This document shows, piece by piece, positions 1 to 64,000 of a stretch of 64,000 bases of DNA (positions within the stretch are counted from its first letter, which is position 1; every line of letters starts with the position of its first letter). Made by a program: the position numbers and the translations under genes. The stretch is from Deltaproteobacteria bacterium. GTDB lineage: Bacteria; Myxococcota; Kuafuiibacteriia; Kuafuiibacteriales; Kuafuiibacteriaceae. The DNA is taken from the NCBI GenBank assembly GCA_040218735.1, contig JAVJQW010000021.1, positions 91,629-155,628 on the forward strand. The letters are read 5' to 3'. Below the pieces are notes generated by a model. That model saw only the letters and a program-made list of their open reading frames with translations, was not told the origin of the DNA and ran no database searches.

Positions 1-155
1 CTGCCGCTCACGCTCGCGGAGTTCTGTCTGGCGCCGGCGCGCCGGTACCACGTCCGCCGTGAGACGAAGGGGAAGACCGAGATCTACCACCTGTCGGATC
101 GGCCGTTCGACACGAAGCGGCCCGCCACGCCGTACTACGCGAGCTGGACCCACTG
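1..155 (+). CDS. 3' end of an upstream CDS, partial (hypothetical protein)
   Basis: Frame-3 reading of bases 3-155 gives a non-Arg-biased peptide ...LAEFCLAPARRYHVRRETKGKTEIYHLSDRPFDTKRPATPYYASWTH ending at TGA 153-155. The frame stays open to the window edge and is too short for the ORF track. Confidence 0.3.
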
Positions 156-191
156 ACCGTCACGTCCGGCCGACCGTGTTAAAGAGCAGCG

Positions 192-1391
192 ATGGCTGCG
201 AACCAAGTGCGCTGCGCGGGGGACCTCGAGCTCCTCGACAAGCTGAAGACCAACCGCGACATCGCGAGGGTCATCGAGCGCCTCGACGAGGACGAGACGC
301 CCCGCGGTGTGCGCGCGCGTCTGCTCGGGACGTCCGTGCGCATCACGGAGGCGATGTCGCCGGAGCTGCTCTACATCGCGGCGCATTGTCGCGACGTCCT
401 CGACGTCGACGCACAGCTCGAGACGTTTGTCTTCCCGTCGGCGACCTTCAACGCCGCGGCGGTGAAGCCGGAGGACGGGCGGCTGTTCGTGTTGTTCTCT
501 TCGAGCCTGCTCGAGTCGTTCGAGCCCGCCGAGATCGAGTTCGTGATGGGCCACGAGCTCGGCCATCACCTCTTCCAGCACCACGACATGCCGATCGGTG
601 CGCTCGTGAACGGGCAGGTCGATCTCGATCCCGCGACCGTGCTCTCCCTGTTCGCTTGGTCGCGCTACGCGGAGATCTCCGCGGATCGCGCCGGCCTCGC
701 GTGTGTCCGCAAGATGGAGCCGGTCGCTTCGGCGTTCTTCAAGCTGGCGTCGGGCCTCTCCAACGGCGCCGTGAAGATGCTGCCGGAGCTGTTCGTCGAG
801 CAGCTCGGTGACATGCGCGAGGAGCTTCACCGCGGGCGAAGCGCGGAGGGGGTCGTCCGCGCCGACTGGTTCTCGACGCACCCCTTCAGCCCGTTGCGCA
901 TCCGCGCCGCGAAGGCGTTCGCGGAGTCGACCTACTTCGGTGGCGCGCGGCCGATCGATGACGTCGAAGGCGAGGTCAACGACCTTATGGCGTTGATGGA
1001 GCCGAGTTACCTGGAGGAGACGTCCCCCGAGGCGGAGATGATGCGTCGTCTCCTCTTCACGGGCGGCGTCGTCGTCGCGGCCGCCGCCAACGGGATCTCC
1101 GACGCGGAGCGCGCCGCGCTGGAGAAGCTCCTCGGCGAGGGGCGGCTCGGTACACGTGAGCTCGACGTCGAAGCGATCTCCGCGGACCTCGAGCGGCGTG
1201 CGCGTGACGTCTCGGAGGAGGTCCCGTTCCTGAGGCGTGTCCAGGTCATCCGCGACCTGTGTCTGATCGCGCTCGCGGATCACCGCGTCGAAGAGGCGGA
1301 GCGCGCCGCGCTCTATCGGATCGCGGAGCTCGTCGGCGTTCAGCGCGACTCCGTGGACCGTGCGCTCGACAACCCACCCGAGCTGGACTGA
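192..1391 (+). CDS. M48-family zinc metallopeptidase with a C-terminal TerB-like domain
   Basis: ATG at 192. Contains the HExxH motif (FVMGHELGHHLF) typical of M48/HtpX-like peptidases. The C-terminal 120 aa resemble a tellurite-resistance TerB-like helical domain (DAERAALEKLL..., HRVEEAERAALYRIAELVG). Codon usage is clean. Confidence 0.8.
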   Translation: MAANQVRCAGDLELLDKLKTNRDIARVIERLDEDETPRGVRARLLGTSVRITEAMSPELLYIAAHCRDVLDVDAQLETFVFPSATFNAAAVKPEDGRLFVLFSSSLLESFEPAEIEFVMGHELGHHLFQHHDMPIGALVNGQVDLDPATVLSLFAWSRYAEISADRAGLACVRKMEPVASAFFKLASGLSNGAVKMLPELFVEQLGDMREELHRGRSAEGVVRADWFSTHPFSPLRIRAAKAFAESTYFGGARPIDDVEGEVNDLMALMEPSYLEETSPEAEMMRRLLFTGGVVVAAAANGISDAERAALEKLLGEGRLGTRELDVEAISADLERRARDVSEEVPFLRRVQVIRDLCLIALADHRVEEAERAALYRIAELVGVQRDSVDRALDNPPELD

Positions 1392-1451
1392 CTTCACACT
1401 TCTTCATGCGTGCCCAGCGCTGCGTTCGAGGTCGGACGCGACGATGCACAC

Positions 1452-1877
1452 ATGAAGAAACAACACCTCGCCTTCGTCGCTGCATCGTTCTTCCTCCTCA
1501 CCGGCTTCCACGGAGGTTGCGGCACCCGCGATCCCGCGAAGCGCGCCGAGCGCGCGCAGCGCATGGCGCGCTCGCACGTGGAGGACCTCCTCGAGGACGT
1601 GGACGCCGACGCGACGCAGACCCAACGGATCCTCGGGCACACCGACGCGATGACGAAGCAGGCGCTCGTGCTCCACCAAGAGCATCAGACGACGAAGGCG
1701 CTCCTGCACGAGCAGTGGAAGTCGCCGAAGCCGGACGCCGCGCTCATCCACCGCACGATCGACGAGCGCACCGAGGGCGTCCGGAAGTTCCTGCACGCGC
1801 TCGCCGACGCGGTGATCGATACACACCAGACGCTGACGCCGGAGCAGCGCGAAGAGGTGTACGACGAGCTCCACTGA
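1452..1877 (+). CDS. Periplasmic LTXXQ-motif protein (Spy/CpxP-like stress chaperone family)
   Basis: Start MKKQHLAFVAASFFLLTGFHGGCG, a signal-peptide or lipoprotein-like N-terminus. The C-terminus carries LTPEQREEV, an LTXXQ motif, in a helical protein of about 140 aa. An alternative ATG exists at 1410. Confidence 0.55.
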   Translation: MKKQHLAFVAASFFLLTGFHGGCGTRDPAKRAERAQRMARSHVEDLLEDVDADATQTQRILGHTDAMTKQALVLHQEHQTTKALLHEQWKSPKPDAALIHRTIDERTEGVRKFLHALADAVIDTHQTLTPEQREEVYDELH

Positions 1878-1948
1878 TCCTGGGCGGTTACGTTTGCGCG
1901 AAGTACCCGGGTACGAAAACACCTCGATATCTGGGTACCGTGCACGTC

Positions 1949-4900
1949 ATGCGCACGCTCACCCGCTCGATTTTGCCCCTGTGCCTCGTCCTGTCCGCGT
2001 GCTCCGGCGACGACGACGGCGGTGACGACGTCACCCCCGCCGCGCTGGAGTTCGTGACCCTCGCGGACCTCCCCGGCGGCACGGTCGGCGAGGCCTACAA
2101 CACGACGCTCAACGTCCGCGGCGGCGACGGCACGTACACCTTCGCGCTCGTCAACGGCGCGTTCCCCGCGGGCCTCGACCTCACCGGCGCCACCGTCGGC
2201 GGCACCCCGACGATGGCCGAGACCGCGACGTTCCGCGTCGAAGCTTCGGACGGCTCCGGCCAGACGACGACGCGCGACTTCACGCTCACGATCGAAGCCG
2301 GCGCGAACACGCCCACGATCGTCACCGCGATGCTCCCCGGTGGCACCGTGGGCACGACGTACGACGCGACGATCACCGCGTCGGGCGGCGACGGGACGTA
2401 CACCTGGTCGGCGACTCCGGCCGACCTCCCGCCGGGGCTGACGTTGGGGACCGACGGTTCGCCGAGCACGACGCTCTCGGGCACACCGATCACGGAAGGC
2501 ACGTACACCTTCGACGTCCGCGTCACGGACGGCGCGGGTGAGAGCTCGAGCACGAGCTTCACCGTCACCGTGAACGCGATGCCGCTCCCGCTCCAGATCG
2601 ACACGATGACGCTCCCGGCTGCGGTGGTCGGCGAGGTGTACTCCGCGGACATCTTGGCCTCGAACGGTTCGCAGGCCGGGTACACGTGGGCCGTCACCGT
2701 CGGCGCATTGCCGCCCGGGTTGGTGCTCCGCGCGGACGCCACGCCGATGACCACGATCTCCGGGACGCCGACGATGGGCGGCACCTTCACCGCGACGATC
2801 TCCGTCTCCGACAGCGCGGGGGGCTCCGCGATCCGCGGCTTCACGATCGACGTCACCTACCCGCCGCTCGCGATCGCGCCCGCGAACCTCCCCAACGCCA
2901 CCCTCGGCGCGACTTACACCTCGACGCTCACCGCGTCCGGCGGCACCGGCACGGGTTACAGCTGGGCGATCACGGCGGGCGCCCTCCCGGCGGGCATGAA
3001 CCTCGTCGACGGCGGCGCGACCGCGACGATCGAAGGGGCTCCGACCGCGTTGGGGACATCGACGTTCACCGTCGAGCTCTCCGACGACGCGGGCGCCACC
3101 ACGACGATCGACTACACCGTCGAAGTGTTCCCGCCGCTCGCGATCGACACGCCGAGCCTCGCGCAGGTCGAGTCCGGCACGGCGTACACCGCCGCGATCA
3201 CGGCGTCCGGTGGCACGGGCGTCGGCTACGCGTGGTCGATCACCAACGGCGCGCTCCCGGCGGGCCTGACGCTCGCGCCGACCGGCACCCCCTCCACGAT
3301 GATCACCGGAACCAGCACCGCGATCGGCACCTACGACTTCACGGTGGGCGTGACGGACTCCGAGGGCCGCGTCGCCACGGCGACGTTCCGCCTCGTGGTC
3401 GCGCCGCCGATCGCGATCGTCACTGCAGCCATCGCCAGTCGTCCCATCTGCACGGCGACCACGGCTGCCGTCAGCGTGGTCGGTGGGATCCCACCGTTTG
3501 CTTGGACGACCGCAGGGACCCTCCCGGCCGGGCTGCAGGTCCAGACCTCGACCCAGGCGACGATCTTCGTCACGGGGCGCGGCACGACGCCCGGCACGCA
3601 GTCCGTGACCTTCGACGTCACCGACAGCACAGGCGCCACCGCCTCACGAACGTACGCCGTGACCGTAACGGACGATCCGGGAGCCCAACGCCTCCTGCTC
3701 GCGGTCGGCGACCTCCTCGTCGACAACGACACGAGTGTGTTCTTGTTCGACGTCTGCGGCGACACCCCCGGTGCGCCGGTGCAGCTCAACCCGAGCGCCC
3801 CCGGCGTGGCGGACGCGTCGACGGCGAACGACGACGCGGCGTTCTCTCCGGACGGGACGAAGGTGGCGTTCATCGGGGACTTCGCGAACGACACCAACCT
3901 CGACCTGTGGGTCGTCGACCTCACGGCGTCGCCGCTCTCGGCGGTCAACCTCACGTCCTACACGGCGCCGGGCGCGACGGTGCAGGACCTGAGGTGGGCA
4001 CCCAACTCCAGCTACCTCGCGTTCACCGCCGACCCGAACCTCTCCGGGAGCGACCAGCTGTTCTTCGTCGATGTCACGACGCCGAGCACCCCCGGCGCCC
4101 CCGTCCTGATCGGCGGAGCGACGCCGCCGCTCGACACGGGGCGCGACGTCTCCGACAGCGACTTCTTCTGGGCGCCGGACAGCTCGGGGATCGTCTTCCA
4201 CGGCGACCTCGACCTCGGCGGCGTGAACGAGCTGTACTACGCCAACACCGCCAACGCGGCCGCGCCGGTACCCGGCGTGAAGATCCACGCGCCGCTGACG
4301 GGGACTCAAGACTGCGAAGACGATGTCCTCTGGGCGCCCGACGCCTCGGGGGTGCTGTTCCGCTGCGACATCGTGACCGCGGACCAGGACGAGCTGTGGT
4401 TTGCGAGCTTTACGGGCGGCGCGCCGACGACGACGCGCGTGAACAACCTCGGCTACGGGGCCGACAACGACGTCGGGTTCAGCGACTACGCATTCAACGC
4501 CCAGAGCACCGCGCTGTTCTACATCGCAGACGAGACCATCAACGGCTCCGAGGAGCTGTGGCTGGTCCGCGTCGTCGCCGGCGTGCTCCAGGCTCCGCAG
4601 CGCATCCTGCCGGCGCTGACCGCGGGTCTAAGCGTGAGCTACGCGGCGTGGGATCCGTCCGGCACCCGCATCGCGTTTCGCGCCGACATCGACGCCGACG
4701 ACGTCTTCGACCTCTACATCGCGGACGTGAGCGCGACGATCCCCGTCCTCCCCACGCGGGTCAGCAACATGCCGGCGACGGGCGACCTCGACGCGTCGTC
4801 GACGCCGGGCTTCGGCTTCGCGTGGTCGAACGACGGCACCCGGATCGCGTTCGTGGGGGACCAGGACCTCGACGGCGTGGACATGGCGTACGTCGCCGAC

Positions 4901-5317
4901 GTGTCGGTGCCGCCGCCGTACACGAGCCGGTCGATCAGCCCGATGACGACGGACGGCGACTTCGACGTCTCCCAGGTCTACTGGAGTCCCGACGATTCGT
5001 GGATCGCGTTCCGCGGCGACTTCATGGTGGACGGCGCGTTCGATCTGTACGTCACGAACGTCTCGGGCGCCGGCCCCTACGTTCCGCAGATGGTGAACTC
5101 CGTGCTCCCGACCTCCGGCGACGTCTCGGGCGGCGCGGGCGCCTTCGAGTGGCGCGCCGACAGCCGTGGGGTCTTCTTCGAGTCGGACATGATCGTGAAC
5201 AACGACACCGAGTTCTGGATGTCCGACCTGTCCTCGGGCGCGCCGACGCTGCCGTTGCGCGTACATCCGATGCTGCCGACCAGCGCGGACGGAGCGTTCT
5301 TCTACCTGAATCCGTAG
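1949..5317 (+). CDS. Large lipoprotein with about 9 tandem Ig-like (He_PIG-type) domains followed by a PD40/TolB-like beta-propeller
   Basis: ATG at 1949 gives MRTLTRSILPLCLVLSACSG, a signal peptide with an LSAC lipobox. About 9 units of roughly 95 aa repeat the pattern LPxGTVGxxYxxxxxAsGGxGtYtwsxxxGaLPxGLxL. The C-terminal half has repeated W(A/S)PDxSxIAFxGD blades of PD40/TolB type. The long upstream extension in the ORF track (from 1259) is Arg-rich and non-coding-like. Confidence 0.85.
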   Translation: MRTLTRSILPLCLVLSACSGDDDGGDDVTPAALEFVTLADLPGGTVGEAYNTTLNVRGGDGTYTFALVNGAFPAGLDLTGATVGGTPTMAETATFRVEASDGSGQTTTRDFTLTIEAGANTPTIVTAMLPGGTVGTTYDATITASGGDGTYTWSATPADLPPGLTLGTDGSPSTTLSGTPITEGTYTFDVRVTDGAGESSSTSFTVTVNAMPLPLQIDTMTLPAAVVGEVYSADILASNGSQAGYTWAVTVGALPPGLVLRADATPMTTISGTPTMGGTFTATISVSDSAGGSAIRGFTIDVTYPPLAIAPANLPNATLGATYTSTLTASGGTGTGYSWAITAGALPAGMNLVDGGATATIEGAPTALGTSTFTVELSDDAGATTTIDYTVEVFPPLAIDTPSLAQVESGTAYTAAITASGGTGVGYAWSITNGALPAGLTLAPTGTPSTMITGTSTAIGTYDFTVGVTDSEGRVATATFRLVVAPPIAIVTAAIASRPICTATTAAVSVVGGIPPFAWTTAGTLPAGLQVQTSTQATIFVTGRGTTPGTQSVTFDVTDSTGATASRTYAVTVTDDPGAQRLLLAVGDLLVDNDTSVFLFDVCGDTPGAPVQLNPSAPGVADASTANDDAAFSPDGTKVAFIGDFANDTNLDLWVVDLTASPLSAVNLTSYTAPGATVQDLRWAPNSSYLAFTADPNLSGSDQLFFVDVTTPSTPGAPVLIGGATPPLDTGRDVSDSDFFWAPDSSGIVFHGDLDLGGVNELYYANTANAAAPVPGVKIHAPLTGTQDCEDDVLWAPDASGVLFRCDIVTADQDELWFASFTGGAPTTTRVNNLGYGADNDVGFSDYAFNAQSTALFYIADETINGSEELWLVRVVAGVLQAPQRILPALTAGLSVSYAAWDPSGTRIAFRADIDADDVFDLYIADVSATIPVLPTRVSNMPATGDLDASSTPGFGFAWSNDGTRIAFVGDQDLDGVDMAYVADVSVPPPYTSRSISPMTTDGDFDVSQVYWSPDDSWIAFRGDFMVDGAFDLYVTNVSGAGPYVPQMVNSVLPTSGDVSGGAGAFEWRADSRGVFFESDMIVNNDTEFWMSDLSSGAPTLPLRVHPMLPTSADGAFFYLNP

Positions 5318-5320
5318 GGG

Positions 5321-5992
5321 TCAGTCGGCGAGGGTGTCCCGAATCGCGTTCTTGAAGCCGGCTTCCGAGAACGCCTGGCGGAACGAGATTCGGGAGCCTT
5401 CTTCGAGCACGAAGTGCACGTGCCGGTTCGCGAGGCCCACGCTACGCAGCTGCGTGTCGCGGTCGTACAGCACGGTCACGTCCGGCATCATGTTCTGGAT
5501 CTGCTGACACAGCGCCTGGTCCGGTGCGCCGGACCGGCTGTTCTGCCAGATCACGAAGTACGGCTCGAAGTCTTCTTGCAGGAACTCCTGCATCTCTGAG
5601 TTCACCACCCGGGCGAACGCACGACAGCTCCCTCACCAATCGGCGTACACGAAGTAGTACGCCGCCTTACGTTCGCAGGGGTCTTGGAGGTTGTGCATGT
5701 TTCCGGCGCAGTCGGGGAGCGCCAGGTCCGGGAAGATCGCGCCGACGTTCGTGCCGGTCGTGTCGCTCGGGGGACAGAGCGCGTTCGCGACGCCGCCGTC
5801 GCGGAAGCCGCCGTCACGCCCGCCGGCTTCTTCGCCGCCGTCCCGGAAGCCGCCGTCGCGGCCCAGCGCCGTCGACCCGGCGTCGCGGGGCGCTTCGACG
5901 TTTTCGTCGTCACCCCCTCCGGTCCCGCACGCGAACGCCAGCGTGAACAACGCGGGGAACGCCAAGGGTTTGAATTGTTCGAGCTGCACCAC
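5321..5992 (-). CDS. TlpA/ResA-like thiol:disulfide oxidoreductase lipoprotein with an in-frame TGA at the first Cys of WCxxC (candidate selenoprotein, motif W-U-G-S-C; alternatively a nonsense pseudogene)
   Basis: Two minus-strand ORFs, 5633..5992 and 5321..5608, are in the same frame and separated only by TGA (complement of 5633-5635). The joined sequence reads ...IFPDLALPDCAGNMHNLQDPCERKAAYYFVYADW-[TGA]-GSCRAFARVVNSEMQEFLQ...HFVLEEGSRISFRQAFSEAGFKNAIRDTL. This aligns to the redoxin/TlpA pattern F-x-L-x-D..G......vLvnFWAsWC-x-x-C. The N-terminus MVQLEQFKPLAFPALFTLAFACG is a lipoprotein signal. The second half has no independent ATG or RBS; its first codon is GTG. Confidence 0.6.
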
Positions 5993-6078
5993 CGCCTCCT
6001 ACGTGCGCTACCGACCGAAGTTACGCGCAGATCGTGCGGCGCCCGCCGCCCGCTGACAAGCGGCGGTTGTCGGTAGGG

Positions 6079-8148
<2,070 letters not shown>

Positions 8149-8233
8149 CGCGACCCCACGCTAGCGGTCGGGGCCCGAGCGACCAAGCGACATCGCCGCG
8201 AAAATCGTTGCGAAGAAGGACGGGGCGTCGGCG

Positions 8234-9388
8234 TCAGCGGTTCACGCCGTTGTAGTTGGCGAGCGAGTCCCAATGCGACACGTCGATCCCCTCGGCGATC
8301 GCGGCGTTTCGCATGCGGTCGTAGGCGATCGCGTCGGACCAGTTCCGCGGGTTCGCGCGGTCGAGGACGTTCACGATCTTCGTCGACCCGTAACCGTAGT
8401 TGGTGTGCAGGTCCCAGAAGAAGCGAAGCCAGTCGAGCTCGGTGGCGCGGTCGGTGGTCGGGGCACCGCAGTAGGTCCCGAGATAGTCGGCCCCACCCTC
8501 GCAGTCGCGGACCTGCGGGAACTCGGCCCAGCCATCCTTGTTGTAGTCGATGAGATCGTAGTCGAAGATCTCGCAGCTGCTCTCGCCGCTGTCGTTGAAG
8601 ACGGCGGCCGAGTAGAAGTGCGCATACCCGTTGACGATCGCGACGGACTGGTACTCGCGACTCACGAGGTCGTGGAGTGTGTTGCCCCACTCGTCGCAGG
8701 CACCTCCGTAGGATGCGAAGTTGTAGATGGGGCTCGCGAACTCGTCACGCTTGTACGCGACCAGGTGACCCACCTCGTGCGCGATTCGAAACTTCCGGTC
8801 CGTGTCGCCCGAAGACGTGTAGACGTTGCCGTTGTGGACACACATGTCGGAGGCGACCGGGCACGCGGCGTCGAAGATGGCGAACGCCTGGTTCCAGTGC
8901 CCCCCGTTCTCTCTTTCGATCGCGTACCCGGCGGCCGCCAACACGTTGACCCAGTCTTCGCCGTGGCCGCTCGTGGGGTTCTCGATGACGAGCTCGTAGG
9001 ACCCGTTGCCGATAGGCCTGAAGATCGGTGCGACCAGCTGGTCGTAGAGCCCGCCCCCGGCGTTGAACCGGTAGACGATGTTCTCGTGCGAGGTCTGCAC
9101 GACGCTGAGGACCCGAACCTTGTAGTTCTGGTCGTACATCTCGAGCGCACCCGTACAGCCCGTCTCGGGATCGGTCAGGCCCCCGTGGACCACGTTCCAG
9201 GCGTTGTCGAGGACGTGGTACAGGATGCCCCGCGCGGGTTTGGGCGCGGTCGAGTTCCACCAGTCGCCGCCATCGCGGTCGGCGTAGTCCACTTCGAACT
9301 TCAAGCAGATGTCGACGTTCCACGCGGAGGCGGTGGCGGGGGTCGCGAAGATGCCTGCGACGAGCAGCGCGGCCAGGGTGAGTCTCAT
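8234..9388 (-). CDS. Secreted hypothetical protein with an HExxH motif (putative zinc metalloprotease)
   Basis: Signal peptide MRLTLAALLVAGIFATPATASA. Contains HEVGH (FRIAHEVGHLVAY). Rich in Cys, Trp and Asn. Its ATG overlaps the stop of the upstream gene by 4 nt (ATGA). Confidence 0.7.
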   Translation of the reverse strand: MRLTLAALLVAGIFATPATASAWNVDICLKFEVDYADRDGGDWWNSTAPKPARGILYHVLDNAWNVVHGGLTDPETGCTGALEMYDQNYKVRVLSVVQTSHENIVYRFNAGGGLYDQLVAPIFRPIGNGSYELVIENPTSGHGEDWVNVLAAAGYAIERENGGHWNQAFAIFDAACPVASDMCVHNGNVYTSSGDTDRKFRIAHEVGHLVAYKRDEFASPIYNFASYGGACDEWGNTLHDLVSREYQSVAIVNGYAHFYSAAVFNDSGESSCEIFDYDLIDYNKDGWAEFPQVRDCEGGADYLGTYCGAPTTDRATELDWLRFFWDLHTNYGYGSTKIVNVLDRANPRNWSDAIAYDRMRNAAIAEGIDVSHWDSLANYNGVNR

Positions 9389-10050
9389 CGTGCTTCTCCT
9401 TCGGCCGGCGTGAACCGGTAGATGCCCGAGCCGATCCGCAGCGGGTGTTCGTTCGATCGATTGGGGTCTTGGAGTTGCGCGCCGTAGCGCGCGCGAATCA
9501 CGTCGTTGGTCAGGCCGTCGGCGTAGTCGGCCGCGAAGGTCTCGTGGCAGAAGACTCGGTTCGAACCCTCCGCCGACACCGCGAGGTAGCGCCCGGGGAG
9601 TCGTTTGCGATGGACCACCCGACCGTCGTCGTCGAGGAGGCTTACCGAGGTGAGGATCCGCGTGACGTGATCGCGTTGTTTCGCGTGCATCCTGAACGCG
9701 GGGCGTAGGTCGAGCGCGGCCTCTCTCACCTCACCCGCCGCGAGCGCGTACCGCGACTCGGTGAGGACGACCTCGAGCACACCGATGCGTGCGCGGGACT
9801 CGACGAGGACCGTGGCGGCGCGATCACTCGGTGCGCGGATCGCGACCGTGACGATTGGACTCGTTCCGTCGCTCGCGATCGTCGCCTCTCCGCCGCCGAT
9901 CCACGCCGCAGGTTGCCCGAGCTCTTCGAGTTCGTACGCAGGACGCGAGGCTTCGTCGTTCGGATCGTCGAGGGGTTCTCGATCCTCGACCGATCCGACC
10001 GAGCACGCCGTCGCTGCGCTCAGCAATAGGAAGTACTTGATTGGAGTCAT
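9385..10050 (-). CDS. Hypothetical lipoprotein or secreted protein
   Basis: Real start is at MTPIKYFLLLSAATACS (ATG as the complement of 10048-10050), which is signal-peptide-like with a Cys. The upstream part of the 352-aa track ORF is Arg-rich junk. The gene is translationally coupled to the downstream metalloprotease-like gene. Confidence 0.65.
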   Translation of the reverse strand: MTPIKYFLLLSAATACSVGSVEDREPLDDPNDEASRPAYELEELGQPAAWIGGGEATIASDGTSPIVTVAIRAPSDRAATVLVESRARIGVLEVVLTESRYALAAGEVREAALDLRPAFRMHAKQRDHVTRILTSVSLLDDDGRVVHRKRLPGRYLAVSAEGSNRVFCHETFAADYADGLTNDVIRARYGAQLQDPNRSNEHPLRIGSGIYRFTPAEGEAR

Positions 10051-10099
10051 GCCCAGGGCAGTGGCCGCGGGCGCAGCATCTCTTCGAAAAAATCCGCGC

Positions 10100-10131
10100 G
10101 AGAGCGGGGGCGTCGAAACGCCCCCGCTCTC
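10100..10131 (-). terminator. Hairpin terminator downstream of the Cys-rich secreted protein gene
   Basis: Perfect 13-bp inverted repeat GAGAGCGGGGGCG / loop TCGAAA / CGCCCCCGCTCTC, 8 nt after the stop at 10139. On the transcribed (minus) strand it is followed, after a 7-nt spacer, by UUUUUU (the complement of AAAAAA at 10087-10092). Confidence 0.5.
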
Positions 10132-10138
10132 GGACACG

Positions 10139-13100
10139 CTACCGGTACTGCTGACAGAAGAACGGGTTGGCGCTCGGACCCGCGCAGCTCGGGGGCACGC
10201 AGTGCCCCGGGTAGAACGTCGCGTTGTCACAGACGTAGTGCGACGGGAACCCGAGCGTCGCGCACTGGGCCGAGCTCGTGCACTCCTCTTCGCAGACGTC
10301 GGGCGGTCCCGCGTCGCGACACACCATCTGGTTCTCGGCTTCGCACGTCCCCTGCGAGATTCCGTCGCAGGTGTTGAGCGTGTTGACGCACACGCCGTGG
10401 TCCGCCTTCGTGTCCCACTGGTCGAAGTAGCACCCGCCGACATGCGAGGCGTACCCGTCGATCGCGTCGCAGTTGTCGAGGCAGAACCAGCGCATCTCCT
10501 CGAGCGCCTCCTGTCCGTCCGACGTCCCAGGATCCGGGAGGCAGGTACCCGGCGCGCTTCCGGGCCAACCTTCCTCCTGAGGAGAGCCCACGCACTTGAG
10601 GTCGGGCTCGTCGGGGAAGGCGCAGTCGGCGTTCGTTTCGCACGAGCAGCCGATCATCGTCTTGTCGCCGCACTTCATGCACTCCGCGTACTCGTCGATT
10701 CCGTTCTTCACGATCTTTCCGCACACGATCTGTTCGTTGGTGTCGTCCTCGCAGTACTGACCCGGCCCGTACGAGCCGTGCGCGACATACGAGCCCGCCC
10801 CGTCCGGGAACCCACCGTCGAGGAGGATGTCGTCGAACTGGGACACGACGACGTCACGACACGGGCAGCCCTCGAGGCCCCACTCGTTCGGGTCGTCGGG
10901 GTCACCGCACTGGGAGTATTCGTGTGGGTTCGGCGTGAGTGAGTAACTCAGACGGTTACGACATTTGTTGCTGTCGTAGACGGACTTCGTCAGCGACGAA
11001 GGCTCCGAGAAGTCGACGAACGCGAAGGTGTCGCTGGTGTGCTCACGGCCCGTCTTGATGTCGAGCTCGATGCTCGGCACCGGGATGAGCTTCTCGACGG
11101 ACGGAAGGTTCGCGCGGCAACCTTGGATGGCTCCCGCGATCCCCTCCCAGCTGTCCTCGAGCACCTGGTCGAGGGGGGTGCCGTTGGCGTTGTGCTCGAT
11201 GCAGTGGGTCATGATCTCCGGCTGCATGGCCCACGCCTTGATCTGCGCGAGGAGCTCACAACGTGCATCGTTCGTGGGGTTCGGTAGGGCGTTGGTCAGG
11301 CATTTGAACGGCGCGACCGTCGTGTTGAGCGGCAGCGGGAGGTCCACGTTGTCGAGGTTGAGCGCCAGGTCGCACACCCGAACGGTTTCGTCGTCGCCGT
11401 CGTCGTCCACGTCGTACTCGAACATCCCGGTCATCACGCAGATCGAAACCTGCGCTTCATCGAGGCGAGCGAACGATTGCTTCGCGTCGGGATCCGAGTA
11501 ACCGATGATCTGGTCCGCGAGCTGCGGGTTCCAGGGCTGCGTGATCGAGACGTTGTTCACGTGTGCCCCGTACAGGCTCTGGAAGGCCGGGGCCGCCGGC
11601 TGGGCCTCCTGGAGGATTCGAGCCCAACGCACGAATCGGTTTGAGCCGAGCTTTCGTGCTGCGCTGGTTCCGCTCGGGGCGCTGATGTCCAAGGTGATCG
11701 AGCCGGACGGGCCGATGTCCGCGACCGGCGCGGGCGGACACGCGTCGAGATCGTCGATGAACGTCTCCTCGGCGATGGCCGTCGTGATGTCTTCCTCGAC
11801 GAACCCGGTGACGATGTCGTTGGCGCTGCAGGGTGGGTTGCCGGAGATGCTCCCCCAGATTCCACACGCCGTATCGACGATCCAAGCGATGGTCGTCACG
11901 GCGGGTACGCCACCTTCGATGTCGACCTGAATGTCGACGGGCTGGAAGCGGATCGCGCTGAGCGCTCCGGCCCCCGGAACACACTGCGGCTCGAGCTTCA
12001 TCTGGATGCCGAACTCGGCGAGCCAGTTGTACTTCGTCCCCTTCGGCTCGGCGCAAGGCTTCGCGACGCCGAACGGGCAGTCGTAGTCGGAGTCGACGCC
12101 GTTGAGCACCTCGATGTCGAGGTCGACGACCAGGAGGTCCTGGTCGGTCGCGCCACCCACCGCCTCACGCGTCAGCTCTACCCACGGCGAGCTCTTGCGG
12201 TTGCCGACCGGCGGGCAGCCGCCCAGATCGCAGTCGGGCTGATTCACGCCGTACGTCCCCCGCCACGCGAACTGCAGGCCGCGGCCGTTGTCACAGAAGA
12301 GCGAGCCCGAGCAAGCGTCGGAGTCGTTGCCGCTCTTGAGGCGGTCCGCGAGGGTGCGGCCGAACGAGCCCTCGATCAGCGCTGCGACGCGCTCTTCGGA
12401 CAAGGTCACGGCGCCGAGGTTTGCCTTGAACGCGTCGGCGTCCGGCGCGGCGCCGTCCTCCGGGACGGGGAGGGCACCGATCAGCGACACGGCCTCGTTC
12501 TCGGACAGACCCCAGGAGGGGTTCATGCGCAGCTGAGCACCGGTCCATCCGGAGATTCCGCCGAGCGAGGAACCGCCGGACACGTGTTTGAGGAACTGCG
12601 CCGTCGGGCTCTTCACCTCGTGGAAGAACTCGATGCCGCGGATGCTGAGGGTGACCTCGTCGATCAGCCACTCCGTGTCGTAGGAGCGCCCTGCGCAAGG
12701 GATCGTGTGGGGGTTCTCGAAGCAGTTCGTGGCCGGGAGATCGAGGCCGAACTCCAGCTTCTCGATGCCTGCGAAGGTGGTGACGCCAGGGGCCACGACC
12801 GAGTAGCTGTCCGTGACCTCCTTGCGAAGGTCGTCGATGCCACGCTCGAGGTAGTTACAGATGGGCGTCGTCTCGACGTAGGGCCCGTCGCAGTCGTTGA
12901 GTTGCCAGCAAGCGTCGCGGGTGTTGGTACACACGCCGAGGCAGTTCTCGTCGCCGGGCGCGCACTGATCGGCGCACGTCTCGGCGTCTTCGAGGCATTG
13001 ATCGCAGTTCGGCTTCAGGTTCTCGCAGCCCTCCTTGACGAGGCAGGTCTCGTAGGAGGTGACGCAGGTGTCACAGCCGCGACCGGAACAGGTTTCGAGG

Positions 13101-13225
13101 CAGCCGATGAGCACTTCGCTGCACTCCTTACAGGCGACCTCGAACCCGGGGCCGTTCGCGTAGGCGGCGGGGGCACCGAGCATCGTGAGTAACGTCGCGA
13201 CTCGGCTGAGCGTTTGGGGGGACAT
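10139..13225 (-). CDS. Large (about 1028 aa) Cys-rich secreted protein, hypothetical
   Basis: Start MSPQTLSRVATLLTMLGAPAAYA (signal peptide; ATG as the complement of 13223-13225). It is dense in Cys (CKECSEVLIGCLETCSGRGCDTC...). The C-terminal third looks like EGF/Cys-knot modules (CSCETNADCAFPDEPDLKCV..., CEEECTSSAQCATLGFPSHYVCD). There is no recognisable enzymatic motif. Confidence 0.8.
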   Translation of the reverse strand: MSPQTLSRVATLLTMLGAPAAYANGPGFEVACKECSEVLIGCLETCSGRGCDTCVTSYETCLVKEGCENLKPNCDQCLEDAETCADQCAPGDENCLGVCTNTRDACWQLNDCDGPYVETTPICNYLERGIDDLRKEVTDSYSVVAPGVTTFAGIEKLEFGLDLPATNCFENPHTIPCAGRSYDTEWLIDEVTLSIRGIEFFHEVKSPTAQFLKHVSGGSSLGGISGWTGAQLRMNPSWGLSENEAVSLIGALPVPEDGAAPDADAFKANLGAVTLSEERVAALIEGSFGRTLADRLKSGNDSDACSGSLFCDNGRGLQFAWRGTYGVNQPDCDLGGCPPVGNRKSSPWVELTREAVGGATDQDLLVVDLDIEVLNGVDSDYDCPFGVAKPCAEPKGTKYNWLAEFGIQMKLEPQCVPGAGALSAIRFQPVDIQVDIEGGVPAVTTIAWIVDTACGIWGSISGNPPCSANDIVTGFVEEDITTAIAEETFIDDLDACPPAPVADIGPSGSITLDISAPSGTSAARKLGSNRFVRWARILQEAQPAAPAFQSLYGAHVNNVSITQPWNPQLADQIIGYSDPDAKQSFARLDEAQVSICVMTGMFEYDVDDDGDDETVRVCDLALNLDNVDLPLPLNTTVAPFKCLTNALPNPTNDARCELLAQIKAWAMQPEIMTHCIEHNANGTPLDQVLEDSWEGIAGAIQGCRANLPSVEKLIPVPSIELDIKTGREHTSDTFAFVDFSEPSSLTKSVYDSNKCRNRLSYSLTPNPHEYSQCGDPDDPNEWGLEGCPCRDVVVSQFDDILLDGGFPDGAGSYVAHGSYGPGQYCEDDTNEQIVCGKIVKNGIDEYAECMKCGDKTMIGCSCETNADCAFPDEPDLKCVGSPQEEGWPGSAPGTCLPDPGTSDGQEALEEMRWFCLDNCDAIDGYASHVGGCYFDQWDTKADHGVCVNTLNTCDGISQGTCEAENQMVCRDAGPPDVCEEECTSSAQCATLGFPSHYVCDNATFYPGHCVPPSCAGPSANPFFCQQYR

Positions 13226-13360
13226 GATATCGAGCTCCCTTCGGGTTGGTCGACGCGGGGGTTCGCGTCGTTCCTGGCCTCCTTCAGCGCGACTACGAGC
13301 GATCTGACGAAGAAAGAAAAACGAATGAATCGGTCCGCGGCGCGCCACTGCCGTGCCGAG

Positions 13361-14980
13361 ATGAAGCTCGACACAAAACGAAACCAGCTCTGGATGGCGT
13401 GTGGAATCGCCCTGACATGGGTGGGGTGCAGCCCCGTCGATCTCGAGGTGCCCGAGGTCGAGACGACCCAGCGTCCGCTCTACTTCGTCGCGGACAAGAT
13501 CCGGGACGAACGCGACATCGACGTCTGCTGGCAGGACGCTGGTTATGCCGCGGACAAGGCGCTCGTGCGCGAGGCGCTCAAGGGGCAGCGGTCATGGGAG
13601 GCGGTCGGCGGAATGAACTTCGTCGGCTGGGACGACTGTACGGGCGGCGAGGATATTCGAATCCGGGCCGGTGACTCGTACGGGGTCATCTACCTCCAGG
13701 ACCCGATCGACTACGCGATCATGACCCTCAACTTCGACGACGCCCTCAACTCCCAACGCTGCGCCATCGCGGGGCTGAATCGCGACGACTGCATTCAGGC
13801 GGTCGCCCTGCACGAGTTCGGGCACGCGCTGGGGTACACCCACGAACAGAACCGCCCCGACGAAGAAGGATGTTCGTGGGGGGCCTCGGGGACCAATGGC
13901 GACACGACCTACGGGAACTTCGACATCGACGCCATCATGGGCCACTGCAACTGGACGACGGAGCTGAGCGGCATCGAGGCGCGTGGCACCGCCTACGTCT
14001 ACGGGCCCCACCTCGGGGACCACTCCAACGCAGGTGACTACAACGGCGACGGGAACGACGACATCATGTGCCACAGCCGCATCGGCGGGGACGTCTGGGT
14101 CGAGCTCGCCAACTCATCGGGTGAATTCAGCTACAACAACTTCTACAGTGACAACGACTGGTGCCGCCACGACAGCGCGCGACTCTACAAGGGGGACTTC
14201 AACGGTGACGGGCGCACGGATCTCCTCTGTCACAACCTCGAGGAAGGCGCCGTCTGGGTCGACTACGCCGGCACGTCGGGTCAGTTCTACGGGACCGACT
14301 GGAGCATCGACAACGATTGGTGCAGGGCCACGGGCGCCTATCTTCACATCGGTGACTTCAACGGAGACGGTCGCGACGACCTGCTCTGTCACAATCGCGT
14401 GAGCGGGACGGTTCACGTCGACTACGCCAACGCGTCGGGGCGCTTCTACGGGACGGACTGGTGGGCCAACAACAGCTGGTGCAACGCGCCGGGCGCAAGT
14501 CTGTACGTGGGGAGCTTCGACGGAAACTCCAGCGATGATCTCCTCTGTCACAACGTCGACAACGGGTGGCTTCACATCGACCTCGCGAGTGCGAGCGGGC
14601 AATTCAACGGCTCGAATTTCTCGGCGGACACCAACTGGTGCGTCACCGGTGGTGCCGAGCTTCGCGTTGGTGACTTCGACGGTGACGGGTGGGACGACCT
14701 GCTGTGCCACAACGCAGGGACGGGTTGGAAACACATCGACTACTTCTGGAACGGGTTCACGGGCACCGACTGGAGCCGCGACGCCCAGTGGTGCCGGACG
14801 AACGGCGCCCGCCTGTACATCGGTGACTTCAACGGCGACGGTCGGGACGACATGCTGTGCCACAACGTCGCGACGGGTTGGAAACACATCGACTACGCCA
14901 ACAGCGCCGGTGAGTTCAATCAGACCGACTGGAGCCTGGACTCGCAGTACTGCCGCGCGGACGGGAGCAAGCTGCACTGA
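13361..14980 (+). CDS. Astacin-like (M12A-type metzincin) metalloprotease fused to a 7-blade FG-GAP-type beta-propeller
   Basis: HEFGHALGYTHEQNRPDEE matches the astacin signature HExxHxxGxxHExxRxDRD. It is followed by 7 repeats of about 47 aa (GDFNGDGRDDLLCHN....W.DYA..SG.F....W..D..WC), which are FG-GAP/integrin-alpha-like. The N-terminus MKLDTKRNQLWMACGIALTWVGCS is signal or lipoprotein-like. An alternative ATG exists at 13325. Confidence 0.85.
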   Translation: MKLDTKRNQLWMACGIALTWVGCSPVDLEVPEVETTQRPLYFVADKIRDERDIDVCWQDAGYAADKALVREALKGQRSWEAVGGMNFVGWDDCTGGEDIRIRAGDSYGVIYLQDPIDYAIMTLNFDDALNSQRCAIAGLNRDDCIQAVALHEFGHALGYTHEQNRPDEEGCSWGASGTNGDTTYGNFDIDAIMGHCNWTTELSGIEARGTAYVYGPHLGDHSNAGDYNGDGNDDIMCHSRIGGDVWVELANSSGEFSYNNFYSDNDWCRHDSARLYKGDFNGDGRTDLLCHNLEEGAVWVDYAGTSGQFYGTDWSIDNDWCRATGAYLHIGDFNGDGRDDLLCHNRVSGTVHVDYANASGRFYGTDWWANNSWCNAPGASLYVGSFDGNSSDDLLCHNVDNGWLHIDLASASGQFNGSNFSADTNWCVTGGAELRVGDFDGDGWDDLLCHNAGTGWKHIDYFWNGFTGTDWSRDAQWCRTNGARLYIGDFNGDGRDDMLCHNVATGWKHIDYANSAGEFNQTDWSLDSQYCRADGSKLH

Positions 14981-14986
14981 CCCCGC

Positions 14987-16555
14987 TCAGCGCAGGTCGA
15001 TGATCCCCTCGACGCCCATCTCGCGGAACCGCTCCGCCTCCGCGGCGATCGCGTCCGGGCCGTCGAGCGGGTAGGTACGCGGTGAGTTCCAGATCGATAC
15101 GTTCCCGTGTGCCTCGAGGCGCTCCACGATCTGCGGGGTGACCAGCTCGGCGCGGAGCGGGAAGAAGACCGAGCCGCCGACGTCCTCGGCGAGCGCGATC
15201 ATCTCGGACACCTGCGCCTCCGTGTACGTCGTCCCGGTTTCGGTCGAGCCGGTCTTGGCGCCGATCGCGATGTGCGCGTCGGGGAACGCCTCGCGGAGCC
15301 GGCGTACGTCGTCCGGGGTGGCGTTCGTGCCCGAGCCGCCCGGCCCCGTGATCGCGTCGATGTTGAACATCAGCTGGTCCTGCGGCACGTCCGACGCTTC
15401 GACCGCTTCGATGATGCCGTCGATCGAGCCGCGCTCCTTGATGTCGATCTTGAGCCCGCGCCCGGACGCCGCGCCGATCTCCAGCCAGTCCTCGAAGGGC
15501 AGTCCGTCGCTGGAGAACATGTCGTGGCCCATCACCGGCGGGTCGCGGCGGACGTCGCCCTCCAACCAGTCGTAGTCGCGTTCGAGCGCCTCGCGCATCT
15601 CGCCGACGGTGTTCGAGTGGTGCGCGTTTTGCTGCTCGTTGTACGGCACCGTCGAGCGGTCGCGGTCGTTCGCCGCGGCGTCGGCGGCGAGACCGGTCAG
15701 CTCCTCGCGCTGCGCATCCGAGAGCTCCACCGGCTCGAAGAACGCGTCGCGCGTGGCGTCGCGTCCCGCGTTCGCGAGGTCGCCGCCCGCGCCGGTGACC
15801 ACGTCCTTCGCGCCGCCGACCACGTCCGTGACCGTCCCCCACACGCCCGACCCGTCGCCCGGCAGCGAGACCTCGCCGTCCTCGATGAAACGCGCTGCGG
15901 CGCGGAGCTCGTCGGGGATGTTCGGGTCGTCGAGCAACGCGCGGACGTCGTCGTTGGAGTAGTGCTCGTTGCGGCCGCCGTTGCCGTCCGCCGCGTCCGT
16001 GAGGAAGAGGTAGCGGTCGAGGACGGCGCGCGCTTCATCCTCGGAGTCGATCACGCCGTCGACGCCGATCGTCTCGCCGTCCCAGTCCTGTTGCGCGAGC
16101 GCTTCCCCCGCCGACTCCAGATCCTCGCGGCTGATCTTGTCGTCGACCGACCCGACGTCCGCGCCGACGTCGAGGGCGTTGCGGAACGTCTCGCTCTCGA
16201 GGAGGAACGCCGCCTCGTCGCGCAGGGTCTGGGAGGCTTCGACCTCGCCGTCGCGGACGCGCTCGAGGTCTTCTTGGGTGATGTGATCGTCCCCGCCGGA
16301 GAGGACATCGAAGTTGTCCTCCAGCGTCTGCACGCTCTGCTCGAACCGCTGGTGGAGCAGGTGTGCTTGCCACCCTTCGCCGACGCGATGTTCTGCGCGG
16401 GCCGCGTCTGCGGTCGCAGCCGTCGCGGTGGGTACCGGCGCGCTCACGGCCGGCGCGGTGGCGGGTGCGGGGCCGGACGGCGCCCCCGCCACGTCCGACG
16501 AGACACCGACGGTGGCCGCGAGGGCGAGGGTGGACCGTTGGACGCCGCGAACCAT
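14987..16555 (-). CDS. Secreted hypothetical acidic protein
   Basis: Start MVRGVQRSTLALAATVGVSSDVAG (signal-like; ATG as the complement of 16553-16555). Asp/Glu-rich with clean coding statistics and no recognisable catalytic motif. It is convergent with the astacin gene across a 7-nt gap. Confidence 0.65.
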   Translation of the reverse strand: MVRGVQRSTLALAATVGVSSDVAGAPSGPAPATAPAVSAPVPTATAATADAARAEHRVGEGWQAHLLHQRFEQSVQTLEDNFDVLSGGDDHITQEDLERVRDGEVEASQTLRDEAAFLLESETFRNALDVGADVGSVDDKISREDLESAGEALAQQDWDGETIGVDGVIDSEDEARAVLDRYLFLTDAADGNGGRNEHYSNDDVRALLDDPNIPDELRAAARFIEDGEVSLPGDGSGVWGTVTDVVGGAKDVVTGAGGDLANAGRDATRDAFFEPVELSDAQREELTGLAADAAANDRDRSTVPYNEQQNAHHSNTVGEMREALERDYDWLEGDVRRDPPVMGHDMFSSDGLPFEDWLEIGAASGRGLKIDIKERGSIDGIIEAVEASDVPQDQLMFNIDAITGPGGSGTNATPDDVRRLREAFPDAHIAIGAKTGSTETGTTYTEAQVSEMIALAEDVGGSVFFPLRAELVTPQIVERLEAHGNVSIWNSPRTYPLDGPDAIAAEAERFREMGVEGIIDLR

Positions 16556-16704
16556 GGCGTCAGCTTCGCTCAGCGGCGTGGCGGGAACGATTACAGGGCG
16601 CTTAAACCACGGGGGCGCTCGACAGCGCACCGATGACCGCGACGGCGATCTCGATGGCCTAGGTGACCTGCGGCCGTCGTAGAAAATGCTGTATATACCC
16701 GCGA

Positions 16705-19065
16705 ATGCCTGCGGGGTCGGACGAGCGTGCGAGTCGGTGGTCGCCGCTGCTCGGCGGCGTCGTTGTCGCCGTCGGAATCATCGCCCTCGTGTGGCCGGCG
16801 GTACGCACCTCGGACGTCCTGTACTTCCGCGACCACACCGCCATCTTTCGGTTGCTCTTGCAGCAGGTCGTCGACGCCTACGGCGCGGGGGAGTGGGCGC
16901 TGTGGAACGCGAGCACGGGCGGCGGTGAGCCGCTCGCAGCGTACCCGGCGTCGATGGCGTACACGCCGCTGCTCGCCGTCTTCACGCTGCCCGGCGACTT
17001 TCACGAGCTGTACGACGTCTTCATCGCGGCCCACTACGTCGTCGCGGCGGGCGGCGCCTACGTGCTCGCGCGTTCCGTGGGCATGTCGCGCTCGGCGGCG
17101 TGGATGGCCGCGGCGGCCTACGCGCTCTCCGGTACGCTCGTCTCGCTCAACAGCCTGATCCCCGCGCTGTCGTCGGCGGCGTTCGGGCCCTGGGCGCTCG
17201 CCGCGGCGGTCCGTGTCTTCGATCGCCCGTCGCCGCTGAGCCTCGCGGGCCTCGCGCTCGCGCTCGCGCTGCACGTCTTCGGGACCGACCCGGCGTTCCT
17301 CGTCTGTGACGTCATCCTCTTTTTGGTGATCGCCTGGCCTCGCGTCCGCCGGGCGACCCCGGCTCATCGCGGGCGCGCGTTATTCGCGCTCCTCGCTGGC
17401 GCCGCGGTGGCGGCGGGGCTGAGCGCCATCTTCGTGTTGCCGACGATGGATCTGTTGTCGGGCAGCCTGCGTGGCGAAGGTTTCTCGTACGCGGTGAACG
17501 CGACCTACTCGCTGCCTCCGCTGCGTTTACTGGAGCTGTTCCTCTCCGGCGTGAACGGTGACTACTACGACGGGCCGACCTTCTTCGGTGACCACCGCCC
17601 GGATCTGTACCTTCCGTCGCTGTACGTGGGGGCGACCGTGTTTCCGGTGTGGGCCTGGGGCGTGCTGACGGGCAAGGACCGCCGCTTCACGATGACTGCC
17701 GTCGTGTTCCTCTTCCTCGCGCTCGGACACTACACACCGGTGCATCGAGTCGTGGTCGAGGTCGTCCCGGGCCTGGCGTCGAGCCGCTATCCGATCAAGT
17801 TCATGTACGGCTTCCAGGTCGCCGCCGCGCTGGCGATCGCGCGCGCCGTCGATGCGTTGGTGTCGTCGTCCGGGGATGCGCAACGCAGCTTGCGCGGGAC
17901 GCTCGTCGCAGTCGGCGCAGCGATGCTCGCGGCGACCTGCGTGCTGTCCGTCTTTCCTTCGTCGCTGGAGCCGTTCATCGTCGAGGGTTACACACTCGCG
18001 CAGACCGAGCCCTACTTCGCGGGGGCGCTCGCGCAAGCCACGTTGTTCGGCGGGGTGGGGCTCCTCGTCGTCGTGCTCGTGATGCGCCAGCCCGGCTTCG
18101 CGCAGATCGCCGTGCTCGTGCTCGTGGCGGTCCTCGCCGCCGACCTCGCCATCACGGGCCAGCGCGACTTCTCCGTCGAGGCGCGCGCGCTCTACGACGC
18201 CCCGCCGACGCGCCGCCACCTCGTCACCGCCGACGGCGCCCCGCCGGGCCTGTATCTGACCGAGCCGCGGCGCATGGTCCCCGGCGGCCGCCTGCGCGAC
18301 ACGACGTGGTTCACCGCGTCGAGGTTGGTCGCCGGCACCGGCGGGATGTTGGACGTCCGGTACGTCGTCGACCCGGACCTCAACTCGACACGAAAACTCC
18401 GCTGGCGGCAGGCGAACGACATCGCGTCGGCGCTCCCGCTCGGGCGGCGCGCGACGGTGCTCGGTCGCCTCGGGGTCACGCACGTCCTCGCCGACGGAGG
18501 TCCCGCGAAGGATCTCCCGGGGTTGCGCTACGTCGCGACCGAGGAGGTCATGCCCGGGGCGCTCGTCGCGATCTACGCCATCCGCGCGCACCGCAGGCGG
18601 TTCACGTTTACATCGTCGGTCGAATCCGTCGCGACGCCGCGGACGCTCGCCGAAGGGATGTTGCGGAGCCCGCTGTCGACGGCGTTCGTGCTGAACGATG
18701 ACGTCGCGTTGCCTTCGATCGGTCCGACGGCGACGGCGACGATCGCTACGCAGTACGTCGCGGACGATCGCGTGGAGCTGACCGTCACGACGACCGCCGC
18801 GCGCGGTGGGTTGCTGGTGGTGACCGGGCGACACGGCGACGGCTGGCACGCCACGGTCGACGGTGACGCCGTCGAGACGGTGCCGGTCGAGCTGCTCCTC
18901 CTGGGCGTCCCGGTGCCGACGGGGACTTCGAACGTAGAGCTCGTCTACCGCCCGCGCTCGTTCACGTTGGGGCGCACCGTGACGACCGTGTCGGCGGTCG
19001 TCACGCTGCTCCTGTTCGTGGTGGGGTGGCGACGACGGCGCCGCTCCGTTTCGAGCTCGGCGTGA
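16705..19065 (+). CDS. YfhO-like polytopic membrane protein (putative membrane glycosyltransferase family)
   Basis: The N-terminal two thirds have more than 10 predicted hydrophobic helices. The C-terminus is a large extracytoplasmic domain followed by a final TM segment (VTTVSAVVTLLLFVVGW) and an RRRRR stretch, an architecture typical of the YfhO family. Start is taken at MPAGSDER; an alternative ATG lies at 16663. Confidence 0.75.
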   Translation: MPAGSDERASRWSPLLGGVVVAVGIIALVWPAVRTSDVLYFRDHTAIFRLLLQQVVDAYGAGEWALWNASTGGGEPLAAYPASMAYTPLLAVFTLPGDFHELYDVFIAAHYVVAAGGAYVLARSVGMSRSAAWMAAAAYALSGTLVSLNSLIPALSSAAFGPWALAAAVRVFDRPSPLSLAGLALALALHVFGTDPAFLVCDVILFLVIAWPRVRRATPAHRGRALFALLAGAAVAAGLSAIFVLPTMDLLSGSLRGEGFSYAVNATYSLPPLRLLELFLSGVNGDYYDGPTFFGDHRPDLYLPSLYVGATVFPVWAWGVLTGKDRRFTMTAVVFLFLALGHYTPVHRVVVEVVPGLASSRYPIKFMYGFQVAAALAIARAVDALVSSSGDAQRSLRGTLVAVGAAMLAATCVLSVFPSSLEPFIVEGYTLAQTEPYFAGALAQATLFGGVGLLVVVLVMRQPGFAQIAVLVLVAVLAADLAITGQRDFSVEARALYDAPPTRRHLVTADGAPPGLYLTEPRRMVPGGRLRDTTWFTASRLVAGTGGMLDVRYVVDPDLNSTRKLRWRQANDIASALPLGRRATVLGRLGVTHVLADGGPAKDLPGLRYVATEEVMPGALVAIYAIRAHRRRFTFTSSVESVATPRTLAEGMLRSPLSTAFVLNDDVALPSIGPTATATIATQYVADDRVELTVTTTAARGGLLVVTGRHGDGWHATVDGDAVETVPVELLLLGVPVPTGTSNVELVYRPRSFTLGRTVTTVSAVVTLLLFVVGWRRRRRSVSSSA

Positions 19066-19069
19066 GCCG

Positions 19070-20077
19070 CTACTCTTCTTCTTCGTCGGACTTCTGCGCG
19101 CGCAGTGGCGTCGCCTCGGCGAACGGCGCGACGCGCAACGTCACGTAGAGCTGACCGTCCTGGTACCGATCGTAGAACACGTTCCCGAAGCGGCCGTCGC
19201 CCGCGATGACGTCGCGGTTGAACGTATAACCGACGCGGGCGGTGACGCCGGCCGGGAGGAAGACGTCGGTCCACAGGTTGAAGCTGCTCGCGACGCGGAT
19301 CGTCGACGGGTCGACGTCCTCCGGAACCGAAATCCCGTCGAACGCATGCGGGAACTGGTGCTGCAACCCGAACGCTGCGCCCGGCGAGAACATCCCCCAC
19401 TGGCCAACGACCGCGACGGTCCACGACAGCACGTCGGAGATGTTCGCGAGGCCGCTAGCCTGCTCGACGCAGGTCACGTCATTGCCGAAGCACTGCCGTT
19501 GGTACGGCAGGTCGTCGACCACGCCCGGCGTGGTGAACCGGTAGAACGCGTGCTGATAGCCGCCGCTCGCAGAGGTGATCAGCCGACCGCCGAGCACCCC
19601 CGAGAACACGTGCCACATCTGCACGCTCGCGTTGGGCGTCACCACCATCGTGCGCGCCTGCGAGATCTTCGACGTCGGGAGGATGAACCCCGCCGACAAC
19701 CCGATCCGGGAGCCCCACGGCAACGCGGGGAGCCCGAGGTAGTTCACGCCGACCGAGGTGTCGAGCAGCAGCGGCTCGTGCTCGGTCTTCGTGAAGTCGT
19801 TGTTCGTCCAGTCGTACGAGAAACCGAAACGCCCGGTGAGCGCGAATCCCTTCAGTAGATTCACCCGCGGCGTCACGACGAACGCCGACGTGACCGCCGG
19901 GTTGTGCGTGAGCTGCTGGTTCGTGGCGAAGGACTGAAGGTTGGCGGCGGTGGTGAACCCCACCGCCGAGCCCGCCAACCACTGGTTGACGGACTTTCCG
20001 CGCTCGATGGGCGCGACCGTCGCGACCGAGCTGGTGGGCACGGCCGCGACGGTCAAGATGAGCGCCGCGAGGTACAT
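19070..20077 (-). CDS. Hypothetical outer-membrane beta-barrel-like protein
   Basis: Signal peptide MYLAALILTVAAVPTSSVA. Alternating Gly/aromatic-rich strands with a C-terminal aromatic (F) near the end. It begins immediately downstream of the giant lipoprotein gene, within 1 nt. Confidence 0.55.
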   Translation of the reverse strand: MYLAALILTVAAVPTSSVATVAPIERGKSVNQWLAGSAVGFTTAANLQSFATNQQLTHNPAVTSAFVVTPRVNLLKGFALTGRFGFSYDWTNNDFTKTEHEPLLLDTSVGVNYLGLPALPWGSRIGLSAGFILPTSKISQARTMVVTPNASVQMWHVFSGVLGGRLITSASGGYQHAFYRFTTPGVVDDLPYQRQCFGNDVTCVEQASGLANISDVLSWTVAVVGQWGMFSPGAAFGLQHQFPHAFDGISVPEDVDPSTIRVASSFNLWTDVFLPAGVTARVGYTFNRDVIAGDGRFGNVFYDRYQDGQLYVTLRVAPFAEATPLRAQKSDEEEE

Positions 20078-20078
20078 C

Positions 20079-23000
20079 CTAGTACAGCCCCTTCATCGAC
20101 GGGTCGGCCATGCCGTACGCCGACATCGCCTGACGCATGAAGCCGGGCAGGGACACAAATCGCGACAGCTCGACGCACGCACGGTTCTCCTCACACTTGC
20201 AGGCGCTGTTGCCGGCCGAGTTGCAGCCGAAGCGACCACCCGTGTTGATCAGGCCCCCCGAGGTGACCGTGCCGACGGTCGGGTCGTAGCGAACGTTGAT
20301 CTTCCCGTTCGCGCCGACGCGCGGCACGTACCAGTCCGGCGTGCCGTCGTTGTCGATGTCGGGACCGGGGTCGGTCTCGTACGCCGCCGCGAGCAGCTCG
20401 TTGCCGTACTCGAGCATCCGCGCTGCGACGCCGCGCTGCACGGTGCGCCCAAAGACGTCTTCCTTGCCGAACGTCTTCGCGATGTACACGCGCCCCGCCG
20501 GGTCGTGCAGCTCGACGCGGTTCTCGAAGCCCGGGTCGGAGTCGTCACCGAGGTTCCAGATGCTCATCTGGTCGAGCCACCAGCGCTGCTGGTTCTCGGG
20601 CAGGTACATGAGCGTCCACGCGATGAGGAACTTCTGCTGCTCCCAGCCGACCTGCGGGTCGATCGCCATCGCCGGGATCGCGGTGTCACCGTCGATGCCG
20701 CCGCTGCCGAACGCGGAGCACACCGTCGAGCCGTTCGACGGGAAGCAGACCTCCGGATCCGACGTCCACCACGAGGTCCAACCGAGCGGACGCAGCGGGA
20801 AGCCACCGGGCTCCGTCATCGGCTCGCCGGAGTTGGTCTGCACCCACGAACCCTTGATGGCGTCGTCGTTGGTCAGGTTGTTCGCGAGCCAGCGACGGTA
20901 GCCGTCGGGGAACAGGTCCGCGAGGGACACCGCACGAGCGCGGGCGTCGGTGAAGTCGCCGCGCGACGCGCTGATGTAGTTGTCCTCCGACTCGGTCAGG
21001 AGCATCGTCGAGAACACCTTGTCGTAGTACGAGCCGGCGTTGATCGTGTACTCGGAGTCGAACTCACCGTGGGCCTCGGAGAGTGCGTTTTCGATCGGCT
21101 TTCCGCCGATGCCCACGGAGTCCCAGCCGCCGGTCGGACCGTTCGGAACGGTCAGCACCGTCTCTCCCACGCGCCCCGGCGCGTCCATCGCCGAGCGGAG
21201 GACGCCGGCGTTGGCGTCGACGAAGTGATCGCCCGGCTCGGGCCGCGCCATCATGCGGGTGAAGTGGTCGAACGCGAGCCCGGCGGCGAGCACGTTCGTC
21301 GCGAGTCCGTTGTAGCCGTTGCTGCTGCCCACGATGAACGGCCACAGGGTGTTGTAGTCGAGGTCGATCGACAGCGCGAAGTCTCGGTAGATGTTCGCGA
21401 ACAGGCCGAGGCCCTTCGCACCGTCACGCATCTTTGCGTTGTAGCGTCCGAGCGTGCGGTACGCGGCGGAGCGCACCGAGAAGCCCGTGCGACCGCGCCG
21501 GTAGTTGTCGAAGATGTGGTTCACCTCCTGCTCGGTGATGAAGAAGTTGAACAGCTCGTAGGCGTCGGCGCCGTTGTCGTGGCGGTAAACGGCGAGGTTG
21601 CCGAGGTCCGCCCAGCGGTCGGTGCCGAAGCCGTACGGGACACGCACGCGGCCGTCCGGATCGATCGCGTTGCCGCCGCGCGAGAAGCCGCCCGCTTCGT
21701 CGTCGGACGCGGGGCGCAGCTGCCGCCAGCTCACGTAGTCGACCGGCTGCGTGTGGCAGCGCGAGAACGCGCCGCCTACCGCGACGAGCCCGCCGTCGAG
21801 GACCGGGTGCCACTCACCCTTCTCGGCGACGTCCCAGTTCGACGGTTTGTAGTCGGCGGCGTTGACGTTGTAGCAATCGTTGATCAGGTCGAAGTGCGCG
21901 TTGAGCTGCGAGTAGTGGATCTCGTTGTCCACAGTGTCGCCGTTCGTGCTCCACCGGTACCCGACGATGCCGCCGAAGTTGTCCTGCTTCGCCGCCATCG
22001 CGCTGCCGCGCGGCGTGCCGACCTCGTAGGTGTCGTCCGCGAAGACACTCACGACGTCGCCGTAGAACATCCGCGCTGCCGCGAAGTCGTACGCGCCGAG
22101 GCCGAGGAGGTCCTGCGTCTGCTCACCCGCGTAGTCCATCGTCGACGACTGCATGAACATCCACAGGAGCTGGTCGCGCTCGGCGGTCGTCATGGGATCG
22201 AACCAGCGCGGCCCGACGCAGCTCTCGCCGTTGTTCGTGACGTCGGTGCACTCGGTCGTGGTCTGACCGTTGTTGGTGCGGAGCTGCCAGTACTGCGGGC
22301 GGTAGTTGTACGCGTCCGACGAGCTGACGAAGTTGTGGCGCATCCCGATGGAGTGCCCCATCTCGTGGAGGATCACGGAGAAGTGCGCGCGCTTCGCGAG
22401 GTAGTTGCGCATCCGCTCCATCCGGCGCTGCTGCTCGTCGACCGGGCTGTTCGAATCGAACGCGCCGAACTTCACCTGGAGCAGGTCCGCGAGGCCCGAC
22501 AGGGAGCTGGGCGCAGGCGCCTCGTGACGCACGCAGGCGCCGTGCTCGGCCATCGCGATCTGCTTCTTCATCTCGATGTCGCGAACGATGGACGGGTGGT
22601 TGCCCCGCAGCGGCGAAGACAGCTCGAGGGCCGCGCCGGTGATCGCGTTGCCGACCTCACCGAGGCCCGAGAACTGCTGCATCATGCGCGTGTTGAGCTC
22701 GGCCTCGAACGGCGAGCCGATCGCGAGCTGTCGGCGAGCGTCGTAGACCGCGCGGGTCGTGGAGGGCGCGTAGGCGTCGTACCGGACGCTGGTGAGGTTC
22801 TGGTTCAGCGCGAGCACCTGGTCCTTCAGGCCCACGTTGTTCTTCAGCGAGCGCGTGATGCTCTGCATCTGCGACACGTCGACCTTCGCGAACGCCGCGA
22901 CGCGGTGGTCGAGCTGGTCCTTCGACATACGCGGGAGGAGGCCGTTGCCGCTCGCCGCGTTGTTCGCCTGCACCCAGTCCTGGATGTACTTGCCGTCCGT

Positions 23001-24791
23001 GATCTCCTCGGTCGACAGCTCGCCGCCGATGTAGCGGATCTTGTCGACGATGCCCTGGCTCCAGAGGTCGTTCACGTGCGACCAGACGTTGATGCTCGCG
23101 GCGATCGTCTCGCCGGTGAGCGGGTCGTGGGAGTCGGTGTAGATGCCCCACGGCGACGGCGTCTGGGGGATCGGAATGACGTTGACCTGGTGGTAGCGCA
23201 GGTCGCCCATGCGGACGACGAGCCCGCGCTCGCCGCACAACGCGTGATCACTTTCGATCACCGGCGAGTGGCAGAGCACGACCATCTCGTCGAGCTTGGC
23301 GATCGCCGCGACGCCGGCGCTGTAGCCGCGTGCGTTCGCGATCTGATCCGCGAGCGCGTTGCAGTCCATGCCCGAGTACGCGAGGCCGTGGCGGCACGCG
23401 TCGACCTCGGTGGAGAGGTTCACGACGTCCTCGTTCTCGTTCTGCTGCTCGAAGTACATCGGGTAGCGCGCGCCGCACGTCTCGGCGGAGCGCTCGACGC
23501 GCATGCACTCGGCGTAGCGCGCGGACTGCACGGCGGTGCGCATCGCGACGTCCCACTGCTGCGCGGCGTCGGCCGTCGCGTCGAAGAAGTCGGGGTGGCT
23601 GCCGTCGGAGTAGTACCAGACGATCGGGCGCACGCCGCGGTCCGCGTAGGGGAGGGTGCAGCGCTGCTTGAACTCGTCGCACTGCGAGCCGGCGCCGACG
23701 GCCGCGCACTCGTCCGCGGTGCCGTCGCCGTCTTCGTCGCGGTGCGGGCTGGCGCCGAACGGCGTCGTCTCGGGGGTGAAGCACTCGACCGCGCCGTCAC
23801 GCGACGCGAAGTCCGTGTAGAAGTGGCTCTGGTCCCAGATGTTGTAGCGGTTGATGAAGCGGTGCCACTGCTCGTCGGACATGCCGTAGCGGCGGTTGTA
23901 GCCGAGGCGCTCGGTGTAGAACGCGCCGTACGCCTGGAAACGGAACCCGTCCCACTCCTGCGGGGCGTAGTCGGTGTCCTCGACCTGGCGGAACGAGTGG
24001 CGGATCGTCAGCTCGACGGGGTTGCAGTTGCCGGCGGGGCTGGTGCCGCCCGAGAACTCACTCGGGAGGAAACACGACGGGAACTCTTTGATGCTCCAAC
24101 CCAGGTGGGAGAGATCGACCATCTGCGGCTTCGCGAAGGCTTTCGTGGTGATGTCGAAGTAGCTGTCCTCGAAGTGCGGAGCGTCTTTGTCCTCGGGATC
24201 GTTCACGTAGTACGCGAGCGGCTCGTACTCGACGCCGCCGAACACGCCGAGCTGCGACAAGGTGTCGAAGTCGTACGTGTCGACCGCCTTGTTCTTCGAC
24301 CAGTCCACGCGGATGTACTGGCGCTCGTGCCACGGGCGGTCCGTGGTGTTCTCCTCGAGCACGTTCATCTGCTCGCCCGTGAGCGGGTTGTAGGCCGGGC
24401 GGATGTCGAATTGGCTGATGATGTCGAACGCCGCGACGACGATGCCGTCGGAGGCGGCGGGGCCGGCGCCCTTGCCGTCGGCGCCGTCGATGCGCTCGTA
24501 GGTGAGGCGGGCGATCAGGAGGTCTTCCTGGATGACCCACTTGATGCGCGAGACGGGCTGCGCGTAGGTCGACGTGAACAGGCCGCTCTGCGAGGCGCCA
24601 TACCCGACGTCGATGAGGGTGCCCTGGTACCAGAACTCCGGGTCGTCAGAAGGGTCGAGGAGCTTCTCCCCGACGAAGAAGCTCTTTTCGAGCGCGTTGG
24701 GTTGCGTCCGATCGATCGGGGCGCGTTGTTCGGCGCAGGCGGCAGCGAGCGCGAGTGAGCATGCGAGTGGCGTCAGCTTTCGAGTCATCAT
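20079..24791 (-). CDS. Giant (about 1570 aa) lipoprotein with a metzincin-like zinc metalloprotease motif
   Basis: Start MMTRKLTPLACSLALAAACAEQ (LAAAC lipobox; tandem ATG as the complement of 24786-24791). The motif VILHEMGHSIGMRHNF fits HExxHxxGxxH. Many Cys pairs and clean codon usage throughout. The ORF-track N-terminal extension to 24977 is probably not translated. Confidence 0.8.
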   Translation of the reverse strand: MMTRKLTPLACSLALAAACAEQRAPIDRTQPNALEKSFFVGEKLLDPSDDPEFWYQGTLIDVGYGASQSGLFTSTYAQPVSRIKWVIQEDLLIARLTYERIDGADGKGAGPAASDGIVVAAFDIISQFDIRPAYNPLTGEQMNVLEENTTDRPWHERQYIRVDWSKNKAVDTYDFDTLSQLGVFGGVEYEPLAYYVNDPEDKDAPHFEDSYFDITTKAFAKPQMVDLSHLGWSIKEFPSCFLPSEFSGGTSPAGNCNPVELTIRHSFRQVEDTDYAPQEWDGFRFQAYGAFYTERLGYNRRYGMSDEQWHRFINRYNIWDQSHFYTDFASRDGAVECFTPETTPFGASPHRDEDGDGTADECAAVGAGSQCDEFKQRCTLPYADRGVRPIVWYYSDGSHPDFFDATADAAQQWDVAMRTAVQSARYAECMRVERSAETCGARYPMYFEQQNENEDVVNLSTEVDACRHGLAYSGMDCNALADQIANARGYSAGVAAIAKLDEMVVLCHSPVIESDHALCGERGLVVRMGDLRYHQVNVIPIPQTPSPWGIYTDSHDPLTGETIAASINVWSHVNDLWSQGIVDKIRYIGGELSTEEITDGKYIQDWVQANNAASGNGLLPRMSKDQLDHRVAAFAKVDVSQMQSITRSLKNNVGLKDQVLALNQNLTSVRYDAYAPSTTRAVYDARRQLAIGSPFEAELNTRMMQQFSGLGEVGNAITGAALELSSPLRGNHPSIVRDIEMKKQIAMAEHGACVRHEAPAPSSLSGLADLLQVKFGAFDSNSPVDEQQRRMERMRNYLAKRAHFSVILHEMGHSIGMRHNFVSSSDAYNYRPQYWQLRTNNGQTTTECTDVTNNGESCVGPRWFDPMTTAERDQLLWMFMQSSTMDYAGEQTQDLLGLGAYDFAAARMFYGDVVSVFADDTYEVGTPRGSAMAAKQDNFGGIVGYRWSTNGDTVDNEIHYSQLNAHFDLINDCYNVNAADYKPSNWDVAEKGEWHPVLDGGLVAVGGAFSRCHTQPVDYVSWRQLRPASDDEAGGFSRGGNAIDPDGRVRVPYGFGTDRWADLGNLAVYRHDNGADAYELFNFFITEQEVNHIFDNYRRGRTGFSVRSAAYRTLGRYNAKMRDGAKGLGLFANIYRDFALSIDLDYNTLWPFIVGSSNGYNGLATNVLAAGLAFDHFTRMMARPEPGDHFVDANAGVLRSAMDAPGRVGETVLTVPNGPTGGWDSVGIGGKPIENALSEAHGEFDSEYTINAGSYYDKVFSTMLLTESEDNYISASRGDFTDARARAVSLADLFPDGYRRWLANNLTNDDAIKGSWVQTNSGEPMTEPGGFPLRPLGWTSWWTSDPEVCFPSNGSTVCSAFGSGGIDGDTAIPAMAIDPQVGWEQQKFLIAWTLMYLPENQQRWWLDQMSIWNLGDDSDPGFENRVELHDPAGRVYIAKTFGKEDVFGRTVQRGVAARMLEYGNELLAAAYETDPGPDIDNDGTPDWYVPRVGANGKINVRYDPTVGTVTSGGLINTGGRFGCNSAGNSACKCEENRACVELSRFVSLPGFMRQAMSAYGMADPSMKGLY

Positions 24792-25074
24792 TTGGGTCGT
24801 TCCATTCGAGCGAAGACAAACGTCGACGTCGCGAGGCGCGAACACGGACGGATCCGTGCGCACCTCGCCGGCGAACGTCGCCTCGGCGGTGCCGGTAGTA
24901 GGAGCAACGAGCGTGCCAAAGCGGCTCACCCCCTCCCGAAGCGTTCGAATCGACCGATTCGCGTGGGATTTCGGCACCGAACGGTCGGTGTTAGCTCTCT
25001 TACTGTCGGGTCGACGCGCAGGGACGGCACACGCCGCGTGCGGAACGTGACGCCCGAGATAGGATCTTGTCGAC

Positions 25075-27189
25075 GTGAAGAGAGGGATCGCGGTGCTCGT
25101 GGGAGCGGTGGCGTGCGCGCCGCGCGTTCAGATTCCGCTCGATCCCCCGGAGTCGACGGAGAGCATCGTCGTCGCCACGTTCGAAGACGAGCGCGCGCCG
25201 CCGCGGGTGTTTGCTTTCGATCGCGCTGCGCCGCCCGCCCCATACATGTTCGAGGGGCAGGATGACGATCGCCTCGTGGCGCTGTACTACGACGCTTCGC
25301 TCGCGTCCCTGGGCATCGTCGCCGGAACACAATCCGCCCGCGAAGAGAAACGTTCGGCGCCCCTCCCGTTCGCGGCGTACGCGACGACGGTGGGCGCGGC
25401 GCGGTGGGTCGAAGGTGACGCCGCGGATCTTTCGAAGCAGGTCCCGATCGATCGGATCGACGCCGCGACGTGTATCGAGCTCGGAGGGTGTTGGGGCTTC
25501 GACCGCTGCGTGCTCGCCTGCGAGCCGACCGAACCCGCGCCGCCGATGCTCCCGTTCCTCCCGGAGCACCGCGGGTTCACCGAGACGGCGACGGTGAACG
25601 CTTGCGGCGAGGTCGAGGCCGCACCGCGGACGGAGGCCGGTCCGTGTCCGGCGGGGCGCCGTACGTGGGACGGCTCCTGCGCCGCCTTCGAGGCGTGCCC
25701 CACCGAGCCGCCGAACCCCGGCGCGTTCACCTACGTGGCCGACGACGACGCGAGCCTCGCGGTCGCGCTGACCGCTGCGCAGGACGGGGACTCGATCGGG
25801 CTCGCGCAGGGGACCTACGCGCCGTTCATCGTGCCGCGGTCCGTGGCGATCGTCGGCGCGTGCGCGGAGGGGACGTTCGTAGTGTCGCCGGACGCGGACG
25901 CCGGGATAACGTTCGAGGCGGGGGGCAGCGTGTCGAGCCTGACGGTCGACGCGCCGGGCTCCGCCGACGCTGCGCTCGTCGCGGCGGGTGACGTTGCGGC
26001 GGAGGACGTCGCGATCGTCGGCGGCGCGATCGGCGTTCGCGCGAATGGAGCGCGCTTCCACCTCGAAAGGGCGCTCCTCACGGCGCGGGACGTCGGCGCG
26101 GTCGTCGAAACGTCCAGCACGACCTTCGATTCGGTGACGATCCGCGGAGCGACGCTCGGGGTCGCCTGCGACGACGGAGGCTGGATGGTCCAAGAGGTCC
26201 TGGTCGCCGATGCGTTCGAGGGGGTGCGGGTCGGGTCGAGCTGCGACGCCGAGGTGCGCGGGCTGCACGCGGTGACCTCGTCGATCGCGCTGTACGTTCA
26301 GGGGGGCGCGAACGCCGAGGACGTCCGGGCGGAGGGTGGACAGGGCTTCTACTTCGACCAAGGCTCGCAAGTTGACTTGCGCGGGATGACCTTCGCGGGC
26401 CGCGACTTCGGTGACGTCGCGGGCACCGTCGCCCTCTCGGACCTGGTTGCGCGGGACGAGGGCCGGGGGATTCGGCTGTGGCGCAACGGTCTGGCTACCC
26501 TCGAGCGTTACTACGTCGAAGGTGGTGTCCACGGGATCATCGCCGACGAAGGGACGTGGGCGTTGCACGACATCTGCGCGGTCGGCGTGCGGGGCACGCC
26601 CGTCGTCCGGGCGTCAGGTCGTGTCGCCGTGATGGAGCGGGTCGCGATCTACGCCACGCTGGGCGACAACGCGATCGAGCTTCTGAACCAGGCGCACGTG
26701 GAGCGGATGACGGACATTCGGATCGACGGCGTCCCGCAAGGTGGCTTGCTGATGGGGCCTCGGGATCCGCTGCGCGTGGAGCGGGTCCACATCACGGGGG
26801 CCGAGATGGGGACGCTCCCTCCGAACCACGACGGTCTGCGTCCGACGCTCATCGACGTCGACGTGGGCGGCTCTCCGGTCTTCTCCGCGCCCGACCTGGT
26901 CGACGTACGGCTGGAGTCCGATCGTGCGGCGCCGCTGTTTGCTGCGGTTCACATCCGGAGCACGCCCGAGCCGGTCCGTCTGGAGCGCTTCGTGATCGAT
27001 GTGCCGTTCCCCATCGCGGTTCGCGTCGGTGGAATCGGGTTCGGCGTCGAGCTCGCCGACGGCGAGATTCGTGGCAGCGACATCGCGCTGGGGTGTGTCT
27101 CCGCCGGGAGCGAGATCTCGATCGACGGCGTACGGTTCGAAACCGGCGTCGAATTCGACGATCGCGGCTGTACGCCGATCGATCCGTGA
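25075..27189 (+). CDS. Lipoprotein with right-handed parallel beta-helix-like repeats, hypothetical
   Basis: MKRGIAVLVGAVACAP is a signal peptide with a lipobox Cys. It is followed by many roughly 22-aa repeats rich in G/V/A/D (VxxxxxGxxV...), typical of pectate-lyase-like beta-helices. Confidence 0.7.
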   Translation: MKRGIAVLVGAVACAPRVQIPLDPPESTESIVVATFEDERAPPRVFAFDRAAPPAPYMFEGQDDDRLVALYYDASLASLGIVAGTQSAREEKRSAPLPFAAYATTVGAARWVEGDAADLSKQVPIDRIDAATCIELGGCWGFDRCVLACEPTEPAPPMLPFLPEHRGFTETATVNACGEVEAAPRTEAGPCPAGRRTWDGSCAAFEACPTEPPNPGAFTYVADDDASLAVALTAAQDGDSIGLAQGTYAPFIVPRSVAIVGACAEGTFVVSPDADAGITFEAGGSVSSLTVDAPGSADAALVAAGDVAAEDVAIVGGAIGVRANGARFHLERALLTARDVGAVVETSSTTFDSVTIRGATLGVACDDGGWMVQEVLVADAFEGVRVGSSCDAEVRGLHAVTSSIALYVQGGANAEDVRAEGGQGFYFDQGSQVDLRGMTFAGRDFGDVAGTVALSDLVARDEGRGIRLWRNGLATLERYYVEGGVHGIIADEGTWALHDICAVGVRGTPVVRASGRVAVMERVAIYATLGDNAIELLNQAHVERMTDIRIDGVPQGGLLMGPRDPLRVERVHITGAEMGTLPPNHDGLRPTLIDVDVGGSPVFSAPDLVDVRLESDRAAPLFAAVHIRSTPEPVRLERFVIDVPFPIAVRVGGIGFGVELADGEIRGSDIALGCVSAGSEISIDGVRFETGVEFDDRGCTPIDP

Positions 27190-27219
27190 CGTCGCGGTGT
27201 CGGATGGTATGGTCCCGCC

Positions 27220-28920
27220 GTGATTGGACCCTACGGCGGCCATCTGGTGGATGGCCTGGTAACGCCCGACCAAGCAGACGCACTCAAGGAAGCCTCCCGT
27301 GATTGGCCGTCCTGGACGCTGACGCCCCGACAGATCTGCGATCTGGAGCTCCTCCTGAACGGTGGTTTCTCGCCGCTCGATGGGTTCATGAAGCAGGCCG
27401 ACTACGACGGCGTCGTCGAGAAGATGCGCCTCGCGAGTGGCGTGCTGTGGCCGATGCCCATCACGCTCGACGTCCCGGAGGAGGTCGCCGAGAAGCTCGA
27501 GGCCGGTGGCTCCCTCGTCCTGCGTGACATCGAAGGGGTGATGTTGGCGGCGCTCGAAGTCGAGGACGTCTACCGCCCGGATCGCACCAAGGAGGCCGAG
27601 AAGGTCTTCGGGACCACGAACGTCGAGCACCCCGGGGTGAAGCACCTGTTGGAGGCGACGAACCCGGTCTACGTCGGCGGTCGCCTGCGCGGGATTCAGC
27701 TCCCGCTGCACTACGACTTCAAGGAGCGTCGCAATACGCCGCGCGAGCTCCGCAAGCGCATGGAGCTCAACGGCTGGTCGGACGTCGTCGCGTTCCAGAC
27801 GCGGAACCCGATGCACCGCGCCCACGCCGAGCTGACGATGCGCGCGAGCGCGGAGAAGAACGCGAAGCTGTTGATCCACCCGGTCGTCGGTATGACGAAG
27901 CCGGGCGACGTCGATCACTTCACGCGGGTGCGCTGCTACGAAGCGATCCTCGGCAACTACCCGCAGGGGGAGGTCGACCTGTCGCTGCTGCCCCTCGCGA
28001 TGCGCATGGGGGGCCCGCGCGAGTGCCTGTGGCACGCGATCATTCGGCGCAACTACGGCGCGAATCACCTGATCGTCGGGCGCGACCACGCCGGACCGGG
28101 CTCGGACTCGCAGGGCAACCCGTTCTACGGTCCGTACGACGCCCAAGCGCTGCTCAACGAGCACGGCGAGGAGATCGGCGTGAAGATGGTGCCGTTCCGG
28201 TTGATGGTCTACCTCGAGGACAAGAAGACCTACGCGCCGATCGACGAGGTGCCGAAGGACGAGAAGTACCTCACCATCTCCGGCACGCAGCTGCGCGAGA
28301 AGCTCGCGAACGGCGATGACATCCCGGAGTGGTTCACGTTCCCGTCGGTCGCGGCGGAGCTGCGCAAGAGCCACCCGCCGCGTTCGAAGCGCGGGCTCAC
28401 GGTGTTCTTCACCGGGCTCTCGGGCGCGGGCAAGTCCACGGTCGCCAACGTCCTGACCATGCGGCTCCTCGAGCACGGCGGGCGGAGCGTCACGCTGCTG
28501 GACGGCGACATCGTCCGCACGAACCTCTCGAGTGAGCTCGGCTTCTCGAAGGAGCACCGCGACATCAACATCCGCCGCATCGGCTTCGTGGCCTCGGAGA
28601 TCACGAAGGCCGGGGGCATCGCGGTGTGTGCGCCGATCGCGCCGTACGATGCGACGCGCAAGGAGACGCGCGAGATGGCGGAGAAGTATGGCGGGTACGT
28701 GCTCGTGCATGTGGCGACGCCCCTGGAGGTCTGCGAGCAGCGGGATCGCAAGGGCCTCTACGCGAAGGCGCGGGCCGGGATCATCAAGGAGTTCACCGGC
28801 ATCTCGGATCCCTACGAAGCGCCGCAGGACGCGGAGATCGTCCTCGACACCTCCGGCATCACGCCGGCGGACGCGGGCGAGCGGATCTGGGCGTACCTCG
28901 CGCAGCAGGGCTACGTCTGA
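27220..28920 (+). CDS. sat/cysC: Bifunctional sulfate adenylyltransferase (ATP sulfurylase) / adenylylsulfate (APS) kinase
   Basis: The N-terminal ATP-sulfurylase domain carries QTRNPMHRAH and GRDHAG motifs. The C-terminal APS kinase domain has the P-loop FFTGLSGAGKST and the loop DGD(I/N)VR...LGFS. The single 566-aa polypeptide synthesises PAPS. Confidence 0.95.
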   Translation: MIGPYGGHLVDGLVTPDQADALKEASRDWPSWTLTPRQICDLELLLNGGFSPLDGFMKQADYDGVVEKMRLASGVLWPMPITLDVPEEVAEKLEAGGSLVLRDIEGVMLAALEVEDVYRPDRTKEAEKVFGTTNVEHPGVKHLLEATNPVYVGGRLRGIQLPLHYDFKERRNTPRELRKRMELNGWSDVVAFQTRNPMHRAHAELTMRASAEKNAKLLIHPVVGMTKPGDVDHFTRVRCYEAILGNYPQGEVDLSLLPLAMRMGGPRECLWHAIIRRNYGANHLIVGRDHAGPGSDSQGNPFYGPYDAQALLNEHGEEIGVKMVPFRLMVYLEDKKTYAPIDEVPKDEKYLTISGTQLREKLANGDDIPEWFTFPSVAAELRKSHPPRSKRGLTVFFTGLSGAGKSTVANVLTMRLLEHGGRSVTLLDGDIVRTNLSSELGFSKEHRDINIRRIGFVASEITKAGGIAVCAPIAPYDATRKETREMAEKYGGYVLVHVATPLEVCEQRDRKGLYAKARAGIIKEFTGISDPYEAPQDAEIVLDTSGITPADAGERIWAYLAQQGYV

Positions 28921-28941
28921 CGCGCGGGGCGACGCGACGCC

Positions 28942-29832
28942 GTGGGGATTCGCATCGTCTCGTTGTTGCCGAGTGCGACGGAGATCTGCGTCGCGCTCGG
29001 GCTCGGGGAGTCGCTGGTCGGCGTCTCTCACGAGTGTGATCGACCGGGCGTACCGGTGATGACGCGGTCGTTCGTCGACGCCGACCTGAGCTCGGCGCAG
29101 ATCGATGCGGCGGTGCGCGAACGTGTCGCGTCGGAGCGTCCGATGTTCGTATTGGACGAGGCCGCGCTCGCGGCGGCGGCGCCGGACCTGATCCTCACGC
29201 AGGACACCTGCGCGGTGTGTGCGATCCCGGCTCGCGACGTCGAGAGCGTCGCGCGGTCCGCGGTGGGGGATTCGGTGCGGTTGGTGTCGCTCGCGCCGCG
29301 GACGCTCGACGACGTGTTCGCGAGCATGCGCGCGGTGGCGCAGGCGGCCGATGTCGAGGTGAAGGGGGAGGCGTTGGTCGCGGGGCTGCGCGCGAGCCTC
29401 GCGAACATCGCGCGGCAGGTGGACTGGGCGCACAAACGGGTCGCGTTCATCGAGTGGCTCGAGCCGCCGATGATGGCGGGGCACTGGACGTGTGAGCTGA
29501 TTCGGATCGCGGGCGGTGAGGCCGTCGGAGGCCACGAGGCGGCGCCGACGGTGCCGACCCGCTGGGACGCCGTGCGCGCGCTGGAACCCGAGCTCGCGAT
29601 CGTCTGTCCGTGCGGGTTCTCGGTAGCGCAGACCCGATCCGAGCTCGCGCGGGTGCGGCACGAGCTCGGGCCGATCCCCATCGCGGTGATCGACGGGAAC
29701 GCCTTCTTCCACCGGGCGGGGCCGAGGCTCGTGAAGTCGGCGGAGCTGGCGCAGATCGCGATCGGGGGCTTCGACCGCGATGTACTCGCGAACGAGATGC
29801 TCGTGTTCCCGCCGTCGTGGCCGCTCGGCTGA
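28942..29832 (+). CDS. Periplasmic-binding-protein-like (TroA/BtuF-fold, Peripla_BP_2-type) protein without a signal peptide
   Basis: MGIRIVSLLPSATEICVALGLGESLVGVSHECD matches the N-terminus of Fe/B12-type ABC substrate-binding proteins (RIVSL.PS.TE.l.aLG....lvGvs). No N-terminal signal sequence is present. Confidence 0.6.
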   Translation: MGIRIVSLLPSATEICVALGLGESLVGVSHECDRPGVPVMTRSFVDADLSSAQIDAAVRERVASERPMFVLDEAALAAAAPDLILTQDTCAVCAIPARDVESVARSAVGDSVRLVSLAPRTLDDVFASMRAVAQAADVEVKGEALVAGLRASLANIARQVDWAHKRVAFIEWLEPPMMAGHWTCELIRIAGGEAVGGHEAAPTVPTRWDAVRALEPELAIVCPCGFSVAQTRSELARVRHELGPIPIAVIDGNAFFHRAGPRLVKSAELAQIAIGGFDRDVLANEMLVFPPSWPLG

Positions 29833-29854
29833 CGTTCGCCTATCATCCGCGCCC

Positions 29855-37989: not shown

Positions 37990-39105
37990 ATGCGCCGTCT
38001 GAGAGCCTTCGGGATCCTCGTCCTCGTGGCCACCGCCTCCTTCGCCTCCCCCGCCTCACTCGCGTTCGGCGCCGAGGTCGGCGCCGAAGTCGACCGCGTC
38101 CGTTTGCACCTGCGTGCCGCGCAGGACTTCCTCGCCGAGCGCGACCTCTCCGCATTGCGTCCGCAGCAACGAATCCGCCGCGCGGAGCGGCTCGCGGATC
38201 TCGACGCGTACATCCGCCGCGGGCGCTTCCCGAAGAACGAACACATCCCCGTGGTGCGCGCGCCGTACTTCGTCGACGCCGCCGGGACCCACTGCGCCAT
38301 GGCGTTTCTCATCGCGCGCTCCGGTCGCGCCGATCTCGTCGAACGCGTACGGAGCACGGCGAACAACGCCTACGTCTACGAGCTCGCGGACGACCCCGAG
38401 CTCGCGGCGTGGCTCGACGAGAACGGCCTGACGATCGACGAAGCCGCGACGATCCAACCCACCTACGGTCCGATCTGCGAACCCCGGAGCACCTGCGTGT
38501 GCCAGCGCGACAGCGGGAACGTCGTGATGGAGGCGCCGGACACCGCGCACTACGTTCGCGTGGAGGAGCCGGGTGCGGAGGCGGTGCTCACGGTGCTCGC
38601 GAGCGTAGGGACCGCGACGCTCACCGTCGGCGAGCGGGTGACCCTCCCCGTGGGCGTGTTGAGCCAGGCCAAGGTGGGAGAGCACCACCTCGTCGCGCGG
38701 TACGCAGACGACCCGTTGGCCTCGTCGTTTTACTTCCGCAGCTTCGGACTGGTGGAGGAGCGGGAGCTCGTCGTCTGTCAGTGGGAGTCCTCGCTCGACC
38801 TGCGGCTCGACGTCGGCGTCGCGTTGGAGGCGGTCATCGCCGACGACTGCCACGGAGCCGTCGTCGCCGCGAGCTCGGACTTCGAAGGTGACTTCGGGCC
38901 TGACTGTGGCTGCGCTTGTTCGGACGTGGCGCCCCGAACCGGCGGCGCCAGCGCGTTGGTCTTGCTCGCGCTCCTGGGTTGCGCCGCCGCTACGCGCGCT
39001 GCCGGTAGAGGCCGGGCTCGACGACGGCCTTCATCGCGTCGATCTGGTCGTTACGCCCGAGGAACTCTGCGACCCGATCGATCTGCTTGTCGGGGTCACT
39101 CATGA
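37990..39105 (+). CDS. Secreted protein with a MYXO-CTERM-type C-terminal sorting signal (family A, intact copy)
   Basis: Signal peptide MRRLRAFGILVLVATASFASPASLA. The C-terminus is ...CGCACSDVAPRTGGASALVLLALLGCAAATRAAGRGRARRRP, a Cys-cluster plus TM plus Arg-cluster typical of MYXO-CTERM. The conserved core (VDAAGTHCAMAF...LTIDEAATIQPTY) is shared with the 49272 paralogue. The 3' end overlaps the convergent sulfotransferase gene by about 115 nt. Confidence 0.75.
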   Translation: MRRLRAFGILVLVATASFASPASLAFGAEVGAEVDRVRLHLRAAQDFLAERDLSALRPQQRIRRAERLADLDAYIRRGRFPKNEHIPVVRAPYFVDAAGTHCAMAFLIARSGRADLVERVRSTANNAYVYELADDPELAAWLDENGLTIDEAATIQPTYGPICEPRSTCVCQRDSGNVVMEAPDTAHYVRVEEPGAEAVLTVLASVGTATLTVGERVTLPVGVLSQAKVGEHHLVARYADDPLASSFYFRSFGLVEERELVVCQWESSLDLRLDVGVALEAVIADDCHGAVVAASSDFEGDFGPDCGCACSDVAPRTGGASALVLLALLGCAAATRAAGRGRARRRPSSRRSGRYARGTLRPDRSACRGHS

Positions 39106-39559
39106 GTCGGTTGTAGTTCACGAACAGGACCTCGAAGTCATCGCGGCCGGCGACGAAGGCCTCGATCTCCCCCACGTGCAGGATGAAGTTCTTCTTCATC
39201 TCGGCGTCCTCGAACGACTCGTCCTCGCCGCGGCGCTCCAGCATCTTCTTCTGCGAGCGCAGGATCTCATCGAGGTTTCGCCGCATGAAGATGACCCGGT
39301 AGCGGTACTCACCCTCGGGGAGCATCATCATCAGCCGCGAGATGACTTTCACCGCCTTGCCCTCGCATTCGGGGAGCCAACCCACGTCGTCGGGGAGCTT
39401 CTTCACGCGCTCCAGCTCGTAGTACCCACGTGGGTTGTCGTCGTCGGCGGCGCGCTCGCCGTCCGACACGACGCCGAGCCCCGCGGCCTCCAGCATCCGC
39501 ATCATCAGCGACGTCCCCGAGCGCGGCAGGCCCGACACGATCGTAATCGGTTCACTCAT
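38990..39559 (-). CDS. Sulfotransferase-family protein (PAPS-dependent)
   Basis: MSEPITIVSGLPRSGTSLMMRMLEAAGL is the 5'-PSB P-loop-like motif of sulfotransferases (PKSGTTW-like). The 189-aa size fits the Sulfotransfer_3 family. Confidence 0.8.
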   Translation of the reverse strand: MSEPITIVSGLPRSGTSLMMRMLEAAGLGVVSDGERAADDDNPRGYYELERVKKLPDDVGWLPECEGKAVKVISRLMMMLPEGEYRYRVIFMRRNLDEILRSQKKMLERRGEDESFEDAEMKKNFILHVGEIEAFVAGRDDFEVLFVNYNRLMSDPDKQIDRVAEFLGRNDQIDAMKAVVEPGLYRQRA

Positions 39560-39569
39560 CTCATCCTCC

Positions 39570-40379
39570 TCATATCTCCGCGCGCAGCGGCTTCTTCAGC
39601 ATCAGCGCGGCGATCCCCGAGCCGACCAACCAAATCGCCCACCACGGCACGCCGAGCCACGTGTCCTCCCGCGGCCCGTGGTTCAGCCACATCCGCTGCA
39701 CCAACCCATCCGGGTCCAGCGCCGCCTCCGACGACGCAGCCCAAGCGTTGGAGATCCCCGGCGCGCGCTCCACGCTCACCGGCCCGTTCTCCGACGCCAC
39801 GATCTGTTTTTCGAACGTCGCTTCACCCACCGACACCCGCGCGACGTGGCGCCCCTCGGACGCCACCTTCAGCCGGTAGTACAGCCGCCCCTCGCGCTCC
39901 GCGACGATCGGGCCGAGGTCGAGCTGTAGACCTTCGTCGAGCTCGAGCTTGGCGTCCTTCGCGGCCGTGCCGTCGACGAGCTGCACGCCGAGCATCACGC
40001 GGTTGTCCGGTGCGAACGGCGCGTACCCGTGGCGCAGCTCGAGGTGCAGATACACGAGCCCCAACGGGACGGTCAGCACGAGCAGCGCGGGCAACGTCTG
40101 TCCGGTGTACAGGAAGCTCCACAGGACCAGCCGCACCTGCGCGCGTGCGACGCGCAGCGGCTCGTCGAGGAACAGGCGCATCTCGTAGATCGCCGCAGTC
40201 ATGCGTTGCCGCGCGCGGACGAGCGCCTTTTGGTTCGTGGTCAGCTTGACGACCCACAGCGCGACGCCGCCCGTGAGCACCGTGACGATCAGCAACGCGA
40301 TCGACGGCGGGAGCCAGTCGAGCGGGAGCATCAGCCACTCGGTCACGGTGTGCACGGCGCTGCCGAACCAGGTGCCCAA
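39570..40379 (-). CDS. Hypothetical integral membrane protein
   Basis: Four predicted hydrophobic helices (LPPSIALLIVTVLTGGVALWVV, LVLWSFLYTGQTLPALLVLTVPLGLVYL, GVPWWAIWLVGSGIAALML). It lies 10 nt upstream of the sulfotransferase start on the same strand. Confidence 0.6.
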   Translation of the reverse strand: MGTWFGSAVHTVTEWLMLPLDWLPPSIALLIVTVLTGGVALWVVKLTTNQKALVRARQRMTAAIYEMRLFLDEPLRVARAQVRLVLWSFLYTGQTLPALLVLTVPLGLVYLHLELRHGYAPFAPDNRVMLGVQLVDGTAAKDAKLELDEGLQLDLGPIVAEREGRLYYRLKVASEGRHVARVSVGEATFEKQIVASENGPVSVERAPGISNAWAASSEAALDPDGLVQRMWLNHGPREDTWLGVPWWAIWLVGSGIAALMLKKPLRAEI

Positions 40380-40384
40380 CTTCG

Positions 40385-40696
40385 TCAGTCGATGTAGCCG
40401 AGGCCGCGCAGGCGCTTCTCGAACTGCTCGCGGTCGAGCCCATCCTCGTTGGCGTAGGCGGTGATGCCGCGCTCCAGGAGGTGCTCGATCAGCTCCTCCG
40501 CGGACGAGTACCCCTGCGTGTCGACGATGTGCTCGACCTGCTCGCCGAACGGCAGCGAGGTGTCGAGGCCGTCGTAGGTCGCCAGGCCCTTGTCGACGAG
40601 GTGCTGGCCGAAGTCGTCGGCGCCCTTGAAGCCGTTCTGTTTGCCGACCTCTTTGAGGCGGCCCTTCATCGATCTCGGTATCTTCAGCTTCTTCAT
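40385..40696 (-). CDS. Small hypothetical protein (103 aa)
   Basis: MKKLKIPRSMKGRLKEVGKQ... has a Lys-rich N-terminus, then an acidic helical protein with clean codon usage. It sits between NPP-like gene 1 and the membrane protein. Confidence 0.5.
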   Translation of the reverse strand: MKKLKIPRSMKGRLKEVGKQNGFKGADDFGQHLVDKGLATYDGLDTSLPFGEQVEHIVDTQGYSSAEELIEHLLERGITAYANEDGLDREQFEKRLRGLGYID

Positions 40697-40712
40697 CGCG
40701 TCTCTCTTCAGG

Positions 40713-42622
40713 TCAGGGCGGGGCGTCGAGGAACGTCTTGGCCTCGTCGTCGTCCAGCACGTCGAAGTACGCCTGCACGGTCGGCGCGACGTCCGTCAGG
40801 GACCAGGTCCCCGCCTTGATCTTCCGGTTGCTGAGTAACACACCTGGCACGTGCTGTGGGTCGACGCAGTGGTCGCCGCTCCACTTGTCCGTGTTCACCT
40901 CCAGGATCTGCCGGCCGATCTCCCCGAGCGCGGACTCGTCCGAGCTGCGGTAGCCGCGTGCGTACCCGACGATCAGGTCCGGCGTGCGATCCACGAACGC
41001 GCGCATCTCCGGCCGGAAGGTTCGGGTCACGACGCGCTCGCCGCTCTTGGGGTCCGTGAGGTTCTCCAGCTCGCGCGCGAGCGACTCGAGCACCCACGGC
41101 GCCTTCTCGGCGGTCACGATGCCTTCGGGCTCACGCCCCTCCAGGTTGAGGAAGATCTGATTCAACCCGAGCGCGTACGCGCGGGTCTTCGACCAGTCGA
41201 TGTGTCCGAGCACGGTCTTCTTGCGTTGGTTGGGCGGCGCGAGCGTGAGGAAGCCCTTCCGCGCCAGCCACGTGTTGAGGTGCACCTTGGTGTGGTACGG
41301 CCCGAAGCCGTGGTCGGACATCACGATCACCGCCGTGTCGTCGTCCGCCGCCTCCAGCACCTCGCCGATGACGCCGTCCATCTTCGCGTACAGATCCGGG
41401 ATCGTGTTCGCGAGCTTCTTTTCGGCCTCCGTCGCGTCGGGCTCCATCGTCCGCCAGAACATGTGCGAGACGAGGTCGACGCTCGAGAAGTAGAAGAACA
41501 GCAGCCCGTCGTCGAAGCGCGCGAGCTCGCGCTTCAACATCGCGTGCCGCTCCTCGAAGACGAGGTGCTCCTGCGCGAGGAAGTCCTCGTCCGACAGCAC
41601 GCCGCCGACGAGCGCCTTGGTGTCCTCCGGCATGCCCTGCGTGTAGAAGCGCCCCACGTCCGTCGCGATCTCGGAGGCGAAGGTGTCGGGCGCGGAGATC
41701 GGCTGCGCCGGAGAGAGCGGGTCGAGGTTGATCGGGCTGACGTAGATCGTCGGCGTCTCGCCGAGTGACTTCGCGTACACGCGCACCACCCCGGTGATCG
41801 AGACGACGTCCACAGACGGCGAGAACGAAATCTCGATCCAGTCCGACCACTCCCCTTCACGCAGCACCAGCTCCGTCTCACCGAGCCGAATCAACGCACC
41901 GTCCGCCTTGGGTCCGAAGTGCACGGTCACCGGGAGCTTCATCTCGGCGCCCGTCGGCGAGAGCGGATCCGGCGGTCCGTCCAGCTGCGAGGTGGCCTCG
42001 GTCGGGGTGAGCACGCGGAGCAGGTGCACGCGCCCGCCGCTCACGCGCTTCTTCGCGAGCAGCTCGCGCTCGGTCGTGAAGACCTGGAACAAGCCCGGCG
42101 TGCCCATCAGGTCCGGCGTCCCCATCCCGGAGAGCACGCGCGCCTTGCTCGGCTCGATCGGTGGATAGTTCGCGGGGATCTTCACGACGGTGGTCGGCGC
42201 GCCGTCGTCGGCGATCGCGGACCAGAACGGCCGCCCGCGCCGCAGGAGCTTCACGCCGCCGCCCATCGGGAGCACGTACTCACCCAGCTCCATGACGTAC
42301 GAGGGGCCCTCCGCCTTCGACGTCGACAGGTACGGCGACATCGAGTGCGGGTCGCGGTGCACGAAGTCGTAGATGCCGTGCACGTGCGACTCGTGCCCGG
42401 TGAGGAAGTTCGACCACGCGACGGGGGACTGCGGCGGCACGCTGGTGCCGAGGCGGAACAGCTCGTTCTCGACCGCGAGCCGAGTGAGGTTGGGCGCGCG
42501 ACCCTCCTCCATGAATTTCGCGAGGAGGTTCGGATCCATCCCGTCCACCGCGATGATGATCATCTTCGGGTTGTCACTCGACGAACACGCGGCCGCGAGC
42601 AGGACGAGCGGGAGGAGGCGTC

Positions 42623-42626
<4 letters not shown>
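40713..42626 (-). CDS. Alkaline-phosphatase-family / type I phosphodiesterase-nucleotide pyrophosphatase (NPP)-like lipoprotein
   Basis: Start MRRLLPLVLLAAACSSSD (LAAAC lipobox; ATG as the complement of 42624-26). IIIAVDGMDPNLLAKFMEEGRAPNLTRL matches the N-terminal metal-binding motif of PF01663. Later motifs are MSDHGFGPY and WSGDHC. Its ATG overlaps the stop of the upstream paralogue (ATGA). Confidence 0.85.
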
Positions 42627-44724
<2,098 letters not shown>

Positions 44725-44728
<4 letters not shown>

Positions 44729-46071
44729 TGAACGTATCCGAGGGTGCGCAGCTTCTCGACGAGCTCCGGGCTCACGTCCTTGCGAACCTTCCGCTGCGCG
44801 GCCGCGTAGTTGGCGAGGGTGCCGTTGTAGTAGCGCGCCATCTTCAGGCGCGCGTCGGGTTGGGTGTCAGCGATGTCCTTCAGCTCGAAGGGATCGTCGC
44901 GGAGATCGAAGAGTTGATCGGGCCCGCTCGAGAGGCGGAAGAGTTTGTAGTCGAGCCCGGTGATCGCGAGTTTGTCACCGGGCTCCCAGCCTTCACGGTG
45001 CCGGTGCACGCGCTCCGACAGCACGTACGGGCGTATGACCCGCCCGTCGAAGAGATCGATCCCCTCGAACTGCCGGTACAGCGCGTCGTCGAAGGGGAGG
45101 TCGAGGAGCCGTCCGAGCGTCGGGAAGATGTCGATGGTCGTCGCCATCCGCACGTTGCGCGCGGCGGCGAGCTCCAGCGATGCCGGCGGTTTGATGATCA
45201 GCGGGACGAGGATCTCCTCGTTGTAGATGCGCCCGTGGTCGTGCCAGTCGTGCTGCCAGAGCCCCTCGCCGTGGTCCGCGGTGATCACCACCGTGGTCTC
45301 TTCGTAGCGACCGGTGCGTTTGATCGCGTCGAGGAGACGTCCGAGGTGCTCGTCCATGTACGCGATCTCACCGTCGTACAGGTTGTTGATTTCGAGGACG
45401 TCGAACCGGACGTTGCCGATGCGGTGCTCGAGCTTCGTCCCGGTCTTCTTCACGAAGTCCTCGATGCCGTCCTTTTTGTCGAACTTGTCGTCGTACGGCG
45501 CCGGCGGCTCGTAGGGATCGTGGGGGTCCCAGAAGTGCACCCACATGAAGAACGGGCGGTCGTCGAAGCGCTCGAACTGCGTCATCGCGAGGTCCGCGGT
45601 GATCGCGCCGGGGCGGGGCCCGTCCTTGGGGTCGTCGTAGTGCTGGAAGCCGGAGGAGATCCCGGTGCCGTCCGCAACCGGGCTTGCGCTGACGACCGCC
45701 GCCGTCTGGTAGCCGGCCTTTTCGAACACCTCCGCGACGAGCCGAAGGTCCGGCTCCGACTCGAAGACCAGCCCATTGCGTACGATCTCGTGTCGGCGGG
45801 GCGGGGTGCCCGTCATGATCGAAGTGTGGGCGGGGAGCGTCGTGGCCATCGGGGTCGCGACGTTCTCGAAGACGATGGCTTCGTTCGCGAAGGCGTCGAG
45901 GTTCGGCGCGGTGTTCCGGAAGTAGCCGTAGGTCGGGAGGTGGTCGGCGCGGAGGGTGTCGATCGTGATCAGCAGGACGGACCGCCGCGACTGCGGATCG
46001 TCGTTCGCCGGACTCGAAGTCTTTGCGCACGCCGCGAGCGCCAACGCTGCGAGGGGACCCCACCGTCGCAT
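44725..46071 (-). CDS. Sulfatase-like (alkaline-phosphatase superfamily) lipoprotein, non-canonical active-site motif
   Basis: MRRWGPLAALALAACAKT carries a lipobox. Sulfatase motifs are SVLLITIDTLRADHLPTYGY, VVITADHGEGL and the Ca-binding DHG. The FGly position reads T-T-L-P-A-H instead of C/S-x-P-x-R. Its stop overlaps the next gene's ATG (ATGA). Confidence 0.85.
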
Positions 46072-46168
46072 CAGCGAATCCTACCACGACGGATGAACCC
46101 CTACGTTGGGGGCCTGCGGCAGCACGTCGCAGCGGGAAGCACCACAGGATGCGGGATGTTGTGCGTCC

Positions 46169-46696
46169 ATGAAGCGTCTGCTCCTGCTCCTGCTGCTGAT
46201 CCCCGCGACCGCGAGCGCCGCGCGCCCGGACCGCGCGCCGTCGCTGGATCCGATCGTCCGTGCCCTCGACGTGCAGATCGATCGCCACGCCACGCTCACC
46301 GAGGCGCAGCACGCCGAGGTGCACCGCGCCGGGAGTCGCTTGATCTCGCTGTGCCCGGACTGCCGCCTCGCGACGATCGCCGAAGAGGGCCCGTGCGGCT
46401 GGGCGCGCATGAGCCGACAGATCATCGGCGCCGCCGTGGCGAAGGGGATGAACGAAGAGGAGATCGTACAGGCGTACGTGAAGACGTACGGGCCCGACGT
46501 GCTCGCGGTCGACACCTCCGAAGGGCGCTACCAGGCGATGTGGGCGGTGCCGTACGTTTTGATCGCGGGCGCGCTCGCGCTGGTGTTCTTCATCGGTCGT
46601 CGCGCGCGACGGCGGGACGAGGAGCCGGTCGACGACGACGTCGATCCCGAGGCGCGCGCGCGCCTCGACGCGGAGCTCGGCGCGCTCGACGGCTGA
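46169..46696 (+). CDS. CcmH/NrfF-like cytochrome c-type biogenesis protein (CxxC, C-terminal TM)
   Basis: Signal peptide MKRLLLLLLLIPATASA. The motif SLCPDC (LRCxxC-like), then ...EIVQAYVKTYGPDVL..., and the TM segment AVPYVLIAGALALVFFIG followed by RRARRRD match the CcmH architecture. Confidence 0.65.
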   Translation: MKRLLLLLLLIPATASAARPDRAPSLDPIVRALDVQIDRHATLTEAQHAEVHRAGSRLISLCPDCRLATIAEEGPCGWARMSRQIIGAAVAKGMNEEEIVQAYVKTYGPDVLAVDTSEGRYQAMWAVPYVLIAGALALVFFIGRRARRRDEEPVDDDVDPEARARLDAELGALDG

Positions 46697-49202
46697 GCAG
46701 GAGCAGAGCCGCGAACGCCCAAGGCGACGACTTCGTGGGGTGCGCGCTGCAAGCGCAGCCCTCGTCGAGCCGCTCGTGCTCGAGCGACGCGTTCGGCGGT
46801 GGCGCCGCGACGATCGCGTCGCGCTCGATACGCCAAGGCTCCGCGCCGTGCTCCGGGTCGACGCCGATGAACGTGAGGTACCGCGGCCCCAGCAGGACGT
46901 CGCCGCTCGCATGAACGCCGCTGAAGCGGCCCGGCGCGACGTCCCCGATCGGGAGGGTGCCCTCGGACGTGCCGTCGGTGATGAACACCTCGCGCCCGAG
47001 CTCGGGGTGCCACGCGGAGAACGCCGCGCGGTCGCCGTGCACAGAGAGTGCGCGCGGCGCCGACGACGCTCGCCCCGGTGCGATGTCGCGGACGAGCTCG
47101 GGCTCCTGCCCGGGGCGCCAGCGCCACAGCTCTACGCCCGTGTCCTCTCGGTCGGCGACGACGAGGTAGCCACCGGCGAAGGGGACCACCGCTTCGACGC
47201 CCGTGAGCGGGACCGGCGTGACCCCCGCCTCCCCGATCACGACGGCGTGGCCGCCCACGTGGGCGATTCCGTCGCCGATGAGCTCGACGTTTTCGAAGCG
47301 TTCGCCAGGCGGTCCCTCGAAGCGCAGGTCCATCGCACCGCGATCGAGGTCGAGCTCCAAGACCACGACGGAGTCGACGACACTCTCTTGTGGGCGCCAC
47401 CCGAGAACGTAGCGGCGGTCGCCGCGGACGACCAGCTGACGGATGCCGATGACTGGCGCAGGCCCGAGATCGAAGCGCGTGAATTCGTCGCCGGACTCAC
47501 GCCAAAGCTCGAGGTGGTCGGTCTCGCCGCGGAGCAGGAGCTCGAGGCGGCCATCGTTCGCGAAGGCGACGTCGTGGATCGTCGATGCGTACGTCAGCTC
47601 GGGTGCGACGCGGCGGGTGCCGTCGAGGGTCCCGTCGCTCCTCCACCACCCGCCCTCGCCGAGGTACGTGCCTTCGACGTAGAACGCGAGGTCGCTGCGT
47701 GAGCGACGCAGGAGGCCGACGATCTCCCCCGACCACGCACGCACGAGCCTCGCGTTGTCCGCGTCGAGATCGAAGCGGTACAGCTGAACGCCGCGGTAGT
47801 CGTCGACGCTGAAGTAGTAGAACCCGTCGTCGTCGATCGAGGTGGGGCTGGACCCCGGGGCGCGCCAGACCTCCGCCCCGGTCGCGAGGTCCAGTCGGCT
47901 GCGGTGGTTTCGGTGCTGAACGAGGACCGTCCCGTCGCGCAGCTCGGCGAGCAGGGCTTCGGGGTAGTAGCGCGTCGGCGGCGGCGACTCGAAGGGCGTC
48001 GCCGACGCGACCCGTTCACCGTCTTCGCGGTACGCGTCGAGGTGCGGGCCGACCGGCGTCGACCGCGACACGATGACGCCGCCGCCGGGGCGTCGAGTGA
48101 TGCGGGTGGAGGTCGTGGCCGTGTCGATCTCCGCCACTTCGAGTGATGCGGCGTCGATGCGGAGGAGCTGCGCCTTGGGCCAAGTGCGCGCGCACCACGC
48201 GGCCTCGGCGCTGGTCACGAGCTCCGTGCAGCGGCCGACGTCGACGGCGCTCGGTGCGCCACGGAGCGCGACAACGTTGTGGTTGGTCGCGACTGCGAAG
48301 AGGGTGTCGGCCGCGACCGCCAGCCGCGCGACGGGTGGGTCGAGGGCGAGGAAGAGGGCGGTGTCGCCCGCCGTGCCGTCCGTGCGCCAGAGCTCACGAC
48401 CCGAGCCGCGCAGGAACCAGCCGAAGCCCGACGCGACCGTCAGCGCAGCGACGTCCTCGACGAGCTCGTGCGGAGCGGTGGACCCGCTCGGTATCGACCT
48501 CAGGCCCCCGTCGATCTCCAGGAGCACGGCGTCGCGAACCGCGAACGCGGCCTCGAAGTCACCGGCCTCCTCGAGCGGGATCACCACCCTCGTTCCTCCT
48601 CGGGTGCCGTCGCTGCTGTACAGATACGTGACGTCGTCGTCCTGGACCGAGAACCACAGCGCGCCCGCGGCGGCGGCGATCGGCCCGTTGCAGCCGCGTT
48701 CCTCGACCGGCCACACGAACACCTCGTCTTCCCCGTCACCGGTCGTTCGGGTGAGTGTGACGCGATGGTCCTCGGTGCTGAGGATGTAGACGTGCTCGCC
48801 CAGTCGAGCGATCTGCCGGACGCACGGGGTCCCGGCGCGCCCCGTGCCGCGCCCGATCTCGAAGGTGCCCGTCGGCGTGCCGTCGGTGCGGAGCACGACG
48901 CCGCGTGAGACGCCCGGACGCTGGACGATCATCACCGTGACCCCGCTGAGCTCGATGCTGCTCCGCGGCCAGCCGTAGCCGGTGTCGTCGAGGACGTGTT
49001 GCGCCTCGAGGGTCTGCGGATCGAGCCGCCAGAGGCGCCGGAACGGACCGGCCTGGTCGAGCCAGAGCGCGCCGCCGATCGGTGCGTTCGTCCAGGTGAC
49101 CGTCGACGGGCCCGGCACGAGGTCGCGCAGGAGGGTCGGCTCGCCCGCGAGCGCAGCCGGGCTCGCGAGCACGAAGCCGAAGGCGAGGCGCGCGCGGACC
49201 AC
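46590..49202 (-). CDS. Secreted ELWxxDGT-repeat beta-propeller-like protein with a MYXO-CTERM sorting signal
   Basis: Signal peptide MVRARLAFGFVLASPAALAG. Recurrent (E)LWR(T/S)DGTxxGT motifs (ELWRTDGTAGDT, WWRSDGTLDGT, VFITDGTSEGT, VLRTDGTPTGT). The C-terminus GCACSAHPTKSSPWAFAALLLLSRRARRAPRRG is a Cys-cluster plus TM plus Arg-cluster. The 3' tail overlaps the convergent CcmH-like gene by about 105 nt. Confidence 0.8.
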   Translation of the reverse strand: MVRARLAFGFVLASPAALAGEPTLLRDLVPGPSTVTWTNAPIGGALWLDQAGPFRRLWRLDPQTLEAQHVLDDTGYGWPRSSIELSGVTVMIVQRPGVSRGVVLRTDGTPTGTFEIGRGTGRAGTPCVRQIARLGEHVYILSTEDHRVTLTRTTGDGEDEVFVWPVEERGCNGPIAAAAGALWFSVQDDDVTYLYSSDGTRGGTRVVIPLEEAGDFEAAFAVRDAVLLEIDGGLRSIPSGSTAPHELVEDVAALTVASGFGWFLRGSGRELWRTDGTAGDTALFLALDPPVARLAVAADTLFAVATNHNVVALRGAPSAVDVGRCTELVTSAEAAWCARTWPKAQLLRIDAASLEVAEIDTATTSTRITRRPGGGVIVSRSTPVGPHLDAYREDGERVASATPFESPPPTRYYPEALLAELRDGTVLVQHRNHRSRLDLATGAEVWRAPGSSPTSIDDDGFYYFSVDDYRGVQLYRFDLDADNARLVRAWSGEIVGLLRRSRSDLAFYVEGTYLGEGGWWRSDGTLDGTRRVAPELTYASTIHDVAFANDGRLELLLRGETDHLELWRESGDEFTRFDLGPAPVIGIRQLVVRGDRRYVLGWRPQESVVDSVVVLELDLDRGAMDLRFEGPPGERFENVELIGDGIAHVGGHAVVIGEAGVTPVPLTGVEAVVPFAGGYLVVADREDTGVELWRWRPGQEPELVRDIAPGRASSAPRALSVHGDRAAFSAWHPELGREVFITDGTSEGTLPIGDVAPGRFSGVHASGDVLLGPRYLTFIGVDPEHGAEPWRIERDAIVAAPPPNASLEHERLDEGCACSAHPTKSSPWAFAALLLLSRRARRAPRRGARAPRDRRRRRPAPRPAVARDDR

Positions 49203-49271
49203 TCCGCGGTGAGTGGCCGACCCGCCGCCATTCCGTCACCGTTTGACGGTTCGGGTGGTCCTCGGCCACTC

Positions 49272-50352
49272 ATGGGAGCGATGCCGCGGTTGCCCTTCCT
49301 GCTCGCACTCATGATCCCCTCTGCCGCGTGGGCCTCCCCGGACTTCGAGGCCTCGGAGCAGGCCCGTATCCGACGGCACCTGCTCCGCGCGGAGACGGCG
49401 GCCTCGTGCGCGAGCGACGCCCGATCTGTCGAAGGCTCAGCGTACGCGCCGCGCGGCTGCGCTCGACGCCCTCGCGCGGTACCGCGAGGCGGGGCGCTTC
49501 CCCGTCAACGTCGACGTCGTGGGGCGAGCCCCGGTCTTCGTCGACCACCGCGGGGTGCGCTGCGCGATGGCCGAGCTCCTGCACGTGACCGGTGAGGACG
49601 CGCTGGTGGCGCGCGTCGCGGCGACGAACAACCTCGCGCGGATCCACGATCTGGCGTCCGACGAAGGGCTGACCCGTTGGCTCGACCACCACGGGCTGAC
49701 CGTCGACGAGGCGGCCGCGATCCAGCCGACGTACCGCTGGTGCTACGACCGCAGCGAGGCGTTCTGCCCGTTCGCACCGACCACGGGGATCGTACGCGTC
49801 GAGCTCATCGACTGGGTGCCCGACGCGACCGAGCAACGCTTCCGCGTGACCGAGGTGCTGTCGGGGACCGTCGCGCAGGTCGCAGACGAAATCGTGGGCC
49901 GGACGTACGGCACGAGGCGCGAAGAGGTCCAAACCGCGGTCGCAGTGCTCTTGCCCCGTAGCTCGGTCCAACGCGTGCTGGGGCTTCGGGACGGCGAGGT
50001 GTTCGTCGCCGAGGACCCGTGCGACGTCGATGTGTCGGTGCCGCTCGAAGACGTGGTGTCCCTCTTGCTCGCCGAGGATTGCGCGGACCGACTCGAGCGC
50101 CGCGATCCCGTGTGGGCTGGACGTTGGTGCACCACACGTGCGGGGCCGGACTGCCCGGTCGCGCCGGACGCCGGCTTCCCGTCCTACGATGCCGGCGGAG
50201 CGATCGACGCCGGGGCGGTGTCCGACACGGGGGTGTCGCCGTCGGTGGAGCCCAACGGATGCCGCTGCACGACGCGCGGTCGGGCGTCGCCGTGGGCGTT
50301 ACTCCTGCTCGTTCTTCTTCAGGCTCGCCTTGCCCTGCCACGCCGGAAATAA
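49272..50352 (+). pseudogene. Frameshifted paralogue of the 37990-39105 MYXO-CTERM protein (probable pseudogene, or a sequencing or programmed frameshift)
   Basis: In frame 0 (from ATG 49272/49281) the sequence reads MGAMPRLPFLLALMIPSAAWASPDFEASEQARIRRHLLRAETAASCASDAR, aligning with the intact paralogue's signal peptide and VRLHLRAAQDFLAERD. From about 49415-49432 the homology continues only in frame +1 (PDLSKAQRTRRAAALDALARYREAGRFPVNVDVVGRAPVFVDHRGVRCAMAELL... compared with DLSALRPQQRIRRAERLADLDAYIRRGRFP...VDAAGTHCAMAFL). A conserved LTVDEAAAIQPTY segment and a MYXO-CTERM-like end (NGCRCTTRGRASPWALLLLVLLQARLALPRRK) are retained. Confidence 0.55.
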
Positions 50353-50922
50353 CGTCACGTCCACGCCGGCGACCGAGAGGGCGCGCTGCGCGACGAAGTC
50401 GGCGAGGTCCGCGAACGACTCGGGCTGCTGGTAGAACGCCGGGTTCGCGGGGACGACGGTAGCGCCGGCGCGCGCGAGCTTCAGCATGTTCTCGAGGTGG
50501 ATGATCGAGAACGGGGTCTCGCGCGGGACGATCACCAGCGGGCGCCGCTCCTTCAGCGTCACGTCCGCGGCGCGCTCGATGAGGTTCGACGCCAGGCCGT
50601 TGGCGATCCCCGCGAGGGTCTTCATCGAACACGGCACCACGATCATCCCGTCGCAGCGCGCGGAGCCGCTCGCGATGCGCGAGGTCTGATCACCCACCGC
50701 GTGCATCGTGATCGAGCCGGGGTGCTCGCCGTACGCAGATTCCAGCCACGCCTTCACGTCGCCGTCGAAGGCGCCGAATGACGTCTCCTGCTCCAACGTG
50801 AGCTTGCCGTACGCAGACACCACGACGTCCACGTCGTGCCCCGCGATCAGGAGCGCGCGCACCACGCGCTCGAAGTAGAGCGCGCCGCTCGCGCCGGTGC
50901 CTGCGACGGTGTAGCGGCCCAT
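50299..50922 (-). CDS. ubiX: UbiX-family flavin prenyltransferase (prenyl-FMN synthase)
   Basis: MGRYTVAGTGASGALYFERVVRALL... and MIVVPCSMKTLAGIANGLASNLIERAADVTLKERRPLVIVPRETP match canonical UbiX/Pad1 motifs. Length is 207 aa. Confidence 0.9.
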   Translation of the reverse strand: MGRYTVAGTGASGALYFERVVRALLIAGHDVDVVVSAYGKLTLEQETSFGAFDGDVKAWLESAYGEHPGSITMHAVGDQTSRIASGSARCDGMIVVPCSMKTLAGIANGLASNLIERAADVTLKERRPLVIVPRETPFSIIHLENMLKLARAGATVVPANPAFYQQPESFADLADFVAQRALSVAGVDVTLFPAWQGKASLKKNEQE

Positions 50923-50923
50923 G

Positions 50924-52288
50924 TCACTTCCTCCCCAGGAGCGCGTTGACGTCGACCCGATCCCACACGTCCTGCGGGACGGTGTTCTTCGTGACTTCTC
51001 GCGCGCCGACGATGCGGCGCGTGGCGTCGATCCCCATCTTCGTTACGCGCCCCTCGGCGTTGGTGCACGAAGGGTCGAGCGGCGTCCCGAGCGTGTCTTC
51101 GAACAAGTGCACGTCGACGTTCGCTTGAGTAGATAGCGCCATCGCGCCGAGTACCTGCCGCAGGTCGCTGGGGTCGACGGTCGCGTCCACGACGATCACG
51201 TGTTTGCGGTAGATGTCCGCGTTCAGCAGCGCGTCCATCACGCGCTGCGGCTCGTCGTCGTCGGCTTTGTCCATCGCGACGACCAGCGTGAACGGCGCGG
51301 GCAGCGCGACGCCGACGACGTTCTCGCTCGCCGCCATCGCGTCCCGCTTCGCGCGGCTCTCGATCGCGAGCATCGGCAACACGAGGTGCTCCATGTGCCC
51401 GCTGACCACGTCCTGGAAGATCGCGTCGTTCCGTTCGCAGATCGCGGTGACTTCGAACACCGGCGTCGTGGTCGCGCCGGTGCCGTACCCCGTGAACTCA
51501 CCGAAGGGGCCCTCGGGCGTCGTGACGTCGTGTTTCACCACGCCCTCCAACACGATCTCCGCGCGCGCCGGTACCAGGACGTCCTGCGTCTTGCCGCGCA
51601 CGAGCTCGAGCGGCTCGCCGAGGAGCCCGCCGATGACGTCGTACTCCGCGACGTCCGCCGAGCCGGAGTAGAGCGCTCCGAGCATCCACGACGGGTGCGC
51701 GCCGATGAACACGCCGATCGGCATGTCGCGTTTCGCGGCGACGTACTTTTGGAAGATGCCGTCGAGGTGTTTGCCCTTCTCGATGAAGATGCCGGTGTGG
51801 TTTCGGTCGATCACCATCAGCCGGTGAAAGCTCAGGTTGGTGACGCCGGTGTCCGGGTCCGCCGCGCAGACGATCGCGCAGGTGACGTACGGCGCGTCGG
51901 CGTCGTGCTCGTGGTAGACGAGCGCCGGGAAGCGCGACAGATCCACGGCCTCGCCGGTGTCGACGTTTTCGTGCACCGGCGCGTCCTCGACGATGTTCGG
52001 GGCGACGAGGTGGTCCACCGCGGCGTCGTAGCGTTCGACCGCCTCGCGGAGCCCGCAGTCCAGGGCGAGCGCGACACGACCCTGGGACCCGCAGACGTTG
52101 GTGACCAACGGGTACCGCGTGCCCGCGACCTTCTCGAAGTACACCAGCGGTGAGCGTCGCTTCTCTTCGAGGCGCGCGACGATCGCGCACGTCTCGAAGC
52201 GCGGGGAGACCTCGTGCTCCACACGGAGCAGATCACTCTTGCGACGCTGTTCGAGCAGCTCCAGGAAGCCACGGAGATCGGCGGTCAC
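50924..52288 (-). CDS. UbiD-family (prFMN-dependent) reversible decarboxylase
   Basis: DLRGFLELLEQRR..LLRVEHEVSP is the UbiD N-terminal signature. The body runs through ...GPFGEFTGYG...VDATVDP. The most plausible start is GTG at 52288 (VTADLRGFL), which overlaps the upstream ligase stop (GTGA). The track's N-terminal extension to 52462 is Arg-rich. Confidence 0.85.
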   Translation of the reverse strand: MTADLRGFLELLEQRRKSDLLRVEHEVSPRFETCAIVARLEEKRRSPLVYFEKVAGTRYPLVTNVCGSQGRVALALDCGLREAVERYDAAVDHLVAPNIVEDAPVHENVDTGEAVDLSRFPALVYHEHDADAPYVTCAIVCAADPDTGVTNLSFHRLMVIDRNHTGIFIEKGKHLDGIFQKYVAAKRDMPIGVFIGAHPSWMLGALYSGSADVAEYDVIGGLLGEPLELVRGKTQDVLVPARAEIVLEGVVKHDVTTPEGPFGEFTGYGTGATTTPVFEVTAICERNDAIFQDVVSGHMEHLVLPMLAIESRAKRDAMAASENVVGVALPAPFTLVVAMDKADDDEPQRVMDALLNADIYRKHVIVVDATVDPSDLRQVLGAMALSTQANVDVHLFEDTLGTPLDPSCTNAEGRVTKMGIDATRRIVGAREVTKNTVPQDVWDRVDVNALLGRK

Positions 52289-53766
52289 GTCGAGGGCACC
52301 AGCGACGGGATCTTGCCGCGGTTGATCTTCCCCGACCCGGTCTTCGGGAGCTCCGCGACGACGTGCAGCTCGCGCGGCACACGCACGAAGCTCATGTGTT
52401 CGAGGCAGTGCGGTCGCAGCTCGGCCATCGTCAGCGACTGGCCGGCCTCCAACACGACACACGCGATGAGACGCTCGCCCATGCGGTCGTCGGGCACCGC
52501 GAACACGGCGGACTCGACGATCGCGTCGTGGCGATTCAGGACATCCTCGATCTCCTGCGGGAACACACGCTCGCCTGCGAGCTTCATCATGTCGGACTTG
52601 CGCCCGACCAGGAACAGGTGCCCGTCGTCGAGGCGCCCGAGGTCACCGGTGCGCAGGCGCCCCTTCGCGTCGAGGCGCCCGGAGGTGACCTCGTCGCCCG
52701 ACACGTAACCCTTCATGATGTTCGGACCGCTCGCGACGACCTCGCCGACCTCCCCCAGGGGGAGGACCTCGTCGTCGTCGCCGAGGATCTCCACGAGCAC
52801 GTTCGACAGCGGACGGCCCGCAGTCCCCCGACGACCGAAGAGATCTTCGGGCGACGCGTACGTGATGCGCGGCGCGGCCTCCGTCTGACCGTAGGCCGTG
52901 TGGATACCGACGCCCTCGCCCAGCGCCTCGCGCAACTTGTCTTGCTCGGTGAGCGACAGCGCGCCGCCGGTGCACAGGACGTACTTCAGGTCCGGCGTCT
53001 CGGCCGCCGCGAACGACTTCATCAGCGACTTGAAGTGATAGGGCACGCCCGAGAATCCGGTGACGCGGTGATCGACGATCTCCTGCACCACCTTCTTGGG
53101 GAAGTGAAAGCCGGCCGAGAAGACGAGGGTCCCGCCGATCATCGCGTGCATCAGGATCTGCATGCGCCCGTGCACGAAGTAACTCGGCACCACGACCAAG
53201 ATGCTGTCGTTGGCGTCGAGGTGCATCCAGTCGTTCGCGGCCGTGAGGTTCGACGCGAAGTTTTCGTGCGACAGCATCACGCCCTTCGGGCGCCCCGTCG
53301 TGCCGGACGTGTAGACGACGAGCGCGACGTCGTCCGGCTCGCGCGGGTTGGCTGGCCGCACCTCGGACTCCCCGAGCTCGAGGATGTTCGACACCACCGC
53401 AGGTTTGTGCCCGAGCGGCGTGCCGCCCTCGATCTTTTCGAGGAGCGCGGGCTCTGCGACGAGCGCCTTCGGTTTTGCCTCTTCGAGGATCGTCTCGATC
53501 GTGCCGCGCTGCGCGAGGCCGGGGAGGTCGACGTTGACCGCCCCGAGCTTCAACACCCCCCAGAACGCGACGAACCCCTCCAGCGCGTTGCCCCACAACA
53601 GGGACACGCGGTCACCCGGGGCGACGCCGATCGAGGCGAGGTGCGCCGCGACCGCGTTGCTTCGCCGGTCGAGCGCACCGTAGGTGATGGAGGTGTCCGG
53701 GAAGACCGCGGCGAGGTGCTCGGGGTCCCGGTCGGCGGCGCGCGTCAGGAAGTCGACGAGGCGCAC
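52285..53766 (-). CDS. AMP-dependent synthetase/ligase (adenylate-forming enzyme, DltA/acyl-CoA-synthetase-like)
   Basis: LVVYTSGTTGRPKGVMLSHEN (AMP-binding motif I), YGQTEAAPRITY, GDLGRLDDGHLFLVGRKSDMMKLAGERVFPQEIE and the C-terminal LPKTGSGKINRGK. Start is taken at GTG 53766 (VRLVDFLTRAADRDPEHLAAVF); no ATG occurs within 60 codons, so the start is uncertain. Confidence 0.85.
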   Translation of the reverse strand: MRLVDFLTRAADRDPEHLAAVFPDTSITYGALDRRSNAVAAHLASIGVAPGDRVSLLWGNALEGFVAFWGVLKLGAVNVDLPGLAQRGTIETILEEAKPKALVAEPALLEKIEGGTPLGHKPAVVSNILELGESEVRPANPREPDDVALVVYTSGTTGRPKGVMLSHENFASNLTAANDWMHLDANDSILVVVPSYFVHGRMQILMHAMIGGTLVFSAGFHFPKKVVQEIVDHRVTGFSGVPYHFKSLMKSFAAAETPDLKYVLCTGGALSLTEQDKLREALGEGVGIHTAYGQTEAAPRITYASPEDLFGRRGTAGRPLSNVLVEILGDDDEVLPLGEVGEVVASGPNIMKGYVSGDEVTSGRLDAKGRLRTGDLGRLDDGHLFLVGRKSDMMKLAGERVFPQEIEDVLNRHDAIVESAVFAVPDDRMGERLIACVVLEAGQSLTMAELRPHCLEHMSFVRVPRELHVVAELPKTGSGKINRGKIPSLVPST

Positions 53767-53771
53767 GCGGT

Positions 53772-54017
53772 TCAGCTCTTGCGGCTGTCGATGTACGACG
53801 CGAGCTTGACGACGCTCCCGAACTGCTCCGGATCGATGTCGTCGAGGTCGACCTGGAAGCCGAAGTTGTCCTCGATCCAAACGACCAACTCCATGATCGC
53901 GGTGGAGTCGATGACGTCGGCGAGGTTGGTCTCGCGCTCGAGGTCCGACTTACCGGCCGCGAGCTCGCTGCTGATGTACGTGAGGAGCTTCTGTTCGATC
54001 TCCGCCGTTTTGCTCAT
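53772..54017 (-). CDS. Acyl/peptidyl carrier protein (phosphopantetheine-binding)
   Basis: 81 aa: MSKTAEIEQKLLTYISSELAAGKSDLERETNLADVIDSTAIMELVVWIEDNFGFQVDLDD. The D-S-T/A motif sits at the canonical serine position. ATG (complement of 54015-54017) overlaps the upstream stop (ATGA). The 251-aa track ORF upstream part is Arg-rich junk. Confidence 0.85.
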   Translation of the reverse strand: MSKTAEIEQKLLTYISSELAAGKSDLERETNLADVIDSTAIMELVVWIEDNFGFQVDLDDIDPEQFGSVVKLASYIDSRKS

Positions 54018-55111
54018 GACTCGACTGCATACTCCCGGATTTTTTCCCGCGCAACGCTCAGTCCGAGGCCTGGATCGTCGGGATCCACCCCGAAGGGGGC
54101 CGGCGGTTCGACCAGAACATCGTGAGACAACAGGTGGTGGTTCTGCCCCTTCCCGTCGAGGCAGTCGAACCCCTCGACCCGCGTCGCAAAAACCTCGGTC
54201 GCACGCGTGAGCACCCCGGTCTCCCCCACCATCGTCCCGAGGTGAACCCGCAGGTCGTGCGCGCGGGCCACTTCGACGATCCGCTTCGCGCGCACCATCC
54301 CGCCCAGCTTGCCGAGGCGCACGTTGAACACGTCCGCGGCCCCCATCGCCGCGATGCGCTCCGCGTCCGCGAGGTGGATCAGGGCCTCGTCGACCATCAC
54401 GCGGTGCCCCGCCTCCCGGATGCGGACGAGGCCGTCGAGATCGGCGGCGGGGATCGGCTGCTCGATCGACGCGATGTCCACGCCGTCGAGCGCGTTCAGC
54501 TTCTCGATCGTCTCCTCCACGGTCCACGCTTCGTTGGCGTCGAGGCGGATCGGGAGCTTCAGCTTCTCCCAGACGATGCGGATACGCTCCGCGTCGTCGT
54601 CGAGGCCGACCTTCACTTTGATGTGTCGACGCCGCTTGAACCTCAGGAGCGCGCAGTGTTTGGCGAGCGCGTCCGTCGCGACCTCGAACCCGATGATCAC
54701 CCCGGCGGGGAGCGCCTCGATGGACGCGGGCCCGAGGAACGCGCCGGCGCTGGTGTTCGTGGCGCGGCCGACGAGGTCGAGGAGCGCGAGCTCGAACCCG
54801 CCGAACGTCGCGAGGCGTGACTCGTGGTCGGCGATCGCATCGTCCGCAAACGCGGCGGCGGCCTCGACCGAGTCGATCGACCGGCCCGCGAAGGCGGCGA
54901 AGACCGCGGCGGCGTGTTCGGCCTTCACGGTCTCGATCGTCTCGCCGGTCACGTACGCGCGCGGTTGGATCTCGCCCCAGCCCTCGACGCCGTCGGCGTG
55001 CAGGCAGACGAGGAGCGCATCCGATGCGTGGCGCGCGTGGCTCGCGTGCTCGAACGACCCCTTGAACGGGATGCGGACGTGGAACAGCTCGTAGCGTTCA
55101 ATCGGTCCCAC
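54014..55111 (-). CDS. Enolase-superfamily enzyme of the mandelate racemase/muconate lactonizing enzyme (MR/MLE) family (dipeptide-epimerase/OSBS-like)
   Basis: KVKVGLDDDAERIRIVWEKLKLPIRLDANEAWT, then ...DVFNVRLGKLGGM...AHDLRVHLGTMVGETGV. The metal-ligand D/E/D pattern and KxK motif fit MR/MLE. Confidence 0.8.
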   Translation of the reverse strand: MGPIERYELFHVRIPFKGSFEHASHARHASDALLVCLHADGVEGWGEIQPRAYVTGETIETVKAEHAAAVFAAFAGRSIDSVEAAAAFADDAIADHESRLATFGGFELALLDLVGRATNTSAGAFLGPASIEALPAGVIIGFEVATDALAKHCALLRFKRRRHIKVKVGLDDDAERIRIVWEKLKLPIRLDANEAWTVEETIEKLNALDGVDIASIEQPIPAADLDGLVRIREAGHRVMVDEALIHLADAERIAAMGAADVFNVRLGKLGGMVRAKRIVEVARAHDLRVHLGTMVGETGVLTRATEVFATRVEGFDCLDGKGQNHHLLSHDVLVEPPAPFGVDPDDPGLGLSVAREKIREYAVES

Positions 55112-56696
55112 GGAAGCGCTCCGTGATCTCGAACCGCCCGACGAACGCGGCGTCGCGGGTGAGGTGCACGTGTTTGTACTGAAGGTCCGCGCCGCCGGCG
55201 GCGATCTTCTCCGCCTTGAGCGCCGCGTAGCTCCCGCTGGCGACTTGCCACACCTCGGGGGCGCCGAGCCGGCGTGACTTGCGTTTGCCCGCGTACTCGC
55301 CGTTGTACTTCCCGATCGCGGCGTCGAGCGTCGCGGCGGCGTGTTGGAGCATCGAACGATCGGCGGTGCCGCGGGTCTCGACGAGCAACACGTAGTGCGG
55401 CAGCTCGCCGTCGACGACGGGCGCGAGGGTGAACGACTCCACGTGTTGGTTGTCGAGGATCTCGGTGGCCGCGGCGGTCACCTGCGCTTCGGTGAGCTTC
55501 TCTCCCGTCAACGACGAGGTCCGGCCCGTGCGGTGCAGGAACTCCACGACCGGCGTCGTGCCCTCGAAGCGCTTCACCCGGACGACGTCGCCGATGTCGT
55601 AGCGGTAGAGGCCGGCGCGGTTGGTGAGCACCACGACGTACTCGCCGCCGACCTCGGCTTCGTGCGGGAGGATCGTCTCCGTCGAGTCTTCGGGCCTCAG
55701 CTCGTAGAAGCAGATCCCCACGCCGAGCGCGCCGCCCGACTCGCCGTCGGCGAGCGGGATCGCGAGGATGCCCTCCGACGCCATCGACACGTAGTCACGC
55801 ACCGCGACGCCGCCGAGGTGGGGCTCGAGGCGTTCGAGGTACGGCGCGAGCATCGGCGAGCGCCAGGACACCGCGAGCTCGAGCGCCGGGAAGGCCTTCG
55901 CCGCCGGGAGCCGCGGGAAGTCCGCGGCCAGGAGACCGCGCAGTTCTTTCGCGCGCGCGGGGTTCGGCGCGATCGCTTCGAGCACCGCGGCGCGGGCTTC
56001 GTCGTCGATGGAATACACATCGGACAACGTGCCGTTTTCGACGTCGGCGAGGAGCCGATCGAGCTGGTCTTCGAGGGTCTTGAACAGCAGCAGGATCGTG
56101 CTCGGGTTGAGCGCCATGATCGCGGTGAACTCGCGTTCGAGTAACACCCGGGCGATCGCGTAGTAGCGCGCGTCGTGATCCGCGATCTTCGAAACGGCGC
56201 GCGGGACGACGGGTTTCTTGCGTTGGGTCGCCGCCGTGACGCTCGCCCAGTACGCGCTCTCGGAGCTCGTCGGCAGCCCGCCCGCCGACGGCTCGGGCCG
56301 TCCAGCGTCCGAGAAGTTCGTGACCATGCGCCCCTTCGCGACGCCGGGATGCTGAGAGAATACGAGGTCCCAGAAGATCCCGAACGCCCGCGACTTGTCG
56401 CGGATGAAGCTTTGCGTGACCGGGATGTACTTGGGTCGCGCGGTCGAGCCGCTCGTGGTGAAGAAACGCTTCGTCGGCTCGGTGGTCAGGACCGCGGCTT
56501 CACCGCGGTCGATGCGCTCGACGTCGTCGCGAAAGCCCTCATAGTCCCGAATGGGCACCGCGCGGCGGAAGTCGTCGACGGTGCGAATCGCGCCGAAGTC
56601 GTGCGTGCGTCCGAACGCGGAGTCGACGTTCGGCGCCACGATCGAGTCCAGGAGCCACGCGGACTGCGTCGCCTCGGAGTCGGCGAGTGCGGCCAT
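55098..56696 (-). CDS. GH3-family (acyl-acid amido synthetase-like) adenylating protein
   Basis: FFTTSGSTARPKYIPVTQSF (GH3 motif TSGTS...K.IP) and YASSE-like VSMASEGILAIPL. The 533-aa product matches the size and layout of bacterial GH3 (PF03321) proteins. Start is taken at MAALADSEAT. Confidence 0.75.
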   Translation of the reverse strand: MAALADSEATQSAWLLDSIVAPNVDSAFGRTHDFGAIRTVDDFRRAVPIRDYEGFRDDVERIDRGEAAVLTTEPTKRFFTTSGSTARPKYIPVTQSFIRDKSRAFGIFWDLVFSQHPGVAKGRMVTNFSDAGRPEPSAGGLPTSSESAYWASVTAATQRKKPVVPRAVSKIADHDARYYAIARVLLEREFTAIMALNPSTILLLFKTLEDQLDRLLADVENGTLSDVYSIDDEARAAVLEAIAPNPARAKELRGLLAADFPRLPAAKAFPALELAVSWRSPMLAPYLERLEPHLGGVAVRDYVSMASEGILAIPLADGESGGALGVGICFYELRPEDSTETILPHEAEVGGEYVVVLTNRAGLYRYDIGDVVRVKRFEGTTPVVEFLHRTGRTSSLTGEKLTEAQVTAAATEILDNQHVESFTLAPVVDGELPHYVLLVETRGTADRSMLQHAAATLDAAIGKYNGEYAGKRKSRRLGAPEVWQVASGSYAALKAEKIAAGGADLQYKHVHLTRDAAFVGRFEITERFRGTD

Positions 56697-56815
56697 GTAG
56701 GCCTCGGCTTCGCGCTTGCGGAACACGCCTCGATCGATACCAGCATCGGCGGTCCGAGACGAACGTTGACTGCGCATTCGGGACGTAACAGGAACGGTCC
56801 CGCGGACGACGCGCC

Positions 56816-58273
56816 ATGCTCTTCAACTCGTTCGAGTTCCTGATCTTCTTCCCGGTCGTCGTCACCCTCTACTTCGCGGTGCCGCATCGTCTGCGGTGGG
56901 CTCTGCTGCTCTGCGCTTCCTACTTCTTCTACATGTGGTGGGTCCCGGAGTACGCGCTACTGATCGTCTTCTCCACCGTCGTCGACTACATCGCGAGCAA
57001 CCGGATGGGCGGCCTGAAGACGAAGGCCGAGCGACGCCCGTACATGTGGGTCAGCGTCGCGGTGAACCTCGGGCTGCTGTTCTTCTTCAAGTACTACAAC
57101 TGGGTGAACGAGAACGTGACCGCGGTGGTCGGGCGCGAGCTGCTGCCGCTGTCCCATCTGCTGCTGCCGATGGGCATCTCGTTCTACACGCTGCAGACGA
57201 TGAGCTACACGCTCGACGTCTACCGCGGGAAGCTGAAACCCGAGAAACACTTCGGCGTGTTCGCGCTGTACGTGTCGTTCTTCCCGCAGCTCGTCGCGGG
57301 GCCGATCGAGCGCGCGCCGAACCTGCTCCACCAGTTCTATCAGAAGCACAAGTTCGAGTACGCGCGTGCGGCGAACGGCCTGCGCCTGATGGCGTGGGGC
57401 ATGTTCAAGAAGGTCGTCGTCGCGGACCGGCTGTCGATGTTCACGTCGAGTGTGTACGTCGAGCCGCAGGCGCAAGACGGGTTGACGCTCGCGATCGCGA
57501 CCGTGCTCTTCGGCTTCCAGCTCTACTGCGACTTCTCGGGTTACTCGGACATCGCGATCGGCACCGCGCAGATCATCGGCTTCGATCTGATGGAGAACTT
57601 CAAGCGGCCGTACTTCTCGAAGAACATCGAGGAGCTGTGGGGGCGCCGCTGGCACATCTCGCTGACGAGCTGGATCAAGGACTACGTCTACAACCCGCTC
57701 GCGTTCATGTCGCGGCGCGCTTCGACCGCGCGCAAACACGCCAACATCCTCATCATCTTCCTCATCACCGGCCTGTGGCACGGCGCGGCCTGGCGGTTCG
57801 TGTTCTGGGGGATGCTCAACGGCGTCTACGTGCTCGCGCACGTGCTGACGGAGAAGCCGCGCAAGAAGCTGCGCGAGGTCACGGGGCTCGAGAAGCACCC
57901 GCGCGTGCTCGCGGCGCTCGGGATCGCGTTCACGTTCTTCATCTTCGTGGTCGGCTCGGTGCCGTTCCTCGCGAAGGACATGAGCGACGCCTGGTACATC
58001 CTCACGCACATGTTCGGCGGCTGGAGCGGCGCTGCGCTCTCGGCGTTCCTCGCGAACACGGGCGCGACGATCGGCAAGACGAACTTCGCGCTCGGGCTGA
58101 TCGGCGTGGCGATCCTCTTCACGGTGGAGCTCTTCCAGGAGCGCGTCCGCATCCGCGAGTACCTGAACGCAAAGCCCGCGTGGATCCGGTGGTCGCTGAC
58201 GTACGGCCTCATCCTCTACATCGCACTGTTCGGCGTCTTCGAGTACGACGAGTTCATCTACTTCCAGTTCTGA
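56816..58273 (+). CDS. MBOAT-family membrane-bound O-acyltransferase (DltB/AlgI-like)
   Basis: MLFNSFEFLIFFPVVVTLYF..., ...GISFYTLQTMSYTLDVYRG..., ...NFKRPYFSKNIEELWGRRWHISLTSWIKDYVYNPL... carry the conserved His (WHIS) and the AlgI/DltB N-terminal pattern. It is multi-pass hydrophobic. Confidence 0.95.
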   Translation: MLFNSFEFLIFFPVVVTLYFAVPHRLRWALLLCASYFFYMWWVPEYALLIVFSTVVDYIASNRMGGLKTKAERRPYMWVSVAVNLGLLFFFKYYNWVNENVTAVVGRELLPLSHLLLPMGISFYTLQTMSYTLDVYRGKLKPEKHFGVFALYVSFFPQLVAGPIERAPNLLHQFYQKHKFEYARAANGLRLMAWGMFKKVVVADRLSMFTSSVYVEPQAQDGLTLAIATVLFGFQLYCDFSGYSDIAIGTAQIIGFDLMENFKRPYFSKNIEELWGRRWHISLTSWIKDYVYNPLAFMSRRASTARKHANILIIFLITGLWHGAAWRFVFWGMLNGVYVLAHVLTEKPRKKLREVTGLEKHPRVLAALGIAFTFFIFVVGSVPFLAKDMSDAWYILTHMFGGWSGAALSAFLANTGATIGKTNFALGLIGVAILFTVELFQERVRIREYLNAKPAWIRWSLTYGLILYIALFGVFEYDEFIYFQF

Positions 58274-58283
58274 CGGTGCCGAC

Positions 58284-59141
58284 GTGAAGAAGTTCCTCAC
58301 CAAGTTCGCGATCCACGCCGTCACGCTCCCGGTGTTGTTCATCCTCATCTACCGCGGCGCGGTGGAGGGGCATCAGTGGCTCCGCACGCGAGGCTCGACG
58401 GAGGCGCTCTACGTCATCGGCGACTCACGCGTCGTGCACGGGCTCGACATCGTGACGCTGGAGGAGAAGCTCGGCGTCCCGGTGCACAGCTACGCGACGC
58501 ACGGGATGAGCACGTACAACATCTACGTCATCGCGGAGCTGCTGCCCGACGGTGCGAAGGTGATGTTGTCGCCGAGCCTCGGGATGTTCCTCCGCGAGAA
58601 GGAGTTCATGTCCTTCGAGTCGGCGATCTCCCTCGCCGGGCTCTACCAGCTGTACGACCTCGGCTACGAGTGGTGGTACTTCGACAAGGTCCTCACCGCG
58701 AACCGTTACCCGTTCGGCGTGCAGCACTTCCGCTTCAACCGCGAGGCGTTCCCGATCACCGACGGCCCCGACCTCGAGAAGAGCGAGCGCTTCCGGCGCA
58801 TCTACGAGAACCTGAAGTCACCGCCCCCGCGCTTCGCGAAGAACGAGCGCATGTTCGAGCTGGCATTGGAGATCATGCTCGAGAAGGGCTGCGACGTTCG
58901 CGTCGTCGAGTTCCCGCTCACCGAGCAGCTGCGCACGATGCGCAAGGCGTCGATCTTCGCGAGCTTCACGGACGAGATCGAGATCCTGAAGGACCCGCGC
59001 CTGAAGGTGTGGCTCGACGTCGAGCTCGAGGACCCGGAGGGCCGCAACCTCTTCTACGACATGGACCACCTCAACGAGCGTGGCCGAGGGCTCATGACCG
59101 CGTGGGTCTACGAAAACGTCGTCGGACCGTCCGCGCCGTAA
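58284..59141 (+). CDS. DltD/AlgJ/AlgX-like SGNH-fold partner protein of the MBOAT
   Basis: It is 10 nt downstream of the MBOAT. A single N-terminal TM (KFAIHAVTLPVLFILIY) is followed by YVIGDSRVVHG (GDS(L) block I) and a later DHLNERG (D-H pair). This is the canonical DltD/AlgJ arrangement. Confidence 0.75.
   Translation: MKKFLTKFAIHAVTLPVLFILIYRGAVEGHQWLRTRGSTEALYVIGDSRVVHGLDIVTLEEKLGVPVHSYATHGMSTYNIYVIAELLPDGAKVMLSPSLGMFLREKEFMSFESAISLAGLYQLYDLGYEWWYFDKVLTANRYPFGVQHFRFNREAFPITDGPDLEKSERFRRIYENLKSPPPRFAKNERMFELALEIMLEKGCDVRVVEFPLTEQLRTMRKASIFASFTDEIEILKDPRLKVWLDVELEDPEGRNLFYDMDHLNERGRGLMTAWVYENVVGPSAP

Positions 59142-64000: not shown

What the first reader, a model, noticed from the sequence alone, without database searches (positions are those of the whole stretch)
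5321..5992. Candidate selenoprotein: TlpA-like lipoprotein with an in-frame TGA replacing the first Cys of WCxxC (W-U-G-S-C)
Two adjacent minus-strand ORFs are in the same frame, separated by a single TGA (complement of 5633-5635). Joined, they form one complete thioredoxin-fold thiol:disulfide oxidoreductase. The stop codon falls exactly at the nucleophilic Cys of the conserved FWAsWCxxC motif (here ...YYFVYADW-TGA-GSCRAF...). The downstream half has no ATG or RBS of its own. This is the classic signature of bacterial Sec-containing redoxins (UxxC). A palindromic hairpin TGCAGG-AACT-CCTGCA (5577-5592), which on the mRNA is UGCAGG-AGUU-CCUGCA, lies about 40 nt 3' of the UGA on the mRNA. A SECIS-like stem-loop may also exist nearer the UGA, but I cannot fold it reliably by eye. 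If real, this implies a Sec-decoding system (selA/selB/selD, tRNA-Sec) elsewhere in the genome. The alternative explanation is a recent nonsense mutation or pseudogene.
Basis: partly seen in the sequence, partly recalled or inferred. Interest (0 to 1): 0.75.

Follow-up and report, generated by a model that had tools for sequence, protein, structure and literature searches.

The report
Unannotated selenocysteine lipoprotein, thioredoxin-fold redox enzyme
The in-frame TGA is almost certainly a selenocysteine codon in the active site of an exported thioredoxin-like lipoprotein; public annotation splits this one gene into two "hypothetical proteins", but it is a new member of an already known kind of selenoprotein.

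Summary
One minus-strand gene (5989..5321) carries an in-frame TGA at 5633-5635, at the first Cys of the W-C-x-x-C motif of a TlpA/ResA-like thioredoxin-fold lipoprotein. The selenocysteine reading is strongly supported:
- All 12 distinct homologous genes whose DNA I could read have TGA in this column followed by x-x-Cys.
- 34 further database "proteins" end at the residue just before it, and 95 full-length homologues have Cys there (mostly WCPPC).
- Codons after the TGA are under the same purifying selection as those before it (dN/dS 0.28 vs 0.23).
- A hairpin sits in one register in all 12 Sec genes: 14-nt spacer, 7-bp stem, 5-nt loop N-G-[G/U]-N-N (window 5600-5618). It has compensatory changes, constrained synonymous sites, and fits the published bacterial SECIS model.

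Not testable here: selA/selB/selD/tRNA-Sec in the source genome. The window is from NCBI MAG GCA_040222965.1, "Deltaproteobacteria bacterium", with Myxococcales-type relatives.

UxxC TlpA-like selenoproteins are already catalogued, so this is a new member of a known kind.

The parts
5995..6000 (-). Shine-Dalgarno AGGAGG
   Evidence: Read directly. It lies 5 nt upstream of GTG 5989.
5987..5989 (-). Probable start codon GTG (an alternative GTG is at 5990-5992)
   Evidence: An in-frame TAG lies 3 codons upstream. NCBI's call for the sibling MAG (P0008, MQLEQF...) starts here.
5927..5986 (-). Signal peptide with lipobox (residues 2-21, ...FTLAFA-C21; the Cys21 codon is 5927-5929)
   Evidence: 52 of 72 full-length homologues have a lipobox-like motif in their first 60 residues. 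The homologue on L003 has the classical LVGC.
5783..5926 (-). Gly/Asp-rich low-complexity tether (residues 22-69)
   Evidence: Its length and sequence vary between homologues.
5324..5782 (-). Thioredoxin-fold (TlpA/ResA-like) domain, residues 70-222. It includes four further family-conserved Cys: C72, C94, C105 and C161.
   Evidence: Weak Pfam hits. Profile search of the PDB gives E=6e-7 to the Etrx lipoproteins. AlphaFold model pLDDT 95.1, pTM 0.90. Foldseek against the PDB finds ResA/DsbE/CcmG/Etrx at TM 0.70-0.76. Conservation.
5633..5635 (-). In-frame TGA, read as selenocysteine U119, the nucleophilic position of the W-U-G-S-C motif
   Evidence: TGA is at the same column in 12 distinct genes. 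Cys is at this column in 95 full-length homologues. In the model the residue lies between strand beta1 and helix alpha1.
5624..5626 (-). TGT, Cys122, the resolving Cys of UxxC
   Evidence: Invariant in all alignments.
5600..5618 (-). Candidate SECIS hairpin GUUCGCC-CGGGU-GGUGAAC. The 7-bp stem begins 14 nt after the UGA. The 5-nt loop begins 21 nt after the UGA and fits N-G-[G/U]-N-N.
   Evidence: Energy -7.8 kcal/mol. Same register in 12 of 12 Sec-form genes. Covariation, synonymous-site test, Cys-form comparison. Model criteria taken from PMC13188914.
5321..5323 (-). True stop codon, also TGA
   Evidence: It shows that TGA is an ordinary stop in this genome, so the genetic code is not reassigned.

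Best explanation
The region 5989..5321 (minus strand) is one gene for a 222-residue selenoprotein.

Decoding (shown by comparative evidence; the factors themselves are inferred). UGA119 is read as selenocysteine. An mRNA hairpin 14 nt downstream (window 5600-5618), with a G-[G/U] apical loop, would recruit SelB carrying Sec-tRNA(Sec) to the ribosome.

Export (inferred from sequence). The product has a signal peptide and a lipobox. It would be exported, lipidated at Cys21, and held on a membrane by a tether of about 48 residues rich in Gly and Asp.

Function (fold shown, activity inferred). The TlpA/ResA-like thioredoxin-fold domain carries a U119-G-S-C122 redox centre at the N-terminus of helix alpha1. 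It would cycle between selenol/thiol and selenenylsulfide, acting as an extracytoplasmic thiol:disulfide oxidoreductase. By analogy with ResA, CcmG, TlpA and Etrx it is probably a reductase kept reduced by a CcdA/DsbD-type membrane protein. The four additional conserved cysteines probably form two structural disulfides.

Family. The gene belongs to a sizeable family from uncultured Myxococcales-type bacteria. About a quarter of its sequence clusters use Sec and the rest use Cys.
For: (1) TGA recurs at the identical column, followed by x-x-Cys and a continuing homologous frame, in 12 distinct genes.
- Window (identical to L005), L007, L001, L010, L008, the paralogue L012, L003 and L004.
- Four more genes chosen blind from truncated database proteins: L019, L020, L021, L023.

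(2) An exhaustive HMMER search of 1.84 billion representative proteins gave 206 hits. Of the 158 sequences held, 34 end exactly at the residue before the site, 20 begin 5-25 residues after it, and 95 are full length with Cys there. Cys forms with DNA are L015 (WCPYC), L016 (WCPPC), L017 and L018. So Sec/Cys pairs exist.

(3) Window versus L001: dS is about 0.9. dN/dS is 0.23 upstream of the TGA and 0.28 downstream.

(4) The hairpin.
- All 12 Sec genes share the same spacing, stem and loop pattern. This geometry occurs at 0.24% (stem of 4 bp or more) or 0.02% (7 bp) of in-frame positions in the window's genes.
- 100% of stem cells are paired. Four of 7 pairs change on both sides. Covariation score is 0.578 against 0.228 in shuffles (0 of 500 reach it). 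Slid-partner controls pair at most 49%.
- L021 keeps pair 1 through G-C to C-G, across amino-acid changes.
- Given each protein's amino-acid sequence and the window's codon usage, 7/7 pairing has P=0.04-0.13 per lineage, yet all 7 lineages show it.
- Only 1 of 4 Cys forms has the hairpin, and that one is a close orthologue of a Sec form.
- It meets the published bSECIS criteria: loop of 3-9 nt, stem of 4-16 bp, G in the first two loop positions, spacing of 16-37 nt, MFE of -7.5 or lower. Observed energy is -7.8 kcal/mol.

(5) Fold: pLDDT 95.1; ResA/DsbE/CcmG/Etrx at TM 0.70-0.76; PDB profile hits.

(6) TGA is also this gene's own terminator and ends neighbouring genes, so the code is not reassigned.

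(7) The same TGA is present in a 94%-identical sibling genome assembled from another sample (L006/L007).

(8) Sec use is documented in a cultured relative: Anaeromyxobacter dehalogenans has 11 selenoproteins (PMC1794560).
Against: - No selA, selB, selD or tRNA-Sec was found in the 64-kb window or in any fetched locus. The rest of the MAG could not be searched.
- No Rfam family matches the hairpin, even at E up to 10.
- Folding energies are not better than shuffles in this 68% GC sequence: z = -0.7 over 81 nt and -0.15 over 51 nt.
- The hairpin core of L004 is -6.6 kcal/mol, above the model's cut-off. L003 and L004 need a 1-2 nt bulge, which I removed by hand for the pair count.
- The hairpin arms coincide with a conserved peptide (F-A-x-x-A/V-N), so part of its conservation is protein-level.
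- The Sec lineages are related, so the product of probabilities (1.6e-8) overstates their independence.
- The lipoprotein fate, the redox partner, the direction of catalysis and the disulfides are inferred only. No redox partner gene is adjacent; the neighbours are RecQ and a large lipoprotein.
Confidence: 0.88

Rival explanations
1. Recent nonsense mutation or pseudogene: the TGA inactivates a former Cys-form TlpA-like gene, and the downstream half is decaying.
For: NCBI annotates two separate hypothetical proteins. Cys-form homologues exist.
Against: TGA sits at the same column in 12 distinct genes, and 34 database proteins are truncated at the residue before it. Downstream dN/dS is 0.28 at dS about 0.9, the same as upstream. 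There are no frameshifts or extra stops in any copy. The downstream hairpin is conserved.
Confidence: 0.02
2. Sequencing or assembly error at 5633-5635 (the true codon would be TGC or TGT).
For: The source is a metagenome-assembled genome.
Against: The same TGA appears in independent samples and assemblers: NCBI GCA_040223155.1, Logan SRR26209243, SRR26421928/30 and ERR3420974, and several ENA assemblies.
Confidence: 0.01
3. UGA is recoded or read through without selenocysteine, for example by near-cognate Trp or Cys insertion, or by SelB-independent read-through promoted by the hairpin.
For: The Sec machinery could not be shown in this genome. The hairpin might promote read-through generically.
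Against: The TGA replaces the catalytic Cys of a CxxC centre, which is the classic Sec position. The homologues alternate only between Cys and TGA at this column, never Trp. The hairpin's spacing and G-[G/U] loop fit the SelB-type bSECIS consensus. A cultured relative, Anaeromyxobacter dehalogenans, is documented as using Sec.
Confidence: 0.06
4. Two genuinely separate genes: a 118-residue lipoprotein and a 94-103-residue cytoplasmic protein, as annotated.
For: In-frame GTG and ATG codons exist after the TGA (5608, 5605, 5593), and gene callers use them.
Against: The split would cut a single thioredoxin fold at its active site. AlphaFold models the joined sequence as one compact domain at pLDDT 95. 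95 homologues are single chains. There is no RBS before the internal starts. The residues between the TGA and the internal starts (GSCRAFARVV) are conserved and include the invariant Cys.
Confidence: 0.02

Closest known systems
[quoted passage not shown]
   Same: Sec replaces the first Cys of the CxxC motif in a TlpA/redoxin-type thioredoxin fold. Cys-form homologues exist. A bSECIS lies immediately downstream of the UGA.
   Different: I could not compare sequences with the catalogued examples, so identity with one of them is neither shown nor excluded. The joined protein reaches no Pfam gathering score and matches no NCBIfam selenoprotein model. This family is lipoprotein-anchored, carries four extra conserved Cys, lacks the canonical cis-Pro, and comes from Myxococcales-type MAGs.
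ResA (B. subtilis), CcmG/DsbE (E. coli, Chlorobium) and TlpA (Bradyrhizobium): Cys-based extracytoplasmic thiol:disulfide reductases
   Same: Same fold, including the N-terminal beta-hairpin (Foldseek TM 0.70-0.76; PDB profile hits). The active site is at the start of helix alpha1. The location is extracytoplasmic and membrane-tethered.
   Different: Sequence identity is 10-20%. Sec replaces Cys. The tether is a lipid anchor rather than a transmembrane helix. The cis-Pro is replaced by His/Asp/Ser. No cytochrome c maturation genes lie next to it; a CcmH-like gene is 40 kb away.
Streptococcus pneumoniae surface thioredoxin lipoproteins Etrx1/Etrx2 (PDB 4hqs, 2yp6, 4hqz)
   Same: These are the best sequence-profile matches among solved structures (E=6e-7, about 23% identity). 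They are also lipoprotein-anchored TlpA-like reductases.
   Different: They are Gram-positive and use WCGPC with Cys. They keep the cis-Pro (IPTEY).
Bacterial SECIS consensus (bSECISearch model; E. coli fdhF is the archetype)
   Same: A stem-loop inside the coding sequence just 3' of the UGA. A small apical loop has G followed by G or U in its first positions. The UGA-to-loop spacing is 21 nt (allowed range 16-37). The energy is -7.8 kcal/mol.
   Different: There is no sequence similarity to fdhF and no Rfam match. No bulged U is evident in the upper stem. SelB binding is untested.

Membership tests
Bacterial selenoprotein gene (Sec-UGA plus bSECIS) | In-frame UGA conserved at the same position in orthologues, with the reading frame and homology continuing downstream | tested here: met
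   12 of 12 distinct genes with DNA. 34 N-terminal fragments end at the site and 20 C-terminal fragments start just after it.
Bacterial selenoprotein gene (Sec-UGA plus bSECIS) | Cys/Sec pair: homologues have Cys aligned to the UGA | tested here: met
   95 full-length homologues have Cys at the column. L015, L016, L017 and L018 have TGT or TGC at the DNA level.
Bacterial selenoprotein gene (Sec-UGA plus bSECIS) | Sequence 3' of the UGA is under purifying selection as protein | tested here: met
   dN/dS is 0.28 downstream and 0.23 upstream, at dS about 0.9.
Bacterial selenoprotein gene (Sec-UGA plus bSECIS) | bSECIS model: apical loop of 3-9 nt, upper stem of 4-16 bp, G in the first two loop positions, 16-37 nt from UGA to loop, MFE of -7.5 kcal/mol or lower (PMC13188914) | tested here: met
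   Window: loop CGGGU, 7-bp stem, spacing 21 nt, -7.8 kcal/mol. The register is conserved in 12 of 12 Sec genes. One homologue (L004) has a core energy of only -6.6.
Bacterial selenoprotein gene (Sec-UGA plus bSECIS) | Evolutionary support for the hairpin beyond the coding constraint | tested here: met
   Covariation, synonymous-site resampling, and 12/12 Sec forms against 1/4 Cys forms. Caveats: few independent lineages, and bulges were removed by hand.
Bacterial selenoprotein gene (Sec-UGA plus bSECIS) | Genome encodes selA, selB, selC (tRNA-Sec) and selD | not testable with these tools
   None are present in the 64-kb window or the fetched loci. The other contigs of GCA_040222965.1 could not be reached.
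Bacterial selenoprotein gene (Sec-UGA plus bSECIS) | Selenium demonstrated in the protein (75Se labelling or mass spectrometry) | not testable with these tools
   This needs an experiment.
TlpA/ResA/CcmG-like thiol:disulfide oxidoreductases (cd02966; Pfam Redoxin / AhpC-TSA / Thioredoxin_8 clan) | Thioredoxin fold with an N-terminal beta-hairpin and a central insertion | tested here: met
   AlphaFold pLDDT 95.1. Foldseek TM 0.70-0.76 to ResA, DsbE, CcmG and Etrx.
TlpA/ResA/CcmG-like thiol:disulfide oxidoreductases (cd02966; Pfam Redoxin / AhpC-TSA / Thioredoxin_8 clan) | W-C-x-x-C redox motif at the N-terminus of helix alpha1 | tested here: met
   W-U-G-S-C lies between strand 40-47 and helix 52-67 of the model. 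It aligns to WCGPC of Etrx.
TlpA/ResA/CcmG-like thiol:disulfide oxidoreductases (cd02966; Pfam Redoxin / AhpC-TSA / Thioredoxin_8 clan) | Conserved cis-proline loop opposite the active site | tested here: not met
   The Pro of Etrx IPTEY aligns to His in N-R-H-V-H-F. The family column is D/S/E/H, preceded by a near-invariant Asn. Only the distant Cys forms L017 and L018 keep T-P. This rests on alignment only; the peptide geometry in the model was not inspected.
TlpA/ResA/CcmG-like thiol:disulfide oxidoreductases (cd02966; Pfam Redoxin / AhpC-TSA / Thioredoxin_8 clan) | Score above the Pfam or NCBIfam curated cut-off | tested here: not met
   AhpC-TSA scores 24.1 against a cut-off of 26, Thioredoxin_2 22.2 against 27, and Redoxin 18.7 against 26.6. 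NCBIfam gives only E>0.005 hits, far below the cut-offs.
Bacterial lipoprotein | N-terminal signal peptide ending in a lipobox Cys | tested here: met
   MQLEQFKPLAFPALFTLAFA-C21. The match to the PROSITE-type lipobox pattern was applied from memory. 52 of 72 homologues match a lipobox regular expression. No dedicated predictor was available.
Rfam SECIS families | Covariance-model match | tested here: not met
   No match at gathering score, nor at E up to 10 over 5450-5750.

The most novel reading that the evidence does not exclude
This is a selenoprotein family not yet in the catalogues: membrane-anchored, exported seleno-lipoproteins of uncultured Myxococcales-type bacteria. Its features are a TlpA-like fold that has lost the canonical cis-Pro, two extra probable disulfides, its own tightly conserved SECIS (14-nt spacer, 7-bp stem, N-G-[G/U]-N-N loop), and repeated Sec/Cys switching. 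One switch left a Cys form (L015) that still carries the intact hairpin.
Probability: 0.45. Interest if true: 0.5.

Novelty: new member of a known kind. Interest (0 to 1): 0.4.

Why it matters
Practical. The gene is mis-annotated in GenBank as two hypothetical proteins (for example RIU46_37235 and RIT81_18575). At least about 35 sequence clusters in public databases are truncated in the same way. A family model that allows U at this column would correct them.

Biological. It indicates that this lineage of uncultured Myxococcales-type bacteria decodes selenocysteine and places a selenol-based redox centre outside the cytoplasm on a lipid anchor. The family contains many Sec forms and many Cys forms, a SECIS in one fixed register, and one Cys form that retains the hairpin. 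That makes it a compact natural data set for studying how Sec/Cys conversions and SECIS elements arise within a coding sequence.

It does not change the general picture of bacterial selenoproteins.

Tried and rejected
Its loop starts 46 nt after the UGA. It is broken in L001, L008 and L010 and absent in the other clades.
- Thermodynamic significance of folding: uninformative in 68% GC sequence.
- Rfam: no hit.
- tRNA-Sec by ARAGORN in the window and 12 loci: none.
- selA/B/D among the window's ORFs by NCBIfam and Pfam: none.
- First scans of genome contigs and metagenome contigs with a 3-sequence alignment: nothing, because the patterns were too narrow.
- First two word-index homology searches: only 3 hits, because the low-complexity linker saturated the candidate list. 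Removing the linker fixed this.
X at the site was accepted.
- Single-sequence AlphaFold: useless, pLDDT 42.
- MAFFT alignments of the split fragments to the joined protein: misaligned and discarded.
- afdb50 fold library: not available.
- Cluster look-up for taxonomy: no organism names.
- Distant-pair dN/dS (window against L003 or L004): saturated and uninformative.
- Code reassignment of TGA: rejected, because TGA terminates this gene and its neighbours.

Full report
**1. Observation**

On the minus strand the sequence reads ...TAC GCC GAT TGG TGA GGG AGC TGT CGT GCG TTC GCC....
- A single frame runs from GTG 5992/5989 to a TGA stop at 5321-5323. It has one internal TGA at 5633-5635.
- The translation is a signal peptide with a lipobox, then a Gly/Asp-rich linker, then ...YYFVYADW-*-GSCRAF..., continuing to ...IRDTLAD.
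- AGGAGG (5995-6000) lies 5 nt before the second GTG (5989). NCBI uses that start for the sibling genome (P0008).
- Both halves have coding-type composition: GC3 of 0.86 and 0.87, with low GC2.
- Among all in-frame TGAs in the 64-kb window, only this one and one ordinary gene junction are flanked on both sides by coding-like sequence.
- One correction: the downstream half does contain in-frame GTG and ATG codons, which gene callers used. None has a recognisable RBS.

**2. Source of the window**

Window positions 1-15605 are 100% identical to NCBI MAG GCA_040222965.1, contig JAVKBZ010000132.1, labelled "Deltaproteobacteria bacterium".
- By coordinates the window would be roughly record positions 91196-155195, but identity was verified only over those 15.6 kb.
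- In that record the two halves are separate genes. The C-terminal half is "hypothetical protein RIU46_37235".
- A sibling MAG, GCA_040223155.1, is 94% identical in DNA and has the same layout.
- More distant relatives are titled "uncultured Myxococcales bacterium".

**3. Is the TGA conserved?**

The word-index homology search first returned only truncated "proteins" that end at ...YAEW or ...FAGY. Their DNA shows TGA followed by SGC or PSC and a continuing homologous frame. Removing the low-complexity linker from the query recovered more fragments and their contigs.

Eight distinct genes all have TGA at the same column:
- five RecQ-adjacent orthologues (window, L007, L001, L010, L008);
- two members of a divergent clade (L003, L004);
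- a 33%-identical paralogue in the sibling genome (L012).

An exhaustive HMMER search of 1.84 billion representatives gave 206 hits. Among the 158 sequences held:
- 95 are full length with Cys at the column, mostly WCPPC;
- 34 end exactly at the residue before it;
- 20 begin 5-25 residues after it.

As an out-of-sample test I picked four more truncated representatives before seeing their DNA. All four end in TGA and continue U-PSC, U-TGC, U-GGC or U-SGC. Cys forms with DNA (L015, L016, L017, L018) carry TGT or TGC at that column. So the standard Cys/Sec-pair criterion is met.

**4. Is the downstream half translated?**

Between the window and L001, dS is about 0.9. dN/dS is 0.23 before the TGA and 0.28 after it. 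No copy has a frameshift or an additional stop. TGA is also this gene's terminator and ends the neighbouring genes, so TGA is not reassigned genome-wide.

**5. The SECIS**

The published bacterial model (review PMC13188914) requires:
- an apical loop of 3-9 nt;
- an upper stem of 4-16 bp;
- a G in the first two loop positions, usually followed by G or U;
- 16-37 nt between the UGA and the loop;
- MFE of -7.5 kcal/mol or lower.

In the window, 14 nt after the UGA, lies GUUCGCC-CGGGU-GGUGAAC (5618-5600) at -7.8 kcal/mol.

Evidence that the hairpin is conserved:
- All 12 Sec-form genes have a hairpin in the same register, with a 5-nt loop N-G-[G/U]-N-N. L003 and L004 have different sequences (CCGGGCC/GGCC-A-CGG and GCGGGCC/GGCU-AA-CGC) and encode different peptides.
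- This geometry occurs at 0.24% of in-frame positions of the window's genes for a stem of 4 bp or more, and at 0.02% for 7 bp. The generic model alone is satisfied at 12% of positions.
- In the pair count, every cell is paired and 4 of 7 pairs change on both sides. The covariation score is 0.578 against 0.228 for shuffles (0 of 500 reach it). Slid-partner controls pair at most 49%. I had removed the bulged bases of L003 and L004 for that alignment.
- L021 changes pair 1 from G-C to C-G across two amino-acid replacements.
- Holding each protein sequence fixed and redrawing synonymous codons from the window's usage gives 7/7 pairs with P=0.04-0.13 per lineage. All seven lineages have 7/7.
- Of four Cys forms, only L015 has the hairpin. 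L015 is a close orthologue of the Sec paralogue L012.

Caveats:
- Folding energies are not better than shuffles in this GC-rich sequence.
- Rfam has no match.
- The lineages are not independent.
- The stem overlaps a conserved F-A-x-x-A/V-N peptide.

It is not the SECIS.

**6. The protein**

- Pfam hits are all thioredoxin-clan families just under threshold. NCBIfam has nothing specific.
- A family profile finds the S. pneumoniae Etrx lipoproteins (E=6e-7), tryparedoxins, ResA, DsbE and TlpA in the PDB. WCGPC aligns to W-U-x-x-C.
- With 72 Cys-form homologues as the alignment, AlphaFold gives pLDDT 95.1 and pTM 0.90. The Sec lies between strand beta1 and helix alpha1.
- Foldseek's best matches are ResA, DsbE/CcmG and Etrx at TM 0.70-0.76.
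- Family-wide conserved residues include four extra Cys: C72, C94, C105 and C161 in full-length numbering.
- The canonical cis-Pro column holds His/Asp/Ser instead of Pro.
- 52 of 72 homologues have a lipobox-like N-terminus.

**7. Mechanism**

- Shown: the conserved UGA, the translated downstream half, the conserved hairpin, and the fold.
- Inferred: SelB with Sec-tRNA(Sec) recognises the hairpin. The protein is exported and lipidated. U119 and C122 cycle through a selenenylsulfide as an extracytoplasmic thiol:disulfide oxidoreductase, kept reduced by a CcdA/DsbD-type partner. The extra Cys form structural disulfides.
- No partner gene is adjacent. The neighbours are RecQ and a large Ig-repeat/TolB-like lipoprotein.

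**8. What could not be tested**

Indirect support:
- a second Sec-form paralogue in the sibling genome;
- another UxxC candidate of a different family next to a Cys-form homologue in a Myxococcales MAG (L017 position 11781);
- documented Sec use in Anaeromyxobacter dehalogenans (PMC1794560).

**9. Comparison and novelty**

UxxC thioredoxin-fold selenoproteins are catalogued, including the "thiol-disulfide isomerase-like" class (cd02966, the TlpA-like family), "thiol:disulfide interchange protein" and "Prx-like thiol:disulfide oxidoreductase". This gene works like those and is a new, unannotated member of that kind. Whether it is the same family as a catalogued one could not be checked. It fails the Pfam and NCBIfam cut-offs and lacks the cis-Pro, so I file it as TlpA-like by fold, not as a member of a named family.

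**10. Verdict**

This is a genuine selenoprotein gene (confidence about 0.88). Interest is moderate: it is mainly an annotation correction plus a tidy comparative data set.

Noticed in passing
L015 2811 (GCA_030426505.1, JAUHYN010000448.1), compared with L012 9923: A Cys-form paralogue (W-C-PYC, codon TGT) keeps the complete SECIS-type hairpin GUUCGCC-GGGUC-GGCGAAC of its Sec-form orthologue (W-U-PYC). This is either a fossil SECIS after a Sec-to-Cys switch, or a pre-existing hairpin that allowed a Cys-to-Sec switch.
   Followed up: partly
L017 11781 (+), uncultured Myxococcales MAG CAZBRS010000042.1: A second in-frame TGA candidate from a different thioredoxin-like gene (...AYFGTCT-U-GGCQQQ...). 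A hairpin AGCAGC-AGGUU-GCUGCU starts 10 nt after the UGA. It lies 1.3 kb downstream of a Cys-form member of the family studied here.
   Followed up: partly
window 5420-5437 (residues 185-190, L-A-N-R-H-V) and family alignments A7/A10: The whole family, Sec and Cys forms alike, lacks the canonical cis-proline of the thioredoxin fold. The aligned column is His/Asp/Ser/Glu, next to a near-invariant Asn. Only the most distant Cys forms (L017, L018) keep Thr-Pro.
   Followed up: partly
window 35334-37898 (+): An 840-residue ORF has Major Vault Protein domains (Vault_3 at 5.5e-9, MVP_shoulder at 1.9e-7). Bacterial MVP homologues have been described (bioRxiv 10.1101/872010), so this is unusual but not new.
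   Followed up: partly
window 27190-46080: A cluster related to sulfur or sulfate-ester metabolism: a bifunctional ATP-sulfurylase/APS kinase (27190-28920), a sulfotransferase (38990-39595) and three phosphodiesterase/sulfatase-family genes (40713-46080), followed by a CcmH-like gene (46097-46696). ATP sulfurylase also activates selenate, but I found no link to the selenoprotein.
   Followed up: no
window 1-15605, identical to L005 (JAVKBZ010000132.1, GCA_040222965.1): The window is from a public MAG in which the selenoprotein is annotated as two hypothetical proteins (118 aa and 94 aa). The same split appears in GCA_040223155.1 and GCA_030426505.1.
   Followed up: yes
L012 9545-10240 (GCA_040223155.1, JAVKDZ010000026.1): The sibling genome carries a second, 33%-identical Sec-form paralogue (W-U-PYC) at an unrelated locus, between an OsmC-fusion hydrolase and Fpg. 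Whether the window's own genome has it is unknown; it is not in the window (tblastn).
   Followed up: partly
window 1940-5314 (+): The convergent neighbour, whose stop lies 3 nt from the selenoprotein's stop, is a 1122-residue lipoprotein with tandem He_PIG/Ig-like repeats and a TolB/PD40-like propeller. This adjacency and the RecQ gene on the other side are conserved in the close relatives L005-L007. L010 keeps only RecQ, and L008 has neither.
   Followed up: no

Follow-up and report, generated by a model that had tools for sequence, protein, structure and literature searches.

MYXO-CTERM cargo proteins (TIGR03901), whose prototype is TraA of Myxococcus xanthus, carry an N-terminal signal peptide and a tripartite C-terminal tail that is processed by one of the myxosortases MrtX, MrtC or MrtP. 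In such tails, the signature motif has an invariant Cys, frequently accompanied by a second one (GCGC-like), and a TM segment lacking charged residues and proline precedes an Arg-rich C-terminus. The tripartite definition of the tail and the cleavage by MrtX have been described (PMC11980579). According to the author of TIGR03901 (Haft), the model is insensitive to lineage-specific forms, which score low and require curation, and the gene for the sorting enzyme is not expected to adjoin the cargo genes. For genes whose reading frame is broken, three kinds of precedents exist. Strain-specific frameshift pseudogenes of bacterial surface proteins show an early single-base indel in a body that is otherwise intact. 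Phase-variable contingency genes switch reversibly by indels in a homopolymer or a short tandem repeat. Programmed +1 frameshifting of the prfB/RF2 type depends on a slippery P-site codon, a stop or slow codon in the A-site and a shift that is conserved among orthologues.

The DNA stretch studied here (the window) is 64,000 nucleotides long and encodes two similar proteins, A and B (49272-50352), on the forward strand (Table 1). When B was joined across its frame change, BLASTP aligned it with A over 325 aa at 34% identity (E=4e-31), taking in all three motif pairs by which the original prediction had paired the two proteins. They are thus paralogues as proposed, and also the body plan ascribed to both of them, including the Cys/TM/Arg tails, was found in each. 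The layout of the family comprises a signal peptide, a 130-residue all-alpha domain with one invariant cysteine, a beta-rich middle domain containing cysteines and a tail, in which a Cys motif is followed by a short hydrophobic segment and an Arg cluster. Protein A exhibits this layout completely. In its full-length AF2 model, the N-terminal domain (N-domain) and residues 180-300 mostly reached pLDDT values above 90, and the tail formed a helix at residues 320-338. The final 116 nt of gene A are shared with a convergent sulfotransferase gene (38990-39559, minus strand). Two orthologues of A (P0009 and P0012) stop shortly past RR, and a third (P0010) possesses an equally long extension.

Table 1. 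Positions of the features discussed in the text (window numbering)
Feature	Position	Strand	Basis or remark
Paralogue A, intact, 371 aa	37990..39105	+	ORF; identical protein P0008 on record at NCBI and JGI
All-alpha N-terminal domain of A, residues 32-161	38083..38472	+	alignment; AF2 pLDDT 95.5
Tail of A: GPDCGCAC, spacer, 19 uncharged residues (TGGASALVLLALLGCAAAT), RAAGRGRARRR, 25-aa extension	38896..39105	+	
ELWxxDGT repeat protein, 870 aa	46590..49202	-	TIGR04534 89.1 bits, three matched stretches; MYXO-CTERM tail 46677-46763
5' part of B, original frame: signal peptide MGAMPRLPFLLALMIPSAAWA/SP... to ...RAETAA	49272..49403	+	
Single inserted T, context GCGGCC-T-CGTGCG	49404..49404	+	DNA alignment
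3' part of B, +1 frame, RARATPDLSK... to RRK-stop	49405..50352	+	most of N-domain, middle domain, tail
TGA stopping translation from the true start of B once 63 out-of-frame codons are read	49593..49595	+	product would be 107 aa
Tail of B, NGCRC-TTRGRA-SPWALLLLVLL-QARLALPRRK-stop	50254..50352	+	TIGR03901 11.2 bits
Unrelated secreted protein, tail TGCSCAAS...CGAVVLLALGLLTA-RTVRRRFRR	59092..60192	-	start probably ATG 60144

Orthologues of A and of B both keep their positions in the lineage of GCA_030429805.1, and by synteny they are likewise both in place in the lineage of GCA_040223155.1/SRR26209243. Since A and B share only 34% identity and have separate sets of syntenic orthologues, a recent duplicate under decay was ruled out. 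Hence, of the proposal that B is a decaying duplicate, the disabled state of B in this strain holds true, but not a recent duplication. As part of a joint explanation that we consider likely, A and B are ancient paralogues belonging to one uncharacterized family of Sec-exported proteins. They are old sister genes, the products of which are secreted and probably anchored at the surface.

The predicted frame jump in B was confirmed. The frame starting at 49272 encodes the signal peptide and ...IRRHLLRAETAA, while the +1 frame encodes ...RARATPDLSKAQ...VDHRGVRCAMAELL... through the stop at 50350-50352. Its position had to be revised, though. Instead of lying within 49415-49432, the shift is caused by one base, the T at 49404, as disclosed by DNA alignment with relatives. 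This T has no neighbouring T and lies outside any homopolymer, and Tandem Repeats Finder detected no tandem repeats within 49250-49650. A pair of compensating indels (frame 0 to +2 to +1) had been hinted at by 'GLVRER' in the third frame, but this reading was rejected because the intact orthologues differ by a single base only. The comparison of orthologous loci, which had been suggested as a check, revealed intact genes in the relatives. Three related lineages (approximately 92-98.6% nucleotide identity where DNA was compared) encode ...RAETAARARATPDLSK... in a single frame and lack the T. Accordingly, the proteins P0001, P0002 and P0162, the last being the intact protein of a further lineage, contain RAET[AE]ARARATPDLSK without interruption and in one frame. 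As an orthologue with 82% identity begins with MPRL, B probably has its conserved start at the second ATG (49281).

Translation from the true start of B would cover 44 native codons before reaching the extra T and would then add 63 out-of-frame residues. The other 315 codons of B would be stranded without a signal peptide, so that no surface protein B would be produced. A itself is intact. Gene callers reported for the 3' part of B only signal-less products of 277 aa (GTG 49519) or 261 aa (ATG 49567). These ORFs are what could speak for a use of B in truncated form, re-initiation at either codon giving a cytoplasmic or tail-anchored protein. [quoted passage not shown] Moreover, such a form is absent from the orthologues. 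We therefore regard a functional truncated B as highly unlikely.

A functional frame change was considered as well, either by programmed +1 ribosomal frameshifting or by a slippage-prone phase-variation switch, each of which would set the amount of B. It would be in line with the early position of the site and with the downstream frame, which is otherwise perfectly kept. The site itself argues against it. GCC-U-CGU offers no slippery P-site codon, as tRNA-Ala cannot re-pair on CCU, and the A-site holds neither a stop nor an obviously rare codon. Folding of the 100 nt from the site was no better than that of shuffled sequences (z=+1.5). Genuine recoding sites are conserved, but none of the three related lineages has the extra base. 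Thus, with programmed frameshifting of the prfB/RF2 type, B shares only the +1 direction, as it has no slippery/stop site of the CUU-UGA type, no stimulatory structure and no conserved shift in its orthologues. The reversible contingency loci are no better match, because the indel does not reside at a simple-sequence repeat, be it a homopolymer or a tandem repeat. The slippage-based control of expression offered by the original prediction was therefore rejected, its probability being close to negligible.

The distribution of the T was determined by DNA alignment. It is present in the window and in L002, L003 and L010-L012 and absent from L001, L004 and L005. Of the loci without the T, L001 is 98.6% identical to the window over 21 kb, and L004 and L005 are identical to about 92-94%. 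Every assembly that is identical to the window has the T, NCBI MAGs included. The carriers comprise a JGI contig of 11.5 Mb, a 155-kb contig of NCBI GCA_040216985.1 and a 33-kb contig from Logan SRR26209547. The 277-aa truncated product is listed by NCBI under three MAG accessions, on three contigs of up to 155,628 bp. A contig break in GCA_040220335.1 (window 49564), which was examined as the sign of a bubble between sequences with and without the T, lies 160 bp off the site and was uninformative.

These data bear on the main rival reading, namely that the T stems from an error in the consensus or the assembly, or that polishing fixed a minority allele; the organism would then have an intact 359-aa B gene. 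Single-base indels in DNA of approximately 72% GC invite this suspicion. Furthermore, all carriers match the window over 5-21 kb with 100% identity and may come from one culture or from overlapping read sets; because of this possibly shared source, their agreement is weaker than it appears. Also the undamaged remainder of B, which is under purifying selection, looks as it would in an intact gene. On the other hand, the same base recurred in assemblies of greatly differing contiguity (11.5 Mb; about 155 kb, in at least two sizes; 33 kb), which therefore probably go back to different methods or data. In addition, the T is placed between two Cs and does not represent an error in homopolymer length. 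We consequently disfavor the sequencing indel, which had been put forward as one option, and judge it to be improbable.

Apart from the T, B did not reveal any decay. In comparison to the copy of L001, the nearest intact one, there were 10 synonymous and five non-synonymous changes but no further indel and no stop, corresponding to a pN/pS of 0.18 (binomial P against neutrality 0.0014). In the explanation that we think likely as a whole, the T is truly present in the DNA and the lesion of B is a very recent, strain-specific loss-of-function mutation, i.e., a pseudogenization. B resembles the frameshift pseudogenes of surface proteins in its early single-base indel and its otherwise intact body, and further in the intact orthologues of sister strains and the surviving paralogue. 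As a routine gene loss at the strain level, with an intact paralogue nearby and intact orthologues in sister strains, the frameshift is of little consequence. It does call for a correction of annotation, as the 261-277-aa 'hypothetical proteins' recorded by JGI and NCBI represent pieces of a gene for 359 aa.

The tails of A, B and two further proteins of the window had been designated MYXO-CTERM. One of these proteins, encoded between the paralogues, is an ELWxxDGT repeat protein as originally predicted, since its TIGR04534 score clearly exceeded the cutoff of 65 bits. The other one had been listed at 59092-60144. It indeed possesses the Cys/hydrophobic/Arg tail, but is encoded on the minus strand by a longer ORF, within which 60144 marks an ATG. 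The original prediction had held that failure of a TIGR03901 search would speak against the label. At the curated cutoff of this model (TIGR03901.2, 20 bits), only the ELWxxDGT protein passed among the proteins tested from the window (20.2 bits for the whole protein, 25.6 bits when only the tail was searched). B and the 59092 protein (7.0 bits, E=7.4) remained below it, and A gave no match even at E<=10. The label thus stands for the ELWxxDGT protein, whereas for the other three it is based on the layout seen by eye. A Cys motif, a hydrophobic stretch and an Arg cluster were recognized in this way in four of four tails. The motifs, each including the signature cysteine, are DCGCAC (A), GCRC (B), GCAC (ELWxxDGT protein) and GCSC (59092 protein). 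They are followed by uncharged runs of 19, 12, 13 and 14 residues, respectively, the run of B continuing with QARLALP. Among other members of the N-domain family, tails at the same position scored 21.9 bits (P0086, above the cutoff) and 18.1 bits (P0100).

The enrichment of cargo that had been proposed for the window would draw on a single HMM-positive protein and on three others below the threshold. The proteins agree with MYXO-CTERM cargo in the signal peptide, in the tripartite tail, whose Cys motif often has a second cysteine (CGCAC, GCRC, GCAC, GCSC), and in that one genome has several such proteins, unrelated in their bodies, and does not encode the sorting enzyme beside them. Precomputed Pfam matches cover the window from about 1 to 60.4 kb and include no myxosortase gene with PF02517. 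The proteins differ from MYXO-CTERM cargo in that only the ELWxxDGT protein attains the model cutoff and in that the hydrophobic segments are short in all but A. Besides, R and P come directly after the segment of B, and A extends for 25 residues past its Arg cluster. The unusual end of B can be traced to a deletion. Alignment of the window, L001 and L004 showed that about 55 bp are deleted in B with a junction near 50313/50314, by which B lost the final part of its TM segment together with RRR, the stop and the spacer. Since stop and spacer are gone, the last residues of B are read from the antisense strand of the UbiX 3'-end, and the two genes overlap by 54 nt (50299-50352). L004 and P0162 retain WLAPFALFGLFGLIWIVRRR and WLALFGLLGLMGIARRR in the tail. 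By analogy with MYXO-CTERM cargo, the tail of the A/B family would retain the protein in the inner membrane upon export, and only cleavage at the Cys motif by a CPBP-type myxosortase would let it pass on to the cell surface. ELWxxDGT repeats, the TIGR03901 match and the 11.5-Mb genome with about 68% GC are compatible with a Myxococcota host. For this lineage the results mean that TIGR03901 overlooks most candidate cargo.

The 130-residue N-domain common to A and B turned out to be widespread, with 4,381 cluster representatives at E<=1e-3, and the genomes returned by a scan with a single protein were all Planctomycetota MAGs carrying it. Neither a Pfam nor an NCBIfam family matched the domain, and searches against the PDB gave no match in fold or sequence. 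Its invariant residues (domain numbering) are R5, H9, F49-P50-x-N52, F63-x-D65, C71-A72, W110, E120 and I124-Q125-P126-x-Y128. In the commonest architecture, a hydrophobic region rich in Gly and Ala leads up to a terminal ...RF. A distant member, P0016, carries a tail of the T9SS type A sorting domain proteins (TIGR04183, 36.5 bits, cutoff 23), which occurs on none of the proteins of the window. Therefore, the N-domain would be displayed outside the cell by different sorting systems in different members. Tentatively, it may be a widespread, un-curated extracytoplasmic module with a fold unrepresented among solved structures and with at least two recognized kinds of sorting tails (MYXO-CTERM-type and T9SS). 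The invariant cysteine at the N-terminus of a helix, together with the invariant His, Asp and Glu, could perhaps mark a new surface enzyme or a ligand-binding site. Being large, taxonomically broad and repeatedly joined to surface-sorting tails, the N-domain is more useful than the frameshift and lends itself to the definition of a new family and to work on its structure or function.

The genes A and B (see table), in a window of ~68% GC, encode paralogous proteins. An alignment of A with B joined across its frame jump (E=4e-31, 34% identity, 325 residues aligned) took in every motif pair listed in the original prediction, by which this observation was confirmed. The A product possesses a typical N-terminal signal peptide and a C-terminus reading ...GPDCGCACSDVAPRTGGASALVLLALLGCAAATRAAGRGRARRR, followed by another 25 residues. 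Translation of B may begin at 49272, the second ATG at 49281 probably being the likelier start. In the original frame, B starts with MGAMPRLPFLLALMIPSAAWA, directly followed by SPDFEASEQARIRRHLLRAETAA; after the native part, 63 unrelated codons lead to a TGA at 49593-49595. The +1 frame encodes RARATPDLSKAQ...GRFPVNVD...FVDHRGVRCAMAELL...LTVDEAAAIQPTY... through to ...NGCRCTTRGRASPWALLLLVLLQARLALPRRK and its stop codon, ending at 50352.

Features of the window and TIGR03901 scores (whole protein; tail alone)
Feature	Position	Strand	Length	TIGR03901
YfhO-family protein	16663-19065	+		
ATP sulfurylase/APS kinase fusion	27220-28920			
YjbR-domain protein	29855-30502	+	215 aa	
DUF3604	30499-33000			
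Sulfatase	32964-35267			
Vault-like protein	35376-37898	+	840 aa	
A	37990-39105	+	371 aa	no match at E<=1; no match at E<=10
Sulfotransferase	38990-39559			
Three Phosphodiest/Sulfatase genes	40713-46071			
ELWxxDGT protein	46590-49202	-		20.2 bits; 25.6 bits
B (frameshifted)	49272-50352	+		no match at E<=1; 11.2 bits
Cluster downstream of B	50299-59141			
MBOAT	56789-58273			
59092-60192 protein	59092-60192	-		no match at E<=1; 7.0 bits

Database searches disclosed intact relatives of B: P0001 (359 aa, 98% identical to joined B; Logan assembly of DRR530892), P0002 (358 aa, 82%; NCBI GCA_030429805.1 and Logan ERR3420974) and a third lineage, P0162 (Logan SRR26209243), which reads RAETEARARATPDLSK. 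As the DNA alignment of the orthologous loci revealed, the junction differs by one base, the window having GCGGCC-T-CGTGCG and the intact copies GCGGCC-CGTGCG or GCGGCG-CGAGCG. The predicted frame jump is thus real, although the additional base, a T at 49404, lies 11-28 nt upstream of where the jump had been placed.

Three other assemblies match the window at 100% identity, and all of them contain the T: JGI 3300058926 (contig Ga0573880_001, 11.5 Mb), the NCBI MAG GCA_040216985.1 (155-kb contig, labelled 'Deltaproteobacteria bacterium') and Logan SRR26209547 (33-kb contig). The JGI and Logan data include P0003, a 261-aa fragment that matches the window exactly, and the truncated 277-aa B product is listed under three NCBI MAG accessions, on three contigs of up to 155,628 bp. 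The T-carrying assemblies are mutually identical and may share source material, which leaves a consensus error as the main rival reading. We regard such an error as unlikely, the T being present in JGI, NCBI and Logan assemblies alike and flanked by two Cs outside any homopolymer; Tandem Repeats Finder detected no repeats in 49250-49650. The recurrence of the T and its context therefore favour a real mutation. The 99.9%-identical MAG GCA_040220335.1 is uninformative on the T because its contig JAVJUZ010001195.1 ends inside B at window position 49564, 160 bp past the frameshift. Strain heterogeneity in B might be the cause of this break.

Slippage-based expression control, also proposed originally, was rejected. 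At the site GCC-U-CGU the +1 frame offers tRNA-Ala no re-pairing, there is neither a stop nor an obviously slow codon, and the predicted folding of the next 100 nt does not exceed that of shuffled sequences (z=+1.5; 189 of 200 shuffles fold at least as well). Moreover, the shifted arrangement is conserved in none of the relatives.

When the T was left out, 10 synonymous and 5 non-synonymous substitutions separated B from its copy in the related assembly L001 (98.6% nt identity), with no further indel or stop. Under neutrality, ~73% of changes are expected to be non-synonymous (binomial P = 0.0014 for 5 of 15). The pN/pS values of 0.18 (L001) and 0.22 (the more distant L004) fall within the range of neighbouring genes and below that of the ELWxxDGT protein (0.33). 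Purifying selection thus acted on B until very recently, and the insertion is the sole and latest event in the gene.

The 3′-end of B has been remodelled as well. The full tail is present in P0162 and L004, the latter ending with ...GCRCVRGEGSSWLAPFALFGLFGLIWIVRRR and a stop, while the window and L001 lack ~55 bp of the B/UbiX junction near 50313/50314, comprising the end of the hydrophobic segment, RRR, the spacer and the stop codons of B and UbiX. The convergent genes B and UbiX now run into each other, sharing 54 nt (50299-50352), and each has acquired a new C-terminus. That of B, ...WALLLLVLL-QARLALPRRK, derives from the antisense of UbiX and resembles the HMM-positive ELWxxDGT tail GCAC-SAHPTKS-SPWAFAALLLL-SRRARR. 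As purifying selection on B persisted afterwards, there is no obvious sign that the deletion disabled the protein. In the P0162 lineage, the B stop was lost instead, giving a 39-aa read-through; the junction is an indel hot spot.

A 'decaying duplicate', as originally considered, describes B insofar as a single base inactivated it, but the duplication is not recent. A has its own orthologues (P0009, 69%; P0010, 60%; P0011 and P0012, 50%), as does B (P0001, P0162, P0002; the more distant B-type protein is P0130). The gene order of the window recurs in the GCA_030429805.1 and GCA_040223155.1 lineages: vault-like gene, A, sulfotransferase, two small genes, three phosphodiesterase/sulfatase genes, CcmH, ELWxxDGT protein, B, UbiX and UbiD.

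All four tails predicted to be MYXO-CTERM show the defining layout (PMC11980579; Haft preprint), in which a Cys motif, often with a second Cys, precedes a hydrophobic segment and an Arg cluster. Only the ELWxxDGT protein passed the curated TIGR03901 cutoff of 20 bits; the other three stayed below it, and orthologue tails reached 10-15 bits. TIGR03901 is short and divergent, and lineage-specific forms score low (Haft preprint). Within the same domain family, P0086 and P0100 gave 21.9 and 18.1 bits at the equivalent position. Thus, A and B are probably divergent MYXO-CTERM cargo, candidate rather than demonstrated members. A hydrophobic and Arg-containing C-terminus is by itself not specific, because the YfhO-family membrane protein terminates in such a segment, followed by WRRRRRSVSSSA, without the Cys motif. 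The myxosortase CPBP domain (PF02517) occurred in no gene with precomputed Pfam hits (about 1-60.4 kb of the window); the sorting enzyme gene is not expected beside its cargo genes (Haft preprint).

Long convergent overlaps seem to be common in this region. The ELWxxDGT gene, which continues for 28 residues beyond the MYXO-CTERM match, shares its final 107 nt (46590-46696) with CcmH, an arrangement kept in GCA_030429805.1; likewise, 116 nt (38990-39105) are common to the A tail and the sulfotransferase gene. A resides within a sulfation/phosphoester-themed block (27220-46071) conserved in related MAGs, with the ATP sulfurylase/APS kinase fusion, DUF3604, sulfatase, sulfotransferase and Phosphodiest/Sulfatase genes of the table. 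Directly upstream of A, the 840-aa protein contains Major Vault Protein domains at Pfam gathering scores (Vault_3, 35.2 bits, cutoff 28.8; MVP_shoulder, 31.6 bits, cutoff 25), a pairing with A kept in GCA_040223155.1. In the YjbR-domain protein the tail is a histone-H1-like tandem repeat rich in Lys and Ala (AAKKxTAKKS...; Pfam HC2). The number of repeats differs even among nearly identical strains, as the copy in GCA_040220335.1 (99.94% identity) comprises 165 aa. Downstream of B, UbiX, UbiD, AMP-binding enzyme, PP-binding carrier protein, MR_MLE, GH3, MBOAT and a 285-aa protein without annotation form a conserved cluster. It resembles a Dlt/MBOAT-type system that acylates a surface polymer and depends on a carrier protein.

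Altogether, the finding is real but ordinary: of two old paralogues that probably encode surface proteins, one is inactivated by a strain-specific single-base insertion. For both, as for the 59092-60192 protein, the MYXO-CTERM label is plausible but scores stay below the curated threshold. A conserved domain spans residues 32-161 of A; 14 diverse members share 23 invariant positions, including R5, H9, F49-P50-x-N52, F63-x-D65, C71-A72, W110, E120 and I124-Q125-P126-x-Y128. The domain is confidently modelled as all-alpha (AlphaFold2, pLDDT 95.5) and in A and B is followed by a middle domain that has conserved Cys residues and is predicted to be beta-rich (pLDDT mostly >90); neither had a PDB match, and Pfam and NCBIfam hold no model for the N-terminal domain. 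Among 1.84 billion cluster representatives, a profile search retrieved 4,381 proteins at E<=1e-3 (1,386 at E<=1e-30), mostly of 280-320 aa with the domain right behind the signal peptide, and Planctomycetota MAGs encode it too. C-terminal anchors vary: among the best 160 members, about one-fifth have Cys-TM-Arg tails and at least 67 end in ...RF, preceded in the members inspected by a Gly/Ala-rich hydrophobic region, while in P0016 the anchor is a T9SS type A sorting domain (36.5 bits). This un-curated, widespread N-terminal domain is the only mildly novel element.

Follow-up and report, generated by a model that had tools for sequence, protein, structure and literature searches.

A UbiD-family enzyme and its UbiX partner in a translationally coupled operon with an adenylate-forming ligase, a carrier protein and an enolase-superfamily enzyme

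Gene content and organization of the locus

The window considered here is a 64,000-nucleotide stretch of contig JAVJQW010000021.1 from a Deltaproteobacteria bacterium (assembly GCA_040218735.1). The minus-strand genes for a GH3-family protein, an enolase-superfamily enzyme, a carrier protein, a ligase, UbiD and UbiX form a single, tightly packed and translationally coupled operon (Table 1); three of its junctions are overlaps (14, 4 and 4 nt) and two are short gaps (5 and 1 nt). The GH3 and enolase-type genes share 14 nt, and the enolase-type and carrier-protein genes an ATGA; 5 nt separate the end of the carrier-protein gene from the ligase start. The ligase TGA (52287-52285) and the UbiD GTG (52288-52286) overlap as GTGA, and the UbiX ATG lies 1 nt after the UbiD stop (TGAcATG). 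The GH3 start is uncertain: the ATG at 56777 yields 559 aa and the GTG at 56726 yields 542 aa, the latter being the start annotated in a 97% twin. Judged from their motifs, all six proteins bear the catalytic signatures of their own families.

These boundaries agree with an earlier note on this DNA, which had placed ubiX, ubiD and the ligase, with their GTGA overlap, downstream of a carrier protein. The unit that it drew (50299-53766) rightly joined the pair to the ligase but was too short, as the operon runs on upstream through the enolase-superfamily and GH3 genes; its carrier/ligase/UbiD/UbiX context likewise stands, but it overlooked both of those genes and the divergent MBOAT/DltD-like pair (56816-59141). 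No ubiquinone genes lie within ~10 kb of the UbiD/UbiX pair, and a sigma-70 consensus scan of the GH3/MBOAT intergenic region returned no site. The surroundings of the operon comprise sulfatase/phosphodiesterase genes, an FG-GAP/ASPIC protein, an NlpC/P60 protein and unknowns.

Table 1. Features of the operon and of the divergently transcribed pair, in window positions
Feature	Position	Strand	Details
UbiX-family flavin prenyltransferase, predicted prFMN supplier	50299..50922	-	207 aa; Flavoprotein, TIGR00421
UbiD-family prFMN-dependent (de)carboxylase	50924..52288	-	454 aa, GTG start; HmfF-like branch, separate clade
Adenylate-forming ligase, acyl-CoA-synthetase type	52285..53766	-	493 aa, GTG start; presumed carrier-protein loader
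Stand-alone carrier protein	53772..54017	-	81 aa; PP-binding
Enolase-superfamily enzyme, muconate-lactonizing (MLE) subgroup	54014..55111	-	365 aa; MR_MLE_C + MR_MLE_N
GH3-family acyl-acid amido synthetase	55098..56777 (or 56726)	-	GH3, GH3_M, GH3_C
Divergent intergenic region, GH3 operon/MBOAT gene	56778..56815	.	38 bp; 89 bp with GH3 start at 56726
MBOAT-family membrane O-acyltransferase, DltB/AlgI-like	56816..58273	+	485 aa; MBOAT 1.3e-25
Membrane-anchored SGNH-fold protein, DltD-like	58284..59141	+	285 aa; very rare family

UbiD and UbiX

The UbiX protein matches Pfam Flavoprotein (1.2e-43) and TIGR00421 ubiX_pad (188.8 bits, cut-off 108.9), while UbiD exceeds the gathering scores of UbiD_N, UbiD and UbiD_C and the cut-off of TIGR00148 (291.3 bits vs 244.85). 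As read from its alignment, the UbiD has every cofactor and catalytic residue of prFMN-dependent (de)carboxylases: N151, R156, H174, E215, E259-GPFG-E264 and H301 are invariant in 36 homologues, and N151, R156, H174, E215 and the EGPFGE residues align with PtHmfF, BsdC and E. coli UbiD. Their roles, assigned after Fdc1, are those of metal and phosphate ligands (Asn, His, Glu) and of a catalytic Glu-Arg-Glu network.

Its closest solved relative is PtHmfF (6h6v/6h6x; 215 bits, 36% identity), with E. coli UbiD at 136 bits, TtnD at 127 bits and the BagN model at 137 bits against a cut-off of 1000. In a neighbor-joining tree, calculated without support values and with three characterised sequences, the window UbiD and PtHmfF fall in one broad branch but in separate clades. 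The window-type clade contains at least 120 clusters at 90% identity, and 14 invariant residues are specific to it; many of its members are labelled '2,5-furandicarboxylate decarboxylase 1' by JGI. H301, invariant in the clade, aligns with PtHmfF H296, which is reported as key for furan-type substrates. Histidine also occupies this position in other clades of the branch (31/31 and 38/40), and H301 is a marker of the HmfF-like branch as a whole. The window UbiD is best classed, by sequence, as a distinct clade of that branch rather than a quinone-pathway enzyme.

An ordinary UbiD/UbiX (or MqnL/UbiX-like) decarboxylase of quinone biosynthesis, placed by chance beside unrelated genes, is suggested by the Pfam family names and by the PDB label of the top match, '3-polyprenyl-4-hydroxybenzoate decarboxylase and related decarboxylases'. 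It is nevertheless extremely improbable: UbiD scores 154.3 bits against 788 for the ubiquinone equivalog NF008175 and 192.5 against 495.9 for the menaquinone model TIGR03701, the E. coli enzyme scores lower than HmfF, neither a prenyltransferase nor another ubi or mqn gene is found nearby, and the partners that are conserved instead comprise an enolase-type enzyme, a carrier protein and a ligase. Within the reach of sequence evidence, both the ubiquinone UbiD identity and that of the menaquinone futalosine route (SCO4490 type) are refuted by equivalog scores and gene context. The earlier view that the pair stands outside a ubiquinone context is accordingly upheld. A further suggestion, of phthaloyl-CoA-type decarboxylation, is not supported as one of relatedness: phthaloyl-CoA decarboxylase (PCD) matches at 36.5 bits (E 2.4e-8), over the N-terminal part only, and the two are alike in logic alone.

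The ligase, carrier protein, enolase-type enzyme and GH3 protein

The ligase contains AMP-binding (4e-79) and AMP-binding_C domains, and its nucleotide motifs can be read in the translation. Its NCBIfam matches all fall below their cut-offs (the top one, PRK06187, at 337 bits vs 476), and among single-domain PDB entries it is closest to feruloyl-, oxalate-, FadD13-, OSB- and malonyl-CoA ligases (173-192 bits). In its A4 motif, SYFVHG, a Val stands at the position of the Asp that binds the amino group in NRPS A-domains. By these features the protein is of acyl-CoA-synthetase type, without the Asp for an alpha-amino group; neither point could have been known to the earlier reader.

The carrier protein (PP-binding, 1e-6) has its phosphopantetheine-site Ser within a DSTA motif that is invariant in 10 members of the gene cassette described below. 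Its best solved relatives are type II PCPs and ACPs (2my5, PigG, PltL); DltC matches at E 0.77.

The enolase-type enzyme matches MR_MLE_C (1e-35) and MR_MLE_N, and its motifs KVKVG, LRLDAN, IEQP, MxDE, RLGKxGG and GTMVGETG are invariant in the same 10 members. The rule for the MLE subgroup, namely a KxK motif, three metal ligands (D, E, D) and a Lys after strand 6, describes the enzyme in full. MLEs, N-acylamino-acid racemases and dipeptide epimerases match it about equally (83-93 bits), and it lies below all equivalog cut-offs (TIGR01928, 117.5 vs 200.65; TIGR02534, 113.2 vs 334.95; DgcA, 100.6 vs 400). Assignment as an o-succinylbenzoate synthase, a muconate cycloisomerase or an N-acyl-amino-acid racemase was rejected, the respective model cut-offs having been missed.

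The GH3 protein has GH3, GH3_M and GH3_C domains above cut-offs and shows the nucleotide-binding motifs TSGST, SMASEG and YRYDIGD. Its best solved relative is JAR1 (110 bits); the OlsH equivalog aligns with its C-terminal half only, at 108 bits vs 620.

Conservation of the cassette and its variable partners

In 13 of the 14 UbiD clade contexts examined, the enolase-type, carrier-protein and ligase genes adjoin UbiD, and the ligase/UbiD overlap is mostly 4 nt. This core is conserved as a unit in uncultured Myxococcota/'Deltaproteobacteria' and in Acidobacteriota; the window's gene order is repeated in 13 further contexts, which come from at least two phyla, and is not due to chance. Because the link is conserved across phyla, the coupling of UbiD to a ligase and a carrier protein, already proposed in the earlier note, is functional. 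In sister UbiD clades (36-42% identity) an AMP-ligase lies directly downstream in 11 of the 17 loci with enough flank, which makes the association of UbiD with a ligase older than the cassette. No description of the cassette was found in the literature searched.

The amide- or peptide-forming partner varies, being GH3 in eight contexts, NRPS modules in one from Thermoanaerobaculia (L006) and neither in five (L008, L011-L013, L098). An SdhA/TfrA-like (succinate-dehydrogenase-like) flavoprotein, of a family that acts at the alpha,beta position of carboxylates, occurs in six. Sporadic extras in relatives include flavoproteins, short-chain dehydrogenases (SDR), hydroxylases, hydrolases and exporters, the last being LysE in L003 and an RND pump in L009. 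In L001, L004 and the P0018 contig, GH3 is immediately preceded by an alpha/beta-hydrolase gene; the relatives' hydrolase weakly matches 3-oxoadipate enol-lactonase, and their SDR resembles 3-hydroxybutyrate dehydrogenase. The flavoprotein, SDR and hydrolase of the relatives are absent from the window, and the variants may accordingly differ in their chemistry. In L008, a member of the clade, UbiD is accompanied by the flavoprotein and UbiX but by neither a carrier protein nor a ligase.

A characterised bacterial GH3 enzyme, OlsH, forms N-acyl-ornithine, and the alpha/beta-hydrolase OlsI performs the O-acylation. Like the window protein, OlsH belongs to the bacterial GH3 enzymes that make an amide through ATP-dependent adenylation, and its gene lies beside that of an acyltransferase; unlike it, OlsH has no described UbiD or enolase-type partner. 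It is conceivable on this precedent that the cassette belongs to an amino-lipid pathway, in which GH3 would use a fatty acid to N-acylate an amino acid, a second chain would come from the ligase and carrier protein for O-acylation (by the alpha/beta-hydrolase in relatives, by the MBOAT here), the enolase-type enzyme would racemise the N-acyl amino acid, and UbiD would tailor a head-group or chain carboxylate. The position of the hydrolase gene is consistent with this, as are weak matches of GH3 and the carrier protein to the OlsH and ACP_for_OlsHI models, a long-chain fatty-acid ligase as the top NCBIfam match of the ligase, and N-acylamino-acid racemases among the best enolase-family matches. 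We nonetheless judge it improbable, since the scores lie far below cut-offs, GH3 is missing or replaced by NRPS modules in the contexts named above, and an HmfF-like UbiD in lipid synthesis would be without precedent.

The relationship with HmfF raises the question of catabolism. The window UbiD shares with HmfF/HmfG a similar length (~450 aa), identical cofactor and E-R-E residues, the branch-wide His and a UbiX partner. In the Hmf pathway, the monoacid product is then activated by the AMP-forming ligase HmfD. A module that degrades a furan or aromatic dicarboxylate or a muconate-type compound, in a manner similar to HmfF/HmfD or the beta-ketoadipate route and with an incidental carrier protein, would agree with PtHmfF as closest solved UbiD, with the JGI labels, with muconate cycloisomerases as the best-scoring matches of the enolase-type enzyme, and with the resemblances of the relatives' hydrolase and SDR. 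But PtHmfF identity is only 36% and the clade is separate in the tree; 13 of the 14 contexts have a carrier protein of their own, its Ser invariant, GH3/NRPS partners and exporters point to synthesis, neither an uptake transporter nor a regulator was seen, and the 14 contexts showed no HMF oxidase (HmfH) and no furoyl-CoA genes, including the dehydrogenase. We consider such a module quite unlikely; the carrier protein, enolase-type enzyme and GH3/NRPS partners suggest biosynthesis rather than catabolism, unlike HmfF.

A proposed carrier-protein-dependent pathway

Taken together, we infer that the operon encodes a carrier-protein-dependent pathway to a small specialised metabolite or acyl donor. 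Most likely, it builds an unusual acyl group on the carrier protein by a hitherto undescribed route, unconnected with ubiquinone. Quite possibly, though we would stop short of calling it probable, the starting compound is a diacid: one of its carboxylates is tethered to the carrier protein, and UbiD removes the other after the enolase-type enzyme has prepared it. The substrate, either a dicarboxylic acid or an acid that ends in a carboxyl group on both sides, would have one carboxylate adenylated by the ligase, which would then attach it as a thioester to the phosphopantetheine of the carrier protein. The enolase-superfamily enzyme would abstract an alpha-proton at the carboxylate left free, and elimination, cycloisomerisation or isomerisation would give an alpha,beta-unsaturated or heteroaromatic acid, from which prFMN-loaded UbiD, with its cofactor from UbiX, would release the free carboxylate as CO2. 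The SdhA/TfrA-like flavoprotein or a PhyH hydroxylase may install the unsaturation instead in relatives. GH3, or the NRPS modules in Thermoanaerobaculia, would form an amide bond to an amine or amino acid.

Both enolase-superfamily and UbiD enzymes require a free carboxylate on the carbon skeleton on which they act, so the ligase must have a second one to work on. Among its nearest single-domain relatives are enzymes that activate diacids (oxalate, malonate and o-succinylbenzoate). Several observations count against the diacid reading: the ligase's likeness to diacid ligases is modest and common to fatty-acid ligases too; no operon enzyme of the proposed route reaches an equivalog cut-off that would name its specific reaction; MLE-subgroup enzymes are racemases as often as eliminases; L008 lacks the carrier protein and ligase; and the window lacks the relatives' accessory enzymes.

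It is also possible, if rather unlikely, that UbiD runs in the opposite direction, the second of the two options named in the earlier note, and carboxylates a (hetero)aromatic compound or alkene. The unfavourable equilibrium would then be pulled forward because the ligase at once adenylates the new carboxylate at the expense of ATP and passes it as a thioester to the carrier protein. The genes of anaerobic benzene and naphthalene carboxylases adjoin those of aryl-CoA ligases. Translational coupling joins the ligase gene to that of UbiD both here and in most relatives, sister clades retain the UbiD-ligase pair with nothing else conserved around it, and UbiD reactions are reversible, as has been reported for HmfF with furandicarboxylic acid. 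Against such a carboxylation trap, none of the additional small subunits or ATP-dependent partners that known UbiD carboxylases have was seen, and the organisms and gene contexts bear no sign of a high-CO2 or anaerobic aromatic-degradation setting. Moreover, the enolase-type enzyme and SdhA-like flavoprotein work on pre-existing carboxylates, and a diacid precursor thus fits more easily.

The diacid route resembles PCD in that a diacid carries a thioester at one end while UbiD removes the other, and in that activation, UbiD and UbiX genes are clustered; it differs in its very distant UbiD sequence and in employing a carrier protein instead of CoA, and the PCD system is catabolic and has no GH3 or enolase-type partner. 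TtnD/TtnC, SmdK/SmdJ, Tri10/Tri9 and BagN/BagM similarly combine a UbiD and its own UbiX with carrier proteins in a biosynthetic cluster, but none has a conserved enolase-carrier-ligase-UbiD block. Further, TtnD, SmdK and Tri10 perform late-pathway decarboxylation of released free acids, which counts against a carrier-tethered substrate.

The divergent MBOAT/DltD-like pair

In the lineage of the window, the operon is flanked by a divergently transcribed pair, a DltB-like MBOAT and a rare DltD-fold protein. The MBOAT, which contains the WHG His motif, scores 148.7 bits vs 375 for TIGR04091 DltB, and DltB is its only solved relative (E 1.7e-27); it may alternatively be of AlgI/PatA type. The best structural match of the SGNH protein is DltD, and a Ser/Asp/His triad is present. 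As in the Dlt system, an adenylating ligase, a small carrier, a DltB-related MBOAT and a DltD-like SGNH protein are all adjacent. Unlike that system, however, the ligase has Val for the alpha-amino Asp and is of acyl-CoA-synthetase type, so it is no D-Ala-specific DltA; the carrier protein does not resemble DltC, the MBOAT misses the cut-off for DltB, no Dlt component corresponds to GH3, the enolase-type enzyme or UbiD/UbiX, and the host is of a Gram-negative-type lineage.

The acyl-carrier product would probably be passed to this adjacent pair. A bolder proposal, which we regard as doubtful, is that the HmfF-like UbiD acts on the tethered substrate itself and that the resulting acyl-carrier protein feeds a Dlt-like MBOAT/DltD-fold pair esterifying an envelope polymer or exported acceptor in this lineage. 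If so, this UbiD would be without precedent among prFMN enzymes in using an acyl group bound to a carrier, and the locus would represent a Dlt analogue in a Gram-negative-type bacterium that delivers something other than D-alanine. The divergent layout of the window is found also in L010, L093 and L097, with gaps of 86-132 bp.

Results

Organization of the operon

The earlier note had described a UbiD/UbiX pair coupled to an adenylating ligase and a carrier protein. Pfam and NCBIfam confirm the family of each gene, so the observation itself is correct, and the minus-strand reading frames across 50299-56777 are unambiguous; the operon, however, has six translationally coupled genes and begins with a GH3 gene, and the description took in just its 3' half. 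The window has a G+C content of about 68%, and raw ORF lists are consequently noisy. Scanning for promoter and terminator consensus sequences gave no informative result.

Coordinates of the genes and loci discussed (window positions unless a locus is named)
Feature	Position	Strand	Remark
GH3	56777 or 56726 to 55098	-	first gene in transcription order
Enolase-superfamily gene	55111-54014	-	14-nt overlap with GH3
Carrier protein, 81 aa	54017-53772	-	ATGA overlap with enolase-type gene
AMP-ligase	GTG 53766 to 52285	-	5-nt gap after carrier protein gene
UbiD	GTG 52288 to 50924	-	GTGA overlap with ligase
UbiX	50922-50299	-	1-nt gap after UbiD
MBOAT gene	56816-58273	+	38-89 bp from GH3 start, opposite strand
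ORF285, 285 aa	58284-59141	+	beside MBOAT gene
Alkaline-phosphatase-superfamily trio	40713-46071	-	downstream of operon
ORF, 854 aa	35334-37898	+
ATP-sulfurylase/APS-kinase fusion	27190-28920	+
Long ORF, ~1150 aa	10139-13591	-
Long ORF, ~1680 aa	20079-25127	-
Thermoanaerobaculia locus L006/L007	1-16060		NRPS modules and cassette
Myxococcota MAG locus L008	10001-16081		exceptional clade member
Sister-clade locus L023	10001-12804		UbiD-ligase example

Identity of the UbiD protein

The window UbiD passes the general family model TIGR00148 (291 bits against a cut-off of 245) and falls below the cut-off on all six function-specific models scored. As the earlier note had proposed, the pair lies outside ubiquinone synthesis: equivalog scores and gene context together rule out a ubiquinone or menaquinone role, and quinone synthesis of any kind is scarcely credible. 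Kinship with phthaloyl-CoA decarboxylase (PCD) did not hold up: at a score of 36 bits, the protein was rejected as a homologue of that enzyme.

Scores of the window UbiD against function-specific models and solved structures
Reference	Score (bits)	Cut-off (bits)
Ubiquinone UbiD model	154	788
Menaquinone SCO4490-type model	192	496
VdcC model	225	650
BagN model	137	1000
Phenylphosphate carboxylase beta subunit model	137	469
Phenylphosphate carboxylase alpha subunit model	96	565
PtHmfF, 2,5-furandicarboxylate decarboxylase (6h6v/6h6x)	215
BsdC/VdcC-type structure	149
E. coli UbiD structure	136
TtnD structure	127
AroY structure	119
HudA structure	117
Fdc1 structure	113
PCD structure	36

Alignment recovers the N-x4-R motif, the His and Glu metal ligands, and an EGPFGE stretch bearing both catalytic Glu residues, all invariant among 36 homologues. 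H301 aligns with PtHmfF H296, which is reported to be critical for substrates of the furan type; its equivalent is kept across the HmfF-like branch, and BsdC and E. coli UbiD have Glu at this position. A neighbor-joining tree without support values, in which 83 relatives from metagenomes and genomes were combined with PtHmfF, BsdC and E. coli UbiD fragments, places the window UbiD inside the HmfF-like branch as a separate clade; its identity to PtHmfF is 36%. In place of a full phylogeny, the subfamily assignment draws on this tree and on PDB and NCBIfam scores, the latter also covering Fdc1, AroY, VdcC, PCD, TtnD and HudA.

Clade distribution and gene neighborhoods

The UbiD clade comprises at least 120 clusters at 90% identity, from at least two phyla. 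The best 120 are each 55-97% identical to the window protein and derive from 'Deltaproteobacteria', Myxococcota, Myxococcales and Thermoanaerobaculia MAGs, as well as a single strain in culture, Sorangium sp. So ce1335, whose version of the operon lies at about 11.693-11.714 Mb of NZ_CP150363; a 97% twin occurs in MAG GCA_040223155.1. Gene context was compared at 14 clade loci (the window and the relatives' loci L010, L093, L009/L097, L004, L003, L006, L008, L011-L013, L098, L001 and the P0018 contig), and a conserved cassette is well supported: the enolase-type gene, carrier protein and ligase adjoin UbiD in 13, and the ligase, or an intervening SDR, overlaps UbiD by 4 nt in most. The exception is L008, which carries UbiD, a 481-aa protein without a family match, an SdhA-like flavoprotein and UbiX, and lacks the other three genes. 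In eight contexts a UbiX gene is found at a distance of 10 kb or less, and an SdhA/TfrA-like flavoprotein occurs in six, with PhyH hydroxylase, alpha/beta-hydrolase, 4HBT thioesterase, LysE exporter or RND pump genes in some; tblastn across the whole 64-kb window found none of the relatives' SdhA-like flavoprotein, SDR, PhyH, alpha/beta-hydrolase, 4HBT or LysE.

GH3 is present in 8 of the 14 contexts. The SDR-enolase-carrier-ligase-UbiD version of the cassette (L011-L013, L098) has neither GH3 nor NRPS, and in Thermoanaerobaculia three NRPS C-A-T modules stand in for GH3. There, a carrier-ligase-SDR-UbiD-PhyH-flavoprotein-hydrolase-enolase block lies directly 3' of the modules (L006/L007), which suggests that the cassette product is an NRPS building block in these organisms; that the cassette is instead a catabolic module is improbable.

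Sister UbiD clades (36-42% identity; JGI metagenome loci L014-L045) lack the carrier protein, the enolase-type gene and a nearby UbiX. Seventeen of their loci have sufficient downstream flank, and in 11 of these an AMP-ligase approximately 30% identical to that of the window follows directly 3' of UbiD, forming a free-standing two-gene module. Because these clades pair UbiD with a ligase and have no carrier protein or enolase-type gene, the UbiD-ligase partnership predates the cassette.

Partner enzymes of the operon

The ligase is of the acyl-CoA-synthetase type. Its apparent top PDB match, LgrA at 249 bits, is the sum of two A-domain matches (113 and 134 bits), and single-domain scores favor feruloyl-, oxalate-, FadD13-, o-succinylbenzoate- and malonyl-CoA ligases. 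Val occupies the site of the amino-binding Asp of NRPS A domains, which rules out an NRPS amino-acid A domain; an acid lacking a free alpha-amine is therefore the predicted substrate. The carrier protein, whose DSTA motif is invariant, resembles stand-alone type II PCPs and not DltC. The enolase-superfamily protein retains the complete MLE-subgroup catalytic set and matches muconate cycloisomerases, N-acylamino-acid racemases and dipeptide epimerases with equal scores, so that it can be assigned to the subgroup and not to one named reaction. GH3 has all three domains and its nucleotide motifs, with JAR1 as its nearest solved relative. A characterized bacterial GH3 relative, OlsH, makes N-acyl-ornithine with ATP; an amino-lipid pathway for the cassette itself has about as slight a chance as catabolism.

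The divergent MBOAT gene has only DltB among its solved relatives (E 1.7e-27), and its neighbor ORF285 encodes a membrane-anchored SGNH-fold protein whose best structural match is DltD (AlphaFold model from a 5-sequence alignment; the single-sequence model has a pLDDT of 32). The pair adjoins GH3 divergently in all four narrow-lineage genomes, even where an RND pump insertion separates UbiD-UbiX from the ligase. ORF285 has only four homologues in a collection of 5.8 billion proteins; three adjoin the same MBOAT and GH3 operon, and since the most distant (50% identity) lies away from the cassette, the association is lineage-specific. It may be functional, because the regulatory region is shared, or may be mere inherited synteny.

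Discussion

Enolase-superfamily enzymes take a proton from the carbon alpha to a free, metal-bound carboxylate, UbiD enzymes add or remove a carboxylate at an alpha,beta-unsaturated or (hetero)aromatic carbon, and SdhA-type flavoproteins desaturate beside carboxylates. A free carboxylate is required by each of the three, and the ligase uses one up; the simplest consistent scheme is a dicarboxylic acid worked at both ends. One carboxylate would be thioesterified to the carrier protein, and the other end made unsaturated or aromatic and then decarboxylated, giving an unsaturated or heteroaromatic acyl-carrier protein to be handed to GH3 or NRPS chemistry and, in the window's lineage, perhaps to the MBOAT/DltD-like pair. 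Tethering could come before decarboxylation, as in PCD logic, or after it, as in HmfF-then-HmfD logic. Fumaryl/acryloyl, muconate, o-succinylbenzoate-type, furan-type and N-acyl-Asp/Glu substrates were considered, each with general plausibility only.

As reversible (de)carboxylases, UbiD enzymes are under intensive study for C-H activation and CO2 fixation, and to our knowledge just a handful of natural substrates are known. It is conceivable, if rather unlikely, that this UbiD acts as a carboxylase pulled by ATP; the cassette would then be a natural case of a UbiD-plus-ATP-trapping strategy that, as far as we know, has only been engineered in vitro.

The cassette proteins are ordinary members of known superfamilies. 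Their combination is new as far as the searchable literature goes: no description was found in work that links UbiD to GH3, carrier protein, NRPS, muconate or myxobacteria. The secondary-metabolism UbiD/UbiX pairs found there act on released acids, while PCD, the known thioester-dependent UbiD, uses CoA and is unrelated to the window UbiD at the subfamily level. The cassette defines a large environmental UbiD clade linked to a carrier protein, an adenylating ligase and an enolase-superfamily enzyme. This link would carry the chemistry of the UbiD cofactor prFMN into carrier-protein-templated biosynthesis and indicate that GH3- and NRPS-made amides draw on a new building block; through the divergent DltB/DltD-like pair, Dlt-style transfer of an acyl group other than alanine could be put to the test.

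Other genes in the window

The two long ORFs have coding-type G+C bias and no Pfam match at E <= 1e-5. Three consecutive sulfatase/phosphodiesterase genes of the alkaline-phosphatase superfamily hold the same position in relatives L009, L010 and L093. The fused gene for PAPS synthesis shares the window with several sulfatase-type genes; L009 also has a faint sulfotransferase match nearby. The 854-aa ORF gives weak matches to major-vault-protein repeat and shoulder domains (Vault_3 5.5e-9, MVP_shoulder 1.9e-7), unusual for a bacterium.
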